This document shows, in pieces, positions 1 to 64,000 of a DNA stretch of 64,000 bases. Source of the DNA: an uncultured Alphaproteobacteria bacterium (GTDB taxonomy: Bacteria; Pseudomonadota; Alphaproteobacteria; RF32; CAG-239); NCBI GenBank assembly GCA_944391685.1, contig CALXUM010000003.1, positions 9,481-73,480 of the forward strand. The letters are read 5' to 3'. The notes under the pieces were generated by a model, which searched no databases, was not told the origin of the DNA, and worked only from the letters and a program-made list of their open reading frames with translations. Position 1 is the stretch's first letter; every line of letters begins with the position of its first letter. The position numbers and the translations under genes are program-made.

Positions 1-1158
1 ATTGACCTTAAAGATATTCCGGTTTCTATTGCCGGGCAAGTGCCTTGGGGAAAAGAAGCTTATGAATTTGACCCAGATACGGTTATGGCTCCTAAAGATC
101 AGAAAAAAAATGACAAGTTTATCCTTTATGGAATGGCCGCAGGAAGTGATGCCATGGAAGATGCCGGTTGGAACCCAGAAAATGTTTCTGAAGAAGAAAA
201 ATATCGTGCCGGCGTTATGATGGGATCTGGAATCGGCGGATTACAAACTATTTATGAAAATTCTCTTTCCTTTAATGAAAACGGAATGAAAAGAATTTCT
301 CCATTTTTTATTCCAGCATGTTTGATCAATTTAATTTCCGGAAACCTGTCTATTAAATATGGATTGAAGGGACCTAATCATTCTTGTGTTACAGCTTGTT
401 CTACCGGTACGCATGCGATTGGCGATGCCGCAGCTATGATTGCTCGCGGTGATGCTGATTTGATGTTAGCCGGAGGTGCCGAATCTGCAGTTAATGTTTT
501 GGGGTTGGCCGGTTTTGCAAGAATGAAAGCCATCACTTCCGATTTTAATGATGCTCCGGAAAAAGCTTCTCGTCCTTGGGATAAAGCTCGTAGCGGTTTT
601 GTTATGGGTGAAGGATCAGGTGCCTTGGTTTTAGAAGAATTGGAACATGCTAAAGCAAGAGGTGCCAAAATTTATGCAGAGGTTGCCGGTTACGGCATGA
701 GCGGAGATGCTTATCATATTACGGCTCCTTCCGGTGATGGGGCTTATCGTGCAATGAAAATGGCGGTAGATCATGCCAAAGAAAAAGGTGTTGAGTTGAG
801 TGATATTGGTTATATAAATGCTCACGGAACATCAACTCCTGCCGGTGACGTTGGCGAGGCTTTGGCGGTTAAAAGATTGTTTGGTGATGAGGGAATAAAA
901 AAAGTTTCGATGTCATCTACGAAGTCTGCCATTGGGCATTTGTTGGGTGCTGCCGGTGCGGTTGAGGCCGTATATTCAATTATGGCTTTGCAGACACAGA
1001 CATGTCCTCCGACATTGAATTTAGAGAATCCTGCTGATGAGTTGGCTGATTTTGATTTAGTTCCTCTAAAGGCCAAAAAACGTGAAATAAAGGCTGTTAT
1101 GTCTAATTCATTTGGTTTCGGCGGGACTAACTCTTCGTTGGTTTTCAAAAAATATTAA
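1..1158 (+). CDS. fabF: beta-ketoacyl-ACP synthase II (KAS II), 5' end cut by the window edge
   Basis: Frame 1 is open from nt 1 (IDLKDIPVSIAGQVPWG...), so the Met at 40 is internal. Active-site context HSCVTACSTGTHAIGDA, His motifs YINAHGTSTPAGD and STKSAIGHLLGAAG, C-terminal NSFGFGGTNSSLVF. Confidence 0.92.
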   Translation: MDLKDIPVSIAGQVPWGKEAYEFDPDTVMAPKDQKKNDKFILYGMAAGSDAMEDAGWNPENVSEEEKYRAGVMMGSGIGGLQTIYENSLSFNENGMKRISPFFIPACLINLISGNLSIKYGLKGPNHSCVTACSTGTHAIGDAAAMIARGDADLMLAGGAESAVNVLGLAGFARMKAITSDFNDAPEKASRPWDKARSGFVMGEGSGALVLEELEHAKARGAKIYAEVAGYGMSGDAYHITAPSGDGAYRAMKMAVDHAKEKGVELSDIGYINAHGTSTPAGDVGEALAVKRLFGDEGIKKVSMSSTKSAIGHLLGAAGAVEAVYSIMALQTQTCPPTLNLENPADELADFDLVPLKAKKREIKAVMSNSFGFGGTNSSLVFKKY

Positions 1159-1171
1159 TCTAGCAAAAATA

Positions 1172-1210
1172 CAGAGGTCTTAAGATAAAGTCGAAAGACC
1201 TCTGTTTTGA
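1172..1210 (+). terminator. rho-independent terminator after fabF
   Basis: 9-bp stem CAGAGGTCT (1172-1180) / AGACCTCTG (1196-1204) followed by TTTT. Confidence 0.6.
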
Positions 1211-1227
1211 TTCTGGGATTTTAAAAA

Positions 1228-2184
1228 TTGATAAAAAAACTGCTCTTTTTTTCAATATTAGTGTTGGTTGTTGTTTTTGCTCAAATTAAAATTTGGGTTA
1301 ATGAAGCCGGTAATCCTGGTGGACCGGTTAATGTGGTTATAAGCAAAGGTGAAAACTCGGGAATCGTAGCTCAAAAATTGACTGAAAACGGAGTGATTTC
1401 AAAGCCATGGTTGTTTAAAATGGCTGCACGTTTTAAGGGGTTGGATAAACATTTAAAGGCAGGAGAGTATCAATTTGTTAAAGGAATTTCTTTATCTGAG
1501 GTTATAAGGCAAATTGCTCAAGGTGATGTGTTTTTTCGTAAAATTACTTTACCGGAAGGTTTGACAGCTAAACAAATGTTGGAGATTATAAAAGAGGAGG
1601 AAGCTTTATCCGGAAAAGTTACAATTATTCCGCAAGAAGGTGAAATGCTGCCGGAAACTTATAGCTTTGTTTTGGGGGAAACTAAAGACAGTGTTATAAT
1701 GCAGGCTATGGAAGCAATGCAAAAAGTTAAGAAGCAAGCATGGGAAAACAGAGATGAAGGATTGCCCCTAAAAAATGTTGATGAAATGATGATTTTAGCC
1801 TCAATTATTGAAAAAGAAACGGCAATTCCTGCAGAACGACGTTTGGTTGCATCTGTTTTTGTTAATCGTTTGCGTAAGGGAATGCGTTTGCAGACAGATC
1901 CGACGGTTATATATGCTTTGACTAAGGGAAAAAAAGAATTGGAACGTAAGTTAACCAGAAAAGATTTAGAAATAGACAGTCCTTATAATACTTATAAATA
2001 TTATGGGTTACCTCCAAAGCCTATTTGTAATCCGGGGAAAGCCTCAATAGAAGCAGCGGTGCATCCGGAGATGTCTGATTATCTTTATTTTGTGGCAAAT
2101 GGAAGCGGAGGACATAGTTTTGCATTATCTCTTAAAGAACATAATAATAATGTAAAAAATTGGAAGAAAGTTCAGCAACAATAA
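1228..2184 (+). CDS. mltG: endolytic murein transglycosylase MltG (YceG family)
   Basis: TTG start, N-terminal TM helix, LKAGEY, ILASIIEKET, RLQTDPTVIYA and YNTYKYYGLPPKPICNPG motifs typical of YceG/MltG. The usual fabF-mltG neighbourhood. Confidence 0.85.
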   Translation: MIKKLLFFSILVLVVVFAQIKIWVNEAGNPGGPVNVVISKGENSGIVAQKLTENGVISKPWLFKMAARFKGLDKHLKAGEYQFVKGISLSEVIRQIAQGDVFFRKITLPEGLTAKQMLEIIKEEEALSGKVTIIPQEGEMLPETYSFVLGETKDSVIMQAMEAMQKVKKQAWENRDEGLPLKNVDEMMILASIIEKETAIPAERRLVASVFVNRLRKGMRLQTDPTVIYALTKGKKELERKLTRKDLEIDSPYNTYKYYGLPPKPICNPGKASIEAAVHPEMSDYLYFVANGSGGHSFALSLKEHNNNVKNWKKVQQQ

Positions 2185-2474
2185 TTTATGTTGCAAAAAA
2201 ATTAGATTTTTTTATAATGCGATTTACAAAAATATTATTGAGATAAGAATTGTTAAACTTAAAACTAGAAGCCATGAAAACATTTTTGCAAAAGATTTCG
2301 TTTGCGGCACAATGTTTGGGGTTTGTGAGTATGCAGTTGGTTGCACCGCCACCACCAAAGTATGTGCGTCGTATGGCCGAGACAAGGAGTAAAATTCGTC
2401 AGGCGGAAAAGACACAAAAAAGAAAAGTAAATCGTCGCGGTTTTCGCGGTAAATAAATTTAAAAAATATTTTTT

Positions 2475-2717
2475 ATGGATAGCTTAGAAGAAAGAATTGT
2501 GGCAATAATTAGAAAAAATTGTTGCTATGGTGGGTTAATTCTTCCCACGGATAACCTAAAGAATGATCTCGGCATGGATAGCTTGGATAAGATGGCAATG
2601 ATAATTGACATTGAAGGAAAATTCAATGTTCAATTTGTTGGAGAAGATGATGAAAAACTGAATACAGTTGAGGATGTAATTGATTACGTCCGAGCGGAGA
2701 TTCGTGTACAAAAGTAA
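2475..2717 (+). CDS. acyl carrier protein-like protein (80 aa)
   Basis: ACP size and a phosphopantetheine-attachment type motif NDLGMDSLDKMAMIIDIE (DSL serine), acidic C-terminal helix. No obvious SD upstream. Confidence 0.6.
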   Translation: MDSLEERIVAIIRKNCCYGGLILPTDNLKNDLGMDSLDKMAMIIDIEGKFNVQFVGEDDEKLNTVEDVIDYVRAEIRVQK

Positions 2718-2722
2718 AAATT

Positions 2723-2749
2723 AAGGCATCTTTTGAGATGCCTTTTTTT
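2723..2749 (+). terminator. rho-independent terminator after the ACP-like gene
   Basis: AAGGCATC (2723-2730) / GATGCCTT (2737-2744) followed by a T-run. Confidence 0.6.
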
Positions 2750-3245
2750 ATGCTTGACCGATGGTGGTCATGGTTATGGGATAAAGTGCTTCCTGAGGAG
2801 ACATGCCTTTGGTTAAAACTACTTTGAAAACGGGATACATGCGTTCACATTCTTTGATGGCAATATTTATCATTTGTTCTAATTTATCGGCAAAATAAGT
2901 TTCCTCATCATTTATAATAACGGAGTGTTTGAAAACGGGAATGTTTTGTTCTGCCCAATAAGAAAAATGGCCAACCCAGAGTTCTTCATTGGCAAGGGCT
3001 AAGAGCTCAAAAATTTTGCTGCGATCTTCAATTTTGCAGTCAATATCCATAAGGCAGGATAAATGAAGACAGTGCATATTGGCTTCCCAGGCAAAAAACA
3101 ACAGCATGTTATTCCATTTGCCCTGAACTTCAACTACAACTTCATTGATGTTGCGGCGTTCAAGTTCAAAAGATTTTGACGCAAATATGGTTTCAACCAA
3201 ATCAATCGGGTTATATTCGGGGGCTAAGTTCTTTGCCAATTGCAT
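2748..3245 (-). CDS. YbjN-domain-like protein
   Basis: Start placed at the internal Met (MQLAKNL...). The pattern VEVQGKWNNMLLFFAWEANMHCLHLSCLMD...ELLALANEELWVGHFSYW resembles the alphaproteobacterial YbjN family as I remember it. The upstream 29 codons of the ORF-track call look non-coding. Confidence 0.5.
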   Translation of the reverse strand: MQLAKNLAPEYNPIDLVETIFASKSFELERRNINEVVVEVQGKWNNMLLFFAWEANMHCLHLSCLMDIDCKIEDRSKIFELLALANEELWVGHFSYWAEQNIPVFKHSVIINDEETYFADKLEQMINIAIKECERMYPVFKVVLTKGMSPQEALYPITMTTIGQA

Positions 3246-3491
3246 TATCAAAATACTCCAAATAAATTTTACTATGGATATAGCTTGCAATGCCGAGTCG
3301 CAAATATCAATCCCCGAGTCGCAGTTTTCCACTTAATTCACAGCTGTGTATAAAAAATTTTTTTGATTGTTTAGCAAAATCAAATAGTTGGCATAAAATA
3401 TTTTTTTTTGTTTTTTTAGATGTGGATATATTTGTGGAAATTAAGTATTCTTTAATCTCTAAAATTTTTAAAAACGAGGAAAACAATAAAA

Positions 3492-4280
3492 ATGACAGGT
3501 TTGGAGTTTCCGCAGATTTCACCGATTATGTTGAGTATAGGGCCTTTTGCCATCAGATGGTATTCAATGGCTTATCTTATTGGTATTGTTGTCGGGTGGT
3601 TTTTACTTAATCGTAATGTGAGAAAAAATAATTTGGGTTTGAGCAAAGCTCAAGTTGAGGATTTTATTTTTTATTTGACTTTAGGAATTGTTATTGGCGG
3701 AAGACTTGGATATGCCGTTTTTTATGGCGGATCCGATATGTGGCTTAAACCATGGAGAATCTTGGAGATTTGGAAAGGCGGAATGTCTTTTCACGGTGGT
3801 GTTGCCGGTGTTATTGTGGCGACATATTTATTCGCAAAAAAAATAAAATATGGCTTTTTACAGCTTACTGATTTGGTGGTTTTGTATGCCCCGATAGGAA
3901 TGTTTTTGGGAAGATTGGCAAATTTTGTTAATGATGAATTATGGGGAAGGGTTACCGATGTGCCATGGGCGGTTAAATTTCCGAACGGAGGTTATTTGCC
4001 CAGACATCCTTCGCAGCTTTATGAAGCTTGTTTGGAGGGCTTGTTGATGTTTGTTATATTAAACTGGTTATGGCGGTATCCAAAAATAAGAAATTCTTCA
4101 GGGGTGGTTTCGGCTTTATTTGTTGTTTTGTATGGCATTTTCAGAATCTTGATAGAATGTTTTCGTGAGCCAGATGCCCAACTTGGCTTTTTCTTTGGAA
4201 GTATTACCATGGGACAGATGCTTTCCGTACCATTAATAATTGCCGGTTTATGGGTTTTGAAAATCAGGCTTTGGAAGTAA
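3492..4280 (+). CDS. lgt: prolipoprotein diacylglyceryl transferase
   Basis: GPFAIRWYSMAYLIG, MSFHGGVAGV, GRLANFVNDELWGR, RHPSQLYEA motifs. Multi-TM protein of 262 aa. Confidence 0.9.
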   Translation: MTGLEFPQISPIMLSIGPFAIRWYSMAYLIGIVVGWFLLNRNVRKNNLGLSKAQVEDFIFYLTLGIVIGGRLGYAVFYGGSDMWLKPWRILEIWKGGMSFHGGVAGVIVATYLFAKKIKYGFLQLTDLVVLYAPIGMFLGRLANFVNDELWGRVTDVPWAVKFPNGGYLPRHPSQLYEACLEGLLMFVILNWLWRYPKIRNSSGVVSALFVVLYGIFRILIECFREPDAQLGFFFGSITMGQMLSVPLIIAGLWVLKIRLWK

Positions 4281-5418
4281 CATTATGGCTGAAGTTGCGA
4301 GTTTTTTGCAAAACTTTGTGGGCTCGTACCAATACTTCTACCGAAGAAGCATCACTGCGTTTTTTTTCTGATACGCAAGCAGATACGGTAAGTTTTAATT
4401 CTTTACGTTTGGGGTTATATAAAAAAGAGGCTCCAGCAATGGCTCGACGAATTATTTCCAAGCGTTCAAAAGTTTCATTTTTATCCATGTTTTTGTAAAC
4501 AATTACAAACTCATCAGGACTGTAGCGATATATGCTTTCATCTTTTTCAAGCTCAGAGATTTTGTTTGCAATCAGTTTGGTTAAAATATTACGAACACGT
4601 TTGCCAAAGCTTTCACCAATTTTATCGAAGTCATCGATACTTATAATGCCGATACTGTATTTGAGCGGAAAGTTTTTGGCATGTATCATGTAAGAATTGC
4701 GACTGGCAAGGTCGGTGAGCGAATCTTTGTAAGTTTCGTTATAAAGGTTTTGAGCAATTGAAATGCTAATGCATAAAATGGCACAGAAAAAGAATAGGCT
4801 TGGAGCAGAAGAGTTGTCGGCATAATAAAAGGCAAAAAAGACGCTCAAAAAGCTAAAGAAAAAAGCATAATCATTATTATTTCCACTACGAATCGCATTA
4901 GCAAAACAGGCAATAATTATAAAGGCAAAAAGAATATTGCCTAATAAATAAGGATATGCGGAAAAACCAAGGGCTATTTCACTATTGGTTAAATGTTCGG
5001 CAAGGGCATATTGGAAAAAAAGAGCTAAGAGCAGATAAATATTTGTACGGCAAAGAAGACGGCGGCGAGGCCAAAAATAAAAAATGGCAAGATTCAGGGG
5101 AGTGAAAAAATATAAATTAAGGTAAAAAGATGAACTTAAAAATGAAGTTCCAAGGCGAATCTTGATAAAGTTTAGTAAAATATAAGCAAGTGAAATACAA
5201 AGAATTATGAAAACAGGTTTGTTTTGATTAAAATAGAGCAAAGTTAAAAAACAGCCAAAGCTAAAAATATAAAACAATATGTGAAAAGTGTAGTTTGTGC
5301 TTTGAGAAAAAGGAGCGCTTATATAAAAACTGAGCAATCCCACGGCAAAAATTATTGAAGGGATAAAAATGTTGCGAATCAGCGGAATGATTTTTTCTAT
5401 ATAAGCAAACTTTTTCAC
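4264..5418 (-). CDS. multi-pass membrane protein with a degenerate GGDEF domain
   Basis: About 230 aa of hydrophobic helices, then a GGDEF-fold-like region ISIDDFDKIGESFGKRVRNILTKLIA...IYRYSPDEFVIVY. The signature reads SPDEF instead of GGDEF, and NDxxGH is replaced by GESFGK. Confidence 0.6.
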   Translation of the reverse strand: MKKFAYIEKIIPLIRNIFIPSIIFAVGLLSFYISAPFSQSTNYTFHILFYIFSFGCFLTLLYFNQNKPVFIILCISLAYILLNFIKIRLGTSFLSSSFYLNLYFFTPLNLAIFYFWPRRRLLCRTNIYLLLALFFQYALAEHLTNSEIALGFSAYPYLLGNILFAFIIIACFANAIRSGNNNDYAFFFSFLSVFFAFYYADNSSAPSLFFFCAILCISISIAQNLYNETYKDSLTDLASRNSYMIHAKNFPLKYSIGIISIDDFDKIGESFGKRVRNILTKLIANKISELEKDESIYRYSPDEFVIVYKNMDKNETFERLEIIRRAIAGASFLYNPKRKELKLTVSACVSEKKRSDASSVEVLVRAHKVLQKTRNFSHNVTSKA

Positions 5419-5466
5419 GTTGTTTTCCTTAAAATTTTGTGTTTGAGGAATTTTAACGCCTAAAGG

Positions 5467-6549
5467 TTAAATTTTATTTACGCATTTTAGAATAGAGCTG
5501 TCACCGTAAGAATAAAATCTGTATTTAGAATCAATTGCATGTTTGTAGGCTTGTTGCATTCTTTCAAATCCGGCAACGGCACAAACAAGCATAAACAAAG
5601 TTGATTTAGGAAGATGAAAGTTGGTGATCAGCATATCAATGATTTTGAACTTATAACCGGGAGTGATAAAAATATCTGTTTCTCCATAAAATGGGTGTAA
5701 AATTCCGTTATCATCGGCGGCACTTTCCAAAAGACGCAAAGAGGTGGTGCCAACGGCAATTATTCTTTTTCCGGCTTTTTTGGCTTGATTAATAATATCT
5801 GCCGTTTGTTCCGAAATTATGCCAAATTCAGCATGCATTTTGTGATCTTTAGTGTCTTCGGTTTTTACGGGAAGGAATGTTCCTGCTCCGACATGGAGAG
5901 TTAAAAATACTTCTTTGACACCTTTATCGCGAATTTTTTGCATTATTTCTGGTGTGAAATGCAATCCGGCCGTCGGTGCGGCGACGGCTCCTTCGTGTTT
6001 GGCATATACGGTTTGGTAGTTTTCTTTATCGTTAAATTTATGCCAAAGCCCGCTGCCCGGGCGTTCTCTTTTAATATAAGGAGGAAGGGGCATAAAACCA
6101 TATTGTTCAAGTTTATTGCCAAGTTCTTGAGGTTGGCAATTAAAAAAAATCATGATGCCGTCTTCATCTTTTTTTTCAAGCACTTGAGCTGAAAAATCTG
6201 ATTGTTGAACAGGAATTTCATTGGTATAAAAATGAATAGTATCTCCAATATGCAGACGTTTGGCATTTTTAATAAAAGACATCCAGCGAATACCATCTAT
6301 GGGGTGATAAAGCGTTACTTCAACCAGGGCTTCTCCTCTTGCACCATAAAGACGAGCCGGTATTACTTTGGTATCATTAAAGACCAAAACATCGCCTTCA
6401 TTTAACAACTCAGGAAGTTCATTAAAATGGCGGTCAGTTATTTTGTTTTCTTCAGATAAGTCCAAAAGTCTGGATGCATCACGAGGGTTAGCCGGTTGAG
6501 AGGCTATAAGTTCTCGCGGGAGTTCAAAATCAAAAATATCTACCTGCAT
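5467..6549 (-). CDS. queA: S-adenosylmethionine:tRNA ribosyltransferase-isomerase
   Basis: FDFELPRELIASQPANPRDASRLL, GAVAAPTAGLHFT, RIIAVGTTSLRLLES, LITNFHLPKSTLFML, YRFYSYGDS motifs. 360 aa. Confidence 0.92.
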   Translation of the reverse strand: MQVDIFDFELPRELIASQPANPRDASRLLDLSEENKITDRHFNELPELLNEGDVLVFNDTKVIPARLYGARGEALVEVTLYHPIDGIRWMSFIKNAKRLHIGDTIHFYTNEIPVQQSDFSAQVLEKKDEDGIMIFFNCQPQELGNKLEQYGFMPLPPYIKRERPGSGLWHKFNDKENYQTVYAKHEGAVAAPTAGLHFTPEIMQKIRDKGVKEVFLTLHVGAGTFLPVKTEDTKDHKMHAEFGIISEQTADIINQAKKAGKRIIAVGTTSLRLLESAADDNGILHPFYGETDIFITPGYKFKIIDMLITNFHLPKSTLFMLVCAVAGFERMQQAYKHAIDSKYRFYSYGDSSILKCVNKI

Positions 6550-6693
6550 AATAAAAAATCCTTGTGTCGTTTTTTGCTGTTATAGCCCATTGTTTTTTGA
6601 TTATCAACAGCTAAATTAATACATAAATTATGTTTGATTGCTTTAGATTAAACTATTTTAATAAAATCTTTTGTGGTTGTAATAAGATTTTAA

Positions 6694-6721
6694 TTGACTA
6701 TTAATAATTGTGTTATAATAT
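6694..6721 (+). promoter_or_regulatory. sigma70-like promoter candidate for the OMP gene
   Basis: TTGACT (6694-6699), 16-nt spacer, TAATAT (6716-6721), about 60 nt upstream of the ATG at 6782. Confidence 0.4.
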
Positions 6722-6781
6722 CAAAAACGTCTTAAGATTGAAACAAGACATTTATATAAACTATTTGTAAGAGGTTTGATT

Positions 6782-7357
6782 ATGAAAAAAACATTGTTAC
6801 TGGCCGGCGTTGCCGCTTTGTTTTCTGCTAATGCCAATGCATATGAAATGAAACCTTATGTTGGTTTGGATTATGTTTATTCAATGGCTGATATTGATAA
6901 AATTGACGGGGAAAAAGTTTTTGAAGAAGATTTGAATGCTTTTGCCGTTTCCGTTGGTACAAAATTTCATGAAAATTTCGGAGTTGAAGCTTTTTATCAA
7001 CACTCTGATGAACAGAAAAAGACAACCAAAACAGTTTTGGGTGATGTAAAAGGTAAAGACAAATATAATGCCTATGGTTTGGATGTTGTAGGTTTTATGC
7101 CGGTTGCCGAAAAAGTTGATTTGCTAGGTTCTTTGGGTGTCGGTTATTATGATGTGAAGGCTAAACTTGTTCATGCTCCTACCGGTGTAAGCGTTAAAGG
7201 TGATGATGACGGTTTCGGTTACAGAATCGGTGCCGGTATGCAGTATAATATGACTGAAAATTGGGCCGCTCGTGTAATGGCTCGTTATGCTTATACTGAT
7301 ATTGATGGTTTGGACAACATTGTTGATTTGACCGCAGGTATCAGATATAGCTTCTAG
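6782..7357 (+). CDS. small outer-membrane beta-barrel protein (OmpA-like TM domain / Omp25-type porin family)
   Basis: AGAGG SD 8 nt before the ATG. Signal peptide MKKTLLLAGVAALFSANANA, alternating beta-strand pattern, C-terminal GIRYSF ending in Phe. Confidence 0.7.
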   Translation: MKKTLLLAGVAALFSANANAYEMKPYVGLDYVYSMADIDKIDGEKVFEEDLNAFAVSVGTKFHENFGVEAFYQHSDEQKKTTKTVLGDVKGKDKYNAYGLDVVGFMPVAEKVDLLGSLGVGYYDVKAKLVHAPTGVSVKGDDDGFGYRIGAGMQYNMTENWAARVMARYAYTDIDGLDNIVDLTAGIRYSF

Positions 7358-7388
7358 TAACTATATAATTCATAAGAGTCTCAAAAAA

Positions 7389-7414
7389 CTCTCCCTGCAA
7401 AGGGAGAGTTTTTT
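7389..7414. terminator. bidirectional hairpin terminator between convergent genes
   Basis: CTCTCCCT / AGGGAGAG stem with a GCAA loop, A-run upstream and T-run downstream. Confidence 0.6.
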
Positions 7415-7496
7415 ATTTTTTTAATGTATAGGAGAGGAATTATCCCTTATTTTAGAGCCGTATTACCTTTGGTGATATAATGATATAGTTTCATGT

Positions 7497-8135
7497 CTAT
7501 CGTCCCTTGGTATGGATGGAAATTGGAAAGTTTGAATTTTGGATAATGTTTTGGCAATCTTTTTTTATGGTGTTTTTATTAAAAACTATACCGTTGATGC
7601 CTAAACTTTGAGCGGAAAGAACGTTTTTTTCTTTGTCATCAATAAAAATCATTTCTTTGAAATCACAACCTAGTTGTCGGCGAACAGCTTCATAAATTTT
7701 GGGATTGGGTTTTAAGAGTTTTAATTTGTATGAAGCAAAACGAAACTGAGATTTTACCTGTTCGGGAGCGGTGCTTTGCAGCATGGGAAGAGCATTTGAT
7801 AAAATACAATTCTCTATTCCTTGTTTGGATAAAAATTCCATAGTATCCATGGTTTCGGTAAAAAATTTGCCAACACCTTGATGCAAGGCTTTGTTTATTT
7901 CAATTTTAGTTTTATTATCAAAAGGGATATTATATTCCTGGCAGAGATTTTGGCAAAATTGTTCATCATTAATTTGTCCTGACATGTAGGGATTATAATT
8001 AAATTTTTTGACTCCTCCCTTATCTATAAAACCTGCCTTGTCGGTAGTTTTAGATAAAGCCCATTGGTTTAGATAGTTTAAGGTGTATGGATATATGGCT
8101 TGTCCGACATCCCAAACGCAATATTTGATATTCAT
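7497..8135 (-). CDS. HAD-superfamily hydrolase-like protein
   Basis: N-terminal CVWDVGQAIY (motif I-like, second Asp not conserved) and C-terminal MIFIDDKEKNVLSAQSLGINGIVF (HAD motif IV-like). Confidence 0.55.
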   Translation of the reverse strand: MNIKYCVWDVGQAIYPYTLNYLNQWALSKTTDKAGFIDKGGVKKFNYNPYMSGQINDEQFCQNLCQEYNIPFDNKTKIEINKALHQGVGKFFTETMDTMEFLSKQGIENCILSNALPMLQSTAPEQVKSQFRFASYKLKLLKPNPKIYEAVRRQLGCDFKEMIFIDDKEKNVLSAQSLGINGIVFNKNTIKKDCQNIIQNSNFPISIHTKGR

Positions 8136-8267
8136 TGAAAATTTTTCCTTTATATATTAATTTTTAGAAAATTATAAGTGAAATGAGTAGTAAAGTAAAG
8201 TTTTAAGCGACTTTGTTTATTATTGTTTGAAAGTATAAATTGTTTTTTTAATTAGGAGTATGACACA

Positions 8268-9080
8268 ATGGCTGATAATGGTTTTATTCATTTACAAAAT
8301 GAGTTGGCAGAATGCAAAATAGCTCTTTGGGGCGGCAATTTGGTGTCATATCGTCCAAAGAGTGAAGAGCATGATATTTTTTGGCTGGGAGAGCTGAATA
8401 AGTTTGATAATGTTCAGGCTATTCGCGGTGGGGTTCCGGTTTGTTGGCCTCGGTTTGCCGAAGAAAAGCTAAACGATAATCTTCCCAGGCACGGTTTTGC
8501 CAGATTATCAAATTGGAATTTGCAAAATGTAAATGTTGCGGAAGATAAAATTGAGGCAGAACTTTCTTTAGTGCCGGATATTAAATATAACCTGAATTTA
8601 TCGGCACGGCTTTTGATTAAAATTACGGATAAGTTGGAATATTGTCTTGAGACCAGTAATGACGGTGATGAGAAATTTGCTTTCAGCGAAGCTTTGCACG
8701 CTTATTTTAATGTTAGTTCCATTGATGATATAGAGATTAAAGGTTTGGCAGGGCATGGTTATAAAAATTCGCTGGATGGTAATTTTTATGAGTTAGAAAA
8801 AGACTTAAAAATCCGGGGCGAGATTGACTCTATTTTTATGAATCAAAATCAACCGATAAAAATAATAGACAGTGGTTTTAACCGTATCATATCAATAGAA
8901 AAAACGGGTTCAGAGACAACGGTGGTTTGGAATCCGGCAAAAGATTTGGCAGAAATGAGTGACGGACAATATAAAACATTTGTTTGTGTGGAGCCATCAA
9001 ACGTGGGAAAGCACTTTATCAAATTAGCCCCACGTGAAAAGCATAAAATATCAGCAACAATCAAAGTGCAGAAATATTAA
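8268..9080 (+). CDS. D-hexose-6-phosphate mutarotase-like protein (aldose 1-epimerase family, YeaD type)
   Basis: IRGGVPVCWPRF, LPRHGFAR, SEALHAYF, TVVWNP, VCVEP motifs. 270 aa. Confidence 0.75.
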   Translation: MADNGFIHLQNELAECKIALWGGNLVSYRPKSEEHDIFWLGELNKFDNVQAIRGGVPVCWPRFAEEKLNDNLPRHGFARLSNWNLQNVNVAEDKIEAELSLVPDIKYNLNLSARLLIKITDKLEYCLETSNDGDEKFAFSEALHAYFNVSSIDDIEIKGLAGHGYKNSLDGNFYELEKDLKIRGEIDSIFMNQNQPIKIIDSGFNRIISIEKTGSETTVVWNPAKDLAEMSDGQYKTFVCVEPSNVGKHFIKLAPREKHKISATIKVQKY

Positions 9081-9109
9081 AAAAAGCTGTGCAATGAGGT
9101 TAATACAAA

Positions 9110-9140
9110 ACAGGTAGAAAAAACTTTATACCTGTTTTTT
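9110..9140 (+). terminator. rho-independent terminator
   Basis: ACAGGTA / TACCTGT stem followed by TTTTTT. Confidence 0.6.
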
Positions 9141-9180
9141 AGTACAACAAATTATTAAAATTTGTTTTTTATCAGAATTT

Positions 9181-9287
9181 TTGAAAGTCTTGGAATATAT
9201 ACAAAAAAAGCACCTCAAAAGGTGCATTATCAAAAATGGTGCGAGATACTGTGCAATTATCGGACTAATTTCTATGATGATTTTAAG
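9181..9287. repeat. tRNA-Leu-flank repeat, copy A (terminator flank + TGGTGC + conserved cassette left end)
   Basis: TTGAAAGTCTTGGAATATATACAAAAAAAGCACCTCAAAAGGTGCATTATCAAAAATGGTGC is near-identical (5 mismatches by hand) to 11950-12011, which abuts the real tRNA. It is followed by GAGATACTGTGCAATTATCGGACTAATTTCTATGATGATTTTAAG, repeated at 10584-10627. Confidence 0.8.
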
Positions 9288-9331
9288 CTTTTCAGTAAGA
9301 AAATTGAAATATTTAGAGAAAAGCAGAAAAC

Positions 9332-10327
9332 TTAACCATTTTGTTTTTTATTTTGATACATTTTTAATTTAAAAAAATCAGTTTTAGATGAATCATTGTT
9401 AGTTTTAGATGCAATTTGTACGTTAAAACAATCTGCTAATTCAGCTGTTATTTTATAATTATTATTTAAAACACCAGAATTATCAAGCGTGCTGATAATA
9501 AGATGAGGATTATTTAAATTTTTTTGAAAAGCTTCATCTTTATTTTTTGAATAAAATTTATCTCTATCCACTATTTTGATAATATTTCGTTTCTTTATAT
9601 CTTCAATATTATTTTTTTTGCAATACAAATACTGAATTTTTTGGATAGCTGTCCATTCGTGTCCAAATCTTCCATCCAAGCAAACGACGGGAACAAAGTT
9701 TTCTTTAGGTACAAAATAAGTATAGCTGTTTTCGTTTATTTTTTCCATAATAAACACATTTTTTTCTTCACCATTTATATAGGCCTTTTTTTTCCAATTT
9801 ATATTTTTTCCCTCTTTATCGTTGACTCTTAAAGCATAGAAATCTCTTTCGCTATCACTTTCGGTTGCAAATATAAAATTTCCTCTTTTTTCACCAAATT
9901 GATTAAGATTGCTGCTCGGTACTAATGTATCTCCCATAATTTCAGGAGGAATATTTGAAGTATGAGTTAGCAATTCAGGTGCTTTATTTTTAATTTCTTG
10001 AGCTTTTTTATCTCTTAAACTAATCAAATTACTCATTAATTCATCATATAATTCTCTTCCCAAAAAGACTTCCATATCCTTACACAATCTGGTAAATTCC
10101 CCATCATTGTGAAATCTATAATTTTTATTCTTAGAGAAAATATGAAAAAATAACTGACTATTTGTAAACCCAACAGCCTTACTGCAAGCCGAAAAGAAAT
10201 TTTCCCTTTCCTCATAAGTCCTACGCTCAAATTGTAGTTTCATATTTTCTAAAATATTTTCTAGAGAAGTTTCATCATGATTTTGGGTGTGATTATTTTT
10301 TTCTAATAATTTACTCATATCCATCAA
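9332..10327 (-). CDS. hypothetical protein (331 aa), very AT-rich cassette gene
   Basis: Long uninterrupted ORF in a roughly 25% GC segment bounded by repeat copies A and B. I recognise no motif. Confidence 0.55.
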   Translation of the reverse strand: MMDMSKLLEKNNHTQNHDETSLENILENMKLQFERRTYEERENFFSACSKAVGFTNSQLFFHIFSKNKNYRFHNDGEFTRLCKDMEVFLGRELYDELMSNLISLRDKKAQEIKNKAPELLTHTSNIPPEIMGDTLVPSSNLNQFGEKRGNFIFATESDSERDFYALRVNDKEGKNINWKKKAYINGEEKNVFIMEKINENSYTYFVPKENFVPVVCLDGRFGHEWTAIQKIQYLYCKKNNIEDIKKRNIIKIVDRDKFYSKNKDEAFQKNLNNPHLIISTLDNSGVLNNNYKITAELADCFNVQIASKTNNDSSKTDFFKLKMYQNKKQNG

Positions 10328-10464
10328 TATCCATTATTTTTTTCTATTGTTAGCAATAACAAATATATCTAAAATAGTAACATATCCATAAAAAGAAGTA
10401 AATACATTCATTCTTGAACATATTTTCAGGCCTTAAAATCAAAACAATTGCAAACAGCTAAACA

Positions 10465-10627
10465 AAAAGTCCGATAATCTCGCAAAAAACATCAAATTAA
10501 AAACATCTAAAATCGGACTCTTTGCAAGCCTTGGAATATATAGCAAAAAAGCACCTTAAAAGGTGCTACCTTAAAAATGGTGCGAGATACTATGCAATTA
10601 TCGGACTAATTTTTATGATGATTTTAA
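10465..10627. repeat. tRNA-Leu-flank repeat, copy B (cassette right end + terminator flank + TGGTGC + cassette left end)
   Basis: AGTCCGATAA (10468-10477)...ATCGGACTC (10512-20), then CCTTGGAATATATAGCAAAAAAGCACCTTAAAAGGTGC...AAAAATGGTGC (TGGTGC at 10578-83), then GAGATACTATGCAATTATCGGACTAATTTTTATGATGATTTTAAG. Confidence 0.8.
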
Positions 10628-10740
10628 GACTTTGAGTAGGAAAATGAATGAAAAATATAATTTTGTCTAAATAATGTGTTGTGTTAGCTTTAAAATTATG
10701 ATATATATAATTTATAATTTTGATATATAGGAGTTTTATT

Positions 10741-11241
10741 ATGACTTTAAGAGGTAAATTAGCCGAAGTAGCCCATAAAAGTGAAGAATCTAAACTTAGA
10801 GGTTCAGCACTTGCCATAGCAGAAAAGGAATCTGAAGGAGCATCTAAACTGAGAATAAACTTTAAAACCAATGAAAGTGAAGAAGAGAAACTTTTAGGAA
10901 AATGGGCTTACATGAATGTGGCTGAAGATGGTAAAAGTGTAGAGATTTTTGACAAAGATGGAGAAAGCTTAGGTCGTATACGCAGAAAAAATGAAGCTGA
11001 TGTCGCGGGAGATAATTATTTTCTTGAAACTAGTGATATGACCGTAGTGGGTCATAAAGAAGAAAAAGGTTGGACATTATATGATGTAACTAACAGAGGA
11101 TATAGTAATGTTAAGATTGAAAATGAACAACGAACAAAAGCGTTAAAGCCATTATTTCATGAAGCTCGTATGGCAATGAATTATCCCGGAGGACGCAGAG
11201 CTAGAGTAAATCCCATGGGAATAACACCCAAAACAAGATAA
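10741..11241 (+). CDS. hypothetical protein (166 aa), cassette gene
   Basis: AGGAG SD 7 nt upstream of the ATG at 10741 (the ORF-track TTG at 10720 is less likely). Charged, Lys/Glu-rich. No recognised motif. Confidence 0.55.
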   Translation: MTLRGKLAEVAHKSEESKLRGSALAIAEKESEGASKLRINFKTNESEEEKLLGKWAYMNVAEDGKSVEIFDKDGESLGRIRRKNEADVAGDNYFLETSDMTVVGHKEEKGWTLYDVTNRGYSNVKIENEQRTKALKPLFHEARMAMNYPGGRRARVNPMGITPKTR

Positions 11242-11265
11242 TTTTAGTAAAGTTTATTGATATCG

Positions 11266-11297
11266 ACCCTCGTTATAAAAAAACGAGGGTTTCTTTG
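11266..11297. terminator. bidirectional hairpin terminator between convergent cassette genes
   Basis: ACCCTCGTT / AACGAGGGT 9-bp stem with A/T runs on both sides. Confidence 0.6.
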
Positions 11298-11312
11298 ATA
11301 AAAAATATAAAA

Positions 11313-11837
11313 TTAACTTTCAAGTTTTATATACTTTGGAGGAATAACACCGCCTTTAATGATAAGAAGATAGTAGGGTACAAATTCAAAGCGATGATGT
11401 AATTTATCATTGCATAGACTCCAATCAATTGGATATTGGCTTATATCATTTAATCCATATAATCTGATTAGAACTTCATCAGCATTATTGCTTTCTTTTA
11501 AATTTGGCATATTAGCTACAGAAGGGCTAAAATAAATATCATCTATTAAACCATCTCTCTGCAAAGCATCAATATCTATTGAAAATAAATCAGCTTTTTC
11601 AACGAAATCCTTCAATGATAGAGAATTTTTATTCCATTGTATTGGTTCAGTAAAAACTCTTACAGCTCGGCTACGACCTTTAAAACAGCTTTCAAACCAC
11701 CTCAATATACCTTTAAACGTACTAGAACCTGAACGCCGAATATAATACTTTAAGTTAGCATCTGGATTTTTAGCAAAAGATAGAAGTCCTTTTTCAAGAA
11801 TAGTATTTCCTTTAGGAGCATAATGGTACAACTTCAT
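11313..11837 (-). CDS. hypothetical protein (174 aa), cassette gene
   Basis: Start moved to MKLYHYAPKG (AGGGAA SD-like upstream). No secure family assignment. Confidence 0.55.
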   Translation of the reverse strand: MKLYHYAPKGNTILEKGLLSFAKNPDANLKYYIRRSGSSTFKGILRWFESCFKGRSRAVRVFTEPIQWNKNSLSLKDFVEKADLFSIDIDALQRDGLIDDIYFSPSVANMPNLKESNNADEVLIRLYGLNDISQYPIDWSLCNDKLHHRFEFVPYYLLIIKGGVIPPKYIKLES

Positions 11838-11892
11838 CTTTTTTCCCTTATTTTGTAATATTATCATATAATTATAACTTTATTTCAATAAT

Positions 11893-12011
11893 AAAAGTCC
11901 GATAAGTTTATAAAAATCATCAAATTAAAAATCCTCAAAATCGGACTCTCTGAAAGGCTTAGAATACATACAAAAAAAGCATCTCAAAAGGTGCATTATC
12001 AAAAATGGTGC
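11893..12011. repeat. tRNA-Leu-flank repeat, copy C (cassette right end + native terminator flank, contiguous with the tRNA 3' end)
   Basis: AGTCCGATAA (11896-11905)...ATCGGACTC, then CTGAAAGGCTTAGAATACATACAAAAAAAGCATCTCAAAAGGTGCATTATCAAAAATGGTGC running into the tRNA. Confidence 0.8.
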
Positions 12012-12092
12012 ACCTAGCCAGAATCGAACTGGCACGTCCTTGCGGACAACAGATTTTAAGTCTGCAGCGTCTACCTGTTCCGCCATAGGTGC
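12006..12092 (-). tRNA. tRNA-Leu, anticodon TAA
   Basis: Reverse complement GCACCTATGGCGGAACAGGTAGACGCTGCAGACTTAAAATCTGTTGTCCGCAAGGACGTGCCAGTTCGATTCTGGCTAGGTGCACCA. It has a 7-bp acceptor stem GCACCTA/TAGGTGC, anticodon loop CTTAAAA, a long variable arm, T-loop GTTCGATTC and an encoded CCA. 87 nt. Confidence 0.9.
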
Positions 12093-12106
12093 AAATCCAT
12101 TTCCGT

Positions 12107-12135
12107 TTTATACAGAGCTTTTGAATTAATTGCAA
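12107..12135 (-). promoter_or_regulatory. sigma70-like promoter for tRNA-Leu
   Basis: On the minus strand: TTGCAA, 17-nt spacer, TATAAA. The -10 element ends about 14 nt upstream of the tRNA 5' end. Confidence 0.45.
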
Positions 12136-12314
12136 GAATAAAATAACATAATTGCATTTTTTTCTTATTTGTGGAGCTTGTTTAAATAGCTGTTGTTTAT
12201 TTGATAAAAATATGATTTGCTGTTGGTGTTAACGTTAAATATTTGTTTTTTCAGGTATGCGGCAGTTGACAGCGTCACGGCTGCCTGAATTAAAATATAG
12301 AAAGGATTTTTATT

Positions 12315-13022
12315 ATGAAAAGCATTAATATTACTTGGCGTAATTACATCCTGCCCAATATTCACAGTGAAGGTTGGCGGTTTGTCGGTATTTTTGCGGC
12401 AATAACAGCGTTATTGGCAATTATATGGGAACCGTTGGGTTGGATTGGACTTGCTTTAACTGTTTGGTGTTATTATTTCTTCCGTGATCCGGACAGAGTT
12501 ACTCCAGAGATTGATAATGTGGTGGTTTCTCCGGCTGATGGTATTGTGCAAATGATTGCCAAAGTTCAAGCTCCGGAAGAGTTAAATATGGGAAGCCAAA
12601 TGTTTACCCGTGTGAGCATTTTTATGAGCGTGTTTAATGTTCATGTTAATCGCGTGCCGGCTCAAGGTAAAATTACCAAATCAGTTTATATTCCGGGAAA
12701 ATTTTTGAACGCAACTTTGGATAAAGCCAGCAAAGACAATGAGCGTCAGCTTTTGGCTCTAAAGACAAAAAGCGGAAAAGATTTGTGCTTTGTTCAAATT
12801 GCCGGCTTGGTGGCCAGAAGAATCCTTTGTGAGGCAGAAGTTGGTCAGGAATATAAGGCCGGTGAGCGTTTCGGAATGATTCGTTTTGGCTCAAGATTGG
12901 ATGTTTATTTGCCGGAAGGTGTTGAGCCTCAGGTTGCTTTGGGGCAAACCATGGTGGCCGGCGAGAGTATTATTGCCAACTTGAGCAGTGATGCGAAAGC
13001 CGTTAGCGGAGTTGTCAGATAA
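12315..13022 (+). CDS. psd: phosphatidylserine decarboxylase proenzyme (short alpha-type)
   Basis: VVSPADGIV, FMSVFNVHVNRVP, MIRFGSRLDVYLP (GS self-cleavage site). Start/stop overlap with pssA. Confidence 0.9.
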   Translation: MKSINITWRNYILPNIHSEGWRFVGIFAAITALLAIIWEPLGWIGLALTVWCYYFFRDPDRVTPEIDNVVVSPADGIVQMIAKVQAPEELNMGSQMFTRVSIFMSVFNVHVNRVPAQGKITKSVYIPGKFLNATLDKASKDNERQLLALKTKSGKDLCFVQIAGLVARRILCEAEVGQEYKAGERFGMIRFGSRLDVYLPEGVEPQVALGQTMVAGESIIANLSSDAKAVSGVVR

Positions 13023-13804
13023 TGGAAAGAATTAATCAAAAACTGCAACTTTCCAGGCAGAAATTGACATCATTGCCGTTTAGGAAGATTGCACCGAATA
13101 TTGTAACCATGTTGGCTTTGTGTGCCGGTGTTACTTCTATTCGTTATTCCATTCAGGCTGACTGGGTAAAAGCCGTTTTGTGTGTGTTTATTGCCGCTTT
13201 TTTTGACGGTTTGGACGGGCGTGTGGCCAGAATGCTTAAGGGTTCAACCAAATTTGGGGCCGAGCTTGATTCTTTGTCTGACTTTGTTAGCTTTGGTGTG
13301 GCTCCGGCTATTTTGCTTTATAAATGGTCTTTGTTTGATTTGCCAAAATTTGGTTGGTTTTTCTGCCTACTGATGTCTATCGGTATGGCAATGCGTTTGG
13401 CTCGTTTTAACACCATGTTGGATGAAGAGCCGCAACCTGAATATTGGAAGCATTTCTTTGTAGGTGTGCCGGCACCGGCTGCTGCTGCTTTGGTAATGAT
13501 GCCATTAATGATATCGTTTGATTTCCCAGAGCTGACATTTGTACGTTCACATGCTTTTTGTGCAACGTTGTTGGTTGTGGTCTCGTTCTTGATGGTAAGC
13601 AGAATACCTACATTTTCAACCAAAAAGCTTAAGGTTCCTACTTATATGTTTATGCCAATGATGTTGTTGGTGGCTTTATTTGCCAGCTTTATCATTGCTC
13701 AACCATGGTTTACTTTAGGAATTATGACAATTCTTTATGCGTTGTCTATTCCGATGGGAATTGTGGTGTTTTTGAATGAAAAGAAAAAATATGAAAAGGC
13801 TTAA
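13022..13804 (+). CDS. pssA: CDP-diacylglycerol--serine O-phosphatidyltransferase
   Basis: CDP-alcohol phosphatidyltransferase motif DGLDGRVAR...GAELDSLSD, multi-TM. Operon with psd. Confidence 0.85.
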   Translation: MERINQKLQLSRQKLTSLPFRKIAPNIVTMLALCAGVTSIRYSIQADWVKAVLCVFIAAFFDGLDGRVARMLKGSTKFGAELDSLSDFVSFGVAPAILLYKWSLFDLPKFGWFFCLLMSIGMAMRLARFNTMLDEEPQPEYWKHFFVGVPAPAAAALVMMPLMISFDFPELTFVRSHAFCATLLVVVSFLMVSRIPTFSTKKLKVPTYMFMPMMLLVALFASFIIAQPWFTLGIMTILYALSIPMGIVVFLNEKKKYEKA

Positions 13805-13834
13805 AATTAAAAGGGTTGTTATTTAACAGCCCTT

Positions 13835-15814
13835 TTAATTTTTGAGATAAATCTGTTCCAATTCTTTAATTTTGTCGCGGTAGATCATGGCCGTTTCAAA
13901 ATCAAGATTGGCAGCAGCTTCTTTCATCAATTTATTGTATTTATTTAGCTTTTTATCGATGTCTTTAATGTTATCAGCATCAGTTGTTTTAACCTCAACA
14001 TAATCGCCGGATGTCATTTCGCTTAAGGCATCGGATATTTTCTTTTTAATGGTTTGCGGGGTGATACCGTTTGCAATATTATAATCTAATTGTTTTTTAC
14101 GGCGGCGGTTGGTTTCATTTAGTGCAGCTTGCAGAGAGCCGGTCATTTTATCGGCATATAATATTACTCGGCCTTCGGCATTACGGGCGGCACGACCGAT
14201 AGTTTGGATAAGCGAACGTTCGGAACGGAGAAAGCCTTCTTTGTCAGCATCTAAAATGGCAACTAAAGAACATTCAGGTATATCCAAACCTTCACGCAAG
14301 AGGTTGATGCCGACCAAAACATCAAAAACTCCAAGTCTTAAATCGCGAATGATTTCGATGCGTTCCAGTGTATCAATATCTGAGTGAAGGTAGCGTACTT
14401 TTATGCCGTTATCATTTAAGTATTCAGTTAAATCTTCGGCCATTTTTTTAGTTAGGGTGGTTACTAAAACACGTTCATTTTTGGCAGCTGTTTTGCGGCA
14501 CTCTTCCATTAAGTCATCAATCTGATTTTCAACCGGACGTACTATACATAAAGGATCTGTAAGACCTGTGGGGCGAATAACCTGTTCGGTAAAGACACCG
14601 TGGCTTTGTTGCAGCTCCCAATCTCCGGGAGTGGCTGATACAAAGATGGTTTGTCCACGCATTTGGTTCCATTCATCAAATTTAAGCGGGCGGTTATCAA
14701 CGCATGATGGCAGTCTGAACCCATATTCCGCCAGAGTTGATTTGCGATTGAAATCACCGCGAAACATGCCGCCGATTTGAGGAATAGAGACATGGCTTTC
14801 ATCAACAAAAATCAAAGCATCAGGCGGAAGATATTCAAAAAGAGTCGGGGGAGGACATCCGGCCGGACGTCCGGTTAAATAACGAGAATAATTTTCTATT
14901 CCTTTACAATGGCTGGTAGCTTCAAGCATTTCCAAATCAAAACGGGTGCGTTGTTCAAGGCGTTGAGCTTCCAAAAGCTTGTTTTGGTTTTTAAATTCTT
15001 CAAGTCTTTCGGCGAGTTCTTTGCGAATATTGACAATAGCTTGTGAAACTGCAGGTCTGGGCGTAACATAGTGATTAGCCGGATAAACTACAACATTGTC
15101 AAGTGAGGCGGTGCGTTTGCCGGTTAGGGAATCAAATTCGGAGATGCTTTCAATCTCATCGCCAAAGAAAGATATTCTCCATGCTCTGTCTTCATAGTGG
15201 GCCGGAAAAATATCCAAAACATCACCTTGAACTCTAAAGGTGGAACGGATGAAGTTTTGTTGATTTCTTTCATATTGTAATTCTGCCAAACGAGAACATA
15301 CCTGTTTGATGCTGATTTCTTCTCCTTTTTTGAGAGGAATAGTCATGGCAGAATAAGATTCAACATCGCCAAGACCGTATATGCAAGAAACAGAAGCGAC
15401 AATAATAACGTCTCTTGATTCCAAAATACTGCGAGTGGCTGAATTTCGCATACGATCTATTTGTTCATTAATGGCGGAATCTTTTTCAATATAAGTATCT
15501 GTTTTGGGGACATAGGCTTCGGGTTGGTAATAATCATAATAAGAAACAAAATATTCAACCTTATTGTGAGGAAAAAATTCTTTCATTTCGCTATAAAGCT
15601 GAGCTGCCAAAATTTTGTTTGGAGCCATTATCAAAGCAGGGCGGTTGCATTGTTCAATAACTTTGGCCATAGTATAGGTTTTACCGCTACCGGTAACACC
15701 TAACAAAACTTGGTTCTTTTCGCCACGGTTAATTCCTTCGCACAATTCTTTTATGGCCTGAGGTTGATCCCCTGCAGGTTGAAAAGGACTGTCAATATGA
15801 AAAATTTGCGACAT
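13835..15814 (-). CDS. uvrB: excinuclease ABC subunit B
   Basis: [12 protein letters not shown] Walker [15 protein letters not shown] box, helicase motifs and a C-terminal UVR domain ([15 protein letters not shown]). 659 aa. Confidence 0.95.
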
Positions 15815-15816
15815 GG

Positions 15817-18366
15817 CTATTCTATATCAGTATCTTTGAGTGAATCGGTGTAAAATTTGGAAAAATTGTTGAAATCTTGAACATCATGAACGATACCGTT
15901 GATTTCTTTGATGTCAACTTTATCTTTTTCCAGGTGGTTGGTCAAGATATTGAAAGGACCATGATATTTGGTATTGGCAAAATAGGGCATAAATTTATTG
16001 CGTATTCTTACCAATACGGTTTCTCTTCCGGCTTTTTTAAGAACCGTTGCCCAATCTAAAATATAGTTTATTTGCTCTTGTGATAAGGGTTGTCCAGGTT
16101 TGGGATTTTCAATAAGATATTTAATGGTATCGGCAGCTTTACTCCACTGTTCGGCATTCCAGTACATTTCGAATCTTAGTAAAAGAGCGTTTTTACTATT
16201 ATCTTGTTCAAGAAGCTGTAAAGCTTCGTCGGTTTTACCAATTTGAGACAAAGCTCTGGCTTTGATTATTTTGCGTGGCCCCATAGTTGCCAAACTCAAG
16301 TTATCATATTCTGTCCTGTCTAATATATCCAATGCATTACGAGGACTCTGGTCAAAAAGATTGATTACGGCAAGTCGTGCTCCAATTCTGGCACGGTTTT
16401 CATCGGTTAGATCATTTTTTAACAGAAGTTCGTTTAAAAGTTCTGATGCCCGCGGCAGTAAATCTACTGCAACCAAGCGATCGGCAAGTTTTTGAATTAT
16501 GGTATTTTGACGAGAACTTAATTCACTCAGCCATTTAAAGTCATTATAAAGAGCTAACGATTTTATGGGAATCATTTTAGTATCATCTTGATTATATATA
16601 TAGATATCTTCAAAGATTTTTACCATGCGATTAGTTATGTTTTGCTTCTGTTCAGGTGTAGCAATTTGTAAATTTTCCTGAAGGGTTTTAAGAGCTTGGT
16701 AATAATTAGAATCTTTTAGATATAATCCTGCCAAGGAATTTAAAAGTTTATATTTAAATTCCGTTTCACTCCAAGCAAAACGTAATCTTTCAAGTTCTGA
16801 TATGGCATCTTTTATTTTCATACTGCCAATGCGTTGGCTTAAAACTGCATTTTCATAACGAGAAAGTGCTGAAAACTTTTGGTCATCGCTTTGAGAAATA
16901 TTGCGGTATTCTTTAATGGCGTTACGAGGGTATCCTTGCAACTCTAATTTTTTTGCGTAAAGATAGTTTATTTGAGGATCAAGATTTTTATTTCTGGATG
17001 ATACCGATCTTAGAATATCTATAAAATTTTGGGTTGCCAAATCATCATTTGAATCTAAAGCGTTTTGAGTTGCTATGATTGCTACTTGATCTTTAATTTC
17101 TTGAGGGTAATCTCTGATGAGAGATATATTTGAAAATAAAATTTTATTGTTTCGTTCGTTGAATTTGTATGCACTTTGAGCTAAAGTACGCCAAAAGATA
17201 CCCTCATTCATAGAAGGTATGTTGCCTTGATTAAAATCTTCTTCTGCTTCTTGATATCTTTGAGTTAAAAAGTTAGCAATACCACGCATGGCATGAAAAT
17301 TATCGGTTTGGGCTTCAGGAATGTTGGCATCTTTCATTTGATTCAGAATGTATAGAGCGTTAGTTCCAAGACCATGATATAGATAGTATCTGGCAAGATT
17401 AAGCCGGATTTGGTTTTTTTGGCTTTGCGGAGCGTCAAGAATATCTTGTCTGATAGTATCTATGGCTTCAACAAAGCTCATTTCTTGCAAATTTTGAGGA
17501 ATTTGCAAATTAAAAGCAGGGGTTTCTTTTTTATCGTCTTGAAATTTTTGTCGTTTTTTTAAAGATGACAGATCTCCGGTTATGCTTAATCCACGGTTAG
17601 GGGCTTTAAGAGTTAATCCTGAATTACCTCGGCTAAGCATTATATCTGGAGCGTCTATTACAAAAGCCAAGCCTTGTTGAGTTTTTAAGATATCAAATTC
17701 AGGGTAACGGTAAGGATCAGTTGTCCCTTGCCCGACAGATGATAAGGGAGCAATAGTTATCATATCACCAATATCCGGATCTATGATGCCGATTATATTT
17801 CCGGCACGATCAGTCGGAATAAATAAATAAGGTTGCTTCATGCCATCATATTGAGTAAAGATGGTCATGTTTTTGATTTGTTGTGGGGGATAATGATCAG
17901 TAAACAAATCAAGAATCCAAAGCAAACCTTCTTTACGAACGGAAAAATTAACTCCTTCTGTCGGCCGTATTCTTAAGATTGTGGCCATGGGATGGGGAAG
18001 CTGAATTATGCTTTTGGCTAAGTTGCCGGCACTATTCTTGAGTTCTTCAATGTTTACTTTTTGTGGTTTGTCAAATGCAAGCCATATGTTCCCGTTTCGT
18101 TCAAAAGCAGCCATATTTACAGGATGAGACCATGAAAAGCTAAGGCTGGATATTTGCGGTTTTTGTTCTGTCGATGGAGCAGCTACAAAAAGTCGATTGT
18201 TAACGGTTTGCTTGGTCCCAACGGTTATCCTTTCTGATTTTGCTGGTTGGGGGAGGTCTTGAATAATTATGTCTTGAGCCTGAATAAGTTTTTGGGGAAG
18301 TAAAAGGCTTCCTATGAAAATTAGTATAAATATGTATCTTCTCAGGTTTAACAACTTACTTCTCAA
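15817..18366 (-). CDS. exported 849-aa protein: beta-rich N-terminal half plus TPR-like helical-repeat C-terminal half, in the flagellar operon
   Basis: Signal-peptide-like N-terminus (...[11 protein letters not shown]). The C-terminal roughly 500 aa has repeated A/Y/L-rich helical-pair patterns ([33 protein letters not shown]...). Only 1 nt from the MotE-like gene upstream and 2 nt from uvrB downstream. Confidence 0.65.
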
Positions 18367-18367
18367 A

Positions 18368-19009
18368 CTAAATATTGTTTCCTATTAATTGGGCAGTTAC
18401 AGCTTGGGCTTTTTCGGATTCCATTTGAGAAAGAATTGCCGAAGAAGCAGATGGTTTCATTCCCTTAAGAAGGGTAACAGTAATGTCCATATCCATGTTG
18501 TTGAATATACGAGCTGCATCTTTAGGTTTCATAGATGCATAAAGTTTAACCAAAGAATCTATATTTGATTGTTCTTTTTGCGAGTATTCATTAACCAGCT
18601 TTTGCAGTTTTTGTTCATAATCTTTTAGTTGGCGAAGTTTCTTATCGATTTCTTCTTCGGCAACTTTTAGCTGGATGGCTCGTTTGTCAATTTCTTTAGC
18701 TCGTAAATCTAATATTTCTCTACGATCAGCTAATTCTTGCAAAATCATAATTTCTGATTGTGTAAATGCATTATTGGGATTATCAGTTTTGGCTGCCGGG
18801 TTTTTTGATCCTCCTTGCAGAATGTCAGTTAATTCGGCGGTTTCTTTGTTTAACTGTTCTTCTGCTAAAGCTTTAGACGTGCTAATTGTCAGAGCTTGTT
18901 TGGTTTGATTGTTGTACATATCAAACACGTTATTAATCTTTATGGATAATGTTAAAACAGCCATAAATATAAAGATTGGCAGAAGGCGTATTTTTAATTT
19001 TTTTTGCAT
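18368..19009 (-). CDS. MotE-family / MgtE-N-like flagellar protein
   Basis: N-terminal TM, coiled coil, then YASMKPKDAARIFNNMDMDITVTLLKGMKPSASSAILSQM, typical of the MgtE_N-like domain of MotE/FlbB-type proteins. Flagellar neighbourhood. Confidence 0.6.
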   Translation of the reverse strand: MQKKLKIRLLPIFIFMAVLTLSIKINNVFDMYNNQTKQALTISTSKALAEEQLNKETAELTDILQGGSKNPAAKTDNPNNAFTQSEIMILQELADRREILDLRAKEIDKRAIQLKVAEEEIDKKLRQLKDYEQKLQKLVNEYSQKEQSNIDSLVKLYASMKPKDAARIFNNMDMDITVTLLKGMKPSASSAILSQMESEKAQAVTAQLIGNNI

Positions 19010-19022
19010 TTTTTTTCCTTTT

Positions 19023-19487
19023 TTATTTGATTGAACGCAATGCTTTTAATAATTCTAATTCAGCTTCCGATCTTGTGTCTTTTACGTTTGTTGAAAACCC
19101 TTCTTTAGTTTGAGCTGTATTTGAAGTTTTGTTTTCTATATTACGTGAATTACTGATGACATTTTCGAGTCTGTCTGCTAAGTTATCTGCTCTTTCATTT
19201 ATAAAGAGTAAATCATCTTTAAGCTCTTTGGCACTGTCAACTACTTCTTTTAAGCCTTCGGAAGAGTGTTCAGTTACGGATTTTAGTTTTGGTATACTGT
19301 TTTCAGCTTTAAATGTTGCTTCATTTAAGGCTTGAATTAGTTGAGCCAGAGAATTTTGGTTTTGTCTCAGAGCTTTTAAATTGTTGTTTAGACGATAAGC
19401 ATATATAATGGTCGGAATCAACAAGGCAATAATTATTATATTTATTATAAGTTCAAGATTATACATCTTTTTCGGCCTTTCCATCAA
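19023..19487 (-). CDS. membrane-anchored coiled-coil protein of the flagellar cluster
   Basis: TM helix LELIINIIIIALLIPTIIYAY followed by a coiled coil, sitting between fliM and the motE-like gene. The start may be the internal MYNLE (19466). Confidence 0.5.
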   Translation of the reverse strand: MMERPKKMYNLELIINIIIIALLIPTIIYAYRLNNNLKALRQNQNSLAQLIQALNEATFKAENSIPKLKSVTEHSSEGLKEVVDSAKELKDDLLFINERADNLADRLENVISNSRNIENKTSNTAQTKEGFSTNVKDTRSEAELELLKALRSIK

Positions 19488-20499
19488 CTCTTATAACAAT
19501 ATGACTATCTTTACGCCCCATGGAACCTTTAAGTAAAGGAACATCTCCGCAAACTATGCTAATTTGTTCAGTGGGAGGTATATCAAGCGGAAGGAAGGAA
19601 CCTTTTTCCCAGGTAGAAATTTCTCCAAGCTTAATGTTTGTTTCTTTAAGAACGGCCTTAATCTCAACATCAGTTTCCCAAAGTTGAGACATAAGGTGAT
19701 TTTCCCAAATGGTATCGCGACCAAAACGTTCTCCCATGAACATTTGTAAAAGTAATTCTCTTACCGGTTCTAAAGTAGCATAAGGAATCATAAGATCTAT
19801 TTTACCTCCGCGATCTTCCATATCAATTCTTAAGTGGGCAACAATAACAGCATTTGACAGTCTGGAGATGGTGGCAAAACGAGGGTTGGTTTCAAGTCTG
19901 TCAAAAGCAAAACTAACAGAAGTGATAGGATCAAAAGCGGTTGATAAATCACTTAAAATAAGCTGAATCATTTCTTTGACTATATTGAGCTCTATTGTAG
20001 TATAAGGACGACCTTCAATACGCATGGCCGCAGTGCCACGACGACCTCCTAAAAGGACGTCTACCATAGAATAAATCAGAGAACTATCAAGAGACATTAG
20101 CCCATAGTTGTCCCATTCTTCAGCTTTAAAAACATTGAGAAGAGTAGGCAAGGTGAGTGAATCTATATATTCGCCAAAACGCATTGATTCTATGCTGTCA
20201 AGAGATACTTCAACGTTATCTTGAGTATAATTACGCAAGGATGTCGCCATTAAACGAATTAAGCGGTCAAAAACAATTTCAAGCATGGGTAAGCGTTCAT
20301 AAGAAACCATGCTGGAATTTAATATAGCTCTAAACCCTGTTTTGTCTGATGCATAATCAATATCATCATTGTTAGAATAGCCTAAAAGGCTATCAATTTC
20401 TTCCTGATTTAAAATTTTAGAATCAGGGCTATCGGAGTTTACCGTGTTATTATCTTCAATTATAGAATCTGTTTCTTTTATATTTGTTTCTTCTGCCAC
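19459..20499 (-). CDS. fliM: flagellar motor switch protein FliM
   Basis: N-terminal CheY-P-binding-type motif LNQEEIDSLLG, central FliM domain (LLGGRRG...), C-terminal SpoA-like domain. 346 aa, follows fliL. Confidence 0.85.
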   Translation of the reverse strand: MAEETNIKETDSIIEDNNTVNSDSPDSKILNQEEIDSLLGYSNNDDIDYASDKTGFRAILNSSMVSYERLPMLEIVFDRLIRLMATSLRNYTQDNVEVSLDSIESMRFGEYIDSLTLPTLLNVFKAEEWDNYGLMSLDSSLIYSMVDVLLGGRRGTAAMRIEGRPYTTIELNIVKEMIQLILSDLSTAFDPITSVSFAFDRLETNPRFATISRLSNAVIVAHLRIDMEDRGGKIDLMIPYATLEPVRELLLQMFMGERFGRDTIWENHLMSQLWETDVEIKAVLKETNIKLGEISTWEKGSFLPLDIPPTEQISIVCGDVPLLKGSMGRKDSHIVIRVDGKAEKDV

Positions 20500-20517
20500 T
20501 TTTTTGATCCTTTATCA

Positions 20518-21042
20518 TTACTGAATTTCAAAAGTTGTAAAGTTAAGGTTATTAACTTTAAGCGGTGCGACGATTAAATTTATACGGTATAAAAGTTCTT
20601 GCTTTAGCCAATAAAGACCAGAGCTTCCAGATATTTCTTCGGGTGTTAGCTCTATAGTGTGAGCTATAATAGCATCTTTAATTTTAGGAGAAAGTATTTC
20701 TATTGTTTTGGTGTCTTCAATGCCCGAAAGTTCAATATTTAGCTTTATTTTGACTGTTTTTTTGACAGAATCCTTACTATTTAAAACTGAAGTTATTTCA
20801 GGAAGATCATAAAAAACAGTTGTTTTTTCCGATTTAGTACCATCTTGTTCAACTATGTTAGTTAAAACGCTGTAGTTGTTTGGAGCAGAAGTATAACTAC
20901 GGTTAAAAACATAGTAAAAGCCTACCGATAAACCAATCACGATTAAAACCGGAATTATGATAAATAACATTTTTTTACGGTTTTTGCGATTTTGTTCTTC
21001 GGAAACATCTTCTTTGTCCAAGTCATCTTCTTGGTCAATCAT
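20518..21042 (-). CDS. fliL: flagellar basal-body-associated protein FliL
   Basis: Acidic N-terminus, single TM (LFIIIPVLIVIGLSVGFYYVF), C-terminal FliL-type region ending VNNLNFTTFEIQ. Confidence 0.75.
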   Translation of the reverse strand: MIDQEDDLDKEDVSEEQNRKNRKKMLFIIIPVLIVIGLSVGFYYVFNRSYTSAPNNYSVLTNIVEQDGTKSEKTTVFYDLPEITSVLNSKDSVKKTVKIKLNIELSGIEDTKTIEILSPKIKDAIIAHTIELTPEEISGSSGLYWLKQELLYRINLIVAPLKVNNLNFTTFEIQ

Positions 21043-21299
21043 TAAAAATTCCCTCCAAAAATACTGCGAATATTTAACTTATTTTATAACATTATTTTTA
21101 TAAATAAATGCAAATTTATTAGTTATTAAATGTTTAATTTAATATAAGGCATAAATTATTATCAAATGTTAAATTTTTAGTCTATTTTGGGTATTGTTGC
21201 AGATTTGTTAAATTATTAAAATTTATCGTTGATTTAATAGATTAGAAACTTTTTTTGTGTTATTATAAAATATATTTAACGACATTAAGGTTTTGCAAA

Positions 21300-21980
21300 A
21301 TGTATATTTGGGTTGTGTTGGCAACATTTTTGGCAATTTTGGCCTCTTACACTCTTTCACCACGGACTGATTATAGAAAGCTGGCTGTAGAACCTGTGGC
21401 AGAGGCTCAGGTGGCAAAATTGGTTACTAAACACAATGCGGCATTTGAATATGTTAAATTTCGCAAACATCCTTATACTTCAGGTCGCGGAGACATTAAT
21501 TATGATACAGGGATTATTCCTGATGATGAGATTACGCCTTATTTGCCTTATGGGCATTATAATGATGAAAACTTTATAAGTCAGATATTTTGTATGGATG
21601 AATTTATGGAAGTGGCTTATGATAGTGTAGGTAGTGCAGACAATCCTTGTGCAGACAGAAATAATAAAAAAAGATTAATTACTTATGGTCCTATTCCGGA
21701 GAGATGGCTTAATCAAATGTCTGGATTAGACAGGCCAAATAATGATTACATGAATGCTGTTCGTAATACTGTGGATGAGGGAGAAATGCTTGGTTATACG
21801 GCTAATGGCGATAGTACAATAACTAAGGAAAATCCTTCAGGTTCGGCAGTGATGATAATGGATAGGATGGGAAGTGCAATGTATTATATTCCAAAGGCTA
21901 TAGTTAATGATGCAGATTTTAAAAATGTTTGTGATTTAACGAAAAATAAAGTTTGTTTGGTTTATATGAGCGGAATATAA
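21300..21980 (+). CDS. membrane-anchored hypothetical protein (226 aa)
   Basis: Start set at ATG 21300 (AAGG 9 nt upstream). N-terminal hydrophobic helix MYIWVVLATFLAILASY, then a Cys-containing soluble domain. Its stop lies 1 nt before the next ORF. Confidence 0.5.
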   Translation: MYIWVVLATFLAILASYTLSPRTDYRKLAVEPVAEAQVAKLVTKHNAAFEYVKFRKHPYTSGRGDINYDTGIIPDDEITPYLPYGHYNDENFISQIFCMDEFMEVAYDSVGSADNPCADRNNKKRLITYGPIPERWLNQMSGLDRPNNDYMNAVRNTVDEGEMLGYTANGDSTITKENPSGSAVMIMDRMGSAMYYIPKAIVNDADFKNVCDLTKNKVCLVYMSGI

Positions 21981-22002
21981 AATGCTTTTTAGGAGAAAAG
22001 CC

Positions 22003-25000
22003 ATGATAAAAAAGGTTGAAAGTTTGTGGGGACAGAAAGGTAGCATGATGGTGGAAGCTTTGGCTATGCTTGGTCTTATTACTATGGTTACTCCTATTTT
22101 GTATAAAAAGGCGGCTGAAAGAACAACTGAATTGCAAGATATTAATACGGCGGCACAAATGCGTACAATATCAAAGGCTTTAGATGATTATATTCAGGAT
22201 AATTATGCTGAGTTGTCAAGTGATGCCGAGGGTGAATATGTTACGGTGATGACACCTCAAGAAATTGAGGATAAATTGTTGCCATATTTGCCATATAATT
22301 TTAAGTTACAATCACGTTTTTATGATGATTATAAAGTTGCTTATCGTAATGATGTACAAAATTTGGGTTCAGCAGCTGAGCCTAAAATTCATTCAGCTAT
22401 TACCGGTATGATTTTAGCTGATTCAAAAGAAGGAATGCCAATGGTCAGAGCTGCAAAAATTGCATCAATGATTGGAGCAAACGGTGGCGTGGTTAAAGAT
22501 AAGAAAATTTCAGGTGTACAGGGTGCTTGGGAAGCAGATCTTGGAGATTATGATTTTGCAGAAGATATAAAAGACGGTAGTTTGGCTGTTAGTTCTGTTC
22601 ATGCAATTGCATCAGAAGGTGGAGGGGCCAGCTCTGCTCACGTTTTATATCGTGATGACAGTAAAGGTGATGAAGAATATAATCGTATGCAGGTTGATTT
22701 ATTGATGAACGGAAATAATATCAGAGAAGTTGTTCATTTGTTGGCTTTGCCTGATGCAGATGCTGGTTTGGGTAATATTGCCAACGAAATTATTATTGAT
22801 AGTGATGAAGGTGAGGTTGGAAGCGGAAATGCTATTTTAAGTGTTAAAGGAAAAGCTAATGTTGAAGATTTGTTTGCTGCAGGAGCATTAAAAATAGGAG
22901 CTGTAGCTAATCGTGATGTGGCAATGCCGGTATTTAGCGTTGATAATGATAGTATTGATGCCAGCAAAAAAGTTATAATTAACACAGGGGCAGCAACAAA
23001 TTCTGCTTTGGAAGTTACGGGAACATCAACCTTAACAGGAGATGCAACAGTTACCGGAAAAGCTAAAGTAACTAGTGGTACAGCTACATTTGACGTTGGA
23101 TCTACTACGGCAAATACGGTTACGGTTAATGCTCCGACTAATATTACCGGAGAAACCTCAATAAGTGGTCAAACAACGGTTAAAGGAACTGCAACAACGG
23201 TATCAGGGGTTGATGGAGATACTGATAAATATATTTTATCAACGGAAGGAAATTTGCTTGTAAGCAATAATGCCAGAGTTAAAGGCAAGTTGACTGTGGA
23301 AACATTGGAAACAACTAATCTTCATGCAACAGGATATGTTTATGCTGATGATAATTTAAAAGCCGGGTTTGATGGTAATAATTATAATTTAAAAGTTGAT
23401 GCAGAGGGAACATCTTTACGGAAAAATAATTTTACGGTAGGACAGCGTATTGTAGCTAATGATAGTTCAGTTGCATTATATGGCGGTACAGATACGGCTA
23501 AAGGAATTTATAAATTATATGCGGATAATAGTTATGCCGGAATTGGTGATTTTAGTGGTTCGACCAACATTACAAACGGATTTACCGCTTTAGCTGGAGC
23601 TGTTTATGGCGTGTCTACAGATAGGGCAAAAATCAGAACTGCTCATGGTATGTTTTTTTCTGATAAAGATAAAACAGTTGTTTCTAAGGGAATATATGAA
23701 GACGGGGTTTCTAATAATCAATATTTATTTATGAATGACGGCAGTGTTCAATTAGGAAATAATGTTAATTCCGTTAAGCAAGCAATTACTTTAAATAGTA
23801 CCGGAGTTACACTTGATTCTGGAAATAATGCTAAAGCTGTGATAGGTGGTGGTGAAGCTATTATTACAGCAGATAATTTACAATTAAAAAGTAATAGTAC
23901 GGCAAGCAGTAATCCAACAATTTTTGAGGTTAATGAAAATCAGCTAGCTTATGGAAGCAGTGTGGCGGATTTGACTGTCAGTAATGATGTTCGCAGTGAA
24001 GGGGTTATTATCAGGCGTGACGGAATGATTCAATTACCAAGAGCTACAAAAAATGTCGATGATAATACAATAGGAAATATGGATACAGTAGGGTATATTC
24101 GAGCAGATAGAGTACTTTCTAATGTTGATTATGTTGATCCTTCAGCTTATCCTAATGGTGAATATTATAATTATAGAGGAAGTTCTATTACTCCTTATGA
24201 TGCTTATCAGGTTAATCCGGCTTATACGTCGGTGATGCATGATATTAAATTAACAACTCGCGGTGGTGCTCGTTTGAGTGATATTTTGCCAGACTTTATT
24301 AATAAAGGTATTTATGTGATTGATAATACTTATAAAGAGGATGGTAAAGATTGGAGTACAGATTCAGCTTATAGTGTTACTGTTGTTGAAAATGGCGAAA
24401 TAAAGGTTAATACCAAGGAGAGTGAAACTTGTCCGTCCACAGATGCCAGATGTATCGCATCTCCGTGGATGGGGTTTGTACCGACACCACAGTGTCCTCC
24501 AGGATATTCAAAAGTTATTACCATTAATCCTATTCGATGGAAAATGTCAGAAGCTTTTGTAGTGACTGGAAATGACCTTTCAGGTATAACTGATGCGGCA
24601 ACTAAATTCAGATATTATTTCGATGTACCGACTGATCCGGGAAATTCTAAATTCCAATTAAATAGTGTTACAGGAAATACTTCTCATACTCATACAGTAT
24701 CATCAGGTACACCATTAACATTTCAAACTAATACTTGGTTGAATACTACTATTGATGGGGTTAGAGGAGGAAGTTCGACAGGAACTGGAGCCGGACGTTA
24801 TGGAGATTTTTATGGTTGGCATGCAATTATGGGTTTCTTATACTATGCTGATGAGTATATGGCTTATTTAAGCAATGTTGGAGCTGATGTCTCAGCTTTG
24901 GGTGGTAAAGTCGTTTGGAATTTGTTTCCTGTTTATAATGAGGAAATGACAGCAATTGCTGATGTATATTGTTATTTTGAACGAAGAGATATGTCAAGCT

Positions 25001-25146
25001 CTCCTGTTTGGGGGTGGAAGAGAGAAATGGTTCATAATTATGATCAAGTGAAAAATTTCAGAAGTGGCTTTAATAAATCAAGCCAAGATGGTGGTTATGT
25101 CGATCGTTTGAATGATCCGGCGTTGAAATATAATGATCCTTGGTAA
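22003..25146 (+). CDS. giant (about 1047 aa) protein with a prepilin / TadE-like N-terminus
   Basis: AGGAG 7 nt before ATG 22003. Short basic leader MIKKVESLWGQKG, then SMMVEALAMLGLITMVTPILY (Gly at -1, Glu at +5, hydrophobic helix) = class-III signal-peptide logic. T/G/V-rich repeat tract (TGTSTLTGDATVTGKAKVTSGTATFDVGSTTANTVTVNAPTNITGETSISGQTTVKG). Cys-containing C-terminal domain. Confidence 0.65.
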   Translation: MIKKVESLWGQKGSMMVEALAMLGLITMVTPILYKKAAERTTELQDINTAAQMRTISKALDDYIQDNYAELSSDAEGEYVTVMTPQEIEDKLLPYLPYNFKLQSRFYDDYKVAYRNDVQNLGSAAEPKIHSAITGMILADSKEGMPMVRAAKIASMIGANGGVVKDKKISGVQGAWEADLGDYDFAEDIKDGSLAVSSVHAIASEGGGASSAHVLYRDDSKGDEEYNRMQVDLLMNGNNIREVVHLLALPDADAGLGNIANEIIIDSDEGEVGSGNAILSVKGKANVEDLFAAGALKIGAVANRDVAMPVFSVDNDSIDASKKVIINTGAATNSALEVTGTSTLTGDATVTGKAKVTSGTATFDVGSTTANTVTVNAPTNITGETSISGQTTVKGTATTVSGVDGDTDKYILSTEGNLLVSNNARVKGKLTVETLETTNLHATGYVYADDNLKAGFDGNNYNLKVDAEGTSLRKNNFTVGQRIVANDSSVALYGGTDTAKGIYKLYADNSYAGIGDFSGSTNITNGFTALAGAVYGVSTDRAKIRTAHGMFFSDKDKTVVSKGIYEDGVSNNQYLFMNDGSVQLGNNVNSVKQAITLNSTGVTLDSGNNAKAVIGGGEAIITADNLQLKSNSTASSNPTIFEVNENQLAYGSSVADLTVSNDVRSEGVIIRRDGMIQLPRATKNVDDNTIGNMDTVGYIRADRVLSNVDYVDPSAYPNGEYYNYRGSSITPYDAYQVNPAYTSVMHDIKLTTRGGARLSDILPDFINKGIYVIDNTYKEDGKDWSTDSAYSVTVVENGEIKVNTKESETCPSTDARCIASPWMGFVPTPQCPPGYSKVITINPIRWKMSEAFVVTGNDLSGITDAATKFRYYFDVPTDPGNSKFQLNSVTGNTSHTHTVSSGTPLTFQTNTWLNTTIDGVRGGSSTGTGAGRYGDFYGWHAIMGFLYYADEYMAYLSNVGADVSALGGKVVWNLFPVYNEEMTAIADVYCYFERRDMSSSPVWGWKREMVHNYDQVKNFRSGFNKSSQDGGYVDRLNDPALKYNDPW

Positions 25147-25151
25147 TAAGA

Positions 25152-25177
25152 AGCCCCGTATGAAACGGGGCTTTTTC
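25152..25177. terminator. bidirectional hairpin terminator between convergent genes
   Basis: AGCCCCGT / ACGGGGCT stem followed by TTTTT. Confidence 0.6.
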
Positions 25178-25921
25178 TTATTGAAAGCTGTTAACCAATG
25201 ATCCGGCAAGCAGGTACCAACCGTCTACAAGTACAAAAAATATTACCTTAAAGGGAAGTGCCAAAACCGTAGGCGGTAGCATCATCATACCCATGGACAT
25301 TAATACTGAAGCAATAACCATATCAATAATCAAAAATGGAACAAATATTAAAAATCCGATTTCAAAAGCACGACGCAGCTCACTGATCATGAATGCCGGA
25401 ATAGCAATTTTAAGCGGAGTTTCTGCAACTGTTTGAGCTGGTTTTTCTTTAGCCAAATCAGTAAAAAGCAAAAGATCTTTTTCTCTAGTGTTGTTAACCA
25501 TAAATTCTTTAATAGGGATGGAAGCTTTTTCAAGTCCGTCCATAACTTCAATCTTCTCATCCATCATTGGTTTGAGACCTTGTTCCCACGATTTCTCAAG
25601 AGTGGGGCTCATGATAAATAGAGTTAAAAACAAGGCTAAAGAAACCAGAACCATGTTGGGAGGAGTTGAGTTGGTAGCCAAAGCACTGCGGGTTATGGAA
25701 AAGACAACGATTATTCTGGTAAACGATGTCATCATTACTAAGATTGACGGAGCTAGTGATAAAACCGTAATCATCATCAAAACACTGAAGATGCGTGCCG
25801 TAGCAGAGCCTGTCGGAGCATCTCCGAGATTTAGACTGACACTTTGAGCCAGAGCAAATTCTGTTTGCGTTAGTGTTAAAAGAATAGCTAATCCTAAAAG
25901 CCAAAACAATCTTTTATTCAT
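25178..25921 (-). CDS. fliP: flagellar type III export apparatus protein FliP
   Basis: Start moved to MNKRLFWLLG (signal sequence). MMTSFTRIIVVFS, MVLVSLALFLTLFIMSP, FMISELRRAFEIGFLIFVPFLIIDMVIASVLMSMGMMMLPP motifs. Confidence 0.9.
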   Translation of the reverse strand: MNKRLFWLLGLAILLTLTQTEFALAQSVSLNLGDAPTGSATARIFSVLMMITVLSLAPSILVMMTSFTRIIVVFSITRSALATNSTPPNMVLVSLALFLTLFIMSPTLEKSWEQGLKPMMDEKIEVMDGLEKASIPIKEFMVNNTREKDLLLFTDLAKEKPAQTVAETPLKIAIPAFMISELRRAFEIGFLIFVPFLIIDMVIASVLMSMGMMMLPPTVLALPFKVIFFVLVDGWYLLAGSLVNSFQ

Positions 25922-26210
25922 CTGATTTTTGTCCTTGAGAAATTGGTTTGCTTTCGAGGATAGAAACACAAGAATTGCCCAGCAAAACCAAATGTTCGGT
26001 GTTGTCACATTTTAGCAAAACAAGGGAATTTCTGGCATCAATACGGCGAATTTCAACAACATCTAGTCTTTGAGATGATTTTAAGCGGCGAACCAAAATT
26101 GATTTACCTCCTTTTTGTTCGCAGTATTTGAAAAACCACAGAGTAAGCAGCAAAAGTCCGATTACAAAAATAAGCGATAAGACAGCTTGTAAAATTTGAT
26201 GCCATTCCAT
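25914..26210 (-). CDS. fliO: flagellar biosynthesis protein FliO-like
   Basis: 98 aa, single N-terminal TM (AVLSLIFVIGLLLLTLWFF), then RLDVVEIRRIDARNSLVLLKCDNTEHLVLLG. Overlaps the fliP start by 8 nt. Confidence 0.6.
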   Translation of the reverse strand: MEWHQILQAVLSLIFVIGLLLLTLWFFKYCEQKGGKSILVRRLKSSQRLDVVEIRRIDARNSLVLLKCDNTEHLVLLGNSCVSILESKPISQGQKSDE

Positions 26211-26320
26211 GAATTTAAATTCCTCAATGCAATTTGTAAGCTAGTGGATTATATGCAGATTTTGATAACACAGTCAATAAAAGGCTTGCCCTTGTTGATA
26301 TTGTTTGTTAATTTTGATGC

Positions 26321-26851
26321 ATGGTAGAAAAAAAGAAAAAAAATATTGTCAGTAACGAACGAAAAACCTTAGATTTGCAGTCTTTTTCCCGAACACTGCT
26401 TCCTTTGACCAAAAAACTTTTGGGGGCAAAGGGAATGATGGAAGTTGAGCTCTTGAGTGAATGGGAAAATATTGTTGGTGAGGACATGGCTGCATATTCG
26501 TTGCCGTTGGGCGTGGTTTTTCCAAAGGGAGAAAAAAGTAAGGGTTGTCTGCAAATTGAGGTGCCGAGCGGAGCTTTTGCCTTGGAAATGCAGCATCAGG
26601 AAAACTTTGTGTTGGCAAAAGTTAATTCTTATTTTGGGTATTGTGCCGTTTCAAAATTAAAGATTATACAAACAGGGGATTTTGAAATAAAAGAAAAAGA
26701 TAATATACAGAAAGAACAAAAAACTCTTGTAACTGAAGATGAAGAAAATTATATTAAAGAACTAAGCGCAGACTTGCAAAATAAAGAATTACAAAATATG
26801 CTCGAAAAATTAGGGCGAAGTGTTATTTCTGATAATAAGGGTAAAAAATGA
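26321..26851 (+). CDS. DUF721 / DciA-family protein
   Basis: LLSEWENIVGEDMAAYSLPLGV...CLQIEVPSGAFALEMQHQENFVLAKVNSYFGY matches the DUF721 pattern as I remember it. The usual alpha-type pairing with a DsbA-like gene. Confidence 0.6.
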   Translation: MVEKKKKNIVSNERKTLDLQSFSRTLLPLTKKLLGAKGMMEVELLSEWENIVGEDMAAYSLPLGVVFPKGEKSKGCLQIEVPSGAFALEMQHQENFVLAKVNSYFGYCAVSKLKIIQTGDFEIKEKDNIQKEQKTLVTEDEENYIKELSADLQNKELQNMLEKLGRSVISDNKGKK

Positions 26852-27561
26852 AATTCGAAAAATTTATTAAAAATACAAGTGCATTCGTAGCGGCAATGGC
26901 AGTGTTTTTTTTGGTTGGAGGTTTTTATCTTTCAATGAAGGGGTTCGTTATGAATCCTGATGGGAGCATTGTTTTGATGCCGCAAGCAATGGCAAAAGAT
27001 GCTGTGCAAACAATTCCTGATAACATTGTCTTGCCAGAGGAACATGTTATCGGTTCAAAAAATGCTCCGGTGACAATTTATGAATATTCATCGTTTGGCT
27101 GTTATCATTGTGCGGATTTTCATTTAGATGTTTTACCTGAATTAAAAAAAGAGTTTGTTGATAAAGGGGTGCTGAAGGTGGTATTTGTTCCTTTCCCTAT
27201 TGATAAGGCATCGATGGATGCTGCTTTGTTGGCAGAGTGTATGCCAAAAGATAAATATTTTGCTTTCGTTGATTTATTGTTTAAAAAACAACGCGAATGG
27301 GGATTGGCAAGGAATCCTCAAAAGGTTTTGAAACAATATGCGGCATTGAGTGGGATAAATTCTGAAAAGGCAGATATTTGTTTGAATAATGATGATGAGG
27401 CAAGAGAGATTTTGATGAATCGTCAAAACGGGATTTCTCAACTCGGAATTCAAGGTACTCCGTCTTTTGTCATAAGTTATAAAGGACAGAACGAATTGAT
27501 TCCCGGTATGCAGTCTTTCGAATCATTTAGTAATATAATTAAGCAAAAAATTTCAAAATAA
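26848..27561 (+). CDS. DsbA-family thiol:disulfide oxidoreductase
   Basis: N-terminal TM/signal anchor and the thioredoxin-fold active site SSFGCYHCADFH (CxxC). 4-nt overlap with the preceding gene. Confidence 0.75.
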   Translation: MKFEKFIKNTSAFVAAMAVFFLVGGFYLSMKGFVMNPDGSIVLMPQAMAKDAVQTIPDNIVLPEEHVIGSKNAPVTIYEYSSFGCYHCADFHLDVLPELKKEFVDKGVLKVVFVPFPIDKASMDAALLAECMPKDKYFAFVDLLFKKQREWGLARNPQKVLKQYAALSGINSEKADICLNNDDEAREILMNRQNGISQLGIQGTPSFVISYKGQNELIPGMQSFESFSNIIKQKISK

Positions 27562-27615
27562 AAATTATTTGGGACTATATTTTTAATAACTGCTTAACAT
27601 TTTATAATGTAGAGT

Positions 27616-27927
27616 TTGGTAATGAAGAATGCACCTGATGACATTAAACGGATCGATGAGCGTATTTCAAAGCTTAAAAAGAAAGAGGCCGCTGTTCGTA
27701 AGGAAAAAGAAGAATCTGAATTTGCCTATGCTTCAAAGGTTGGATTCAGAATCGGAACAGAGTTGTTATCTGGAGTTTTGGTTGGTGCAGCAATAGGGTA
27801 TCTATTGGATGTATTGGCCGGAACAAAGCCGTGGCTTTTGATATTGTTTATGTTTTTTGGTGGTGCAGCCGGAGTTTTAAATGTTTATCGCTTTGCCAAA
27901 AGCGAGGAAACCAAACGTAAGGAGTAA
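27616..27927 (+). CDS. atpI: ATP synthase protein I (AtpI/AtpZ-like)
   Basis: About 100 aa, charged N-terminus then two TM helices (LLSGVLVGAAIGYLLD, WLLILFMFFGGAAGVLNVY), directly upstream of atpB. The true start may be ATG 27622. Confidence 0.6.
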   Translation: MVMKNAPDDIKRIDERISKLKKKEAAVRKEKEESEFAYASKVGFRIGTELLSGVLVGAAIGYLLDVLAGTKPWLLILFMFFGGAAGVLNVYRFAKSEETKRKE

Positions 27928-27933
27928 GCAGAC

Positions 27934-28656
27934 GTGTCCAATCCGATGGAACAATTTGTGATTAAACCGATTATACCTTTGGAAATCGGCGGTGTTGATG
28001 TTTCTTTTACCAATTCATCATTGTTTATGGTGTTGGCGGTTGCGGTATCAACACTTGTATTTGCATTGTGTTTAAGAAAAAGGAGTTTGGTGCCGAATGC
28101 AGCTCAGTCAGCAGTTGAAAGTATTTATGAATTTGTGCAAAACCTGCTGAAAGAAAACGTGGGAGCTGAAGGATTAAAGTATTTTCCGTTTATTTTTACG
28201 GTTTTTTTGTTTGTGGCTTTTGGTAATTTATTGGGTTTGTTTCCTTATGCTTTTACTTTTACTTCGCATTTGACGGCGGTGGGAAGTTTGTCTTTGATTG
28301 CGTTGCTTTTTAATGTGCTTATCGGAATAAAGAAGAAAAAAATAGGTTGGCTCGGAACATTTATGCCAAGGGGAATTCCTTTTGCTTTGGCTCCTTTGAT
28401 TGTGCCGATTGAAATGATTTCATTTTTATCAAAACCTTTTAGTCTTACGGTTCGTTTGGTGGCAAACATGACTGTCGGGCATATTATGCTCAAAATTATT
28501 GCCGGTTTTGTGATAGCTTTGGGCGTGTTCGGTGTGGTGCCGTTGTTGTTTAACAGCTGTATTGTTTGTTTTGAAATATTTATCGCTTTGTTGCAGGCTT
28601 TTATTTATACGGTATTGAGCTGTATTTATTTGGGTGATGCTTTGCACGAGCATTAA
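27934..28656 (+). CDS. atpB: F0F1 ATP synthase subunit a
   Basis: GTG start, multi-TM, conserved LSKPFSLTVRLVANMTVGHIMLKII (essential Arg). Confidence 0.9.
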   Translation: MSNPMEQFVIKPIIPLEIGGVDVSFTNSSLFMVLAVAVSTLVFALCLRKRSLVPNAAQSAVESIYEFVQNLLKENVGAEGLKYFPFIFTVFLFVAFGNLLGLFPYAFTFTSHLTAVGSLSLIALLFNVLIGIKKKKIGWLGTFMPRGIPFALAPLIVPIEMISFLSKPFSLTVRLVANMTVGHIMLKIIAGFVIALGVFGVVPLLFNSCIVCFEIFIALLQAFIYTVLSCIYLGDALHEH

Positions 28657-28703
28657 AATTATTATGTTGAACGTTGTTTTATGAAATTTGGAAAGGAAAT
28701 AAA

Positions 28704-28925
28704 ATGGAACCTTTAGCTTATATCGGCGCCGGTATGTGCGCTTTATCAATGATGGCAGCCGCTTGGGGTGTGTCTCAGGTTTGGACAACAATTATCTCTA
28801 CCGTCGGACGCAATCCGCAAGTTAAGAAAGATGTTGATATCTATGGTTGGGCCGGATTTGCAGCTGTTGAAGCTATTGCATTGTATGCCTTGGTTATTGC
28901 ATTGGTAATGCTGACCGGAAATTAA
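28704..28925 (+). CDS. atpE: F0F1 ATP synthase subunit c
   Basis: Start at MEPLAY (GGAAAGGAAA upstream). GRNPQ loop and the carboxylate helix FAAVEAIALYALVIAL. Confidence 0.9.
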   Translation: MEPLAYIGAGMCALSMMAAAWGVSQVWTTIISTVGRNPQVKKDVDIYGWAGFAAVEAIALYALVIALVMLTGN

Positions 28926-29049
28926 AAAGGTGAACCGTTTTATAGATTGTCCAGAGCAGAAATTCGGCACCGTTATAATAAATAAAAAGGTTCCGAGTTT
29001 CTTCTCTGAAAGATCTTAAAGTAACGGTTCTTATAAAGGAGTTTTTTAA

Positions 29050-29538
29050 ATGCCTCAGCTTGATTTCAGCGTTTTCCCGTCACAGCTTTTTTGGTTGTGT
29101 ATTACATTTTTTGCAATGTTATTTATCATGAGCAAGTTTATCATTCCCAAAACTGCTGAAATGATTAATTTGCGTAAAGCCAAAATAGACGGCTATTTGC
29201 AAAAAGCGGCAGAGTTGAAAGAAAAGGTGGAAGAAACTCTTGATAAATATAATAAGGCTTTGCAAAAAGCAACGGAAGAGGCTAATCAGTCTTTGCAAAA
29301 AACGCAGCAAGAGCTTGATGCCTCAATTGAACGAAAACAAGCCGACTTGTCAGCTGAGCTTAATCGACAAATTGCCGAGGGCGAGAAGAAAATTGCACTG
29401 GGCAAAGCCAAAGCTCAGCAACAAATAGATGAAATGTCAGCCAGCTTGGCATTAGATGTGCTTAAAAAATTGGGTTTTGATAATTTTAAGGCCAAAGATA
29501 TTAATGCAGCCATAAAGCAGAACGGAGATAAGTTATAA
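29050..29538 (+). CDS. atpF2: F0F1 ATP synthase subunit b'
   Basis: N-terminal TM (QLFWLCITFFAMLFIM) plus a long Ala/Lys/Glu-rich helix. First of two tandem b-type genes, as in alphaproteobacteria. Confidence 0.75.
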   Translation: MPQLDFSVFPSQLFWLCITFFAMLFIMSKFIIPKTAEMINLRKAKIDGYLQKAAELKEKVEETLDKYNKALQKATEEANQSLQKTQQELDASIERKQADLSAELNRQIAEGEKKIALGKAKAQQQIDEMSASLALDVLKKLGFDNFKAKDINAAIKQNGDKL

Positions 29539-30161
29539 TGCCTATGGGAGAAAATTTATCTAACAAAGAAATTATTGATGCCACACAAGATGCGGTTTTA
29601 AATGTTGCCGACAGTGTTATTAACACACTTGAAACCACGGCAGGCGAAATAAGCGGACACGGAGAAGTATTTTATTTGAGTGCCGAGTTTTGGGTTGCGG
29701 TTTCCTTTGTGTTAGTGGTTGTCGGTTTGGCTCGTCCGATTGGCAAAATTTTGTATGCGATGCTCAAAAAACGCGGGCAAGCTATTGCCGAACGTATTGA
29801 TGAGGCTGCAGAACTACAAGAAGACGCTCAAAAGCTTTTGGCCTCATATGAGAGAAAATACAGACAGGCAAAGCAAGAGGCTCAAGAGATTTTGAATCGC
29901 TCGGAAAGAGAGATAAATCTCTTAAAAAAAGAAAAAATGGCCAAGCTTGAAAATGATATGAATAATTTGGAGCGTGAGGCGAAAGCTAGAATCGCCGCGG
30001 CTCAAGAAGATGCCGTGTCTGAAATTGCTACTCAAACGGCTGAAAAAACCATTAATGCCGTGCGTAAAGTATTAAAAGACGGTTTGGATGCAAAAGCACA
30101 AGATAAGCTTATTGAAGATTCAATAAACTTGGTGGCAAAATTGAATCCAAGCAAAAACTAA
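29538..30161 (+). CDS. atpF: F0F1 ATP synthase subunit b
   Basis: TM helix (FWVAVSFVLVVVGLA) plus a long charged helix. Start overlaps the stop of b'. Confidence 0.75.
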   Translation: MPMGENLSNKEIIDATQDAVLNVADSVINTLETTAGEISGHGEVFYLSAEFWVAVSFVLVVVGLARPIGKILYAMLKKRGQAIAERIDEAAELQEDAQKLLASYERKYRQAKQEAQEILNRSEREINLLKKEKMAKLENDMNNLEREAKARIAAAQEDAVSEIATQTAEKTINAVRKVLKDGLDAKAQDKLIEDSINLVAKLNPSKN

Positions 30162-30175
30162 GCTATAAATATTTT

Positions 30176-31012
30176 TTATAAATATCTGTAGGGGTGAGCC
30201 TGATAGGTGCCCAAAATGTGAAGCTCGCTTGAAAAAAATTTGAGTTCTTCAAAGGCATTTTTAAAGTTTTGGCGGGCAGGGTGAGATTCTATTTCAACAT
30301 AAAACTGAGCTGAAACAAATTTTCCCTCTAACAGATAACTTTCAAGCTTGGTGATGTTGATGCCGTTGGTGGCAAAACCTCCCAAGGCTTTATATAAGGC
30401 GGCGGGAATATTCTTGGCTTTGAAGATAAAAGAGGTTATAAAATTTGAACCATCATCTTCGGGGATAATAGCTTTGGGCGACATAATCAAAAAGCGGGTG
30501 GTGTTGTTGTTGGCGTTTTCAATATCAGGTGCCAAAATTTTAAGACCGTAGATTTCGGCAGCTGATTTTGAGGCAATGGCGGCTTGCGATTTGTCTTTAT
30601 TATTAATGACATCTTGACAGGAGAGGGCGGTGTCTATTCTCTGTACAGGGCGAATGTTGTGTTTTTTTAGAAAAGTTGAACACTGAGCCAAAGCCTGGGG
30701 ATGAGATGATGCGGTTTTGATGTCTTTTAATTCGGCATCAGGCAAGCCCAAAAGCTGGTGCTGAATTCTCAAAAAAAATTCACCGACGATTGATAAGCCG
30801 GTTTGCGGCAACAGAAAATGAACGTCAGATACGCGACCGGCATTGGAATTTTCAACCGGAATCACGGCAAAATCAGCCTCGCCGCTTTGGACAGAATCCA
30901 TTGCCTGTTCAAAACTTAAGCAAGAAATGTATTCCTGATCGGGGTAAATGGTTTGAGCCGCAATATAAGAATAGGCACCGGGGACGCCTTGGTAAGCAAT
31001 TTTGAGTTTCAT
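30176..31012 (-). CDS. pheA: prephenate dehydratase
   Basis: KIAYQGVPGAYS, AVIPVENSNAGRV, NNNTTRFLIM, then an ACT-type regulatory domain. 278 aa. Confidence 0.85.
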   Translation of the reverse strand: MKLKIAYQGVPGAYSYIAAQTIYPDQEYISCLSFEQAMDSVQSGEADFAVIPVENSNAGRVSDVHFLLPQTGLSIVGEFFLRIQHQLLGLPDAELKDIKTASSHPQALAQCSTFLKKHNIRPVQRIDTALSCQDVINNKDKSQAAIASKSAAEIYGLKILAPDIENANNNTTRFLIMSPKAIIPEDDGSNFITSFIFKAKNIPAALYKALGGFATNGINITKLESYLLEGKFVSAQFYVEIESHPARQNFKNAFEELKFFSSELHILGTYQAHPYRYL

Positions 31013-31025
31013 TTTTTATGTTCTT

Positions 31026-31751
31026 TTACATTTTGAGGTTGATGTTATTCCAGCCGCTTTTTTTGGTGTTTTGTTCCGGCTGTTGTTCTTTGAGCCAGTT
31101 GCGGACGGGTTCGTTTTTTTGTTGCAGGAGTTGTTTTTGCTCTTCGGTTTGGGCAACGCCAATCGGCAAAAGCTGGTTAAGCAAAGCCGGAGAGGCAAAA
31201 TCAACTTTGCCTTTAATCAAAGGTTCGGTCAAAGCATCAATAATTTGGGCGGCAGGTTTGGCGTTAAACGCGGTAACTTTGCCGCCGTAAAAAATAGCAA
31301 AAGCATGGCACGGAGACGAGAACAAAACATCGGTAGAATCAACCCCGCGAACAAAACGAAGCATAATTTTTGGGCGAATGACGCAATTTTCGGTTTGATC
31401 AAGCAAAACATTGTTGGGGTTCATGAACATTTCAGAAACGACCATGGTTTTGAGCTCATTATTAATAACGCCGCAAAAACCGACAATTGCCATGCCGTCC
31501 AGCGTATAGCCGGTATAGTTATCCGGTTTGTTGGCAATTTGGTAGCAAAAAACCTGTTCGGCATCAGTAATGTTGGCAGTGGCGGAATCACCGATTGCGG
31601 AGCTGATACCTTCAAGAACGGTATTATAAGCCGGGTTTGGCTGCCAGGCAGGTATTGCTTCAGTTGCTGTTGTGGTTTTTTGCTGGGCAAGAGCCGAAAA
31701 ACTCAAAGAAAGGCAAAAAGCCAAAGTTGCCAAAGATGTTGTTTTCATCAA
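31026..31751 (-). CDS. secreted hypothetical protein (241 aa)
   Basis: Clear signal peptide MMKTTSLATLAFCLSLSFSALAQQ and codon usage like the core genes. The overlapping plus-strand ORF 31002-31835 is Phe/Leu/Arg-rich nonsense. Confidence 0.6.
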   Translation of the reverse strand: MMKTTSLATLAFCLSLSFSALAQQKTTTATEAIPAWQPNPAYNTVLEGISSAIGDSATANITDAEQVFCYQIANKPDNYTGYTLDGMAIVGFCGVINNELKTMVVSEMFMNPNNVLLDQTENCVIRPKIMLRFVRGVDSTDVLFSSPCHAFAIFYGGKVTAFNAKPAAQIIDALTEPLIKGKVDFASPALLNQLLPIGVAQTEEQKQLLQQKNEPVRNWLKEQQPEQNTKKSGWNNINLKM

Positions 31752-32036
31752 AATATTCTCCGCATAAAAACAGTTTTTTATTTTGCTATATTATATAGGC
31801 ATTATTTAATATTTCCACGTCTTTATTTAAAATAATAACAGTGTCTGATTATTGAAGGTATTTTTGAAAACAAAATAATATTTTTTAAGTGTGTATAAAC
31901 AAGAATAATAAGCCTGTTAATAAAAAAATAATAACTTGATTGTAGGATAAGCTCAAATAATATGAAAAAAAAGCTTGCTAATTTAGAATTTTTAGATTAT
32001 ATTTTGGACAAAATTTACAAAACTATGGAGATGATG

Positions 32037-32642
32037 ATGAAAAAAACTTTAACAACTTTGGCTTCAGCTTTGGTTTTGACCATGGCTGTCAGTGCAACCG
32101 CAGAAGCTCGCGACGGTTTTTATATTGCTGTTCGCGGCGGCTTAACGGATTATAACCTTAACTCTAAAGATGACAAATTCTCGGATACCGCCAGAATGGA
32201 CTTTAACAGTGTTTGGAATATTTCCGGTGCTTTGGGTTATAAATACAAATATTTCCGTATTGAGGGTGAATATACTTATCGTGATGATGATGAAGATGAT
32301 TATAAGAACAGTTTTGGTGTAGTCGGCAGCAGATCTTCTTTAGAGTCTGATTCTTTTATGGCTAATGCTTATTTTGATATTATGCCAAACTATTGGATCA
32401 GCCCGTTTGTCAGCGGTGGTATCGGTTTGACCCGTTTGGATGTTACTAACCAAGATGTAGGAGCAGCTAAAGATAGTTGGAGTGAAGATAATTTCACATG
32501 GCAATTGGGTGCCGGTTTGTCTTTGCGTATCAACAGATGCTTGAACTTTGATGCCGGTTATCGCTATGTTGACATGGGTGAGATTGACGATGCCGATATT
32601 AACGGTCATGAATGGTATGGTGGTTTACGTTATACATTCTAA
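32037..32642 (+). CDS. small outer-membrane beta-barrel protein (paralogous in type to 6782-7357)
   Basis: GGAG then ATGATGATG, most likely start MKKTLTTLASALVLTMAVSATAEA. C-terminal GGLRYTF. Confidence 0.7.
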   Translation: MKKTLTTLASALVLTMAVSATAEARDGFYIAVRGGLTDYNLNSKDDKFSDTARMDFNSVWNISGALGYKYKYFRIEGEYTYRDDDEDDYKNSFGVVGSRSSLESDSFMANAYFDIMPNYWISPFVSGGIGLTRLDVTNQDVGAAKDSWSEDNFTWQLGAGLSLRINRCLNFDAGYRYVDMGEIDDADINGHEWYGGLRYTF

Positions 32643-32671
32643 AAATTTTATAAGATGAATGCGACAAAAGG

Positions 32672-32697
32672 CCCGCTTTTGATAAAGCGGGTTTTTT
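32672..32697 (+). terminator. rho-independent terminator of the OMP gene
   Basis: CCCGCTTT / AAAGCGGG followed by TTTTTT. Confidence 0.6.
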
Positions 32698-32732
32698 GTT
32701 GGCTAAAAGGAGAAAAGTAAATTTTAAAAAGG

Positions 32733-32763
32733 CAACGGCCGCGATGTAAAGTCGCGGCCGTTG
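32733..32763 (-). terminator. GC-rich hairpin terminator of the Bacteroidota-like beta-barrel gene
   Basis: Perfect 12-bp stem CAACGGCCGCGA / TCGCGGCCGTTG with a 7-nt loop. A T-run follows on the minus strand. Confidence 0.6.
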
Positions 32764-32783
32764 TTTGTTTTAGAAAAAAACTT

Positions 32784-33455
32784 CTAAAACCTCCACTGGA
32801 AACCAATCTTTGCCTGAAGGGCAAATTTGTTTTTTTCCAATGGGATGGTGCCATTGCTGATGACAGCTTCGGCACCGTCGACGTCAACCTGACCGGCAGC
32901 GTCGATAATTTTACCCTCAAAGAAGCGGTACATACATTGTACCCCTGCATTGAGGGAAAGTTTTTTGTCCAAACGAAACTCAAAGTTGAGCTTCGCTCCT
33001 ATTTGCGGGCGCATTTTATACGTCGCTAAATAGGAATTGATATCGCCGGTGATGTTGTCACCTTTGATATCAACTTGGGTGGCTGAACCCATGAGCTGTT
33101 CTCCTAGACCGGCAAAAGCGCCGATCTGAGGTACGAACCAACTGCGTGGGTTTCGCACGAGGTCTCTTTTATAAAATACATGGAGACTGGACCGGTTCTC
33201 CATGTAATAACCTTCAATTCCGTAATGGTTGCCCTTACGGAAGAAGGTGAAGGATAAGCCTCCGCCAGCTTTTCCGTCCATGATATCATAGACGGCAAAA
33301 GCCTCCCCGAGGAAGCAGCGATCGCCGTACAACATTTTCCAATTCTGGTCATCGTTGTAAGACGATGCGTCGTTGTTGGAAGTTTGTGCGGTGGCGTTTA
33401 TGGTGGCTGCAACCAGCAGGATGATCATGGTTGCGAAATACTTCATACTTTTCAT
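32784..33455 (-). CDS. outer-membrane beta-barrel protein with a Bacteroidota-style signal peptide
   Basis: MKSMKYFATMIILLVAATINATAQ, alternating strands, terminal GFQWRF. NNC-rich codon usage and no SD before either candidate ATG (33455 / 33446). Confidence 0.6.
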   Translation of the reverse strand: MKSMKYFATMIILLVAATINATAQTSNNDASSYNDDQNWKMLYGDRCFLGEAFAVYDIMDGKAGGGLSFTFFRKGNHYGIEGYYMENRSSLHVFYKRDLVRNPRSWFVPQIGAFAGLGEQLMGSATQVDIKGDNITGDINSYLATYKMRPQIGAKLNFEFRLDKKLSLNAGVQCMYRFFEGKIIDAAGQVDVDGAEAVISNGTIPLEKNKFALQAKIGFQWRF

Positions 33456-33589
33456 AGTCTGTTTGGCGGTATTAAACCTTTCCGAGGAAAGGACCATTCT
33501 GTTGCCAGGTAGAATGATTTTTATTTTAGCTTCGGTGGTCGGGTTAAAGTTTTTAAGACCACCGAAGCTGAATTAGACACTTGAATTAA

Positions 33590-35617
33590 TTACTTGAGCT
33601 CGAGAGTTTTGCCGTTGCCCAAGTTGAAGGTTGTCGTCCCTTTGGTGCTGTTTACAGTACCGTAGGAACGAACGGGGTTGCGGAGACTCTGCGATACAGA
33701 AGATACAACAGATACGGTAGAGTAGAAGTTCTCGTTGGTGAGAGACGTCCACATATACTCAGTATCGTTGGTCTGCACGTATGCAGGAGCTGTTCCTTCG
33801 CCGCTACGGTAAACACGTCCCAACGGGAAGTTGGGGATGTTTACACCATTCAGAGCCTCGCGGCTCTTTTCTGTTCCGCTGTTTTCGTCAAATTCAACGA
33901 ACAACATTTGGGTATCGTCGTTGTCTTTAACAAAAATGGCGTATATGGGGCTCGCTACCCATTTATCCCTGCTTTCAGTGTAGTAATCACACTGGTTTGC
34001 TTTCAATAAATGATAGCCAGGGATTGTGGGGTTCACAGGTTTTTCTACCTGTGTGCGAACCAGCTGGGTAGCAGTAGCCGCATCGACTCCTTCAACCGAG
34101 ACAATGTAGCTAATCTCATAGTCGGTGAAAGTGTATTTTTCATCACTACCAGACGATTTATTAACACCATCCATGCGAACAGACGGGTTAATCTGGTAGG
34201 TGTCAGTTACACCTTCTTCCTCAAGAATCACTTCTTGAGGATAATCCAAAGTTACCACGTTGTTGAAAAGATTCCACGCGAAGGTGTACTCTTTTCCATT
34301 TACTGACGGATTGTTGCTCAAAAGAGACAATTCTTCCGTCGTTGTGAATACTTTGGGTTCCTGGGCTTTGGCAGAGATGGTTACTGCTTTGAACCCAGGT
34401 TTCCGACTGTTTAATTCAGTATTTACAGAATGTTCAGTTACGAAATCATAAAGGATTCCGAATTGACCATTCTTAGTACCGGGGCGTTTGTTTTCAAACC
34501 ATTTGTTGATTTTATCAACAATGGCTTTCACCCTGGTACTGTAATACTGAGTTGCTTCAGCCACTTCTACACCGTTGACCATCATATTGTAGTTGATGGT
34601 GTAGTCGGTGTAGTTGTATCCGTCTTCTTCGGACGGGGTATTGCTCATACCAATCATTCTCACCACGGGGGTAAGTTTGATTGTTTTTTGAGCTTTTCCC
34701 TTCTGAAGGGTAACCTCAGCGGGACAGTAACCGGTTAAGGTGTTGTCCGTGAGGTTGTAATTGAAAACGAACTCGTTTCCGTCAACAGAAGGCTCTGTTG
34801 ACAGAAGAGAAAGGATTTCTTCTGTATCGAAAACCCTTTTTGCCTCAGCTTGGAGAGCAAAAGGAATTTCATACAGAAGTCGAGTTCTGCTGTTGAGCTC
34901 AGTATTCACTGAGTGTTCAACAACATAGTCGAAATATATCCCTTCCTTTGTTATTTGTTCGTTTTCAATCCGCTCGGTGATTTCGTCGTCTTCCGACGTT
35001 TCGACCACCGTAAGAGTAAGGTCCCAGCTTACCTGCTCATCTTCGCCACAAGACATGGTGAAAACGATAGTTGCAGGTATCTGGAACTTTTTCGTTTCCA
35101 GCTCTTTGGCATCGCCAAGGATGAGCTCAGATTTAGCTACCGTACAGTAGCTGAGCTCGTCTTTCCCAAAAGTCTGGTTGCCCAGACGAATTTGGGAAAC
35201 CAAAGTTTCACCAAAGATCATTGAGAGGAAGCTTTCACCAATGGCAAAAACTCCGTTCTCCCAGACGTAAGTCTGGTTGATGATTTTGGTGATATCTTCG
35301 GTGGCGATAGACGTGTTACCAATAGTGGCACTATTGGTAACATTATAGTCTCGGTCGTAGGTGTCGTCACCTAAGTTGGCTCTAAAATGAGCGACGTGAT
35401 CACAGGGGATCGTGATCACGTTCTCGTTGACTGATAACTCAGACATTGAGATATGCTCCGAAGAGAGCAGTTCGTAGGTGGTGCCTACGGGGTTGTTGTT
35501 CTCATCGACGTCAATACCTCCCCATACTCCTGCATCGTCCTTAGAGCAAGAAGTAAAAACGACTGCCATAGCAGCGAGCATCAATGCTACGATGGCTTTG
35601 AAATTTGTCTTTTCCAT
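33590..35617 (-). CDS. large lipoprotein (675 aa) with a Bacteroidota-type lipobox and surface-export signal
   Basis: MEKTNFKAIVALMLAAMAVVFTSCSKDDAG (FTSC lipobox; C-S-K-D-D). Two roughly 135-aa internal repeats. Codons AAC/TAC/GAG/CTC dominate. No SD (AAAAAACATACAATT-ATG). Confidence 0.7.
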   Translation of the reverse strand: MEKTNFKAIVALMLAAMAVVFTSCSKDDAGVWGGIDVDENNNPVGTTYELLSSEHISMSELSVNENVITIPCDHVAHFRANLGDDTYDRDYNVTNSATIGNTSIATEDITKIINQTYVWENGVFAIGESFLSMIFGETLVSQIRLGNQTFGKDELSYCTVAKSELILGDAKELETKKFQIPATIVFTMSCGEDEQVSWDLTLTVVETSEDDEITERIENEQITKEGIYFDYVVEHSVNTELNSRTRLLYEIPFALQAEAKRVFDTEEILSLLSTEPSVDGNEFVFNYNLTDNTLTGYCPAEVTLQKGKAQKTIKLTPVVRMIGMSNTPSEEDGYNYTDYTINYNMMVNGVEVAEATQYYSTRVKAIVDKINKWFENKRPGTKNGQFGILYDFVTEHSVNTELNSRKPGFKAVTISAKAQEPKVFTTTEELSLLSNNPSVNGKEYTFAWNLFNNVVTLDYPQEVILEEEGVTDTYQINPSVRMDGVNKSSGSDEKYTFTDYEISYIVSVEGVDAATATQLVRTQVEKPVNPTIPGYHLLKANQCDYYTESRDKWVASPIYAIFVKDNDDTQMLFVEFDENSGTEKSREALNGVNIPNFPLGRVYRSGEGTAPAYVQTNDTEYMWTSLTNENFYSTVSVVSSVSQSLRNPVRSYGTVNSTKGTTTFNLGNGKTLELK

Positions 35618-36335
35618 AATTGTATGTTTTTTATGATTATTATTCAAAAAAAACACATACTATGAATATCCCGCTTCCCTTCAATAAAATTCAAATGTCT
35701 AACTTTCATCCTCAACAAGAACGTTATCTTGTTACAGATTATGAAAATTTGTCGATTCAAATAATACTGAAAAAAATAGAATAAAGATAATATGTGTGCA
35801 ATTTTAGTTATAGCATAAAACACTGAAAAAGACAAGAAAAAAAGCTTTTTGAGCTGTTTTAAAGTAGGGGTGTTAAGCAAAAATTTACTTTTGACTCGGA
35901 ATGTTAATTTTGCGAAAATAGCCAAAAATAAGATTTTATCGGGATTCGGCGATGGAATCGGCAAAGAAACAGGAATCTTCCGCCAAAAAGCAAAAAGATG
36001 TTTTTGTCTAGTGAGAGAGGCAAAAAGTGAGCAACCGGGAGTCGGGGAGAGCTAAAAAAAAGACTGAGGCGAGTCTTGTCGGGGCGAGTCTTTAAAAAAG
36101 TTTGGGAAGACAGAGTCGCCGGCTTAAAAATTGTCAGAGGGTAGCGGAGAAGAGCCAAAGATGTGTATAAATGTTTGTATGAACGAAAGGTTTTGATTTT
36201 TTTGCTTGTAGAATCGTTTTTGTTAGTATAACTTAGCTGCGAATAAAGTTCGTCATGCGGGCTTGTTTCCGCGTGGCTTCGTTTTAACAACAATGGCCTT
36301 TTTCTAAGGTCACATCTTAAGGAGATGATTTTACC

Positions 36336-39026
36336 ATGAGTAAATGGGTTTATACATTTGGAAACGGCAAAGCCGAAGGCGATGCCAGCATGCGTAATCT
36401 CCTTGGTGGTAAAGGTGCCAACCTTGCCGAAATGAACAAAGTTGGTTTGCCGGTGCCTCCGGGATTTACGGTTACGACAGAAGTTTGCACATATTACTAC
36501 AATAATAACAAAACTTATCCGGCTGATTTGAAAGAGCAGGTTCGTGCTGCCGTTGCCGGAGTTGAAAAAATTATGGGCAAAAAATTTGCCGATGCCAACA
36601 ACCCGTTGCTCTTTTCAGTTAGATCCGGTGCAAGAGTTTCAATGCCGGGTATGATGGACACGGTGTTGAACCTCGGTTTGAACGATGAAACTGTTCAAGC
36701 TTTGGCCAAGGCTTCTGGCTCTGAGAGATTTGCTTATGACTCTTATCGCCGCTTTTTGCAGATGTTTTCTGACGTGGTTTTGGGTGCCGATATTGAAGAA
36801 TATGAAGGTGCATTGGAAGCCATGAAAAAAGCCAAAGGCTACAAATCTGATACTGATTTGACCGCCGATGATTTGAAAGAATTGGTTAAAGAATATAAAG
36901 AAATCGGTAAAAAATTGGGCAAAGTTGTTCCGCAAGATCCTTGGGACCAATTGTGGGCAGGTATCGGTGCCGTGTTTGGTTCTTGGATGGCTGCTCGTGC
37001 CATTACTTATCGTAAATTGAACAATATTCCGGGTGACTGGGGTACGGCCGTTAACGTTCAGACAATGGTGTTCGGTAATGCCGGTGATGATTGTGCTACC
37101 GGTGTTTGCTTCTCTCGCGACCCGGCTACAGGTGAAAATGTTTATTACGGCGAATATTTGGTTAATGCTCAAGGTGAAGACGTTGTGGCCGGTATTCGTA
37201 CTCCGCAACCAATGGCCAGCAAAGGCGACGGTACTTCTTTGGAAGAAAAATGGCCGCACCTTTATAAAGAATTGGTTGATGTTCGTAACAACTTGGAAAG
37301 CCACTACAAAGACATGCAGGATATGGAATTTACCATTGAGCACGGCAAACTTTGGATGTTGCAATGCCGTAACGGTAAACGCACCGCTGCAGCTGCCGTT
37401 CGTATGGCTGTTGAAATGGTTGAAGAAGGTTTGATTAACAAAGAAGAAGCCATTATGCGTGTTGGTGCCGACCAATTGGATCAGTTGTTGCACCCAATGT
37501 TGGATCCGAAAGCTAAGAAAAACGTTATTGCTACAGGTTTGCCGGCATCTCCCGGTGCTGCTGTCGGTCGTGCCGTTTTCAATGCTGAAGATGCTGAAGC
37601 TTGGGCTGCTAAAGGTGAGAAAGTTATCCTTATTCGTAATGAGACTTCTCCGGAAGACATTGGCGGTATGCACGCTTCTCAAGGTGTGATTACTGCTCGC
37701 GGCGGTATGACATCTCACGCTGCCGTGGTTGCACGTGGTATGGGTACTCCTTGCGTTTCCGGTTCACATGAAATTCATATTGATTATGCTAAAAAGACTA
37801 TGACAACCGATAAAGGTGTTGTGGTTAAAGAAGGTGATTGGGTTTCTTTGGACGGTGCTAAAGGACAAATTATTGAAGGTCAGGTTCCGACAGTTAAAGC
37901 TGATACAAACAGCGGTAACTTTGGTAAGTTGATGGGCTGGGTTGATGAAATCCGCACTTTGGAAATTCGTGCTAACGCTGAAACTCCTAGAGATGCTCAA
38001 ACCGCTCGTGACTTTGGTGCTCAGGGTATCGGTTTGGCCAGAACAGAACACATGTTCTTTGACGCTGATCGTATTCCTGATATGCGTGCCATGATTTTGG
38101 CTGACAATGAAGAAGGTCGTCGTGCTGCTTTGGCTCGTTTGTTGCCTTATCAGAAACAAGACTTTAAAGACTTGTTCAAAATTATGGAAGGATTGCCGGT
38201 TGTTATCCGCTTGTTGGATCCTCCATTGCATGAGTTCTTGCCCAATACTGAAGCTGAAATGAAAGAATTGGCTGATAAGATGGGTATGACTTTGGAAAAA
38301 GTTAAACAACGTGCAAATGCTTTGCATGAAGCTAACCCGATGTTGGGTCATCGTGGTTGTCGTTTGCCGATTACTTATCCGGAAATTTGCGAAATGCAGA
38401 CTCGTGCTATTTTGGAAGCTGCTATGGAATGTGAAGCCGAAGGTATTAATGTTTTGCCTGAGATTGAAGTTCCGTTGACAGGTTCTAAGAAAGAGTTGGA
38501 TATCGTTAAAGACATTATTGATACCACTGCCGAGAAAATCTTTGCTGAAAAAGGCAAGAAGATTAAGTATGAAGTCGGCTCAATGATTGAGTTGCCTCGT
38601 GCTGCTCTTAAGGCTGACGAATTGGCTCAGTCTGCCGAGTTCTTTGGTTTTGGTACCAATGATCTTACCCAAACTACTTTGGGTATGAGCCGTGACGATA
38701 CCGGTGCTATTTTGGATGAATATCGCGCTCGCGGTGTTTATGTAGCTGATCCGTTTGCTTCTATTGATGTTGAAGGCGTTGGCTGCTTGGTTAAACTGGC
38801 TTGCGAAAAAGCTCGCAGCTCTAACCCGAAAATTTGGTTGGGCGTTTGCGGTGAGCATGGCGGTGATCCGGCATCTATTGACTTTTTCCAGACTTGCGGC
38901 ATGAACTATGTTTCTTGCTCTCCGTACCGTGTTCCGGTAGCTCGTCTGGCCGCAGCTCAGGCTGCCGTTCGTCATAAAAATGACAAGAAAGAAAACGGTT
39001 CTTGCTGCTGCAAGAAAGCTTGCTAA
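36336..39026 (+). CDS. ppdK: pyruvate, phosphate dikinase
   Basis: MSKWVYTFG...GGKGANLAEM, phosphohistidine region GGMTSHAAVVARGMG, PEP-utilising C-terminal GTNDLTQ and CGEHGGDP. AAGGAG SD. 896 aa. Confidence 0.95.
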   Translation: MSKWVYTFGNGKAEGDASMRNLLGGKGANLAEMNKVGLPVPPGFTVTTEVCTYYYNNNKTYPADLKEQVRAAVAGVEKIMGKKFADANNPLLFSVRSGARVSMPGMMDTVLNLGLNDETVQALAKASGSERFAYDSYRRFLQMFSDVVLGADIEEYEGALEAMKKAKGYKSDTDLTADDLKELVKEYKEIGKKLGKVVPQDPWDQLWAGIGAVFGSWMAARAITYRKLNNIPGDWGTAVNVQTMVFGNAGDDCATGVCFSRDPATGENVYYGEYLVNAQGEDVVAGIRTPQPMASKGDGTSLEEKWPHLYKELVDVRNNLESHYKDMQDMEFTIEHGKLWMLQCRNGKRTAAAAVRMAVEMVEEGLINKEEAIMRVGADQLDQLLHPMLDPKAKKNVIATGLPASPGAAVGRAVFNAEDAEAWAAKGEKVILIRNETSPEDIGGMHASQGVITARGGMTSHAAVVARGMGTPCVSGSHEIHIDYAKKTMTTDKGVVVKEGDWVSLDGAKGQIIEGQVPTVKADTNSGNFGKLMGWVDEIRTLEIRANAETPRDAQTARDFGAQGIGLARTEHMFFDADRIPDMRAMILADNEEGRRAALARLLPYQKQDFKDLFKIMEGLPVVIRLLDPPLHEFLPNTEAEMKELADKMGMTLEKVKQRANALHEANPMLGHRGCRLPITYPEICEMQTRAILEAAMECEAEGINVLPEIEVPLTGSKKELDIVKDIIDTTAEKIFAEKGKKIKYEVGSMIELPRAALKADELAQSAEFFGFGTNDLTQTTLGMSRDDTGAILDEYRARGVYVADPFASIDVEGVGCLVKLACEKARSSNPKIWLGVCGEHGGDPASIDFFQTCGMNYVSCSPYRVPVARLAAAQAAVRHKNDKKENGSCCCKKAC

Positions 39027-39080
39027 AAGAGTGATTTGCTCTTATAAATAAAGGTGTTAAAATCACCTTCAAAATAAAAA

Positions 39081-39120
39081 AGACCTCTGAAACCAGAAAT
39101 GGCGGCGGAGGTCTTTTTTT
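39081..39120 (+). terminator. rho-independent terminator of ppdK
   Basis: AGACCTC ... GAGGTCT followed by TTTTTTT. Confidence 0.6.
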
Positions 39121-39162
39121 AGTTTATGGGGTTGACATCTTGTTGATAGTGGAATAGCTTGT

Positions 39163-39681
39163 TTGGCAAATACTATTATTTATAAACAATTAAAATTTTT
39201 TGATATGAATTTGAAGGAAGTTAAAGACTTTTATCAAAGTTTAACAGAGGTAAAAGAAGAAATTAAGGAGTTTTCATCGGTTGCCGTTTGTGAGCTTGAC
39301 GGCGGAATTAAGGAATGGAAGCACTGTAAGGAGAGTATTTATGTTTTTCTGGAGAAGCAGGAAGAATTTGTACTGAAATATTTTGCAAGAAATTTTCCTA
39401 CATCATTTGAAAGTGCTTTGAAAATTCCGGATTTTGACTTTGACAATTTCGCAAAATTGCTTTTGCTGCAAAAGCAATTAATTTGTGGCAATGAGAAAAA
39501 ATTATTTAGCTTGGTTAAGGATATTTTGAATTATCCTCCGTGTGAAAAAATTAAAATCGGGAAAGATTTTTTTAGTCTTTTGGAAGAAGAGCCTATAAAA
39601 GTTTGTATTGGTGAGGATGAAAAAACTTTTTTGATTGGTAAATTGTCTAACTATTGCAGTCAGAAAAAAACAGGTGTTTAA
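39163..39681 (+). CDS. hypothetical protein, AT-rich
   Basis: Uninterrupted ORF with its own terminator. TTG start in the track, or possibly ATG at 39205. No recognised motif. Confidence 0.45.
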   Translation: MANTIIYKQLKFFDMNLKEVKDFYQSLTEVKEEIKEFSSVAVCELDGGIKEWKHCKESIYVFLEKQEEFVLKYFARNFPTSFESALKIPDFDFDNFAKLLLLQKQLICGNEKKLFSLVKDILNYPPCEKIKIGKDFFSLLEEEPIKVCIGEDEKTFLIGKLSNYCSQKKTGV

Positions 39682-39698
39682 AAGAACACCTGTTTTTT
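39670..39698 (+). terminator. rho-independent terminator (stop codon inside the loop)
   Basis: ACAGGTGTT / AACACCTGT followed by TTTTTT. Confidence 0.6.
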
Positions 39699-39781
39699 GA
39701 TAATAAGTGTTGACAAAATTGTACAAAATAGGTATGAAATTGATATTAAAAATAATTATTAACAAATTAAAAATTTTAATT

Positions 39782-40492
39782 ATGTATTCAGAGATTGAAA
39801 ATTTTTATGGAAACAAACCCATAAAAAGAAAAGTTAAAAATTTCATTAAGGTGCAGGATTTTTTGGAATCTAAAAAGTTCCAGATGTTCTGTGATTTGGA
39901 AGAAGACAACCTTCAGCGTTATCCCGTAATGCAAATTACCGTTTGCTCAGAGAATGAGGTTTATGAAGTCGGAAATTTTGATGAAATTGAAGATTTTCGC
40001 ATCAACATATTACCGGAGGAAGGGGCAAGACTTTATAAAGCGGTAAGATTTATTAATCGTCCGACGGTTAGTGACGAAAAAGCCATATATTATGCCATGA
40101 GTTATTATGTGCATAAAGAAGAAGAAAAATGGTCGGCGGAGCTGATATTGGATGATGAGTCTTGGCTTGACAGAAAGAAAGTTACTGCTGCTTTCAATAT
40201 GCTAGCTAAGAAAAACGATTACGCCAATCTCGGCAACACTGAGATGAAGGAAATTTGCCTACATCTTAATGGACGAGTGCCTTTTTCGACCAAGGCCTGG
40301 GTTAAAAGAGTTTCTTTACCCAAAAATATGGATCGGTATTTGCTCTGTTTGATGGATAATGGCAGGGTTCTGGATTTGCCGGTTGAGATGGTGGGTATAG
40401 AAAAAATAGATATTCCATCCTCAGGGTATTTGAGAACCAAATTTAATTGGTTCCAATATCTTGGGGAAGGAATTTTCTCAAGAGTAAAATAA
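39782..40492 (+). CDS. hypothetical protein, AT-rich
   Basis: Start set at MYSEIENFYG, because the upstream part of the track ORF overlaps the preceding terminator. No recognised motif. Confidence 0.5.
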   Translation: MYSEIENFYGNKPIKRKVKNFIKVQDFLESKKFQMFCDLEEDNLQRYPVMQITVCSENEVYEVGNFDEIEDFRINILPEEGARLYKAVRFINRPTVSDEKAIYYAMSYYVHKEEEKWSAELILDDESWLDRKKVTAAFNMLAKKNDYANLGNTEMKEICLHLNGRVPFSTKAWVKRVSLPKNMDRYLLCLMDNGRVLDLPVEMVGIEKIDIPSSGYLRTKFNWFQYLGEGIFSRVK

Positions 40493-40496
40493 ATAA

Positions 40497-40530
40497 AAGG
40501 CATCGCTTTTAAAGCGGTGCCTTTTATTTT
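40497..40530 (+). terminator. rho-independent terminator
   Basis: 13-bp stem AAGGCATCGCTTT / AAAGCGGTGCCTT (one G-T pair) followed by a T-rich tract. Confidence 0.6.
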
Positions 40531-40724
40531 TTAGAATCGGTGAATTTTGATAGAGGATTTTGTTATCAAAAAAAGTTTAAAAATAGGATAATTTTAAGTT
40601 TTTTTATTTTTTTTTGTTTGTGAAGTGTTTTTGTTATTGAAAATTAAATTTTTATTGCTTAAGTTAAACCTGTATTAGTTATTTAACGATTACAAAAATT
40701 TTAAACCCATATGGAGATTATAAA

Positions 40725-41186
40725 ATGAAAAAACTTTTGAGTTTGTTTTGTGCTGTTATAGCTTTGTCCGGTTGTTCTAGCTTGGGCGAAAGCTCTTTGT
40801 TTGGCGGTAGCGAATGCGAAACCAAAATGGCTCGTGACTTTATGGCTAACGCTGAAGACAGAGTTTTCTTTGCTTTTGACAGCTCTGCTATTTCTCCTGA
40901 TTCTGCCGAAATTCTTGACACTCAGGTTAAATGGTTGAAGAAACATGAAAAAGTAAACGTTATTGTTCAAGGTTACTGCGATGAACGCGGTACTCGTGAA
41001 TACAACTTGGCCTTGGGTGAACGTCGTGCCAACGCTGTAAAACAGTATTTGGTATCTCAAGGTATTGCTGCTGACAGAATCTCTACCATCTCTTATGGTA
41101 AAGAACGTCCGGCAGTTCTCGGCAACAATGAAGCTGCTTGGGCTCAAAACCGTCGTGCAGTTACCGTTGTTAAAGCCGGAAACTAA
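40725..41186 (+). CDS. pal: peptidoglycan-associated lipoprotein Pal (OmpA-C domain)
   Basis: Lipobox VIALSGC, then VFFAFDSSAISPDSAEILDTQVKWL, GYCDERGTREYNLALGERRANAVKQYL, NRRAV. Confidence 0.9.
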   Translation: MKKLLSLFCAVIALSGCSSLGESSLFGGSECETKMARDFMANAEDRVFFAFDSSAISPDSAEILDTQVKWLKKHEKVNVIVQGYCDERGTREYNLALGERRANAVKQYLVSQGIAADRISTISYGKERPAVLGNNEAAWAQNRRAVTVVKAGN

Positions 41187-41213
41187 GTTACTGACTTGAG
41201 TTATTCATTAAAA

Positions 41214-41243
41214 ACGCATCCTTATTCGGGATGCGTTTTTTTT
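41214..41243 (+). terminator. rho-independent terminator after pal
   Basis: ACGCATCC / GGATGCGT followed by TTTTTTT. Confidence 0.6.
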
Positions 41244-41317
41244 GGCTTGTTATTATGATTATTTTAATCTAAATTGTTTGGTAGTTGGTTTTTGTTTTTA
41301 TAAAGAGGTGTTTCATT

Positions 41318-42169
41318 ATGCGTTTTTCAAAAGTTGTTTTGTTTTCGTCTGTTTTTGGATTGTATGCTTTTTCGGCTCAGGCACAAAGTGCTCTGGAAAT
41401 GGAAATTGAAGCTTTGAGAGAAGATGTTCAAGTTTTGCAAAGACAAGCTTATCGTGATAAAGAAAACGGCATTGTTCCGGCATCGGCACAAGATGTGGCA
41501 GTAAAAATGGGACAGTTTGATGAAGATTTACGTAAGGCAGTGGGCAAAATTGATGAGTTGGAATATAAGATTAAAAATTTGGAAGACCGCATTAATGTTA
41601 TCAATAAAGATGTTGATATTCGCCTTAAAATGATTGAGGGTAAACCGATAGAAGGTGATGCCGGATTAGGTGCGGCTAAAACTACTTCGGCTAAGTTTAA
41701 TGCTCCGGTGGCTCAGGGAGCTCCGAAATCTATTGCCGGTGATGCTGTTTCAAAGGGAGATGATTTGCCTCCGGTTAAAACCAAAACCGCTGAGGAAATT
41801 TATCAAGAAGGAATGGATGCCTTAAAAGCTAACAACAGTGATGAGGCAGCTTCTAAGTTTACAACCGTATTAACTAAATTCCCGGAGCATAAGTTGGCAG
41901 GAAATGCTCAATATTGGTTGGGTGAGGCTTATTATGCCAAGAAAGATTATGCCAAGGCTGCAGTTGCTTTTGCCAAGGGTTATGAAAAATATAAAGATGG
42001 AAATAAAGGTGCTGATAATATTTTGAAACTTGGTATGTCAATGAAAGAATTGGGCAAGAAAGATGAGGCTTGCACGGCGTTTACCAATTTGCCGAAAGAA
42101 TTTCCTAAAGCAGAGGAAAGCGTTAAGGTAAAGGCAGCACAATTAGCTGCCGAACTGCAGTGTAAATAG
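41318..42169 (+). CDS. cpoB: Tol-Pal system protein CpoB/YbgF
   Basis: AGAGG SD, signal peptide MRFSKVVLFSSVFGLYAFSAQA, coiled coil, then C-terminal TPR (AQYWLGEAYYAKKDYAKAAVAFAKGYEKY). Confidence 0.8.
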   Translation: MRFSKVVLFSSVFGLYAFSAQAQSALEMEIEALREDVQVLQRQAYRDKENGIVPASAQDVAVKMGQFDEDLRKAVGKIDELEYKIKNLEDRINVINKDVDIRLKMIEGKPIEGDAGLGAAKTTSAKFNAPVAQGAPKSIAGDAVSKGDDLPPVKTKTAEEIYQEGMDALKANNSDEAASKFTTVLTKFPEHKLAGNAQYWLGEAYYAKKDYAKAAVAFAKGYEKYKDGNKGADNILKLGMSMKELGKKDEACTAFTNLPKEFPKAEESVKVKAAQLAAELQCK

Positions 42170-42176
42170 GTATTTT

Positions 42177-43241
42177 TTGATGCAGGAATTTTTTGATAAA
42201 TATCAGATTGATGATGAAGTTATCGCCGCCGGAGTTTCCGGCGGTGCTGACTCTTTGGCATTGGTTTTGCGTTTGCAAGATTGTGGAAAAAAAGTTGTGG
42301 CTTTGACGGTTGACCACGGATTGCGTGAAGAATCCAGAAAAGAAGCTGAATATGTGGCCGAAGTGATGAAAAAATACGGAATTGAGCATCATATTTTAAC
42401 TTGGGAAGGGGAAAAGCCAATCAGTGGAGTAGAAACAATTGCCAGAGAGGCAAGGTATGATTTGTTGCAAAAATGGTGTGCCGAGCATATGGTGAGAACT
42501 TTAGCGGTGGGACATCATCGGCGGGATCAGGCTGAGACATTTTTGATGCGGTTGCAAAGAGGTAGCGGACTTTTCGGTTTGAGCGGAATTTTGCCGGTGA
42601 GTTATCGTGGGTGGCTCAAGATTATTCGCCCGCAGCTTAATGATGATCCTGATGATTTGCGTGACTATCTTAAAGAACGCAAAATTAAATGGGTGGAAGA
42701 TCCGTCAAATCAATGTTTGGATTTTCAGCGAGTTAAAGTGCGTAAATTTTTGCCAAAGCTGGAAGAAGCAATCGGTATAAGTGAAGAGCGTTTGGCCGAG
42801 ACGGCAGCTGTTTTGGCAAGAACACGAGAATATGTGGAAAGTCAGGTGGCCAAGTTTGTAAAAAACAATGTGCGTTGTTGGAATGATAAAATTTTTTCTT
42901 TGTCGCCGGAGGTTTTTGCAGACCAACATGATGAAATCAGGTATAGAGTTTTGGCTCAGCTTTTGCAAGAAAGCGGAGGATCTGAGTATGTTCCTGAGGC
43001 TGCGGCAGTGTTGCGTTTGTGTGCAGAGATTGATGAAAGCTCATTTAAGGGAGCAACACTTGGGGGGTGTGAGGTATTTAAGGCGGCAAAACGGTTGTGG
43101 ATTGTGCCGGAGGAAAAAAGCGGTTTTGTGTTAAAACGTCAGGATTGGGAAAAATGCTTGCAGGATTTTCCACAATATGCTAAAGCTAAGCTTCCTTATA
43201 AAGTTCGTCGGGCATTGTATTTGGTTTTAACAAAGGCATAA
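42177..43241 (+). CDS. tilS: tRNA(Ile)-lysidine synthase
   Basis: PP-loop AAGVSGGADSLAL, VGHHRRDQAETFLMRLQRGSG. Usual position after cpoB. Confidence 0.85.
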   Translation: MMQEFFDKYQIDDEVIAAGVSGGADSLALVLRLQDCGKKVVALTVDHGLREESRKEAEYVAEVMKKYGIEHHILTWEGEKPISGVETIAREARYDLLQKWCAEHMVRTLAVGHHRRDQAETFLMRLQRGSGLFGLSGILPVSYRGWLKIIRPQLNDDPDDLRDYLKERKIKWVEDPSNQCLDFQRVKVRKFLPKLEEAIGISEERLAETAAVLARTREYVESQVAKFVKNNVRCWNDKIFSLSPEVFADQHDEIRYRVLAQLLQESGGSEYVPEAAAVLRLCAEIDESSFKGATLGGCEVFKAAKRLWIVPEEKSGFVLKRQDWEKCLQDFPQYAKAKLPYKVRRALYLVLTKA

Positions 43242-43242
43242 A

Positions 43243-43716
43243 ATGGCAAAAACTAAGCGAAGCGATTTTATTTCAACAGGGTTGGTGGCACAGAACAGAC
43301 GTGCACATTTTGACTATTTGATTGAAGAAAAATTCGTTGCCGGTTTGCAATTAACCGGAACGGAAGTAAAGTCTTTGCGTTTGGGACATGCCAATATTAA
43401 TGACGCTTTCGGAATTGAAAAAGACGGTGAGCTTTATATATCAAACATGTTTATTGCCGAATACAGCAACAAGGGTTATGCCTCGCACGCAGAAAAAAGA
43501 GATCGGAAATTGTTGCTTAAGCATAAGGAGATTATTGATATTATAAATGCTTTGTCACGCAAGGGTGCAACGTTGGTGGCAATTAGACTTTTTTTTGACG
43601 AACATGGCTTGGCAAAGTTAGAACTAGGATTAGGACGTGGTAAAAAGCTTTATGATAAGAGAGAGACAATCAAAAACCGCGATATTGACAGAAAAATAAG
43701 ATTGGCAGGTATTTGA
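43243..43716 (+). CDS. smpB: SsrA-binding protein
   Basis: NRRAHFDYLIEEKFVAGLQLTGTEVKSLR, NMFIAEY, RDRKLLLHK-like KHKEI, GRGKKLYDKRE. 157 aa. Confidence 0.9.
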   Translation: MAKTKRSDFISTGLVAQNRRAHFDYLIEEKFVAGLQLTGTEVKSLRLGHANINDAFGIEKDGELYISNMFIAEYSNKGYASHAEKRDRKLLLKHKEIIDIINALSRKGATLVAIRLFFDEHGLAKLELGLGRGKKLYDKRETIKNRDIDRKIRLAGI

Positions 43717-43740
43717 TCCTTTTTTGTAGAACAAATAAAA

Positions 43741-43768
43741 AGAGGTTGTTGAGTACAACCTCTTTTTT
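43741..43768 (+). terminator. rho-independent terminator of smpB
   Basis: AGAGGTTGT / ACAACCTCT followed by TTTTTT. Confidence 0.6.
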
Positions 43769-43784
43769 GATTTAAATTTTTAGT

Positions 43785-43824
43785 TTTTGTAACTTTTCCA
43801 CAGGTCTGAAACATTTTTACAACC
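43785..43824. repeat. cassette junction repeat, copy 1 (TTTTGTAACTTTTCCACAGGTC...TTTTTACAACC)
   Basis: Near-identical strings at 45434-45473 and 46969-47008. Confidence 0.85.
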
Positions 43825-43904
43825 GCTGCTTGCGTTTTATAAAACAATTTGTTATATTACGTGTTATGTATAACAATAATTGTTTATAAAGGAGAATAAA
43901 AACA

Positions 43905-44876
43905 ATGTTTACTGACTACAAATCACCGCTGGGCTATGTAGCCGATGGTAAAAAGATAGACACCTATGGCGTTGACCATAGCGGATTTTCAACAAAAGAC
44001 GAGATAGAATATCAAATGGCTCGGCAAAAAAGAGAAAACAGTTTGATAAAAGGTTATAATAACCAAGGAATAACTAAAGATTACCCGCAATATGGCACTA
44101 ACTTTTGGGGCAAAGCTGATAATAACTATGGTTTTGGCAACTCAAATATTGCCGATAATATCAAAAACAAACAAAACCAAGACATAAGTTCTGCATTATA
44201 CCCAAACCAAATAGGAAATGATGCCGCAAGTTATAAATTGGCTCAGAATAATCAAGCTAATACGGTGAGTGATGCAAATGGGCAAACGCTAACAAAATAT
44301 CAAAAATTAATAGATAAACATTATAATGATATCTATAAAAATGAAGGAAATCCTGATTATGTTTATCTTGATCCTAAATATATAAGAACAATCGGGCGAG
44401 GAACAAATATTAACAATCCTAATGCGTTTAATCAAGTTAACTATAAAATAAAAAATACAAATGATTTTGCAAGTGAAAAAGAAAAGCAAGATTGTTATGA
44501 TAAATTTGAAGACTGGATTAAAAATAATAAAAGACACTCCAAAGATAAACATAATTTTAAAGCGAATTATTTTGAGGATTTTTGTAATTTGTATATAGAT
44601 CCAAATGAAGCAAAACGATTACATAATGAACATGTTGTAAAAGATATTCCTGTCATAAAAAATATAATAAAAAATTATGATGAATTAAGTTATGAAAAAC
44701 AGTTGGCAATTTTAGATATGGTTTATAATCTTGGTGCTACAGAATTTAAAAACCAATTTACAAAATTTATTGAAGCTGCAAATGCTAATTCAGAAGAAGG
44801 AATGTTAAAAGAATATCATCGAAAGGGTATTTCTGAAGACAGAAATAAATGGACAGCAGATTTATTAAAAAAATAA
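43905..44876 (+). CDS. polymorphic-toxin-like protein: conserved N-terminal module + T4-lysozyme (GH24)-like C-terminal domain
   Basis: AAGGAG SD. The N-terminal roughly 115 aa are repeated in three downstream cassettes. C-terminus: NEGNPDYVYLDPKYIRTIGRG reproduces the T4 lysozyme E-x8-D-x5-T catalytic spacing and TIG(I/R)G, and ILDMVYNLGATEFKNQFTKFIEA resembles the T4L helix [22 protein letters not shown]. Confidence 0.75.
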   Translation: MFTDYKSPLGYVADGKKIDTYGVDHSGFSTKDEIEYQMARQKRENSLIKGYNNQGITKDYPQYGTNFWGKADNNYGFGNSNIADNIKNKQNQDISSALYPNQIGNDAASYKLAQNNQANTVSDANGQTLTKYQKLIDKHYNDIYKNEGNPDYVYLDPKYIRTIGRGTNINNPNAFNQVNYKIKNTNDFASEKEKQDCYDKFEDWIKNNKRHSKDKHNFKANYFEDFCNLYIDPNEAKRLHNEHVVKDIPVIKNIIKNYDELSYEKQLAILDMVYNLGATEFKNQFTKFIEAANANSEEGMLKEYHRKGISEDRNKWTADLLKK

Positions 44877-44880
44877 TTTA

Positions 44881-44920
44881 TATAGAATAGAATGTGTTTT
44901 AAAACACATTCTATTCTATA
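44881..44920. terminator. perfect 40-nt palindrome / bidirectional terminator
   Basis: TATAGAATAGAATGTGTTTT|AAAACACATTCTATTCTATA, 20-bp arms with no loop. The right arm encodes the last codons of the minus-strand gene. Confidence 0.6.
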
Positions 44921-45354
44921 CCATAAAATTCACCACTACGTCTAAAATTGTTTTTATCATATTCAATCAATTCTACTAACCAATGATAGCTAGTGCAATA
45001 TACACTATCCAAACATTCAGAAATTTTAAATTTATTGATATTTATTTGTGTCTTTTGGGTAACAGGATTATAAAAACTGCATTTCAAAATAATATATTCT
45101 TGTTTGTTTTCCAATAAAACACAAGACTGTGTTGTCCATCCTTCTTTATGATCATCATTTTTTTTATATGTGGATGAGTTTGAAAACTTTAAACTATGTG
45201 GAGTTAAATAAGATTCTCTAGCTATTGAAGAAATTGGAATTAACGGCTTATAAAATAGTGGGTTAACAAATTTTTCTTCTTTATTTTGCGTAAATAAGCT
45301 ACAAGCGGTTGTTATTAGTAAAACAGCCATACAAGCAAACAAGACTTTTTTCAT
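44911..45354 (-). CDS. small lipoprotein, candidate immunity protein for the GH24-like toxin
   Basis: GGAG SD, MKKVLFACMAVLLITTAC lipobox. Convergent with the toxin gene. Its 5' leader is a conserved repeat shared with 46398-46889. Confidence 0.6.
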   Translation of the reverse strand: MKKVLFACMAVLLITTACSLFTQNKEEKFVNPLFYKPLIPISSIARESYLTPHSLKFSNSSTYKKNDDHKEGWTTQSCVLLENKQEYIILKCSFYNPVTQKTQININKFKISECLDSVYCTSYHWLVELIEYDKNNFRRSGEFYGIE

Positions 45355-45473
45355 CACCAAACTCCGATAAAGTTATTTACCAAAAATCTTAAACTTAAAA
45401 GTTGAAGATATTGTTAAGTCTTAAAAGAGGGGTTTTTGTAACTTTTCCACAGGTCGGAAACATTTTTACAACC
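45355..45473. repeat. shared immunity-gene leader + cassette junction repeat, copy 2
   Basis: CACCAAACTCCGATAAAGTTATTT...AAACTTAAAAGTTGAAGATATTGTTAAG...TTTTGTAACTTTTCCACAGGTC... is repeated at 46890-47008. Confidence 0.85.
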
Positions 45474-45514
45474 ACCACTGGGCTATGTAGCAGATGGTAA
45501 AAAGATAGACACCT

Positions 45515-46360
45515 ATGGCGTTGACCATAGCGGTTTTACAACCAAAGGATGAAATAGAATATCAAATGGCTCGGCAAAAAAGAGAAAACAGTTTGATAGA
45601 AGGTTATAACAACCAAGGAATAACTAAAGACTACCCTCAATATGGTACCAACTTTTGGGGCAAGGCTGACAACAACTATGGTTTCGGCAACTCAAATATT
45701 GCCGAAAATATTAAAAACAAACAAAACCAAGATATAAGTTCCGCATTATATCCCAATCAAATAGGAAATGATGCCGCAAGCTATAAATTGGCTCAGAATA
45801 ATCAAGATAATACGTTAAATAAAACTGATTATTCTCTTTACGGAGATGGTTTCAGTAAAGAATTTATAAATGAAATGATAAACAACGAAGAATATCAAAG
45901 GGCGTTACAAGAATATGCAATTCCAAACGAAGGCGGATATGTAAATAATCCCGAAGATCCAGGAGGTGAAACTAATATGGGGATATCTAAAAGATACCAT
46001 CCGAATGAAGATATTAAAAATTTAACAAGAGAAAGAGCCAATGTATTGCTTTTTAAGGAAGTATGGAATTGGAATGGAATCAATACTTTACCTTCTGAAG
46101 TAAGAGGTTTTATATTTGATCATGGAATTAGAACAAGTCCTCAAAATGCCATTAAAACGACACATGAGGCTTTAGGTATTAATCCTACAGGGGATATTAT
46201 AGGAAAAACTACTTTGGAGCGATTAAAAGATACTGATTACAATGAGTTCCTGAATAAATATAAAAAACTTGTACATGAACAGGATAAAAAGAGAAGTGGG
46301 TATAAAGTATTTGGAAACGGTTGGGATAACCGAACTGAAGGATATCATATTTCATATTAA
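45515..46360 (+). CDS. orphan toxin cassette: truncated conserved module + GH108 muramidase-like domain + PG_binding_3-like domain
   Basis: The conserved module (KDEIEYQMARQK...AQNNQ) is roughly nine-tenths identical in DNA to 43995-44255. C-terminus NEGGYVNNPEDPGGETNMGISKRY (GH108 signature EGGY..DPGG.T..GI) and GDIIGKTTLERLK. No SD. The ATG lies in a frame created by a 1-nt indel. Confidence 0.6.
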   Translation: MALTIAVLQPKDEIEYQMARQKRENSLIEGYNNQGITKDYPQYGTNFWGKADNNYGFGNSNIAENIKNKQNQDISSALYPNQIGNDAASYKLAQNNQDNTLNKTDYSLYGDGFSKEFINEMINNEEYQRALQEYAIPNEGGYVNNPEDPGGETNMGISKRYHPNEDIKNLTRERANVLLFKEVWNWNGINTLPSEVRGFIFDHGIRTSPQNAIKTTHEALGINPTGDIIGKTTLERLKDTDYNEFLNKYKKLVHEQDKKRSGYKVFGNGWDNRTEGYHISY

Positions 46361-46397
46361 CAATGTATTTAAGGGGGAATTTATTTCTCCCTTTTCT

Positions 46398-46889
46398 TTA
46401 TTTATAATCTTTAATAAAACTAAATATGCTAATTTGCTTTTCAATTTGTGATAATAATATCTCAATGTATTGTTTTATAACTTTATTAACCTGAGTATTT
46501 TTTTCTTGTTCACAAATAGTACCTGACGGAATATTGTACTTATTTAAACAATAGGCAACACCATAAACAGCAAAAGTTGATTTAACATAATTTCGATAAC
46601 TGTTTATGTTGTTTTTATAATTATAGTTATAAAAATGTTGCAAGATATTTTGTGAGAGATTATCCATACAATTTAATTGATTTTCATTTTCAACACATTG
46701 ATTTAATTTTATTTTGTATTGAAGCAGCAAAGTATAATCATCAATAATATTTTTTATTTTATCTTTGCTACTCCAATCGCTTTGAGAATAAACTTTATCA
46801 ATATCAATTCCGTGATATGTTTCCGCATGAACATTTATGCTAACCAATAGGGTGAAAGCAAATATAAAAGCAAAATGAATTTTTTTCAT
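46398..46889 (-). CDS. small secreted protein, candidate immunity protein for the GH108-like toxin
   Basis: MKKIHFAFIFAFTLLVSINVHA signal peptide. Same conserved leader and SD as 44911-45354, but an unrelated mature sequence. Confidence 0.6.
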   Translation of the reverse strand: MKKIHFAFIFAFTLLVSINVHAETYHGIDIDKVYSQSDWSSKDKIKNIIDDYTLLLQYKIKLNQCVENENQLNCMDNLSQNILQHFYNYNYKNNINSYRNYVKSTFAVYGVAYCLNKYNIPSGTICEQEKNTQVNKVIKQYIEILLSQIEKQISIFSFIKDYK

Positions 46890-47008
46890 CACCAAACTCC
46901 GATAAAGTTATTTGCTTGAGATAGTAAACTTAAAAGTTGAAGATATTGTTAAGGATGAAAAGAGAGGCTTTTGTAACTTTTCCACAGGTCTATAAAAATT
47001 TCACAACC
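46890..47008. repeat. shared immunity-gene leader + cassette junction repeat, copy 3
   Basis: See 45355-45473. Confidence 0.85.
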
Positions 47009-47699
47009 AAAGACGAGATAGAATATCAAATGGCTCGGCAAAAAAGAGAAAACAGTTTGATAGAAGGTTATAATAACCAGGGAATAACTAAAGACTATCC
47101 TTTAATCAGGCACTAACTTCTGGGGAAATCCCGACAATAACTACGGTTTCGGCAGCTCAAACATTGCCGATAATGTTAAGAATAAACAAAGATTTAAATT
47201 ACAACAAGTAAATACTATTGATTCAAAAATAGAAAATTCACGACAGCAAATTAATAATTATTTGATCCCGCAGGAAGCGTATAAAAATGCAACTTGGGGA
47301 GATAAGACAGCTCAACAGCTTAATAATTATATGCAAGCTTATGATTCATATCCTGGAGTAACAAACACTGGGGTTTTAGCTCCTTTTAATGATTTTATAA
47401 GAAATTATGAAGATATGGAAAAAAATGCATTGATTGGTTCAGATAATTTCTTTCATTGTAAAGCAAATTATGAAGCGGCTAAAAGAGGTGCTTGGGGAGA
47501 ATTGGTAGGAAAAGGAATGAGTGCGGCAAGAGAATTGTACGGTTTGGCAAAGGGAGAGCCTTTTTCGGATGTAAGGAAAGATTGGCACGCCAATCAAAGG
47601 GGATGGAACGGAGCTAAACAAGGACTATCCTTGGAGCAAGCTTGTCCAACTGATCCTAAGGAATATGTTGAAATAAAAGATTATGAAGATGTTTTTTAA
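47009..47699 (+). pseudogene. orphan toxin cassette, frameshifted: conserved module fragment + serum-amyloid-A-like C-terminal domain
   Basis: KDEIEYQMARQKRENSLIEGYNNQGITKDYP runs into a stop at 47114-47116. A +1 shift near 47100-47111 continues as TNFWGNPDNNYGFGSSNIADNVKNKQ..., in frame with track ORF 47262-47699. C-terminus IGSDNFFHCKANYEAAKRGAWGE...SAARE...D..ANQRGWNGAK aligns by eye with vertebrate SAA ([22 protein letters not shown]...SDARE...D..[9 protein letters not shown]). Confidence 0.6.
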
Positions 47700-47752
47700 T
47701 CTGTATTGACTTTAACAATCTCTATGTTTAAATTTATGTAAGGGCAAAAAAT

Positions 47753-48124
47753 ATGAAAACGGTTTTTAAGCAATTTATAAGCTGGGGTTGGATTTGTGCA
47801 AAAAAAGGATTGGTGTTGTTAATTCCTATGCTCTTTGTTGCAATGTATTTATTTGATATAACAATAATGGCAAAATATCATTATCCTGAAAATACATCAG
47901 TATTATATTTGCAGATATTAGGTGTTGTTTTTTATGTTTGTTGTATATGGTGTATTTTATTTAAGTTAAATAAATGGAATAAGGCTTTGCTTTTACTTTC
48001 TTTGCTTTTAATTATAGGGATGTTTTATTTTAACTATGATATTAAAAGAATAAAACAACATTCTGAGTGTATTGAAAATTCAAATATATTGTGTCCTGAA
48101 GGAGTAGATCTTCAAGGAGGATAA
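47753..48124 (+). CDS. 3-TM membrane protein, candidate immunity protein for the SAA-like cassette
   Basis: Three hydrophobic helices (GLVLLIPMLFVAMYLF, LQILGVVFYVCCIWCILF, ALLLLSLLLIIGMFYF), directly downstream of the SAA-like cassette. Confidence 0.5.
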   Translation: MKTVFKQFISWGWICAKKGLVLLIPMLFVAMYLFDITIMAKYHYPENTSVLYLQILGVVFYVCCIWCILFKLNKWNKALLLLSLLLIIGMFYFNYDIKRIKQHSECIENSNILCPEGVDLQGG

Positions 48125-48148
48125 TTATAAAGAACCACCCTTTGAAGG

Positions 48149-48301
48149 ACAGTTTGATAGAAGGTTATAACAACCAAGGAATAACTAAAGACTACCCTTT
48201 AGTATGGAAATAACTTCTGGGGCAATTCCGATAACAACTACGGTTTCGGTAGCTCAAATATTGCCGATAATGTTAAGAATAAACAAAACCAAGATATAAA
48301 T
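48149..48301 (+). pseudogene. fourth copy of the conserved toxin module, stump only
   Basis: ...SLIEGYNNQGITKDYP, then the same type of +1 disruption as copy 3 and ...NNYGFGSSNIADNVKNKQNQDI. It ends 1 nt before the tadA stop codon. Confidence 0.6.
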
Positions 48302-48766
48302 TTAGTTTTGTGTCTTTCTTTTTTGTTGAAAAAAGTTTTTCAGCAGGGCAGAGCATTCAGCCTCCATCAGGCCGCAATAGACATTGGGGCGGTGGTGGCA
48401 TGTTGGTTGTTGATAGAATTTGACACCGCTGATAATTCCGCCTCCTTTAGCATCAGTTGCGGCAAAATATAAGTTTTCAATACGGGCAAAAGAAATGGCA
48501 GCGGCACACATGGTGCAGGGTTCTAAGGTGACATACATGTCAAAACCGCGTAAACGGTTTTGGCCGGTACGGCGGCAGGCTTGTTGAATGGCCTTTATTT
48601 CAGCGTGGGCGGTGGCATCCTCGCTGTGTTGGCTGAGGTTGTATGCCTCAGCAACGATTTCGCCGGTTATGGGATTGGTAATTACGCAACCAATGGGAAC
48701 TTCGTCTTCTTTGGCGGCGATTAAGGCAAGTTCGTAAGCTCGTTGCATATATTCAAGCGGAGACAT
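48302..48766 (-). CDS. tadA: tRNA adenosine(34) deaminase
   Basis: CDA motifs TAHAEIKAI and TLEPCTMCAAAI. 154 aa. Confidence 0.9.
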   Translation of the reverse strand: MSPLEYMQRAYELALIAAKEDEVPIGCVITNPITGEIVAEAYNLSQHSEDATAHAEIKAIQQACRRTGQNRLRGFDMYVTLEPCTMCAAAISFARIENLYFAATDAKGGGIISGVKFYQQPTCHHRPNVYCGLMEAECSALLKNFFQQKRKTQN

Positions 48767-48833
48767 GTTTTTCCTTTTGTTGTTGTATTTTTATTTGATT
48801 ATGCTAGAAGTTAAATAAAAAGGAAAGTATAAA

Positions 48834-49556
48834 ATGAGTGAAAGAATAGCAAAATTTATGGCCAGATCGGGAGTTTGTTCTCGGCGTGAGGCTGAAGAAA
48901 TGATTAAACAAAAACGAGTAACCGTTAACGGAGAGGTTGTGGAAACTCCGGCGTTTAATGTTGAGGGAAATGAAAAAATTTTGCTTGATGGCGAAAAGTT
49001 GCCGCAAAAAGAACTTACAAGATTGTGGTTATATCATAAGCCTTGCGGTTTGGTAACTACACATAAAGATGAAAAAAACAGGCCGACGGTTTTTGATAAT
49101 TTGCCGGCAGGAATGCCCAGAGTTATATCTGTGGGAAGGCTTGATCTTAACTCAGAGGGATTGCTTTTGCTGACAAATAATGGTGAATTATCAAGAAAGC
49201 TGGAGATGCCAAATAATGGTTGGTTACGCCGTTATAAGGTGAGGGTTCACGGAGTTGTTGATGCTAAAAAATTAGCAAAGCTTAAAAACGGAATTGTGGT
49301 TGACGGAGTGGAATATACTTCCATTAAGGCAGAAATAGAATCAACTCAAGGTGCAAACTCGTGGTTGGCAGTTACGTTGTCTGAGGGAAAGAATCGGGAA
49401 ATTCGCAAGGTGATGAAAGCAATTGGTTTGGATGTTGCCAGACTTATTCGCTTATCTTACGGGCCGTTTCAATTGGGTAGTTTACGTAAGGGCGAAGTTA
49501 AAGAAGTTCCGGCAAAAGTCTTAAAAGAGCAATTGGGAGCCAAGTTTGAACTATGA
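48834..49556 (+). CDS. RsuA/RluB-family pseudouridine synthase with an S4 domain
   Basis: ERIAKFMARSGVCSRREAEEMI (S4), catalytic GRLDLNSEGLLLLTNNGEL, REIRKVM. Confidence 0.8.
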   Translation: MSERIAKFMARSGVCSRREAEEMIKQKRVTVNGEVVETPAFNVEGNEKILLDGEKLPQKELTRLWLYHKPCGLVTTHKDEKNRPTVFDNLPAGMPRVISVGRLDLNSEGLLLLTNNGELSRKLEMPNNGWLRRYKVRVHGVVDAKKLAKLKNGIVVDGVEYTSIKAEIESTQGANSWLAVTLSEGKNREIRKVMKAIGLDVARLIRLSYGPFQLGSLRKGEVKEVPAKVLKEQLGAKFEL

Positions 49557-50098
49557 GGATAATCGGCGGCAAATATCGCGGTAAAAAATTATTCTCTCCG
49601 CAGAGTGAGGCGGTGCGTCCAACATCAGACAGAGCCAGAGAAGCTCTTTTTAATATTTTGCGTTCAAAATTGGGAAGTGATTTTTCAAACCTGAAGTTGA
49701 TAGATATTTTTGCCGGCAGCGGAGCTTTTGGCTTGGAGGCTGTTTCACAAGGGTTTGGCAAAGTTTGTCTGGTGGATATTGATTTGAGCTCTGCAGCAAA
49801 AAATGCTGCTATGTTTGTGGCTGAAAAAAATAAAATTACTTTGCTGCAAGATGATGCTACCAAACTTTTTAAAGTTGGTGATGTATTTGACGTTTTGTTT
49901 ATGGATGCTCCTTATAACAAAGGGTTGAGCGAAAAAGCCTTACTTGCTGCGGCAGAGAGAAAAATATTGAATAAAAATGCTTTATGCTTGATTGAAGTAG
50001 AAAAAAACGAAAGTTGTAACTTGCCTTCGCAATATGAACTTTTGGAAACCAGAAATTACGGAATAGCAAAAATTTTGTTGGCAAGGTTTATGGGGTGA
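49553..50098 (+). CDS. rsmD: 16S rRNA (guanine966-N2)-methyltransferase
   Basis: MRIIGGKYRGKKL, RPTSDRAREALFNIL, DIFAGSGAFGLEAVSQG, FMDAPY motifs. Confidence 0.8.
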   Translation: MRIIGGKYRGKKLFSPQSEAVRPTSDRAREALFNILRSKLGSDFSNLKLIDIFAGSGAFGLEAVSQGFGKVCLVDIDLSSAAKNAAMFVAEKNKITLLQDDATKLFKVGDVFDVLFMDAPYNKGLSEKALLAAAERKILNKNALCLIEVEKNESCNLPSQYELLETRNYGIAKILLARFMG

Positions 50099-51242
50099 GA
50101 TCCATAATCGGAATACTTTCAACATTAAGTTTGCCGTCTTGATAATCTATTGAGGTAGTAACGGTCAAATATTTATCGTTATCACGGAGTTTGAAAGATT
50201 TGTTGCTTAAGAGGATTCTGGCAACAAAAAGACCTTTGCGCTCAAAAAGTTCATTTTTGTTAAGATCTTCTAAAAGTTCAAGCATTGCTTTTGATGAGGT
50301 TTTTAGGTACATACGAGGAGCAAAAGATTCGTTAAAATTAATATCCCCTTTACCAACCAAAATTAAAGGATTCCACTGAATTATTAAATTGCTGATTTCT
50401 AAAAATCCGCCTTGATGCAGCCAATTTTCCACTGCCGGAGCAAAAGTTTCTTCAGGGTTTATTTGTCCGCGTAAATTAATTTTGGTGTAGATGCGAGTAA
50501 TCTTTGATGTCAGCGGATATTGAACCAGACCGTTAATGGCAACATCTTTAATCTCCAAATGGCTTTCAAAGCTTGGGTATAATGCGGTACCGGCATCGGC
50601 TTGTTGATGATGGCGGAGAGCAAAAACCAATTCTTTGATTTTAGCAAAATCTTTGATTTCTAAATTATCAAATTCAAGTTGCAGGTTGTTAAAACCAAAT
50701 TCTTTATTAACATTTATTGATAATGCATTTTCAGGGGTATTTATGATGTGGGCTTTTTCATCAAAAACGAATACCGACTGTTCTCCTAAGTCAGCTTTTA
50801 TTTTTTTGCCGCCAAGCCAACTTAAACGAAAAGATGCTTTGTTTGTTTTTAAGCTCCATAGATGTTCGCCACTTAGATTATAGATTTGCAGGTTGTCAAC
50901 CTCAATTAACGGATAAATAAGAATATTGTTAAATCGAAGATTTTCATAAGCAATATCAAGTCCGGCTTCATAGAGGTAGTTTTGCCAGGTTAAAATATCT
51001 CTTTTAATTTGTTTGATGGCGGCATTGCGGGTTAGGGTAATATCTATAAAAGTGGTTATAAGGATAAATGAAAACAAAAAAGAAAAAACACCGAGTTTGT
51101 TTTGCTTCAAAAAATTGCTTCCTCCTTTTAGAGAGGATGATGTTTTTTGAAAAATGTTTTTAAAAAATTCTTTCAATTTATTGACCTTTTTTCTGATATA
51201 ACATTGCTCTGGTGTAAGGATAGTTTTTAATTGTTTCTTCAT
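50088..51242 (-). CDS. membrane-anchored hypothetical protein (possibly DUF2125-like)
   Basis: Single TM (GVFSFLFSFILITTFIDI) plus a roughly 310-aa domain. The family guess is from memory of alpha-type DUF2125 architecture only. The track start overlaps plsC by 65 nt, so the true start is uncertain. Confidence 0.45.
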   Translation of the reverse strand: MKKQLKTILTPEQCYIRKKVNKLKEFFKNIFQKTSSSLKGGSNFLKQNKLGVFSFLFSFILITTFIDITLTRNAAIKQIKRDILTWQNYLYEAGLDIAYENLRFNNILIYPLIEVDNLQIYNLSGEHLWSLKTNKASFRLSWLGGKKIKADLGEQSVFVFDEKAHIINTPENALSINVNKEFGFNNLQLEFDNLEIKDFAKIKELVFALRHHQQADAGTALYPSFESHLEIKDVAINGLVQYPLTSKITRIYTKINLRGQINPEETFAPAVENWLHQGGFLEISNLIIQWNPLILVGKGDINFNESFAPRMYLKTSSKAMLELLEDLNKNELFERKGLFVARILLSNKSFKLRDNDKYLTVTTSIDYQDGKLNVESIPIMDLTP

Positions 51243-51942
51243 TCAATTCTTGGCATTTACTTTCTATGCGGTTTTGCAATTCAGTCATAAATTCTTGTTT
51301 TTTTAGCCCGGGTTGAATAGGAGGCATAAATTCAATAATAACCTTGCCGGGATAACGTAAAAATGAATTCTTTTTCCAAAACAAACCGGTGTTGGTGGCA
51401 ACTGGAATAACAGGAACGTTTAAGTTTTGGTAGAGCAGAGCAACACCTGGTTTGTAGTCAGGTTCTTGTCCGGGAATACGCCTGGTTCCTTCAGGAAATA
51501 TTATTACCGGACGATTGTTATCAAGACGATTTTGAGCACAACGAAGTAGTTTTTTCATGGCAGCACTACCAGCTGAACGATCAATCGGTATCATGCCGTA
51601 AATGGCTTGAGCCCAACCAAAAAAAGGAATATATGTAAGTTCTTTCTTTAAGACGAAAGAGGCTTTTTTTATGTAGTTGCTTAAGCAATATGTTTCAAGA
51701 GCAGATTCATGTTTGCCGGCGTATATAGCTTTATTTTGGTCTATGTATTGTTTGCCTCTGATTTCAATTTTGATGCCGGCAAGGTGTTCCATACACCAAA
51801 CAACCGATGGAATAAATCCATAGTTCCAAATTTTTATGTTAAGTTTTTGAGAAAATATGCCAATGAAAGTGTTAATTATACAACCGACGCCGATAATAGA
51901 ATAAATTGCTATGTTTGATATTAAAGAGCGGATGTAAAGCAT
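51178..51942 (-). CDS. plsC: 1-acyl-sn-glycerol-3-phosphate acyltransferase
   Basis: Acyltransferase blocks GKHESALE (HX4D-type position, Glu variant) and IIFPEGTRR. N-terminal TM. Confidence 0.75.
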   Translation of the reverse strand: MLYIRSLISNIAIYSIIGVGCIINTFIGIFSQKLNIKIWNYGFIPSVVWCMEHLAGIKIEIRGKQYIDQNKAIYAGKHESALETYCLSNYIKKASFVLKKELTYIPFFGWAQAIYGMIPIDRSAGSAAMKKLLRCAQNRLDNNRPVIIFPEGTRRIPGQEPDYKPGVALLYQNLNVPVIPVATNTGLFWKKNSFLRYPGKVIIEFMPPIQPGLKKQEFMTELQNRIESKCQELNEETIKNYPYTRAMLYQKKGQ

Positions 51943-51943
51943 T

Positions 51944-52525
51944 TTACCCCCTTAGACCTAGATGACTGCTGATATATACATATAAAAATTTATTATATTC
52001 TGAAAAAATAAGCGAGGATGTCTGCCAACTAGTCCACCATTTTTTTTGAATGTTTTCAGAATATACCGGATGCGGGATTATTTTGAGTTCGGGATTTTGG
52101 CTTTTAAATTCAACAATACTACGTTCAACATGATAGTTTGAAGTTACAAGGCGAATCGAATCTATATGATTTTTTTTAAGCCATGATGTGCTTTCAACGG
52201 CATTACCTTCGGTGTCTTTTGCTTTTTGACCGATGATTATTTTTTTGTCATTTGATTTAGTATCTATTTTTTGACGCTTTTTTATATCATCAAATGAGGT
52301 GTGGTGGTTAACTCCTGATATAAATAGCATATCTGCCTGACCAGAATTTAGTATTTTTACTGCTTCGGCAATACGATTGCGACCTCCGGTTAAGGCAACA
52401 ACAGCTTGAGTATGGGTAGTATTGTCAATTTTGTAGTTATTGATACGGTTAGCAAAAACAACAAAACCGATAAGCCAAGATAAAATGGCAATAAAAGCCA
52501 ATATTAATAATGTTTTTTTTATCAT
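51944..52525 (-). CDS. YdcF/ElyC (DUF218) family protein
   Basis: N-terminal TM, ALTGGRNRI, FISGV, VTSNYHVERS motifs. Confidence 0.6.
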   Translation of the reverse strand: MIKKTLLILAFIAILSWLIGFVVFANRINNYKIDNTTHTQAVVALTGGRNRIAEAVKILNSGQADMLFISGVNHHTSFDDIKKRQKIDTKSNDKKIIIGQKAKDTEGNAVESTSWLKKNHIDSIRLVTSNYHVERSIVEFKSQNPELKIIPHPVYSENIQKKWWTSWQTSSLIFSEYNKFLYVYISSHLGLRG

Positions 52526-53436
52526 AACATTTTCTGCAAGGTTTTTTTGACAGTATAGTAGGCTGTGAACATTGAGATGCTCATGGCAAATAAAGGTAAG
52601 GCTAAAATAATTATCCAGTCAGATATACTTAAAGTTGCTTCACTGATGATTCCTCCTTCAATTTGAGCGGCTAAAGAGGCAATGAAAAATATGGTCGGTA
52701 TTCCGAAAAGTAAGCCAAATAAGCCTCCTATAAAGCCTAAAAAAGCCATGCGTTTGGCGTATTGTTGAGCCACGTATGTATCTTTGGCTCCCATAGTGTG
52801 AAGAATTTCAATTATGTTGTAGTGCAAGCCTAAGCTCATACGTGTAGTATAAAAAATAGCACCTGAGGTTATAAAAATAACCAAAATAAGCACGGTTGTA
52901 GCTATGAGTTTTAGCCCGTCGGCAAATTTTATTAGTTTGCTGAGCCAAAGTTTGTGGTTGTCAAGAGAAGCTTGAGGAGAAGCGTTACTCAAATCTTGAG
53001 ATAATTTAGTAAAATCAATATCTGCCTGAGATGAAAGTTTTACATCTATTATTCTGGGCATTGGTAAACTTTCAATATTTACACCATCTCCAAGCCAAGG
53101 GCGAATAAGCTCGCGTAGCTGATCATCATTAAGAGGTGTTACTTTTATTATGCCGTCGACACTTTTTAGAAACTCGACAGCTTTGTCTTGGTAGGCTAGA
53201 GTTTCAGCTAAAGCTTTTTCTTTGTTGGTATCGTTTATGGGCATAATTTGGACGGTAAGTGAGCCTAAAATACTTTGATTCCAGTTATAAAGCATGGAGT
53301 TTATGGATAAGACTCCGGAAAGAGTTATGGCAAAGATAAATACGGCAATGGATATGATTACCTGTAAGAAAATACCGGTAGCATCATCTTTAAGAGGAAG
53401 TTCCTGTTTGCGTGATATATATTTAGATTTGGTCAT
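52522..53436 (-). CDS. ftsX: cell division ABC transporter permease-like FtsX
   Basis: 4-TM FtsX topology with a large first periplasmic loop. Overlaps the ftsE stop. Confidence 0.8.
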   Translation of the reverse strand: MTKSKYISRKQELPLKDDATGIFLQVIISIAVFIFAITLSGVLSINSMLYNWNQSILGSLTVQIMPINDTNKEKALAETLAYQDKAVEFLKSVDGIIKVTPLNDDQLRELIRPWLGDGVNIESLPMPRIIDVKLSSQADIDFTKLSQDLSNASPQASLDNHKLWLSKLIKFADGLKLIATTVLILVIFITSGAIFYTTRMSLGLHYNIIEILHTMGAKDTYVAQQYAKRMAFLGFIGGLFGLLFGIPTIFFIASLAAQIEGGIISEATLSISDWIIILALPLFAMSISMFTAYYTVKKTLQKML

Positions 53437-54148
53437 AGGAACCTCTCAAAGCAGAACGATCAGAAGGATAAATGACTCGCAAACTACGATCTTGTAAATG
53501 AAGGCGAGGGTATGCAAAATCTTTTATCAATTTATCGCTGTGGGTGGCAATAACTACAGTAGTTCCAAGTTTATTCAGTTCAACAAAAAGCTTCATCAAT
53601 TTATTGGCAATAGTGTTATCAACATTTCCTGTCGGTTCATCAGCAAGTAAAAGTTCGGGCCTGTTTATTACGGCACGAGCGATGGCAATACGCTGTTTTT
53701 CACCTCCGGAGAGAGTGGCTGTAGCATCCAACATGTGTTGATCTAGCTCAACCCATCTTAAAAGTTCACTTACGCGTTTGCGAATCTCCTTTTCATCCAT
53801 GCCGCAAACTCGTAAGGGAAGGGCGACATTGTCAAAAGCACTTAAGTGGTCAAGTAAACGGAAATCCTGAAAAACAACCCCAATACGACGGCGAAGCATG
53901 GCTAGAGAATCGCGGTCAGTAAAGTTGATGTTGTGTCCGAAAACACTTATATTACCGCGGCTTGGCTTCTGTGCCAAATACATCATACTAAGCAGTGAGG
54001 TCTTGCCGGCACCGCTTTTACCGGTTAAGAAGTGGAAAGAGCCTTTTTTGAGAGAAAGCTTTATGTCGCTTAAGACTTCAGCTCCTTGTCCGTAGCGAAT
54101 ACCTACTCCTTGCATATCAATAATACTGTCATTTATTTTTTCCGGCAA
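53423..54148 (-). CDS. ftsE: cell division ATP-binding protein FtsE
   Basis: Walker A GKSGAGKTS, signature LSGGEKQR, Walker B LLLADEPTGN. Confidence 0.9.
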   Translation of the reverse strand: MPEKINDSIIDMQGVGIRYGQGAEVLSDIKLSLKKGSFHFLTGKSGAGKTSLLSMMYLAQKPSRGNISVFGHNINFTDRDSLAMLRRRIGVVFQDFRLLDHLSAFDNVALPLRVCGMDEKEIRKRVSELLRWVELDQHMLDATATLSGGEKQRIAIARAVINRPELLLADEPTGNVDNTIANKLMKLFVELNKLGTTVVIATHSDKLIKDFAYPRLHLQDRSLRVIYPSDRSALRGSYDQI

Positions 54149-54263
54149 TTTGTTCTCCTCGTAATTATGTTATTAAAGATATAGCAATTATTTTTTTAAT
54201 AAAGTACTTTTTTTCTTTGATTAAACGCTTTTTCAATTCTATATTGATGACAAGAGGTAAAAA

Positions 54264-55040
54264 ATGCGCATCTATTGTCCTAAATGTAAAGTCGGGTATG
54301 AAATTGACGAGAACTTAATACCCGAAGAAGGAAAAAAGCTTCATTGCAGTTATTGTCATGAAACATTTGTTGCTCATAAAGAGGATTTGATTGCAACACC
54401 GGTGTTGCCTAAAATAGAATCCGTGAAAACAACAGAAAATGTTGAAGAGAAAAATATTGAAGATGAAAAAGAATCAGAGGTTGACAATGTTGAAGTAAAA
54501 GCAATTTTTGATCGATTGGCAGAGCAAACCGAGAATCTGGCAAAGGAAGAACAAAATATTTCAGCAATAAAAAAAGTTTTTAGGGGGGTGCGTTCTTTAT
54601 TAGGACTTAATCGCAAAGTTAACAGATATATCTTTTCATTGTTATTGTTAGTTTTGATTACCTTACTTCTATATAATTATAGGTATGAAGTTGTTCGTAC
54701 GGCTCCTTTTATGAATTCTGTTTATAAATTTGTAGGGGTTAAAGCAAAAATACCGGGCGAAGGGTTGGAATTTCAAAATGTTACTTGGAATTCTGTTGAT
54801 GAGGGAGGCAATTTAAGATTAGAAGTTAAGGGATTTATATATAATCCAACAGATAAGGAAATAGAAGTTCCGATAATGAGAGTGGAAATGCTTGATAAGG
54901 ATGCTTTGATGTTGCAAAGTGTTAATCAAAAGCCATCTTTGACATCTCTTAAACCTGGCGGAAGATTAGCCGTAAGTGTAGTTATTAAGACACCGGTTCC
55001 TGATGCAAAATATGTTTATATGACTTTTATTGAAGAATAA
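54264..55040 (+). CDS. MJ0042-type zinc-ribbon protein with TM and a DUF3426-like C-terminal domain
   Basis: MRIYCPKCKVGYEIDENLIPEEGKKLHCSYCHETF (CxxC...CxxC), central TM, C-terminal beta-rich domain. Usual alpha-type neighbour of ftsEX. Confidence 0.6.
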   Translation: MRIYCPKCKVGYEIDENLIPEEGKKLHCSYCHETFVAHKEDLIATPVLPKIESVKTTENVEEKNIEDEKESEVDNVEVKAIFDRLAEQTENLAKEEQNISAIKKVFRGVRSLLGLNRKVNRYIFSLLLLVLITLLLYNYRYEVVRTAPFMNSVYKFVGVKAKIPGEGLEFQNVTWNSVDEGGNLRLEVKGFIYNPTDKEIEVPIMRVEMLDKDALMLQSVNQKPSLTSLKPGGRLAVSVVIKTPVPDAKYVYMTFIEE

Positions 55041-55042
55041 AA

Positions 55043-55942
55043 TCAACAGGAACGATTAATAATAAAATCTGCCAATTGTTGAAGAGTTTTACTACTATTT
55101 CCAAAAGGTAAAAGAGCTTGTTTGGCTTCTTTGATAAGGTCTTTTGCCATTTGTTTTGATTTGTCCAGACCATATAATCCAACAAAAGTAAGTTTGCCCT
55201 GTGCCGCATCTTTGTTAAGGGCTTTTCCTACCAATACGGGGTTTCCTTCAACGTCCAAAATATCATCGGCAATTTGGAAAGCAACACCGATTTTACGAGA
55301 ATATGTGATTAAGGCTTGGCGTAACTTTTTATCGGCTTTTCCTAAAACGGCTCCGGCTTCACAGGCAAAACGAATCAGACGACCGGTTTTCATTTCTTCA
55401 ATGTGGTTTATAATTTCTTCCAAATGGTAAGATGCGTTGTCTTGTTCGCTGTATAGATCCAACATTTGTCCGGCAACCATGCCGTCAAAAGCTCCGGCGG
55501 CAGATGCAAGAAGAGATACGAGTTCGCATCTTATTTTTGTTGAAGAAGATGCTTGTGGAGAGGATATAAGCTCAAAGGCATAGGTTAATAATCCGTCACC
55601 GGCTAAAATAGCGGTTGCTTCATCAAATTTTTTATGACATGTGGGTTTACCGCGACGTAAATCATCATTATCCATAGCGGGAAGATCATCATGAATAAGA
55701 GAATAAGAATGCAGGCATTCTAAAGCGGCAGCAACAGGAAAGGATTTTTCTTTAGGTATGCCAAAAAGCGTCGCCGTTTCAGCAACCAAGAAGGGACGCA
55801 ATCTTTTACCGCCGTTGGAAACAGAGTAATACATTGCCTCAACCACTTTTTTTTCAGCTCCTTGAGGGAGAGGGAATAGGTCTTTCAATTTTTCATTAAA
55901 CCATGAAGAATATTCAACCAACACAGCTTTAAAGTCGTCCAT
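55043..55942 (-). CDS. ispA: (2E,6E)-farnesyl diphosphate synthase
   Basis: FARM LIHDDLPAMDNDDLRRGKPT and SARM FQIADDILD. Confidence 0.85.
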   Translation of the reverse strand: MDDFKAVLVEYSSWFNEKLKDLFPLPQGAEKKVVEAMYYSVSNGGKRLRPFLVAETATLFGIPKEKSFPVAAALECLHSYSLIHDDLPAMDNDDLRRGKPTCHKKFDEATAILAGDGLLTYAFELISSPQASSSTKIRCELVSLLASAAGAFDGMVAGQMLDLYSEQDNASYHLEEIINHIEEMKTGRLIRFACEAGAVLGKADKKLRQALITYSRKIGVAFQIADDILDVEGNPVLVGKALNKDAAQGKLTFVGLYGLDKSKQMAKDLIKEAKQALLPFGNSSKTLQQLADFIINRSC

Positions 55943-55947
55943 GTTTT

Positions 55948-56193
55948 TTAATCCTCCGGAGTTGCAAAATCAGATGTGGAAATTTCACCAGAGGGAGAAA
56001 TTTCTATTTTTTCTATTTTTAACTGAGCAGCTTTAAGTTTGCTTTCACACAGTTGTTTTAGTGCAACAGCTTTTTCATATGCATTAACGGCATCGTCAAG
56101 TTTTATTTTGCCGCTTTCAAGTTCTCGAACAATGTTTTCCAACTGCTGCATTGCTTCTTCAAAGCTAAGATCGTTATTGTTATTTTCTGTCAT
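55948..56193 (-). CDS. xseB: exodeoxyribonuclease VII small subunit
   Basis: LSFEEAMQQLENIVRELESGKIKLDDAVNAYEKAVALKQLCESKL. xseB-ispA pairing. Confidence 0.85.
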   Translation of the reverse strand: MTENNNNDLSFEEAMQQLENIVRELESGKIKLDDAVNAYEKAVALKQLCESKLKAAQLKIEKIEISPSGEISTSDFATPED

Positions 56194-56389
56194 AATATAT
56201 TGTGCTCCTAAACTTTAGTTGTGTTTATATTATTATATATTAAAAAGAATATCAATCTTTGTTGAAGGTTATTAAACTTTATTCTCAAGTCTTAAGTATA
56301 GCTAGCAATTAGCTTTACTATAACTGTTTTTGGGCAGTGTTTTATGATATGCTAATAATAACATTAGGCCTTAAAAAACGGAGGACGAT

Positions 56390-56656
56390 ATGATTAGATT
56401 TGAAATAGGAAAAGCTGCCAAACTTCTTAAAGCGATAGGTAATGAAAAAAGGTTGGATATTGTTTATAATCTTTCATTGGCCGAAATGAGCGTTGGAGAA
56501 TTGGAAAAAGTGGTTGATTTGAGCCAATCAGCTTTATCTCAGCACTTGGCTATTTTAAGAGCGGCTGATATCGTCAAAACCAGACGCAGTGCTCAAACGA
56601 TTTATTATTCGCTCAAAAGCGAAGAAGTGAAAAAAATTTTAGAAATTTTTATTTAG
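56390..56656 (+). CDS. ArsR/SmtB-family transcriptional regulator (no Cys)
   Basis: LKAIGNEKRLDIVYNL...SVGELEKVVDLSQSALSQHLAILRAADIVKTRRSAQTIYYSL winged-HTH pattern. Confidence 0.7.
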   Translation: MIRFEIGKAAKLLKAIGNEKRLDIVYNLSLAEMSVGELEKVVDLSQSALSQHLAILRAADIVKTRRSAQTIYYSLKSEEVKKILEIFI

Positions 56657-57816
56657 TTTTTAGAATTTTGGTAAAATTCTATATGATGATTTTTAGGGTT
56701 GTAACCAATTGAAAGTTCACCGTTTCTGAGTTTTAGAGCTTGAGAACCAAAAATTTCGTAACGCCAACCTTGAAGAGCAGAACAATCATTATCTTTGAAA
56801 GAGCTTAGTTTGGATAAATCTTCGTCAGAAGCGATAACTCTGGCAACGACTTTATTTTGTTGACTGATGATTTTTAGTAACATTTTTAATAGTTCCGATA
56901 AAGGGGAATTTTGTGAAAAAGGAATCTTTATTTCAGGAGGTGTTACATATTCTTCAGGGGGAATGTTAATTGCTTGCTTAATCACTTCAACAATCTCATC
57001 TCCCAGTTTTCCGGCAGCAATGTCTTTAGGTAAAGAACGAATCTCCGATAATTCTTCTTTGTTTTGCGGACAAGAAGAGCAAATGGTTAGCAAAGCTTCG
57101 TCTTTTATATAACGTTGACGGGGAATATTTCGTCGTTGAGAACGTTCTTCCCGCCAAGCAGCCAGCTCACGTAATATAGTTAGAAATCTGGCATTATGTG
57201 AATGATGGCGAATCCTTTTCCATGCATCTTGCGGATTAATAATATAATTTGACGGATTGTTCAGAATAGCCATTTCTTCGTCAATCCAATGTAAGCGATT
57301 ATTCTTTTCGAGATAATCTTTAAGATAAGTGTATATATTTACCAAATGAGTAACATCAGAGAGGGCATATTCAAGTTGTTTATCATTTAGAGGTCTTTTG
57401 CTCCAATCGGAAAGACGAGAGCTTTTGTCAAGCGTTATGCCTAAAATGCTTTTTACCAGATTTTCATAACTGATGCTTTCTCCGAATCCACAAACCATGG
57501 CGGCAATCTGAGTATCAAAAAGAGGGGTGGGAATTTTTCCGCTTAAATTGAAAATTATTTCAATATCCTGACGTCCGGAATGAAAAACTTTGGTAACGGA
57601 TTTATTTTGCATTAAATCAAAAAAAGATTGTAAACTGAGCCCTTCAGATAAAGGATCTATGATGGCACATTTTTTTGATGAGCCTATTTGAATAAGACAT
57701 GGTTTGGCAAAATATGTTTTTTCACGCAAAAACTCAAAATCAACGGTAACAAAGGGTTGTTTAGATAAGCTAGAACATAATGTTTCCAGCTCAGAAGTTT
57801 TATCAATAAAATTCAT
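56653..57816 (-). CDS. rnd: ribonuclease D
   Basis: DEDD exonuclease motifs (VTVDFEF, KVFHSGRQDIE, YALSDVTHL) plus an HRDC-like C-terminal part. 387 aa. Confidence 0.85.
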   Translation of the reverse strand: MNFIDKTSELETLCSSLSKQPFVTVDFEFLREKTYFAKPCLIQIGSSKKCAIIDPLSEGLSLQSFFDLMQNKSVTKVFHSGRQDIEIIFNLSGKIPTPLFDTQIAAMVCGFGESISYENLVKSILGITLDKSSRLSDWSKRPLNDKQLEYALSDVTHLVNIYTYLKDYLEKNNRLHWIDEEMAILNNPSNYIINPQDAWKRIRHHSHNARFLTILRELAAWREERSQRRNIPRQRYIKDEALLTICSSCPQNKEELSEIRSLPKDIAAGKLGDEIVEVIKQAINIPPEEYVTPPEIKIPFSQNSPLSELLKMLLKIISQQNKVVARVIASDEDLSKLSSFKDNDCSALQGWRYEIFGSQALKLRNGELSIGYNPKNHHIEFYQNSKN

Positions 57817-57961
57817 TTTTTTCTCTTTTTGATTTTAACTTTAAAAAAATTTAGCAAAACAAGTTTAATATTTTTTTAATTACTTGTCTTTTTGATGTTG
57901 CTTTTATCGCTTTTTAGTAATAAAAGTTAGGAATGTTTTTATATGTATTTTGAGGTAGGTT

Positions 57962-59731
57962 ATGCAAGAATATCGTACACATACTTGTGGAGAGCTGCGG
58001 GCATCTGATGTTGATAAGGAAGTAAAATTAAGCGGGTGGATTCATCGTAAACGTAATTTGGGTAATTTATGCTTTGTAGATTTGCGAGATCATTACGGAA
58101 TTACACAGTGTGTGGTGAACAGTGATTCTGATTTATTTGCAAAAATAGAGAATCTGCGTCCGGAATCGGTTATCGGTATAACCGGTAGGGTGGTTATGCG
58201 TGAAAGTATAAACAAAAATATGCCAACCGGAGATATTGAAATTAAAATAACCGGATTGGAAGTGTATTCGGAAGCTGAGGTTTTGCCTTTTCAGGTGGCA
58301 ATTGAAGATGATGCACCGGAAGAAATTCGCCTCAAATATCGTTTTTTGGATTTGCGTAAAGAGCGTGTGCATAAAAACATTATGTTGCGTTCGGCAGTTA
58401 TTCAGCGTTCAAGAGAGTTGATGCGTGAGCAAGGTTTTACCGAATTCCAAACACCGATTTTGACGGCATCATCGCCAGAGGGAGCACGTGACTTTTTGGT
58501 GCCATCGCGTTTGAACCCAGGAAAATTTTATGCTCTTCCACAGGCTCCGCAACAATTCAAACAATTGTTGATGGTTTCAGGTTTTGATAAGTATTTTCAG
58601 GTTGCTCCTTGTTTTCGTGATGAGGATCCAAGAGCCGATCGTTCTCCGGGAGAGTTTTATCAGCTTGATATGGAAATGAGTTTTGCTACTCAAGATGGTG
58701 TTTTTAAGGTTATAGAGCATACTTTAGGTACTATATTTAATGAATTTGCCAACGGCAAAAAAGTTGATCAGGCTCCGTTTATTCATATTCCGTTCCGCGA
58801 GGCTATGCTTAAATATGGTTCGGACAAACCTGATTTGCGTAATCCGTTGATGTTGCAAGATGTAACTTCTTTGTTTGGTGACAGCGGGTTCGGAGTTTAT
58901 GACACACTGGCTAAAGAAGGAAAAATGATTAAAGGTATGTTGGTTAAAGGTATTGCCGACAAACCTCGTTCGTTTTTTGATAAGTTGGATGCTTTTGCCA
59001 AAGAAGAAGGTATGGGCGGAGTTGCTTATATCGCTTGGGTCACATCCGGTGTTAAGGGTATCTCACGTATGATGAGTGAAGCTAAAATTGCCGAGATTAA
59101 ACAAGCTTTAGGAGCATCAGATAATGATGCAGCCTTATTTATGGTTGGCAAAGGAATTAAGTTTGATAAATTTAGCGGCCGTTTGCGTAATAAAGTTGGC
59201 GAAGAGCTAGGACTTGTTGATAAAAACTCTTTCAAGATGTGTTGGATTGTGGATTTTCCGTTTTATGAGGAAAATGAAGAAACCGGCGAGGTAGAGTTTT
59301 CACACAATCCGTTCTCTATGCCGCAAGGCGGAATGGACGCGTTGTCAAATAAAAATCCGCTTGATATATTGGCTTATCAATATGATTTTGTTTGTAACGG
59401 TGTTGAGCTGTTATCAGGCGGCGTGCGTAATCATTCTCCGGAGATTATGTATAAGGTTTTTGAGATTGCCGGTTATGATCATAGCGTGGTTGACAATAAA
59501 TTCGGGGGAATGATTAATGCCTTTAAGTTTGGAGCTCCTCCGCACGCAGGATCGGCTTATGGCATGGATCGTTTGGTAATGTTGTTGCTTGATGAGGAGA
59601 TTATTCGCGACGTTATTGCTTTTCCGCTTAACGGTAAGGCACAAGATTTGATGATGCAGGCTCCTAACACAGTGACAGAAAAGCAGCTTAAAGAATTGCA
59701 CATCAAAATAGATTTGAAAGAAAATAAATAA
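57962..59731 (+). CDS. aspS: aspartate--tRNA ligase
   Basis: OB-fold N-terminus ([24 protein letters not shown]), class II motifs [14 protein letters not shown]-like, [26 protein letters not shown]. 589 aa. Confidence 0.95.
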
Positions 59732-59737
59732 AATTAA

Positions 59738-59764
59738 AAGCCCCTTGAAGTGAGGGGCTTTTGT
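59738..59764. terminator. bidirectional hairpin terminator
   Basis: AAGCCCCT / AGGGGCTT stem followed by TTTT. Lies between convergent aspS and the thioredoxin-like gene. Confidence 0.6.
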
Positions 59765-59766
59765 TA

Positions 59767-60003
59767 TTAAGAACGGAACCAACTATTTGCCTGTTCGTTG
59801 CTTGGTATTCTTCCTGAAAAAACAATTTCTCCATCAATTATTACTGCCGGTGTTGATATTACACCATAAGAAATGATAGTAGCAATATCTTCTATTTTTT
59901 CAATCGTTCCGGAAAATTTGTTGTCCTTTGCCGCATTTTCAATAACTTGAAATGTAGCTTTGCACTTCGGACAACCGGTGCCTAATATTTTTATTTCTTT
60001 CAT
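59767..60003 (-). CDS. small thioredoxin-fold protein (glutaredoxin-like, redox-active-disulfide-protein-2 type)
   Basis: Start at MKEIKILGTGCPKCK (CxxC), 78 aa. Last gene of an ArsR-permease-thioredoxin-like operon. Confidence 0.7.
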   Translation of the reverse strand: MKEIKILGTGCPKCKATFQVIENAAKDNKFSGTIEKIEDIATIISYGVISTPAVIIDGEIVFSGRIPSNEQANSWFRS

Positions 60004-60013
60004 AATATTTCCC

Positions 60014-60991
60014 CTATAGTAAATTAAGTAAATAGCCAGTAGCAATAAATGCCACCAACAAATAACCGATGAATATCATCAAAAGTTTCAAGCTAAACAC
60101 TTTTTTGAGCATCATCATCTCTGGCAAAGAAATTGTGGCAATACTCATAAAAGCCACCAAAGCCGTACCGACCGGAACACCTTTCATCAATAAAACTTGA
60201 ACCAAAGGTACAATGCCTGCTTGAGAAGCATAAATCGGAATACCGACGATAGCGGCAAAAGGCACAGCCCAAATATTATCCGCTCCCATATATTTTACAA
60301 AAAACTCTTGCGGAATATAGCCATGCATATAAGCACCGATGGTTAAGCCGATTAAGATATAAAGGTATAACGATTTAACCAAATTCCAAGAAAATGTATG
60401 GGCATATTTGATTAAGGCAACAGCTTTTTCTTTCATAGATGAGCAAGCACATACAGGAGGTGTCGTCTTAGGAATATTAAGAGCTAAATATTTTTCTACA
60501 TGAAATTTATCAGCCAAATATCCGGCCAAAACCGAAATAATTGTTCCGGAAATAATATAAATTGAAACAATATAAACCCCATAATTTCCCATACTAAGGA
60601 GCATTATTGCCGCAATTTCACTAATCAAGGGCGAGCTAACCAAAAATGCCACGCTCACACCAAATGGGACACCTGCTGCCAAAAAAACCATAAATAACGG
60701 GATGGAAGAGCAAGAGCAGAAAGGTGTCACCACACCCAAGAATACCGCTAAGAAATAACCGCTCCAGCGCGATTTTCCGGATAAATAATCTCTGACGCGT
60801 TCCGGACTAAGCTGCGAGCGAAACAAAGATATAATGAATATTAATAAATATAAAAGGACAAAGATTTTGGTGCTATCTTCAATAAAAAATGCACGGCAGA
60901 ACCAAGATGCGTTTCTTTTGTGAGGCCCATTTGCAAAATAGACCAATCGGCCAAACGCGTAAATATATCTAACAATTGCATTCTCCTTCAC
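60014..60991 (-). CDS. permease (UPF0718/DUF318-type, ArsP-like)
   Basis: Multi-TM with VVTPFCSCSSIPLF and a second Cys pair (PPVCACSS). Operon context with ArsR. Confidence 0.65.
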   Translation of the reverse strand: MKENAIVRYIYAFGRLVYFANGPHKRNASWFCRAFFIEDSTKIFVLLYLLIFIISLFRSQLSPERVRDYLSGKSRWSGYFLAVFLGVVTPFCSCSSIPLFMVFLAAGVPFGVSVAFLVSSPLISEIAAIMLLSMGNYGVYIVSIYIISGTIISVLAGYLADKFHVEKYLALNIPKTTPPVCACSSMKEKAVALIKYAHTFSWNLVKSLYLYILIGLTIGAYMHGYIPQEFFVKYMGADNIWAVPFAAIVGIPIYASQAGIVPLVQVLLMKGVPVGTALVAFMSIATISLPEMMMLKKVFSLKLLMIFIGYLLVAFIATGYLLNLL

Positions 60992-61274
60992 ACCAATCTG
61001 TCAGCAAAAATTTGGTAATTTTTTTAATCAAACAACATTGGGGTTTATAAAAAATTTGTTTTCCTTTTTTTTCAAAAACACAAAGCCCAACATTGGCCAT
61101 CAAGCTCAAGTGAAAAGACAATGTATTTCTTGGCAAATCATTCATCAAAGCGGAAATTTCCGTCGGGGTAATTCCATCTTGGCTATGTTCCACCAAGATT
61201 CTAAAAATTTGCAAACGTGTTTCATTGCTTAAGGCATCAAATACGGCAGCAATATTATTTAAGTTTTTTTTCAT
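60969..61274 (-). CDS. ArsR-family metalloregulator with a Cys-rich C-terminus
   Basis: FDALSNETRLQIFRIL...TPTEISALMNDLPRNTLSFHLSLM HTH. C-terminal CC...WCEGECNC. Confidence 0.75.
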   Translation of the reverse strand: MKKNLNNIAAVFDALSNETRLQIFRILVEHSQDGITPTEISALMNDLPRNTLSFHLSLMANVGLCVFEKKGKQIFYKPQCCLIKKITKFLLTDWCEGECNC

Positions 61275-61299
61275 GTAAATTTCCTATATGTTGTTTCTA

Positions 61300-61321
61300 T
61301 ATTTCTAGAATTATAGAAATA
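61300..61321. promoter_or_regulatory. candidate ArsR operator (near-palindrome)
   Basis: TATTTCTAGAATTATAGAAATA, a 22-nt imperfect inverted repeat 26 nt upstream of the arsR-like start. Confidence 0.3.
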
Positions 61322-61465
61322 ATGTATATCTAAGTCAGGAATATTTTGTTTTATGAAAATATAGTTGATTGTTAGATACTGAAGTTTAATATAAAATAAA
61401 ATCTTTTTCTTTGAGATGTTCTTAAATTAAATAAAGAAAAGAGAATTTGCATTAATCGACTTTAA

Positions 61466-61492
61466 AAACAAAAAAACGCCTCTTAAAGGCGT
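61466..61492 (-). terminator. terminator downstream of the tRNA fragment (native tRNA flank)
   Basis: ACGCCT / AGGCGT stem. On the minus strand it is followed by a T-run. Confidence 0.5.
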
Positions 61493-61505
61493 ATTTTGTT
61501 TTTAA

Positions 61506-61550
61506 TGGTGCCGATTGAGAGACTTGAACTCCCGACCCACTGATTACAAA
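61506..61550 (-). pseudogene. 3' half of a tRNA-Thr(TGT)-like gene (anticodon loop to CCA); 5' half absent
   Basis: Reverse complement TTTGTAA-TCAGT-GGGTC-GGGAG-TTCAAGT-CTCTC-AATCGGC-A-CCA = anticodon loop, 3' anticodon stem, variable loop, T-arm, acceptor 3' strand, CCA. The sequence beyond 61550 cannot pair as the 5' anticodon stem, D-arm or acceptor. Confidence 0.6.
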
Positions 61551-61735
61551 TCGACTGCGCTTATAAAATATTATCTTTATAAATCAATATGTTAATCTTA
61601 AAATTTTAGCGATTTTTTAGCCGAGCTACCACCGAGCAACCACGCTAAAACAAGCTACCTCCAGCTTATTACAATGGATAGTGGAATCACCAAAAAAATC
61701 TTTTTTATCCAGAAAAGAGAATAAATTTTCTGCTT

Positions 61736-62608
61736 TTATTCTGAAATAGAGAAATAAGACATCGCATCTTTTATAAGATTGTCAATTAACTCTTTGTGCT
61801 TTTTATATTCTTCATATCCCGATAATTTTATATCATACACCTTCCATCGTGCCTTATAACTTACATCTAATCCTGAATTTTCTAGCTCTTTAAGCTTTTC
61901 AAGATCTTCAGTTCCTTTTATAACAAGATATAAAAATGATTTTTTAGGTTTAAATGATATAAAGTTTTTTGCTATTCCATCTTTAACCAAACCAATATAA
62001 AATTTATTATATTTTAGCTCATATCCGGTAGCAAATTGACCAATATCTGCAAAAATACTATCTACAGACTTGAGCATTTTTGCATTGCTGTTTGTTTCCC
62101 AATATTTTCTATCTGTAATTTCGTATTGTTCTTCTTCATCTGTTCCCAAGGTCATCCTATCTAAAACTTTTGTAAATGTTAAGGATATGTTATCTCCAAC
62201 TTTATATGCTGCAATTTGAATAGCTATTAATGGAATATGTCCATTAAATAAAGAAATAACATTCATAAATCTAGATGTAATTTCTTCAGCTACAATGACT
62301 GCACAGTGATCATAATTAGGATAACGCTTTTTTTCTGTATCCCAATATTCAATTGTTCTAATTATATGGCTAGGGTCAGTTGCTCCTAACTGAATTTCCA
62401 CTTCATATCTTGCTCCATCATCGTCTCCAAGCAGTATATCTAACCTTCCGCCAGCAGGTTGGTTTTTTTCTCTCATTAGAGGTGTTAATTCACCTAAACC
62501 TAGCACACTCGGATTATTAAAGATAAAATTTTGTATTAAATCTTCCTTTATTTGGGGATTTCCTTTTAATGAAATTCTTTCTAACTGTATTAATTCAGCC
62601 ATAGTCAT
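61736..62608 (-). CDS. PD-(D/E)XK nuclease-like N-terminal domain protein (290 aa)
   Basis: GGRLDILLGDDDGARYEVEIQLGATDPSHIIRTIEYW resembles the G-R-x-D...E-x-K core plus the downstream Q/R..Y of NucS/Cap4-type nucleases (Gln in the Lys position). AT-rich island context. Confidence 0.5.
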   Translation of the reverse strand: MTMAELIQLERISLKGNPQIKEDLIQNFIFNNPSVLGLGELTPLMREKNQPAGGRLDILLGDDDGARYEVEIQLGATDPSHIIRTIEYWDTEKKRYPNYDHCAVIVAEEITSRFMNVISLFNGHIPLIAIQIAAYKVGDNISLTFTKVLDRMTLGTDEEEQYEITDRKYWETNSNAKMLKSVDSIFADIGQFATGYELKYNKFYIGLVKDGIAKNFISFKPKKSFLYLVIKGTEDLEKLKELENSGLDVSYKARWKVYDIKLSGYEEYKKHKELIDNLIKDAMSYFSISE

Positions 62609-62639
62609 CTCCTTTTTATTATTAGTTTGAAATTGTTCA

Positions 62640-63089
62640 CTAATCTATAAATGTAAATGTTTCATATTTTAAATTATGCTTATCGCAAAAATTTTGAAAA
62701 TATTCCGTCGATGTTTCTTTGGGAAATAGCTCCTTCAATTTAGATAAGATTTTGTGTCCGTTGCATTGATACATATCATATAATTTTTGTGTTGCTTCTT
62801 CCGTAAGAGTTAAGTGTCTTTCATAACATCCATAAAGTCCTGCTGGATCATAATATTCTATATCCAACTTATTATCCTTTATATGTGCAGTAATATAGAG
62901 ACCGTCTTTGTTACAAATATCTAGCGATAAGTGTTGTTGTACTTTTAGTGGTTTATTTACTTTTTTTTTCAAGTTCTTTGTTTTGGAGGTATATAATGCT
63001 GCTTTGACATGGATAGGAAGTTCCATTTTGCTTATTTCATCAAGGATTTTATCCTTTTCTTTATTAAATTGAATCTCGTTCATATACAA
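62640..63089 (-). CDS. hypothetical protein (149 aa)
   Basis: ORF 31 nt upstream of the nuclease-like gene on the same strand. No recognised motif. Confidence 0.45.
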   Translation of the reverse strand: MYMNEIQFNKEKDKILDEISKMELPIHVKAALYTSKTKNLKKKVNKPLKVQQHLSLDICNKDGLYITAHIKDNKLDIEYYDPAGLYGCYERHLTLTEEATQKLYDMYQCNGHKILSKLKELFPKETSTEYFQNFCDKHNLKYETFTFID

Positions 63090-63224
63090 CCTCTAAGAAA
63101 CTATGTTATTCTAAAACTACCAATAATGATAGTATATTAAAACTTGTAGTATTTCAATGTATTTAATTTAATTTTGAATTTTTTTAAATTTTTGCCTCTT
63201 TATTAAGCCGTCAAATTTGTAATA

Positions 63225-63899
63225 TTATATATAGAAATACCCTGCTAGGTTTACCATTTGTAAATTAGGGGAATCCCAAGTGGAAAAGATTTCTCCCGAT
63301 AAGCTATTGCCGTGAATAACGCGAACACTTAGGCCTAATAAGCTAAGTTGCGTATAAGTCATGCAGACACATAACTCATCAATATCAGTGGCCTCAATAT
63401 ATAATTTGCCGCCCAGCTTTTCATATCCGCGATTTTGCAGACATTTAACCAATCCCAAAACCATAGCTCCAGATCCGCAGGTTGGCTCGGCAACGCGACA
63501 ATATCCTTTTTCTTGAATTGCTTTTTCTAAATTTTCATTAAAAGTTATTTCTGCCATAAACTCGCAGATGTGCGACGGAGTGAAGAATTGTCCTCTGTAA
63601 TGCTGTCCTAAATTTAATCTCGCAAATATTGTTCCCAGATAATCTTTTGGGCTTTCTAATAATAATCTTGCTAAAATGGCCATAAGGCTTGGAAAATATT
63701 CATTGAAAACAGCTTTATCATATTTATTCGCAATATTCTTAAATTCTTGCTCTCGTGAAATAAACAAATCCCTGTAATAGCTTTGAGCCATAACAGGGGC
63801 ATCCTTAAAGGTATTGTGTAATGAACAACTGCAAATTTTACAAAAATCTTCAAAAACTTTATATACTGGGTAATAACTTAATCCGGAGATTGCTTCCAA
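63225..63899 (-). CDS. N6-adenine DNA methyltransferase-like fragment (motifs X, I, II present; NPPY/F absent)
   Basis: GQFFTPSHICEFMAEI, AEPTCGSGAMVLG, EATDIDE, GNSL, then a stop 26 codons later without motif IV. Only a TTG start. The reading frame is open upstream to 63956. Confidence 0.55.
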   Translation of the reverse strand: MEAISGLSYYPVYKVFEDFCKICSCSLHNTFKDAPVMAQSYYRDLFISREQEFKNIANKYDKAVFNEYFPSLMAILARLLLESPKDYLGTIFARLNLGQHYRGQFFTPSHICEFMAEITFNENLEKAIQEKGYCRVAEPTCGSGAMVLGLVKCLQNRGYEKLGGKLYIEATDIDELCVCMTYTQLSLLGLSVRVIHGNSLSGEIFSTWDSPNLQMVNLAGYFYI

Positions 63900-63922
63900 T
63901 CTCCGGATTATGCTGTCTTCAT

Positions 63923-64000
63923 TTATTTTTTCGACTTCTTTTTGCTCGATTTTTTTTTAGATTTTTTGACTTTCTTAGATTTTACATTACAAATTTCTTC
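63923..64000 (-). CDS. 3' end of an ORF entering from beyond the window (Lys-rich tail)
   Basis: The minus strand reads EEICNVKSKKVKKSKKKSSKKKSKK-stop. This frame differs by one from the methylase-like ORF. Confidence 0.3.
   Translation of the reverse strand, partial: EEICNVKSKKVKKSKKKSSKKKSKK

Follow-up and report, generated by a model that had tools for sequence, protein, structure and literature searches.

Small gene cassettes without a recombinase gene arranged in tandem behind tRNA-Leu in an uncultured gut alphaproteobacterium

In staphylococcal cassette chromosome (SCC/SCCmec) composite islands, Ccr large serine recombinases insert elements of 10-60 kb at the 3' end of one conserved gene, rlmH (orfX), where the elements stack in tandem separated by direct repeats and recombinase-less members (psiSCC) sit in the same arrays (PMC9430635). 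Much smaller units are collected by integrons, which have an IntI-type tyrosine recombinase with an adjacent attI and Pc promoter and promoter-less cassettes that each carry one attC site, an imperfect palindrome of 60-140 nt that folds as a single strand. Related arrays lacking an integrase are known as CALINs. Accretion of integrative elements at tRNA or gene 3' ends, including that of the tycheposons of Prochlorococcus, involves site-specific insertion at tRNA genes, with newer elements pushing older ones outward and leaving degenerate remnants and integrase-less cargo units flanked by att repeats (10.1101/2020.12.28.424599). In SSV-type 'suicidal' archaeal tyrosine integrases, integration cuts the integrase gene at its own attachment site, so the integrated and free forms encode different proteins (PMC8371274).

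Here, a stretch of 64,000 nt from an uncultured Alphaproteobacteria bacterium (GCA_944391685.1 CALXUM010000003.1:9481-73480; the window) was examined, in which region 9181-12011 includes a short tandem array of two AT-rich cassettes, plus the stump of a third, behind tRNA-Leu(TAA). The initial annotation had described three copies of a 62-nt repeat bounding two cassettes with three ORFs, and this was confirmed. Copies A and C match at 57/62 positions (the five mismatches counted in the initial annotation), B and C at 52/62, and A and B at 48/62. The conserved cassette start is present twice (56/62 identical over 62 nt), as is the cassette end (46/58 identical). ORFs of 331, 166 and 174 aa are present, though a mechanical ORF list gives 331, 173 and 184 aa with upstream starts. 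The GC content is 27% and 30.5% in the cassettes as compared with 36.6% for the window. The repeats are not a generic intergenic repeat, as in the whole 1.57-Mb genome the modules occur only here and at one other array, on contigs C14 and C16 behind tRNA-Thr(GGT). The features of the locus are listed in the table.

Table. Features of the cassette array behind tRNA-Leu(TAA), in positions of the window.
Position	Strand	Feature	Details and basis
12006..12092	-	Intact tRNA-Leu(TAA)	T-loop to 3' end (AGTTCGAT-N12-CA-CCA) is the B-type half of the attachment site; ARAGORN, Rfam and half-site comparison
11950..12011		62-nt repeat, copy A
12006..12011	-	GCACCA (TGGTGC on the + strand), tRNA 3' end and crossover core, copy A	Identical copies at 10578-10583 and 9237-9242; homology between cassette copies in different genomes breaks here
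11950..12005	-	Core A, cassette-borne spacer	Terminator-like hairpin GCACC/GATGC with one mismatch; native flanks of relatives differ
11896..11947	.	Inverted-repeat pair A, AGTCCGAT-N36-ATCGGACT, 52 bp	Size and symmetry of a serine-integrase attP; probably an accessory binding site
11313..11837	-	Cassette 2 cargo, 174-aa protein	Family of over 245 members with no Pfam domain; AF2 model with pLDDT 89; weak top structural matches are DarT and KptA/Tpt1 (ADP-ribosyltransferase fold)
10741..11241	+	Cassette 2 cargo, 166-aa protein of unknown function	13 homologues; always accompanies the 174-aa gene; terminator-like hairpin follows at 11265-11291
10578..10670	+	Right end of cassette 2	P-type half-site (TGGTGC-N17-ATCGGACT) and 30-codon relic of the recombinase C-terminal tail (WCEILCNYRTNFYDDFKTLSRKMNEKYNFV-stop)
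10522..10583		62-nt repeat, copy B
10522..10577	-	Core B	Terminator-like hairpin AGCACC/GGTGCT followed by a T-run
10468..10519	.	Inverted-repeat pair B (AGTCCGAT-N36-ATCGGACT)
9332..10327	-	Cassette 1 cargo, 331-aa protein	24 homologues, no Pfam domain; AF2 model with pLDDT 81; beta-rich domain at about residues 117-260 weakly resembles ADP-ribosyltransferase folds
9237..9335	+	Right end of cassette 1	P-type half-site plus 32-codon tail relic (WCEILCNYRTNFYDDFKLFSKKIEIFREKQKT-stop)
9181..9242		62-nt repeat, copy C
9181..9236	-	Core C	Terminator-like hairpin GCACC/GGTGC followed by a T-run
9124..9180 (approximate)	.	Degenerate remnant of a third inverted-repeat pair (ATCAGAAT in place of ATCGGACT)	Truncated left end of an older cassette (62% identity; left-module HMM positions 1-71 only); abuts the yeaD terminator hairpin at 9101-9144

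The conserved unit is longer than the initial annotation had described, about 180 nt, and comprises a 52-nt inverted-repeat pair, the ~56-nt core with a terminator hairpin, TGGTGC, and ~90 nt of coding-like sequence. Nor are the 56 nt that follow the tRNA its native terminator flank, as had been supposed. The closest relative with an empty site has a different flank, and the same hairpin-bearing core bounds cassettes behind tRNA-Thr in other genomes; hence, the core is carried by the cassette. It most resembles the native flank of tRNA-Thr(CGT) in this genome. The distal end of the array has no recognisable native flank, and a profile search for remnants of older cassette junctions between queA and yeaD found none. 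Among RNA families in Rfam, only the tRNA was found. Searches of Pfam, PADLOC, PHROGs and NCBIfam with the three ORFs gave nothing usable, nor did a profile search of solved structures.

The array itself lacks a recombinase, as the initial annotation had noted. However, a cognate recombinase does exist on another contig of the same genome. Contig C14 (positions 1501-3045; genomes are given G numbers, this one being G000, and other loci compared are given L numbers) carries an intact gene for a 514-aa large serine recombinase (LSR) with resolvase, recombinase and zinc-ribbon domains. The protein matches PF00239 at 58 bits, above the cut-off, and includes the RVSS serine motif, and its orthologue at L059:8001-9548 matches PF00239, PF07508 and PF13408. 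The gene reads through AGTCCGAT-N36-ATCGGACT and ends inside tRNA-Thr(GGT). In 35 genome loci and 72 metagenome loci, orthologues (>80% identity) abut tRNA-Thr(GGT) or a cassette right end, and in L148 and L172 they abut tRNA-Leu(TAA) beside psd. No LSR relative was found in viral contigs, and no circular contig with terminal overlap was found among the LSR contigs.

The ~180-nt junction module is a relic of the 3' end of the LSR gene. In the autonomous element, which belongs to an ~8-9 kb family and carries a weak Rep-like gene and an R-M system, the crossover point lies inside the LSR gene, about 30 codons before its stop. After integration, the body of the gene ends in the tRNA (..DKWCR-stop), and the last ~30 codons (the tail, WC(E/A)ILCNYRTNFYDDFK.L..KIE..) lie at the far end of the element. 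Each cassette keeps only these two end modules around unrelated cargo, the tRNA-proximal end, with the hairpin and the 52-bp symmetric site, corresponding to LSR codons KSPI...LSD, and the distal end including the tail relic. Several lines of evidence show that the tail is coding. Paralogous LSRs in this genome have a contiguous homologous tail, and contiguous LSR and tail ORFs exist in L122, L129 and L140. The entropy for positions 1, 2 and 3 of codons 11-25 is 0.88, 0.66 and 1.26, respectively, and the synonymous/non-synonymous ratio is 0.64, as compared with 0.28 in the other frames. Of 37 tails, 33 stay open for 24-40 codons.

The geometry of the ends is consistent with a serine integrase. 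The motif is spaced as AGTCCGAT-N17-CA in cassette and element right ends, as AGTCCGAT-N12-CA in tRNA-Thr and as AGTTCGAT-N12-CA in tRNA-Leu; by comparing junctions, the crossover could only be confined to GCACCATTT. The spacing agrees with the reported shift of the zinc-ribbon motif by 5 bp toward the centre in attB relative to attP (PMC3783163), though for the left half-sites only, as the right halves are A/T-rich, followed by a hairpin, and show no such motif. A reading of the cassette right end as a decayed tRNA 3' half was rejected, since it is ~6 nt too long and does not fold as a T-arm. The 52-bp pair is not the crossover site, as its central dinucleotide varies (CA, TA, CG, TT, TC, AT, AC), and LSR elements and empty sites place the crossover at GCACCA. 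Symmetric B-type sites with a spacing of about 26 nt were sought and not found. The exact motif pair occurs in 28 of 56 genomes of the genus and in 93 of 151 genomes sampled from the order, across 17 of 20 genera, whereas all reversed-pattern controls gave none, and the spacing is N36 in 72 of 79 pairs.

The possibility that the repeats are attC-like or att sites of another recombinase, such as an integron-type or island-type tyrosine integrase or a transposase, was also considered. The genome includes six tyrosine recombinase genes, two of them next to other tRNAs, and a homologue of the 331-aa gene lies in a tyrosine-integrase island with a tRNA-Leu 3' fragment in another genome (L107). However, none of the six genes is linked to the modules, the modules are homologous to the two ends of the LSR gene itself, LSR orthologues are the only recombinase consistently adjacent to such junctions in over 100 loci, and genes in the cassettes lie in both orientations. 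This alternative is therefore regarded as very unlikely.

Serial insertion at the tRNA 3' end, which the initial annotation had proposed to be either site-specific or homology-driven, is supported, and site-specific insertion is what the comparative data show. Cassette 2 is 92% identical at tRNA-Thr(GGT) in L108, and is the second cassette, followed by an LSR fragment, in L109/L110. It is 94.6% identical at tRNA-Leu in L191-L197, where psd/pssA are only 76% identical and where it occurs alone or with a different second cassette. The boundaries lie at GCACCA(TTT). In L101/L102, the cargo pair alone (78% identity) lies in a context without repeats, which delimits cargo from end modules.

An alternative is that each cassette is what remains after internal deletion of a full LSR element that integrated on its own, so that the mini-cassettes never moved as such and the array is now inert. 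Truncated LSR genes and fragments are indeed frequent in arrays (C16:1100-1790 in this genome, L075, L076, L086 and many metagenome loci), a third left end in the window is degenerate, and two cassettes in L109/L110 are fused by loss of ~75 nt of junction. Most genomes with cassettes lack a close LSR orthologue, with none at E<=1e-20 in G014, G004, G006 and G018. However, this does not fit with the finding of the same LSR-less cassette, with the same two end modules, at two tRNAs and at first and second array positions. Furthermore, one 'short-core' left-end type, with a terminator in place of 29 nt of LSR coding sequence, is shared by many cassettes with unrelated cargo across genera, which indicates a propagating lineage of mini-elements. 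The fossil reading is therefore thought unlikely.

Cassettes could instead be gained, lost and swapped by RecA-dependent recombination, for example after DNA uptake, with the junction modules acting as portable homology. The repeats are long (60-180 nt) and 77-93% identical, and arrays persist in genomes without the LSR. In addition, near-identical copies of cassette 2 carry different 56-nt cores, and in L191 identity to cassette 2 of the window ends at the tRNA-proximal arm of the inverted-repeat pair and not at GCACCA, so the core was swapped independently. This points to an additional exchange process, perhaps homologous recombination. However, homology cannot explain first insertion at a naive tRNA-Leu or tRNA-Thr end, where only GCACCA(TTT) is shared, nor the exact N36 and N17/N12 spacings kept while the sequence between varies, nor the constant orientation of all junctions. 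As the sole explanation, it too is improbable.

The most probable explanation is that the cassettes are non-autonomous, stripped-down derivatives of the LSR elements, inserted by site-specific recombination at the 3' end of tRNA-Leu(TAA), and that the LSR copy at tRNA-Thr(GGT) in this genome, or LSRs of incoming elements, would move them in trans. No recombination was observed, and catalysis by the LSR is inferred, as are a role of the tail in activity and the functions of the cargo. Canonical serine integrases do not recombine attL with attP, and growth of the arrays would therefore need a property not yet shown; the tandem arrangement suggests that the junction next to the tRNA stays usable as a target, which would depart from the canonical rule. 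If this reading holds, a whole family of human and animal gut Alphaproteobacteria uses an LSR and tRNA 3' ends to collect very small gene cassettes, a role associated until now with integrons and, on a much larger size scale, with SCC elements, and the three orphan AT-rich genes in the window are explained as horizontally moved cargo. The system would offer compact natural attP/attB pairs with a clearly readable half-site code, a recombinase whose C-terminus depends on its integration state, which may bear on how serine integrases control direction, and a catalogue of short accessory genes from uncultured organisms, some with nuclease, Fic, GNAT or possible ADP-ribosyltransferase folds.

A more speculative possibility, which is considered doubtful, is that this is a serine-recombinase counterpart of the integron, with the tRNA 3' end as the permanent docking site and a ~200-bp attP module on each 1-1.4 kb cassette. 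Only the left half-site would distinguish attP from attB, so that the tRNA-proximal junction stays a usable target and cassettes stack and unstack without a directionality factor. The recombinase gene, cut by its own site, would give three forms of the enzyme, free (own tail), tRNA-adjacent (no tail) and array-internal (tail lent by the neighbouring cassette), as a built-in switch of activity in which the symmetric 52-bp site would act as an accessory site.

No published description of such an array was found. As in the SSV-type integrases, the recombinase gene is cut at its own attachment site, but this is a serine recombinase in a bacterium, only the last ~30 codons are removed, and a neighbouring cassette can restore an equivalent tail in frame (L129); self-disrupting recombinases have been stated to be known only from archaea (PMC8371274). 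The general layout may resemble that of tycheposons, but those rely almost entirely on tyrosine integrases (910 of 937 elements; 10.1101/2020.12.28.424599) and their repeats are partial tRNAs, whereas the repeat here shares only 6-9 nt with the tRNA and the rest is element sequence.

Like integrons and CALINs, the arrays are ordered and co-oriented, with very small cassettes that each carry their own recombination module, diverse accessory cargo (e.g. GNAT, Fic, NERD, APH and R-M genes) and, in many cases, no recombinase nearby. However, the anchor is a tRNA gene without an attI/Pc platform, and no tyrosine recombinase lies next to either array in this genome, although IntI-specific features of the six genes elsewhere (PF00589) were not examined. 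As judged without an attC covariance model, the junction is not a folded attC, being homologous to LSR coding sequence and not a known RNA or structured family. The cassette genes may have their own promoters, although promoter-like sites are no more frequent than in shuffled sequence.

SCC islands share with this locus the use (here inferred) of a large serine recombinase at a gene 3' end, tandem stacking between direct repeats and recombinase-less members. The best NCBIfam match of the LSR is CcrB (E=3e-25), but at 88.9 bits it is far below the family cut-off of 900. The locus further differs from SCC in its tRNA target, the single recombinase in place of a CcrA/CcrB pair, the size of the cassettes (1-1.4 kb with 1-2 genes), the splitting of the recombinase gene by its own attachment site, the extra symmetric 52-bp site, and the alphaproteobacterial host.

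ARAGORN identified a single tRNA gene in the window, tRNA-Leu(TAA), and three copies of a 62-nt segment (A, B and C) lie downstream of it, toward lower coordinates. Copies A and C match at 57/62 positions, B and C at 52/62, and A and B at 48/62. Each copy ends in TGGTGC, which is GCACCA on the tRNA strand and represents the last two acceptor-stem bases, the discriminator and CCA. A conserved cassette start (56/62 identical over 62 nt) is found to the right of B and C, and a conserved cassette end (46/58) to the left of A and B, while a degenerate third end left of C abuts the yeaD terminator. The two units delimited in this way carry ORFs of 331, 166 and 174 aa, and have a GC content of 27% and 30.5%, as compared with 36.6% for the window. 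The initial annotation, which described two AT-rich cassettes with three ORFs stacked behind the tRNA and bounded by three repeat copies, is thus confirmed. Though all genomes examined are metagenome assemblies, misassembly is unlikely, as the array is on one contig with unique cassettes and cassette 2 recurs next to tRNA-Leu in independent assemblies. BLAST and profile searches of the whole 1.57-Mb assembly found the modules only here and at one other place, the start of contigs C14 and C16, which together form an array behind tRNA-Thr(GGT). Hence, the modules are not a generic repeat.

Coordinates of features in the window and of related features at other loci
Feature	Location	Coordinates	Strand	Description
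tRNA-Leu(TAA)	window	12006-12092	minus	
62-nt copy A	window	11950-12011		
Hairpin of copy A	window	11950-11990		GCACC/GATGC, one mismatch
Core compared with that of L191	window	11948-12005		GCACC..GGTGC hairpin
174-aa ORF	window	11313-11837	minus	cassette 2
166-aa ORF	window	10741-11241	plus	cassette 2
62-nt copy B	window	10522-10583		
331-aa ORF	window	9332-10327	minus	
62-nt copy C	window	9181-9242		
Degenerate third cassette end	window	about 9124-9180		left of C, abuts the yeaD terminator
HAD-like gene	window	7497-8135	minus	212 aa, next to yeaD
Truncated LSR copy	C16	1100-1790		3' half of the gene
Small GC-rich insert	L117 (C16 of the same genome)	4425-4690		
Native flank of tRNA-Thr(CGT)	L118 (C5 of the same genome)	57142-57260		resembles the cassette core
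Small GC-rich insert	L023	10880-11128		
Small GC-rich insert	L191	4850-5072		
Core of cassette 2	L191	4850-4911		CCGCA..TGCGG hairpin
Fused cassettes	L109	1060-1130		
Fused cassettes	L110	290-360		
Tyrosine-integrase island	L107	1816-3033		homologue of the 331-aa gene

The second array includes an intact gene for a 514-aa large serine recombinase (LSR), which lies on C14 and runs toward tRNA-Thr(GGT). The LSR has a resolvase domain scoring above the Pfam cut-off, and its orthologue also has the recombinase and zinc-ribbon domains. The ORF reads through an AAAAGTCCGAT-N36-ATCGGACT motif with the same spacing as in the cassette end of the window, and stops two codons into the tRNA 3' end (..DKWCR-stop, TGGTGCCGCTAG). 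A truncated second copy of the LSR 3' half on C16 is followed by GCACCA and a sequence like the cassette start of the window. The cassette end therefore corresponds to LSR codons KSPI...LSD and downstream sequence, now interrupted by stops.

The cassette start represents the missing end of the same gene. When read on the LSR strand, from TGGTGC into the cassette, all 37 distinct right ends collected from this and related genomes encode WC(E/A/G)(I/L)LC(N/S)YRT(N/K)(F/N)Y(D/E)(D/E)FK.L..KI(E/D).., and 33 of the 37 stay open for 24-40 codons before a stop. Beyond the half-site, variation is concentrated at third codon positions, the entropy for positions 1, 2 and 3 of codons 11-25 being 0.88, 0.66 and 1.26, respectively. 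Single-base codon differences were synonymous 1395 times and non-synonymous 2163 times, as compared with 878/3077 and 826/2916 in the other two frames. Three paralogous LSRs encoded in the same genome, which are about 37% identical, have a contiguous C-terminal tail after the equivalent tryptophan, with a similar acidic/aromatic pattern, and at three further loci (L122, L129 and L140) a full-length orthologue runs straight into such a tail in one ORF. It was concluded that the crossover point of this element family lies inside the LSR gene, about 30 codons from its end, and that integration next to a tRNA removes the tail, which is supplied by the free form or by a neighbouring cassette. Any effect of this on enzyme activity is inferred.

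Comparison of junctions confined the exchange to GCACCATTT. In the tRNA-Thr array of the same genome, the tRNA junction reads TAGCGGCACCATTTA followed by TCAG, the internal junction TCGCGCACCATTTA followed by TCAG, and the last junction TCGCGCACCATTTA followed by ACAAAAAGGCCTCC, which continues into the native tRNA-Thr terminator seen at empty sites. Similarly, at L191, a tRNA-Leu(TAA) locus in another genome that carries cassette 2, the distal junction of this cassette is GTATTGCGCACCA followed by ACAAAAAACACTC, again a native-type terminator. However, the array in the window ends in a truncated module rather than a native flank. Small GC-rich inserts of ~130-170 nt, each flanked by a duplicate of the tRNA 3' end plus a terminator, also lie behind tRNA-Thr(GGT) and tRNA-Leu(TAA) in many relatives, including downstream of tRNA-Leu at loci L012, L014, L022, L029 and L030. 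Cassettes and LSR elements insert at either copy of the tRNA end. No Rfam match was found for these inserts, which may represent a separate miniature element that targets the tRNA 3' end.

In every right end, AGTCCGAT lies 17 nt before the CA of GCACCA, whereas in tRNA-Thr(GGT) the T-loop supplies AGTCCGAT 12 nt before the same CA, and in tRNA-Leu(TAA) it is AGTTCGAT at 12 nt. A 5-bp inward shift of the zinc-ribbon-domain motif in attB relative to attP is the published hallmark of serine integrase sites (PMC3783163). Only this left half of each site shows the motif, the right halves being A/T-rich and followed by a hairpin. Among the tRNAs of the genome, Thr(CGT), Thr(TGT) and Leu(TAA) are among the closest to Thr(GGT) over the last 30 nt, and all end in GCACCA. 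Arrays occur behind Thr(GGT), Leu(TAA) and Thr(CGT) in the genomes examined.

The 52-bp inverted-repeat pair, AGTCCGAT-N36-ATCGGACT, has the length and symmetry of a full attP (two P-type halves, N17-NN-N17). The spacing is N36 in 72 of 79 pairs found with one mismatch allowed per arm, and no pair has attB-like spacing. As the inner sequence varies widely and the central dinucleotide is not conserved, the pair is unlikely to be a crossover site. Nevertheless, it keeps its two arms in cassettes where the former coding frame is full of stops, which argues for selection on the DNA, and it is inferred to be an accessory LSR binding site. At L109 and L110, loci in other genomes, two neighbouring cassettes are fused, and about 75 nt of the junction (GCACCA, the core and the first AGTCCGAT arm) is missing, which leaves AGTCCGAT-N47-ACCGGACT.

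The 56-nt core next to the tRNA, considered in the initial annotation to be the terminator flank of the tRNA, is borne by the cassette. The empty tRNA-Leu(TAA) site of the closest relative (G006, tRNA 98% identical) is followed by TAAAAAAAACCTCCTGTTGGGAGG, and other relatives have further different terminators. The GCACC/GGTGC hairpin core instead recurs at every junction of tRNA-Thr arrays in other genomes, for example at four junctions in genome G014. Other cassette subfamilies have a different hairpin (CCGCA..TGCGG) at the same position, and the common feature is a terminator-like hairpin plus T-run just after the tRNA end, which would replace the terminator displaced by the insertion. Unlike those of copies B and C, the hairpin of the tRNA-proximal copy A has a mismatch, and was not called in the consensus terminator scan. 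The core most resembles the native flank of tRNA-Thr(CGT) in this genome (TTTTTTAATCAGCACCCGTTGAGGTGCTTTTTTTT), which may be the source from which the core was copied, or a solitary core left by an excision. In genome G011 (locus L014), a solitary cassette-type core (TTTATTAAGGTAGCACCTTTCAAGGTGCTTTTTT) follows a duplicated tRNA-Leu 3' end about 130-170 nt downstream of tRNA-Leu, with no inverted-repeat pair or cassette, and may be a scar of cassette loss.

Direct evidence that the cassettes in the window move was provided by comparison of genomes, in the absence of read-level or experimental evidence of recombination. Cassette 2, consisting of the 166-aa and 174-aa genes with both end modules, occurs at 92% identity immediately behind tRNA-Thr(GGT) at locus L108, and as the second cassette of a tRNA-Thr array, followed by an LSR fragment, at L109/L110. 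It is also found at 94.6% identity over window positions 10578-11947 behind tRNA-Leu(TAA)-psd at L191, L193, L195 and L197, where the adjacent tRNA-psd-pssA region is only 76% identical. In those genomes, it is either the only cassette (L191) or is accompanied by a different, methyltransferase-bearing cassette (L192), whereas the window has the 331-aa cassette instead. The 94.6% identical copies in L191 and the window carry unrelated 56-nt cores, and identity drops exactly at the tRNA-proximal arm of the inverted-repeat pair. Some exchange must therefore occur there, either by homologous recombination between conserved modules or by a second site-specific event. The cargo pair alone, without end modules, lies at 78% identity in an unrelated chromosomal context (L101/L102, homology 10693-11841), which separates cargo from modules. 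Intact LSR elements occupy the very same tRNA-Leu(TAA)-psd site at L148 and L172, with the junction ..HKWC/TWPE...

A homologue of the 331-aa gene lies near queA in another genome (locus L107), in a tyrosine-integrase island with a 59-nt tRNA-Leu(TAA) 3' fragment. Two different recombinase systems therefore use the same tRNA and share cargo. In one relative (G007), tRNA-Leu is followed directly by queA, and in others yeaD lies on a different contig from tRNA-Leu, and the whole queA-to-tRNA-Leu interval is therefore variable. The HAD-like gene next to yeaD is 68% identical to a gene that forms a cassette of its own in the tRNA-Thr array of a relative (G018, locus L027). No junction remnants flank it in the window, and it may be an old, assimilated cassette.

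The exact motif pair is present in 28 of 56 genomes of the genus, and in 93 of 151 genomes sampled from the order (17 of 20 genera, all in one family), while every reversed-pattern control gave zero. Record titles identify the hosts as uncultured gut Alphaproteobacteria from humans and animals. Close LSR orthologues, full or partial, are present in only a minority of genomes of the genus, and several genomes with arrays have none, so many arrays are currently without the enzyme inferred to act on them.

A typical autonomous element (locus L059, ~8.5 kb) carries the LSR, a HaeII-type restriction-modification pair, DUF3768, a weak rolling-circle Rep match and a phosphoribosyltransferase-like gene. 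Cassettes elsewhere carry GNAT, Fic, GIY-YIG-like, DUF4379, APH-like and NERD genes, along with many unknowns. The three proteins encoded in the window match no family in the libraries searched. The 174-aa protein belongs to a family of over 245 members, and its model (pLDDT 89) has DarT and KptA/Tpt1 as its best, but weak, structural matches (E about 0.05, TM 0.43-0.46), which were not found with a sequence profile. The 331-aa protein (24 homologues, pLDDT 81) has a beta-rich domain in its model that weakly matches ADP-ribosyltransferase folds (E 0.03-0.3). These assignments are tentative.

The way in which arrays would grow is the least secure step. Canonical serine integrases recombine only attP with attB, but here the two site types seem to differ only in the left half-site, and the right-hand sequence of the cassette imitates a tRNA terminator flank. 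If the enzyme does not discriminate the right halves, then the tRNA junction of an occupied site still behaves as attB, and every internal junction behaves as attP. This would allow repeated insertion next to the tRNA, and excision without a directionality factor. Arrays in which cassettes lie between the tRNA and an intact LSR element (L129, L109) fit this, but do not prove it.

Full-text searches found no description of such arrays. The same kind of array had been found earlier at tRNA-Thr in two other genomes, and compared with these the tRNA-Leu site, the half-site geometry, the split recombinase gene and the cassette identity across sites and species are new. The closest known systems include SCC elements, in which serine recombinases, tandem arrays and recombinase-less members are likewise found, and SCC composite islands show that serine recombinases can build tandem arrays that include recombinase-less members (PMC9430635). 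Integrons and CALINs share the small cassettes, each with its own site, and further comparisons can be made with accretion at tRNA genes, including tycheposons (10.1101/2020.12.28.424599), and with integrases split by their own attP (PMC8371274). The array described here does not appear to be a member of any of these.

Follow-up and report, generated by a model that had tools for sequence, protein, structure and literature searches.

A 1047-residue protein encoded among flagellar genes of an uncultured Alphaproteobacteria bacterium appears, on balance and judging from its sequence, to be an oversized, modular type IVb minor pilin of the PilV family. We suggest that this protein (the giant), which is encoded directly behind a 226-residue partner, is probably a pilus adhesin of gut Alphaproteobacteria and not a flagellar part. 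The original prediction, made from a stretch of 64 kb that is here called the window, had proposed a giant minor pilin of the tip-adhesin type, and this reading is both supported and sharpened by a homology between the first 240 residues and PilV. The features of the locus are collected in Table 1.

Table 1. Coordinates of the pair, its control elements and its neighbours in the window.
Feature	Position	Strand	Remarks
fliM	19459-20499	-	Pfam; divergent from pair
fliL	20518-21042	-	Pfam; divergent from pair
Conserved TTAA-N7-GAAAC box, TTAATAGATTAGAAAC	21234-21249	+	Upstream of operon
Extended -10 promoter element, TGTTATTAT (TGnTAnnAT)	21258-21266	+	TG.TA..[AT]T conserved upstream of partner
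Partner gene	21300-21980	+	226 aa
Giant gene	22003-25146	+	1047 aa
Giant: prepilin leader MIKKVESLWGQKG, aa 1-13	22003-22041	+	Ends in invariant Gly-1
Giant: PilV-type pilin module, aa 14-240	22042-22722	+	Alpha-1 helix with Glu+5, then globular domain
Giant: variable T/G/V-rich, beta-rich stalk, aa 241-670	22723-24012	+	Conservation pattern, AF2
Giant: conserved C-terminal head, aa 671-1047	24013-25143	+	Four invariant Cys and terminal Trp
Hairpin between convergent stops of giant gene and fliP	25144-25180		Inverted repeat I12
fliP and fliO-like gene	25178-26210	-	Pfam; convergent with pair

Both predicted open reading frames, of 226 and about 1047 aa, were recovered in place, and public assemblies hold an identical 1047-aa product (P0001). 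The Shine-Dalgarno sequence AGGAG that had been assigned to the giant is indeed present, 7 nt upstream of its ATG at 22003. The 1-nt gap reported between the two genes holds for an in-frame upstream ATG at 21982 only; from the partner stop to the ATG preceded by the Shine-Dalgarno sequence the gap is 22 nt, and in homologues it is 10–20 nt. The pair is divergent from fliL-fliM and convergent with fliO-fliP, as originally described, and the Pfam assignments of the neighbours agree. Ahead of the partner, the pattern TTAA-N7-[GT][AT]AAC stands 63–70 nt 5′ of the ATG in 24 of 51 loci (about 1 in shuffled sequences, maximum 5), with the half-sites of the box kept and its spacer varying. We take this box to resemble the CtrA box, and it is possibly a binding site for a CtrA-type response regulator. 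The extended -10 element TG.TA..[AT]T, found 25–70 nt (mostly 33–54 nt) 5′ of the partner ATG in 38 of the 51 loci, is present also where the pair does not adjoin fliL, and no sigma-54 or sigma-28 consensus was found upstream of the pair. In 71 of 73 loci partner and giant make up a constant gene pair behind a promoter of their own, which we count in favor of a pilus function. Behind the giant gene, the arms of inverted repeat I12 (25144–25159 and 25165–25180, 16 nt each, 88% complementary, 5-nt loop) contain a GC-rich core, AGCCCCGT and ACGGGGCT, followed by a T run, making a bidirectional intrinsic terminator likely.

The N-terminus of the giant reads MIKKVESLWGQKG↓SMMVEALAMLGLITMVTPILY (the arrow marks the predicted cleavage site) and shows the pattern of a class III signal peptide. 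The basic leader, Gly, Glu at +5 and hydrophobic helix that had been singled out in the window are conserved throughout the family, with G13 and E18 invariant among 59 aligned homologues and Gly-1 and Glu+5 kept in all of the 216 or more clusters (50% identity) of the giant family sampled here. The leaders are basic and variable (7–26 aa, 34% mean pairwise identity), but each closes with Gly, behind which comes an almost invariant segment, G↓SMMVEALAMLGLITMVTP; the signature G↓(S/G/T)xxxE is retained in the wider family. Residues 13–48 are 94% identical among the same 59 homologues, which share only 24% in the middle region, and this identity next to so variable a leader argues that the N-terminal motif is not due to chance. 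The +1 residue is Ser, Gly or Thr rather than Phe or Met, and residues other than Phe and Met are common at this position in type IVb and IVc substrates. The N_methyl profiles (PF07963/TIGR02532), which had been recommended as a check, gave no hit at E ≤ 1 with the full protein or with 22 N-terminal modules.

PilV, represented by the proteins of the IncI1/IncI2 plasmids R64 and TP114 and by PilV2 of PAPI-1, is a type IVb thin-pilus minor pilin and an adhesin of PilS pili (PMC9045228, PMC5430464), and its constant N-terminal region defines Pfam family PF04917 (Shufflon_N). Residues 19–243 of the giant, scanned alone, match this family over 48–243 with 38.9 bits (cut-off 27.5, E 9.2e-10); 9 of 22 members of the giant family hit it, and hhalign aligns the module with a Citrobacter plasmid PilV at 99.1% probability (E 4.7e-19). 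A tblastn search with the module matched 825 plasmid records, the listed rows all lying under annotated pilV. The homology extends over about 225 residues and includes the common motifs YLPxGF, KIAxxIGAxGG and LYR...NTMxTxLxMGGN; both proteins also have a prepilin-type leader and a T/G/V-rich beta region behind the module. The AF2 model of the giant has a helix at 12–66 followed by beta-strands, with a pLDDT of 80–90 for residues 41–200; a Foldseek search with the whole model, which is of low confidence (mean pLDDT 57.6), returned no pilin among its matches.

This homology places the giant with the type IVb minor pilins and not with TadE or the pseudopilins of type II secretion systems (T2SS). 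That it might nonetheless be a pseudopilin of a Tad system (TadE/TadF/TadG-like) or of a T2SS (GspK-like) is suggested by its +1 residue and Glu+5, since Flp/Tad-type substrates have Ser, Gly or Thr at +1 and Glu at +5, by the frequency of Tad systems in Alphaproteobacteria, and by weak matches to GspG (TIGR01710, E 0.006–0.08) in 4 of the 22 members. Those sub-threshold matches are all that speaks for the T2SS label, which overall did not hold, and the TadE (PF07811) and Tad-N (PF13400) profiles, like N_methyl, had no hit at E ≤ 1, so the TadE label given to the giant falls as well. With these profiles silent, a 225-residue module that fits PilV at 99%, and co-resident major pilins of the PilS/bundlin type rather than Flp (see below), a Tad or T2SS identity was rejected as highly improbable.

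Conservation and the AF2 model together divide the giant into a pilin module, a stalk and a head, the arrangement of a modular pilin, and so bear out the earlier observation of a T/G/V-rich beta repeat tract and a Cys-containing C-terminal domain. The stalk varies from 338 to 469 aa among homologues, with a mean pairwise identity of 24%; it is modelled as stacks of beta-hairpins in 450–670 and with low confidence in 279–445, and its only likenesses, all weak, are to bactofilin and to the beta-helices of phage spikes and fibres. The head has a mean identity of 53%, rising to 89% in residues 733–780, and C810, C817, C831, C990 and W1047 are invariant. These 380 residues have no sequence relative in Pfam or the PDB, and the best 150 matches among 1.84 billion representatives are the C-termini of proteins of 874–1471 aa, or shorter, fragment-like records. 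We presume the head to be a binding module. Adhesin heads, the C-termini of PilV included, are usually variable, however, and the strong conservation seen here counts against a pilus adhesin.

As compared with PilV (about 430–470 aa), the giant is two to three times longer, the family reaching 1471 aa, and its Gly-1/Glu+5 signal is canonical. At the C-terminus it has a constant domain whereas PilV has shufflon-switched segments: no family of inverted repeats was found in or after the giant gene and no Rci or other recombinase among its neighbours. The giant is also chromosomal, encoded well away from pilS, pilU and the genes for the machinery, and is paired with a leaderless protein. Minor pilins of similar build are known from the type IVb pili of enteric pathogens, where CofB, TcpB and LngB join a pilin module to beta-rich C-terminal domains, initiate assembly, sit as trimers at the tip and work with dedicated partners such as CofJ and TcpF (PMC8179133, PMC12075869). 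The giant likewise has a dedicated partner, but those of CofB and TcpB are secreted and its own is membrane-anchored and pilin-like; stalk and head have no detectable sequence relationship to CofB or TcpB, whose genes, unlike the giant gene, lie inside their own pilus operons. Modular pilins are widespread, and Streptococcus sanguinis PilB and PilC and the beta-solenoid protein ComZ of Thermus resemble the giant in carrying tip-display modules grafted onto an N-terminal pilin module (PMC8179133). The grafted modules of the giant, in contrast, match no known domain, and it is longer than the 860 residues given there as the extreme.

Of 73 evaluable loci, 71 have the partner gene directly 5′ of the giant gene. 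The partner protein begins with a leaderless hydrophobic helix, MYIWVVLATFLA..., that is invariant among homologues, lacks Glu5, and starts exactly where the mature giant would start. The AF2 model (pLDDT 92.6) shows a helix at 2–54 and then a beta-sheet; behind the N-terminal helix lies a periplasmic alpha/beta domain with four conserved Cys (C98, C117, C211 and C219). It has no match in Pfam, the PDB or Foldseek, the top Foldseek hit being CofB at a non-significant score. Compared directly with the N-terminal module of the giant, however, it aligns over 47 columns at 79% probability (hhalign, E 1.6e-5) and has the motif YLPYGF in common with it, a weak relationship which suggests that it is probably a pilin-like co-subunit. 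The absence of Glu5 recalls tip pseudopilins of the T2SS, where the first, topmost subunit, GspK, lacks this residue; GspK has a cleavable leader and another fold, whereas the partner is leaderless and not detectably homologous to it. Comparable in gene organization are the Tip complexes KilL/M/N of the Myxococcus Kil (Tad) system, encoded in small clusters away from the machinery as the giant is, in which one large pilin has a domain of unknown fold and an alpha-1 helix bundle holds the tip subunits (PMC12075869). They are Tad-type heterotrimers with leaders on all subunits, as opposed to two proteins, one leaderless, in a type IVb context.

The pair was found in 282 species genomes of uncultured gut Alphaproteobacteria, recorded as CAG:495, ‘Candidatus Scatocola’ and ‘uncultured Azospirillum sp.’ among others. 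Its neighbours in all loci are flagellar and housekeeping genes, and in none of them does it close a pilI-V operon on a conjugative element, as plasmid pilV does. In 50 of 61 evaluable species genomes it adjoins the row fliL-fliM-DUF6468-MgtE_N-like-849 aa, divergent from fliL-fliM in 46 and co-directional in 4, and in one relative (L005) a hook cluster lies 7 kb away. The pair might accordingly be a flagellar accessory derived from a pilin and recruited to the basal body, to a periplasmic scaffold or to a sheath. Such a role would explain its site between flagellar operons, kept although giant identity falls to about 30% across the fliL-adjacent genomes, and would suit the hook cluster of L005 and the reported coupling of pilin tip complexes to a type III secretion basal body in Myxococcus (PMC12075869). 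We consider it quite unlikely, because uvrB is as syntenic with the pair as fliL, 11 genomes carry the pair elsewhere among housekeeping genes behind the same promoter, a convergent fliP lies within 1.5 kb at only 15 of the 73 loci having at least 3 kb of downstream sequence, sigma-54 or sigma-28 promoters were not found, and neither protein matches a flagellar family in Pfam or NCBIfam. With uvrB equally conserved, the adjacency to fliL-fliM looks like inherited gene order and not a sign of flagellar function, and the earlier idea of a tie to the flagellar cluster, favored by synteny alone, loses its force; perhaps the pair and the flagellar genes share cell-cycle or polar-organelle regulation. 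It is very unlikely, in our estimate, that giant and leaderless partner are a pilin module co-opted into a fixed flagellum-associated envelope structure, such as a fibre in the periplasm or on the cell surface near the flagellum's pole, instead of pilus subunits, although this would account for the fliL-fliM synteny, the invariant membrane helices, the conserved head and the failure to find a peptidase.

The window holds no pilus ATPase, secretin, prepilin peptidase or any other pilus gene, in agreement with the first reading of it, and in 80 genomes the surroundings of the pair yielded neither a peptidase nor a machinery gene. Two relatives (L071 and L072) have major pilins of the PilS/bundlin type on the same contigs as the giant, with a signal, G↓RSMVEMLGVLAII, in register with G↓SMMVEALAMLGLI of the giant. 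The profile of this pilin family matches the structures of TcpA, BfpA and PilS, and at loci with such pilins the housekeeping proteins are 85–91% identical to those of giant-bearing genomes. In gut metagenome contigs the same family occurs inside complete type IVb clusters (TcpQ, secretin, PilO, T2SSE ATPase, T2SSF, pilins and a second ATPase) that keep the plasmid gene order but lack pilV, a gap that the giant would fill; a link from these contigs to giant-bearing genomes was sought and none was established. Motif and tblastn searches (the latter with plasmid PilU) of the window and of the loci around giant homologues and PilS-type pilins, about 2.5 Mb of sampled DNA with the type IVb clusters included, yielded no A24 prepilin peptidase. 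Against a pilus we count this result, the lack of pilus genes in the window and of a link between the type IVb contigs and giant-bearing genomes, along with the silence of N_methyl, the failure of Foldseek to return a pilin for either model, and the shortness (47 columns) of the match behind the pilin-like reading of the partner.

Two further explanations bear on these findings. The PilV-like module could be a mere inner-membrane anchor, with its leader cleaved or not, of a protein that never polymerises and forms an envelope-spanning fibre or a short pseudopilus stub whose head contacts a conserved envelope component. The high conservation of the head is more in keeping with a structural contact than with a host ligand, the two invariant transmembrane helices of giant and partner suggest a fixed membrane complex, and neither peptidase nor machinery genes turned up near the pair in the 80 genomes; but a conserved Gly-1/Glu+5 behind a variable leader is the hallmark of cleavage and of packing into filaments, the same lineages have cognate PilS-type major pilins, and type IVb clusters with that pilin family have no pilV of their own. 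We hold this explanation to be doubtful. Alternatively, the giant might serve as adhesin on a conjugative type IVb pilus, either chromosomal or ICE-borne, binding recipient bacteria and not the host, for DNA transfer or cell-cell attachment as with PilV of R64 and TP114. In its favor stand the strong homology to PilV and the fact that all characterised PilV proteins stabilise mating pairs by binding the recipient surface (PMC9045228, PMC5297154). Neither the surroundings of the pair nor those of the type IVb clusters examined contain a shufflon, recombinase, relaxase or type IV secretion gene, however; the pair is kept by vertical descent, within core chromosomal synteny, across the 282 species, and the head is constant and not switchable, all of which make a conjugative role unlikely.

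As a pilus adhesin, the giant would be synthesised as a prepilin that inserts into the inner membrane, where a prepilin peptidase encoded elsewhere would cut the 13-residue leader after Gly13. Its invariant alpha-1 helix with Glu+5 would then allow entry at the base of a type IVb pilus composed, by analogy with relatives, of PilS/bundlin-type major pilins and assembled by a PilN-PilO-PilQ-PilR machine from another locus. Minor pilins initiate pilus assembly and occupy the tip, and they may be encoded in clusters remote from the machinery (PMC12075869); like PilV, CofB and TcpB, the giant would be incorporated first and come to sit at the pilus tip. From there it may hold out the beta-rich stalk and the disulfide-bonded head, which would bind a conserved ligand presented by host mucus, by epithelium or by other cells. 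In a weakly supported last step, the co-transcribed partner would most likely pack its helix against that of the giant and act as the terminal subunit of the tip complex or as an adaptor in it.

The module of the giant does not score with the N_methyl/IPR012902 signature used in the modular-pilin survey (PMC8179133); as that signature is blind to the PilV-type module, such surveys will have overlooked the giant family, and the Pfam PilV model, too, misses the giant unless the N-terminal module is scanned alone. The family would extend the range of type IV pilins by a PilV-type minor pilin of two to three times the usual size, with a new conserved head domain, encoded apart from the machinery together with a leaderless, Glu5-less pilin-like partner. 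If the partner is natively a leaderless pilin, type IV filaments would have a new route to their terminal subunit. Humans, ruminants and poultry commonly carry uncultured gut Alphaproteobacteria, and we know of nothing reported on their mode of attachment; the giant family offers a concrete candidate adhesin for them.

The 1047-aa protein (the giant) is a PilV-family minor pilin of the type IVb class, because its N-terminal module is homologous to PilV, a minor pilin of that class. In the type IVb thin pilus that IncI plasmids encode, which is based on PilS, PilV is the minor pilin and acts as adhesin (PMC5430464, PMC9045228). Searched alone, residues 1-245 matched PF04917 (Shufflon_N, the PilV constant region) at an E-value of 9.2e-10, its 38.9 bits exceeding the cut-off of 27.5; among N-terminal modules from homologues, 9 of 22 matched the profile. 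A tblastn search with the module against 72,556 plasmids matched 825 records, and the rows listed covered 89-98% of the query, each lying under a gene annotated as a PilV tip adhesin. Profile-to-sequence alignment of aa 19-242 with a Citrobacter PilV gave a probability of 99.1% (E 4.7e-19), and the blocks YLPxGF, KIAxxIGAxGG and LYR..G...NTMxTxLxMGGN are common to the giant and PilV. Pfam and NCBIfam scans with the full-length giant and its 226-aa partner yielded nothing significant. In hmmscan the whole 1047 aa gave no PF04917 match; one homologue, P0068, did have a precomputed match, and long, compositionally biased proteins like the giant can conceal significant domain matches.

The original prediction had described a giant prepilin/TadE-like protein, possibly a minor pilin, to be checked with N_methyl and TadE profiles. 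Neither profile matched the giant, nor did Tad-N, and GspG gave sub-threshold matches only. From its PilV homology, the giant is not a Tad or T2SS pseudopilin. The minor-pilin reading was correct in substance, and the TadE label is replaced by PilV/type IVb.

A search of 5.8 billion proteins recovered 277 relatives of approximately 950-1100 aa, all of them, like every database match to the full-length giant, unnamed or 'hypothetical', and no paper describing the family was found in the literature searched. Members of the family are present in 282 GTDB species genomes. The closest public relative (76% identity) is from the MAG 'uncultured Alphaproteobacteria bacterium BRZ_CT__bin33'. The leaders of the homologues vary in both sequence and length, always end in Gly, and are followed in all by (S/G/T)(M/L)(M/L)(V/I)E-A-L-A-M-L-G-L-I-T-M-V-T-P-x-L-Y-K-K-A-A-E-R-T-T-E-L-Q-D-I-N. 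A prepilin alpha-1 helix must fit the peptidase, the platform protein and adjacent subunits. By sequence, the leader varies while Gly-1 and Glu+5 are invariant and the hydrophobic helix is nearly frozen, as would be expected if the prepilin is cleaved, bearing out the class-III-type N-terminus that had been proposed.

Features of the window, conservation of the giant by region (mean pairwise identity among homologues) and pilin genes of two relatives.
Feature	Position	Strand	Remarks
Partner gene	21300-21980	+	226 aa, between flagellar operons
Giant gene	22003-25146	+	1047 aa, between flagellar operons
Hairpin, 16-nt	25144-25180		bridges convergent stop codons of giant and fliP
849-aa protein	15817-18366	-	no Pfam family
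TTAA-N7-TTAAC site	27583-27598	+	TTAATAACTGCTTAAC
Pfam-less ORFs	33590-35656 (-), 31026-31751, 32784-33497, 39163-40492		688, 241, 237, 172, 261 aa
Weakly phage-lysozyme-like protein	43905-44876		
GH108 muramidase-like protein	45515-46360		
SAA-like protein	47262-47699	+	145 aa
Giant, leader	aa 1-12		34% identity
Giant, segment after leader	aa 13-48		94% identity
Giant, N-terminal module	aa 13-240		55% identity
Giant, middle	aa 241-670		24% identity; length 338-469 aa among homologues
Giant, C-terminal domain	aa 671-1047		53% identity
Giant, block within C-terminal domain	aa 733-780		89% identity
Typical pilin gene, relative L072	L072:579-1280		same contig as giant
Typical pilin gene, relative L071	L071:14961-15560		same contig as giant

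The C-terminus of PilV is switched by a shufflon, whereas the giant has neither an inverted-repeat family nor a recombinase nearby and it keeps a constant C-terminus. Its pilin module is followed by the stalk, a tract rich in T/G/V and in beta structure, which shows no more than a weak resemblance to bactofilin and to the beta-helices of phage spikes and fibres. AF2 predicted beta-hairpin stacks in residues 450-670 and failed in 279-445, a failure that, we conjecture from the model, might fit an obligate oligomeric fibre. Foldseek returned only weak matches to phage spike and fibre beta-helices, the model being too uncertain beyond aa 41-200. Of the body of about 1000 aa originally described, the beta-rich T/G/V tract and the Cys-containing C-terminal domain are confirmed, and its likeness to beta-helices is weak only. 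In the last 380 residues, the head, four Cys and the terminal Trp are invariant and several blocks nearly so, and profile searches found no Pfam or PDB relative of this part. PDB searches yielded no meaningful match whether the profile was built from the entire family, the N-terminal module, the head or the partner. Against 1.84 billion representative proteins the head profile obtained 410 matches (216 at E<=1e-30), a list filled by giant-family members in which distant relatives would be masked. Among the best 150 of the 410, the domain was C-terminal in proteins of 874-1471 aa or the record was shorter and fragment-like, and the giant's prepilin motif recurs in the full-length head-bearing proteins listed, save a few whose N-termini are truncated or aberrant.

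In 71 of 73 loci that could be evaluated, the partner gene is the immediate 5' neighbour of the giant gene. The 1-nt gap first reported between the two holds for the in-frame ATG 21982 but not for ATG 22003, which is preceded by an AGGAG box and is the start also used in public gene calls (P0001, an identical database protein). The partner is leaderless, with Val at position 5 and four conserved Cys, and all of its homologues listed contain MYIWVVLATF, at the N-terminal end in all but one. Its AF2 model (pLDDT 92.6) has an N-terminal helix (residues 2-54) on an alpha/beta domain; Foldseek found no significant match among PDB folds (top CofB, E 0.37), and no Pfam family matched. In hhalign, partner aa 40-88 aligned with giant aa 52-102 (79% probability, E 1.6e-5), the YLPYGF motif being in both, and this register puts Met1 of the partner no more than one residue away from the N-terminus predicted for the mature giant. 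We suggest, with modest confidence and from these sequence comparisons, that the partner is a leaderless, Glu5-less pilin-like paralogue. A relationship between the partner and the giant's head (ITYGPIPxRW vs ITINPIRW) was also considered and rejected (hhalign 0.15%).

Family scans of the whole 64-kb window upheld the earlier statement that it holds no pilus ATPase, secretin or prepilin peptidase gene, and no platform gene was present in it either. A T2SSE ATPase/A24 (prepilin peptidase) motif scan of 80 giant-gene neighbourhoods had a single match, which was rejected as ClpX, and a relaxed A24 motif with a transmembrane filter found none in the loci scanned. A class-III signal scan of all fetched loci did identify pilin genes on giant-bearing contigs in two relatives. 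The family of the L072 pilin, with 7882 matches in one search, has precomputed Bundlin and PilS domains, includes a member that NCBI names 'type 4 pilus major pilin [Alphaproteobacteria bacterium]', and its profile matches the structures of TcpA, BfpA and S. Typhi PilS. The L072 signal, NENG/RSMVEMLGVLAIIGVLS, and the signal of the giant, QKG/SMMVEALAMLGLITMV, are in register. Such PilS/bundlin-type genes are dispersed among housekeeping genes, singly or in groups of 2-3, and at several of these loci the housekeeping proteins are 85-91% identical to those of giant-bearing contigs; the 7882 matches suggest many scattered paralogues or alleles per lineage. The dispersed loci are L090, L091, L171-L174 and some 60 others of L092-L169, and the first 60 residues of their pilins are nearly invariant.

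A scan of metagenome contigs showed that pilins of the L072 family also occur inside complete type IVb clusters, in the same gene order as plasmid operons: a TcpQ-like gene, a PilN-type secretin, PilO, a 532-aa coiled-coil protein, a T2SSE ATPase, a T2SSF platform, a 191-aa bundlin-like protein followed by three pilins of PilS type, and a second ATPase. One complete cluster occupies L149:382-12339, and others are on L135, L137, L147-L151, L154, L161, L163 and L167, all gut contigs of 47-53% GC; the bundlin-like protein (L149:8350-8925) is leaderless and the three PilS-type pilins are in tandem. The cluster exists in three species-level versions, none with a PilV-like gene or (within 10 kb) a detectable A24 peptidase. 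The pilV-less type IVb machine and the PilV-like gene, which related bacteria carry at another chromosomal site, may complement each other. When assemblies were searched for co-occurrence of a PilS-type pilin and a giant gene, only a same-sample coincidence, BRZ_CI, emerged.

Upstream of the pair, on the divergent side, lie fliL, fliM, a DUF6468 protein, an MgtE_N-like protein, the 849-aa protein and uvrB; on the convergent side downstream are fliP and a fliO-like gene, then dciA, a DsbA-like gene and atpI-B-E-F'-F. The hairpin between giant and fliP looks, from its sequence, like a terminator shared by these two convergent genes. Within 25178-26210 (-), which holds fliP and the fliO-like gene, the mechanical fliP ORF has its start at GTG 26008 and runs into the fliO-like gene, and public calls have a 247-aa FliP from near 25921 with an 8-nt overlap with a 98-aa fliO-like gene. 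The 849-aa protein, last in the fliL-fliM-DUF6468-MgtE_N-like operon, has been retained there by about 50 related genomes (with 830-861 aa in relatives L006 and L007) and is a candidate for an unknown flagellar accessory protein.

In the 61 species genomes where the pair is flanked on each side by at least 3 kb, fliL-fliM diverges from it in 46, follows it immediately in the same orientation in 4 and is missing in 11. Of 73 loci in which at least 3 kb of sequence follows the pair, only 15 have a convergent fliP within 1.5 kb. Relocated pairs lie among dnaB, rbfA-truB, gap-pgk and similar genes, and to every location the pair brings its own promoter region, with an extended -10 (TGnTAnnAT). A TTAA-N7-GAAAC box, which we take to resemble the alphaproteobacterial CtrA site, is found 63-70 nt before the ATG in 24 of 51 loci, where about one would be expected. 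As CtrA co-regulates flagella and pili in Caulobacter, shared regulation of the pair and flagella is possible. No sigma-54, sigma-28 or full CtrA box was consistently found in the fliL-partner spacer. Since the block as far as uvrB is conserved equally with fliL-fliM, 11 genomes differ, and the pair keeps its own promoter without sigma-54 or sigma-28 elements, we treat the flagellar link as positional: the synteny that was to be checked is found in 50 of 61 genomes, and the functional tie is not upheld.

Elsewhere in the window (GC about 36%), a full TTAA-N7-TTAAC site, located in the 54 nt that separate the DsbA-like gene from atpI, matches the CtrA-box consensus, and further TTAA-N7-xAAAC sites occur at 29620, 31885 and 34414 (-). 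A 30% GC stretch at 44-48 kb encodes the GH108 muramidase-like protein and a protein that, by its match to PF00277 serum amyloid A (E 1.4e-16, 61 bits vs a cut-off of 30.8), is a predicted bacterial SAA-like protein; the weakly phage-lysozyme-like protein is grouped with this stretch.

The most likely mechanism is that the giant would be processed as a prepilin and pair with the partner, that the two would prime a PilS-type type IVb pilus, and that the long stalk and conserved head would be displayed at the pilus tip, acting as an adhesin. The analysis shows homology to PilV, conservation of the signal, a fixed pair of genes and the presence of cognate major pilins in the lineage; that the giant is cleaved, co-assembles, sits at the tip and binds a ligand is what we infer. 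Relative to the known proteins of its kind, the giant is much enlarged and rearranged, and it is widespread in this uncultured clade of gut bacteria.

Follow-up and report, generated by a model that had tools for sequence, protein, structure and literature searches.

What is a domain resembling serum amyloid A (SAA) doing at the end of a toxin cassette in an uncultured alphaproteobacterium, and can the cassette that carries it still be expressed? The question arises from a stretch of 64,000 nucleotides (the window), in which the original prediction, made by eye, put an SAA-like payload into the slot that two preceding cassettes fill with peptidoglycan hydrolases, with a frameshift in front of it and a three-transmembrane (3-TM) protein behind it. 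We consider it likely that positions 47000-48124 hold a disrupted (orphan or silenced) polymorphic-toxin cassette of uncultured gut/rumen Alphaproteobacteria, made up of a truncated N-terminal module, a 1-nt insertion allele, an intact prok-SAA tip and a 3-TM gene.

The SAA-like peptide is encoded where it had been predicted, in frame 2 of positions 46938-47699, which reads ...NYEDMEKNALIGSDNFFHCKANYEAAKRGAWGELVGKGMSAARELYGLAKGEPFSDVRKDWHANQRGWNGAKQG... in translation. It forms part of the second frame of this third cassette (47106-47699, plus strand), which comprises 197 open codons (47106-47696) followed by a stop. The frame starts with a remainder of the module (SGTNFWGNPDNNYGFGSSNIADNVKNK, 47106-47186, plus strand), continues with a helical linker and ends in the prok-SAA toxin domain (about 47289-47696, plus strand); homologues align over 99% of it in a single frame. 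The resemblance to SAA holds up in profile and structure searches alike. PF00277, the Pfam SAA model, matches the C-terminal part of the frame with an E-value of 1.4e-16 and 61.2 bits (cut-off 30.8 bits), spanning profile positions 12-90 of 102, while the same model yields 0 matches in 14 control genomes. A phmmer search of PDB sequences retrieves human SAA1 (4ip8) at E 4e-9. The AlphaFold2 model of the frame has a pLDDT of 78.7, rising above 88 over the SAA domain, and its best seven Foldseek matches are all SAA1 or SAA3 (E 2e-4 to 2e-3, target TM-score 0.69-0.77, rmsd 2.1-2.6 A over ~92 columns), with the next match at E 1.7. The PDB matches of the tip, by sequence and by fold, are confined to SAA1 and SAA3, and the core of the PF00277 match, as delimited by Pfam, the PDB sequence matches and Foldseek, lies at 47388-47621 (plus strand).

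The modelled helices (residues 92-107, 112-126, 129-148 and 153-171, plus short C-terminal helices) form the four-helix cone with a short fifth helix that is typical of SAA, and this cone superposes on the solved SAA structures. With a computed GRAVY of -0.81 and no TM segment, the tip is soluble and of low hydrophobicity. Vertebrate SAA (SAA1, SAA3; 4ip8, 6pxz, 6py0) resembles the tip in belonging to PF00277, in 31-34% identity over ~92 residues and in a helical bundle that can be superposed on it, but is a secreted acute-phase apolipoprotein that lacks a carrier module, an immunity partner and the Cys pair of the bacterial domain, the first Cys of which (C118) is encoded at 47457, inside the PF00277 core, and the second (C180) at 47643, just outside it (plus strand).

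Judged by sequence and model, the tip is a member of the prok-SAA family, in the SAA-Wnt clade of the Lipocone superfamily. The interpretation given in the original prediction holds, but Burroughs, Nicastro and Aravind (eLife 2025, PMC12419801) had described toxin tips of the prok-SAA Lipocone family together with immunity proteins anchored by TM helices, so that the SAA-tip kind of toxin is not new: it was computationally predicted in 2025, and the same subfamily is present in that dataset, which holds MBO6281056.1 (...KDWHANQRGWNGAK...), MBP5399284.1 and CDB53504.1 of the cassette 3 subtype as well as the two other SAA subtypes of the genome under study (PMC12419801). Bacterial SAA is also treated by Zamocky and Ferianc 2023, as cited in PMC12419801. 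Cassette 3 has the sequence family, the helical cone fold, the His/Glu/Asp/Asn set, the C-terminal tip position and the membrane-anchored partner of the published prok-SAA toxins. It differs from them in its carrier, a ~100-aa module instead of the T6SS, MuF, RHS and PGBD contexts of the paper (PMC12419801), in an sNxxGW instead of an sNxxGR motif, and in being a 5'-truncated, frameshifted copy. Taken alone it adds little, since SAA-fold tips with membrane-anchored partners were catalogued in 2025; its use is as a compact test case for the prediction that the SAA fold is an enzyme directed against bacteria, with the lipid carriers of the envelope as its target, a prediction that also bears on the role of animal SAA in innate immunity.

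What activity might the tip have? An alignment of 44 sequences shows H117, E143, D159, N163 and G166 (numbering of the 197-aa frame; encoded at 47454, 47532, 47580, 47592 and 47601, plus strand) to be invariant or nearly so. These residues fall at the Lipocone active-site positions, defined as H2-His, H3-Glu and H4-Asp..Asn..Gly (PMC12419801, section 7, SAW clade); the predicted catalytic residues are all conserved in the cassette 3 tip. The SAA-Wnt motif sNxxGR reads A-N-Q-R-G-W here, with the s, N and G positions retained and Arg replaced by Trp, and because of this replacement the chemistry of cassette 3 could differ. GW is common to the whole cassette 3 subtype, whereas the other two SAA subtypes of the genome have GR, and GW-type sequences belong to the published prok-SAA set (PMC12419801).

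The original prediction took the 3-TM protein encoded downstream to fit a membrane-directed activity. The linkage of the tip to this partner agrees with that direction, but an enzyme that attacks lipid head groups from the periplasm is likely to be a better description than simple membrane binding, given the conserved residues and the analogy with a characterised toxin. A toxin devoid of enzymatic activity, which binds or sequesters lipids or directly perturbs the membrane, comes close to the wording of the original prediction but strikes us as rather unlikely. The match of the fold to retinol-bound SAA3 (6py0), the binding of lipids and retinol by vertebrate SAA, the integral membrane nature of the partner and the so far purely predicted status of prok-SAA enzyme activity all fit such a toxin; the polar His, Glu, Asp and Asn set, invariant in 44 divergent homologues and located at the proposed Lipocone active site, does not, and neither does the precedent of TelC, the experimentally characterised Lipocone toxin, which is described as an enzyme acting on lipid II in PMC12419801 (section 29). 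We prefer to see the tip as an enzyme that would reach phosphate-linked head groups of lipids from the periplasm, with undecaprenyl-linked cell-wall precursors as the most likely substrate, in the way that TelC acts on lipid II; we give this assignment a slightly better than even chance.

TelC, with its partner TipC, is a T7SS LXG toxin of Streptococcus intermedius (Whitney et al. 2017, as cited in PMC12419801) and the only Lipocone toxin with a measured activity among those that PMC12419801 discusses. According to that account it works outside the cytoplasm, where it cuts the undecaprenol of lipid II from the diphosphate, and the immunity protein that neutralises it is extracytoplasmic as well. 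TelC is the template of the mechanism that we propose for the cassette 3 tip; it differs from this tip in belonging to another Lipocone clade, in its Gram-positive host and in its T7SS delivery, as described there. The 3-TM protein is no relative of TipC, and TelC/TipC have no sequence-level match here. For prok-SAA as a group, toxicity, export, enzymatic activity and neutralisation are computational predictions, and this includes the published classification.

The N-terminal module provides the context for reading the tip as a payload. This module of ~100 aa is present in 12 copies in the 1.57-Mb genome, where it precedes lysozyme-like, GH108, SLT-like and DUF6973-like tips, a 768-aa protein and SAA. 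Polymorphic toxin systems join a conserved N-terminal region to alternative, unrelated C-terminal toxin domains, as this module does with 12 copies and at least six kinds of tip, and the wider survey agrees: among the best 120 of its 425 homologues, 26 carry GH108 and 12 carry PF00277. Intact, in-frame module-SAA fusions are encoded in relatives (P0003, 256 aa; P0004; P0006; P0008, 265 aa; P0023; P0024). In addition, SAA tips of the genome follow a second N-terminal module, which they have in common with a YkuD-like toxin. They fall into three subtypes, and every subtype has a small partner of its own; one SAA gene that is intact lies at C17:1333-1914, with its TM gene downstream at C17:920-1321. 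These comparisons of domain order support the SAA-like domain being a regular payload of the module-bearing toxin family. Together with the peptidoglycan hydrolases on the same module, the three subtypes and their partners make a convenient set for studying the specificity of toxicity and immunity, and one that would help to find the export route.

The neighbouring cassettes are consistent with the suggestion that SAA takes the place of a peptidoglycan hydrolase, with the caveat that the match in the first of them is weak. Cassette 1 (43905-44876, plus strand; an ORF of 323 aa) joins a full-length module, 98% identical to other copies, to a phage-lysozyme-like C-terminal domain whose Pfam Phage_lysozyme match (E 5e-4, 20.8 bits) stays under the 22.3 cut-off. 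It is followed by a convergent lipoprotein gene (44911-45360, minus strand) that is a candidate for its immunity gene and encodes a signal peptide, an LLITTAC lipobox and one hydrophobic segment. Cassette 2 (45515-46360, plus strand) consists of a 5'-truncated module and a GH108/endolysin-like domain (PF05838, E 1.1e-15 in Pfam; phrog_315 endolysin, E 2.4e-30 in PHROG). Its candidate immunity gene (46398-46895, minus strand), again convergent, encodes a putative exported protein with an N-terminal signal-like hydrophobic segment and no family match in Pfam.

A full-length gene followed by 5'-truncated toxin-immunity cassettes is also the layout of the orphan-cassette arrays at Rhs, CdiA-CT and MafB polymorphic toxin loci (Zhang et al. 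2012, as cited in PMC12419801), where a common homology block allows tip replacement by recombination. In contrast to those systems, the present proteins have only ~250-400 aa and no Rhs, filamentous-haemagglutinin or DUF1020 carriers, and the immunity genes are convergent in the peptidoglycan-hydrolase cassettes and co-directional in the SAA cassettes.

Can cassette 3 be expressed as it stands? Its first frame (47000-47116, plus strand, with a TAA stop at 47114-47116) encodes a 5'-truncated N-terminal module (FTTKDEIEYQMARQKRENSLIEGYNNQGITKDYP...), without the first ~28 residues (M..YKSPLGYVADGKKIDTYGVDHSG) that are present in full copies. The frame is then lost through the allele TATCCTTTAATCAGGCACTAA (47096-47116, plus strand), which has one extra base and four substitutions relative to the intact copies: where these read TAC CCG CAA TAT GGC ACT AAC, cassette 3 reads TAT CCT TTA ATC AGG CAC TAA. 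The +1 frameshift that had been predicted at about 47100-47111 is therefore real, with the extra base placed at 47096-47105 and the shift window at 47106-47113. The fourth module copy, a stump at 48149-48301 (plus strand), has the same extra base (site 48193-48222, by alignment), as the original prediction had noticed; no payload is attached to it, and it extends as far as the stop codon of the convergent tadA. Translation of cassette 3 encounters stops in both frames. Because of the 5' truncation and the extra base the gene is broken, which agrees with the prediction that the cassette is silent as written; it would not be translated as a fusion.

The same frameshift allele is found in 5 of the 12 modules of the genome and recurs in four independent metagenome assemblies, which rules out an assembly error as its source. 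In one of these assemblies a different module copy lies upstream, which indicates recombination, and the allele would have spread between module copies by gene conversion or duplication. Two carriers have additional lesions: the SAA copy at C9:13774 contains an in-frame TGA, and C9:15058 contains a TAG and loses the frame a second time. Three tips behind the allele remain open (197, 240 and 135 codons); they include a GH108-like tip of 240 aa at C17:2909-3628, in a copy that keeps its start codon. One copy, C17:3603-3830, retains its start codon and full module. Intact tips behind the frameshift, among them the GH108-like one in a copy with a start codon, leave some room for expression.

Retention of the allele in so many modules and assemblies, with three open tips and a copy that has both start codon and full module, would fit programmed +1 ribosomal frameshifting or other recoding that yields low, regulated amounts of full-length toxin from a functional cassette. 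We regard such recoding as very unlikely. The candidate P-site codons (UUA-A, AUC-A, AGG-C, CAC-U) include no slippery codon that could re-pair in the +1 frame, the position of the zero-frame stop is not conserved across the five copies and no Shine-Dalgarno-like stimulator is evident. A search of 55 other species of the genus did not find the allele, and the homologues there are in one frame; moreover, two of the five copies are damaged at other sites as well and the module of cassette 3 lacks its first ~28 codons. A prfB-like programmed +1 site was rejected as the main reading on inspection of the five alleles, which have neither its P-site nor its fixed stop or hungry codon, nor its cross-species conservation.

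A second way around the break would be to make the tip alone, from an internal TTG start at 47262 (145 aa), with the upstream module fragment as debris. Standalone SAA proteins of 129 aa that start with MP(K/R)YGDKTAKELDNY... and have no module are common in related genomes; each of them begins at the equivalent of WGDKTAQQLNNY and has the gene of a 3-TM partner behind it. The 145-aa ORF (P0001) is also what gene callers annotate. Because many relatives are standalone proteins of this kind, the internal ORF might conceivably work alone. We nevertheless judge it unlikely that it does: there is no purine-rich ribosome-binding site before TTG 47262, the product has no export signal and the closest homologues of the cassette 3 subtype are module fusions. 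A cassette disrupted by truncation and frameshift remains the reading we favour, and it would persist as a recombination reservoir or a recent pseudogene.

The gene behind the tip (47753-48124, plus strand) starts 54 nt after the toxin stop and encodes the 3-TM membrane protein of 123 aa that had been foreseen, a candidate cognate immunity protein. TM prediction places its segments at residues 13-31, 50-68 and 79-97, and the charge distribution puts the N-terminus inside. The C-terminal tail of ~30 aa, HSxC(I/L)E....CPxG, faces the periplasm and contains two invariant Cys, C106 and C114, which are the only conserved Cys of the protein. Homologues with 50-52% identity come directly after the SAA tips most similar to this one in three further genomes/contigs, so the protein is linked to its SAA subtype elsewhere too. 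A survey of 80 SAA loci, with 73 same-strand downstream ORFs, points in the same direction: 68 of the 73 encode at least one TM segment, 41 have a 4-Cys Imm-SAA-like motif and 11 have a tail of the type found here.

The architecture published for these partners is 'TM+[TM+TM+]Imm-SAA' (PMC12419801). Like them, the 3-TM gene is co-directional and immediately 3' of a prok-SAA gene and encodes one of the two expected numbers of N-terminal TM helices (one or three) and a Cys-containing extracytoplasmic tail; unlike them, it has a tail of ~30 aa with two Cys, and not the described alpha + 4-beta domain with four conserved Cys. In hhalign, the protein matches the 3TM+4-Cys partners of other SAA genes with a probability of 94.6%, and the match covers TM3 and the juxtamembrane C(L/I)(D/E) segment with the first Cys. 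From these alignments, the 3-TM protein is best regarded as a putative shortened relative of Imm-SAA and not as a member sensu stricto. Adjacency to the tip and co-variation with it, as seen for immunity genes, are observed, and a protective role is its candidate function. With its short, disulfide-bonded tail the protein would block the tip on the periplasmic surface of the inner membrane.

In an intact context the tip would be exported. Pfam and PHROG recognise no secretion or trafficking domain in the toxin (PAAR, VgrG, LXG/WXG, MuF, RHS, TPS or signal peptide), and no profile of either collection matches the module. T6SS delivery was rejected because TssC (VipB, the T6SS sheath) has no match in the genome, and a MuF carrier was likewise rejected, PF04233 having no match in the genome. 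A T4SS locus with VirD4 and VirB components is present at C11, and nothing ties it to the module toxins. As for phages, residues 123-482, which form the core of the 768-aa module protein encoded at C17, share 32% identity with a gene of MT835830.1, a real gut phage contig, where this gene sits between the terminase and portal genes, and a phage-like element of the MT835830.1 type is found on C5 of the genome. The phage link is unproven because the MT835830.1 gene has no module and the C5 element has neither that gene nor a module copy. A second apparent phage match, MT838567.1, turned out to be an array of bacterial toxin cassettes, deposited under the label of an unverified phage. More speculatively, the 1-nt allele could be a switch that, through recoding or recombination with in-frame copies, keeps the tips silent but poised, and the ~100-aa module a new trafficking handle for an rvh-like T4SS or a phage-like particle, offering one route to peptidoglycan hydrolases and SAA-fold lipid-targeting toxins; we think this improbable.

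Finally, the domain might have nothing to do with conflict, being instead a housekeeping envelope-lipid protein or the product of a gene recently gained from an animal host. The bacterium is an inhabitant of animal guts, and SAA is familiar above all as a vertebrate protein; even so, we hold this to be extremely unlikely. Its identity to animal SAA is the ~31-34% given above, and PMC12419801 derives animal SAA from bacterial forms, not the reverse. Within one genome SAA is multi-copy and variable, and it is fused to a module common to peptidoglycan hydrolases. The setting speaks against this rival too: the gene belongs to a low-GC island (27-33% versus 40-45%) between smpB and tadA, and a match is found, patchily, in 23 of the 55 other species of the genus.

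The SAA-like tip is part of a 4.5-kb island of low GC content (27-33%, flanks 40-45%), which is bordered by smpB (43243-43716) and the convergent tadA (48302-48766) and in which one 5' coding module occurs four times, each copy with a different 3' end. In translation, frame 1 of cassette 3 (47000-47699) reads ...FTTKDEIEYQMARQKRENSLIEGYNNQGITKDYPLIRH and stops at 47114-47116; frame 2, open from 47106 to 47696 and 197 aa long, reads SGTNFWGNPDNNYGFGSSNIADNVKNK..., continues through a linker and ends in the peptide that the original prediction had aligned by eye with vertebrate serum amyloid A (SAA). The resemblance is real. The 145-aa internal ORF of this cassette (47262-47696) matches Pfam PF00277 with 61.2 bits (E 1.4e-16), a score double the curated cut-off, and the same model finds no match in 14 control genomes. 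Below E 1e-5, SAA proteins are the sole phmmer matches among all PDB sequences, with human SAA1 (4ip8) at 4e-9. The 197-aa frame was also modelled by AlphaFold2 with 43 homologues (pLDDT 78.7 overall, 88-96 over the SAA domain). In the PDB, Foldseek ranks SAA1 and SAA3 structures as the seven best matches to this model (E 2e-4 to 2e-3, target TM-score 0.69-0.77, rmsd 2.1-2.6 Å), and the first match after this set is at E 1.7. The observation is thus confirmed by both the profile search and the structure comparison that had been proposed for it, and the interpretation as a toxin-cassette payload is supported by the data below.

The N-terminal module (M..YKSPLGYVADGKKIDTYGVDHSGFSTKDEIEYQMARQKRENSLIEGYNNQGITKDYPQYGTNFWGKADNNYGFGNSNIADNIKNKQ) is present in 12 copies in this 1.57-Mb, 25-contig genome, where its payloads comprise GH108 domains, a phage-lysozyme-like domain (weak match), an SLT-like domain (weak, 18.9 bits against a cut-off of 21.3), a DUF6973-like domain (weak match), a 768-aa protein and SAA domains. 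The nearest homologues of the 197-aa frame (99% coverage, 53-65% identity) are single open proteins starting with the full module; intact in-frame module-SAA proteins are P0003 (256 aa), P0004, P0006, P0008, P0023 and P0024. Nearly all relatives come from uncultured Alphaproteobacteria of rumen, colon and human gut. With only the module as query, a search gave 425 protein clusters, and among the best 120 of these GH108 is found in 26 and PF00277 in 12. Because of these payloads, in this genome and in relatives, the SAA domain is seen to fill a slot otherwise held by cell-wall hydrolases, as had been suggested. SAA domains number four in this genome and fall into three subtypes. One apparently intact SAA gene (contig C17:1333-1914, minus strand, 194 aa) is headed by a different, second N-terminal module, MTNLKSHPVPTYAAYGG... 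(MTNLKSHPVPTYAAYGGVPTDAAYGGEPQYIATPFG...KNDAEYKKY), which also precedes a YkuD-like (L,D-transpeptidase-like) toxin at C21:9805-10491 (minus strand; weak, 20.2 bits against a cut-off of 23.4); 3' of this SAA gene lies a gene for a 134-aa, Cys-rich protein with one TM segment. The unrelated immunity-like genes at 44911-45360 and 46398-46895 (both minus strand) and at least eight further genome sites share their upstream leader and their initial residues, ...LYRSL(V/M)MKK(V/I)... in translation; the hydrolase cassettes are therefore conserved at both ends and variable in the middle.

As judged from its sequence, the cassette 3 copy is broken. Its module lacks the first ~28 codons, and where intact copies read TAC CCG CAA TAT GGC ACT AAC it reads TAT CCT TTA ATC AGG CAC TAA, with one extra base and four substitutions; the frameshift placed between the module and the SAA-like part is thus present. 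The allele is found in 5 of the 12 modules: cassette 3, the payload-less copy 4 stump, for which the same kind of shift had been noted, C9:13677, C9:15058 and C17:3725. Two carriers have further lesions, an in-frame TGA in the C9 SAA copy and a TAG plus a second frame break in C9:15058. An assembly artefact is ruled out as the source, since the allele is seen in four independent metagenome assemblies. A degenerate 30-nt pattern allowing two mismatches did not find it in 55 other species of the genus. Programmed frameshifting, which could also account for a shared extra base, is very unlikely because no +1 re-pairing codon, fixed zero-frame stop or stimulator is seen at the allele. When compared with 46990-47190, a contig of one of these four assemblies (ERZ17292902, from another sample) has the identical SAA tip on a different, likewise frameshifted, module copy, with the junction near AAACAAAGATTTAAA; it is a natural recombinant and direct evidence of recombination inside the module. 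One caveat to the reading of this copy as broken is that numerous relatives are SAA proteins of 129 aa that stand alone and begin at the position of WGDKTAQQLNNY in cassette 3, so that the internal 145-aa ORF would hold a complete toxin domain, although it has a TTG start and no ribosome-binding site.

The predicted 3-TM protein downstream (47753-48124, 123 aa) has hydrophobic segments at 13-31, 50-68 and 79-97, Lys/Arg concentrated at the N-terminus and in the loop 72-77, and an acidic 30-aa C-terminal tail with two Cys. The hydrophobic segments and the Lys/Arg placement predict an N-in, C-out topology, which would place the tail in the periplasm. The one other species of the genus that has a close tip (67% identity) carries the partner directly 3' of it (49% identity), and the same partner is also found directly 3' of P0008 and P0021, which lie on two unrelated contigs; the four aligned partner proteins have 42 invariant positions in common, HSxCxE....CPxG among them. 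A survey of immunity-like neighbours of bacterial SAA genes, as the original prediction had proposed, covered 80 loci on contigs taken at one genome per species. Of 78 SAA ORFs, 73 are followed within 250 nt by another ORF on the same strand, with at least one TM segment in 68 of the 73, the motif C.[DE]...C[RQ]..C......C in 41 and a tail of the type seen here in 11. Profile-profile comparison relates this partner to the 3TM+4-Cys type over TM3 and the juxtamembrane segment (94.6% probability, E 7e-8). SAA genes thus do have the immunity-like neighbours that the original prediction had asked for, and we infer that the 3-TM product would protect against the SAA tip. Standalone SAA proteins of 128-131 aa, starting MP(K/R)YGDKTAKELDNY, occur in many related MAGs (L054-L076 and others) without carrier module or signal peptide, and a 3TM+4-Cys protein follows each such gene after 9-21 nt.

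Cassette 3 belongs to an already known, computationally defined kind, and our reading of it is essentially that of Burroughs, Nicastro and Aravind (PMC12419801). In that paper the Lipocone superfamily unites SAA, Wnt, TelC, VanZ and others; the authors infer that His (H2), Glu (H3) and Asp (H4) form the active site and predict that phosphate-linked lipid head groups are attacked. The only measured example, TelC, cuts lipid II outside the cytoplasm. The paper's Prok-SAA sequence file includes members of all three subtypes found here. The text consulted does not describe the N-terminal module, the shortened 2-Cys partner, the frameshift allele or, as such, the GW variant, in which the SAA-Wnt clade motif sNxxGR reads sNxxGW in the cassette 3 subtype. 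Across 44 aligned sequences of this subtype H117, E143, D159, N163 and G166 are invariant or almost invariant, and conservation extends to C118 and C180. A site of action in the periplasm of the target fits, because the Cys pair is conserved, the tip domain is soluble (GRAVY -0.81) and the partner's conserved tail is predicted to face the periplasm. With middling confidence we favour a tip that would act there as a lipid-head-group esterase, its likeliest substrates being undecaprenyl-linked precursors; the main alternative, lipid binding without catalysis, seems rather improbable.

As for delivery, the module lacks a signal peptide and matches nothing in Pfam or PHROG, and neither TssC nor MuF was found in the genome. 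A T4SS locus (C11:14000-46000) encodes a TrbC/VirB2 pilin, VirB4, two VirB8 paralogues, a CagX/VirB9 protein with a SPOR domain, and a secretin, together with four membrane proteins of very large size (833-1390 aa). A phage-like element (C5:75500-90900) carries a large terminase, portal phrog_12082, a major head protein, tail proteins and a lysozyme, and matches the human-gut phage contig MT835830.1 in type. The 768-aa protein (C17:34066-36384, minus strand) has the toxin module at its N-terminus and a weak PBECR2 match (23.8 bits, under the cut-off); its residues 123-482 show 32% identity to the head-module gene of MT835830.1 between terminase and portal, and no direct link to the toxin module was found. 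The 5-kb record MT838567.1 ('UNVERIFIED: Bacteriophage sp.') has no phage genes and consists of the same bacterial toxin/immunity cassettes in an array, both N-terminal modules included; it is therefore probably misfiled as viral.
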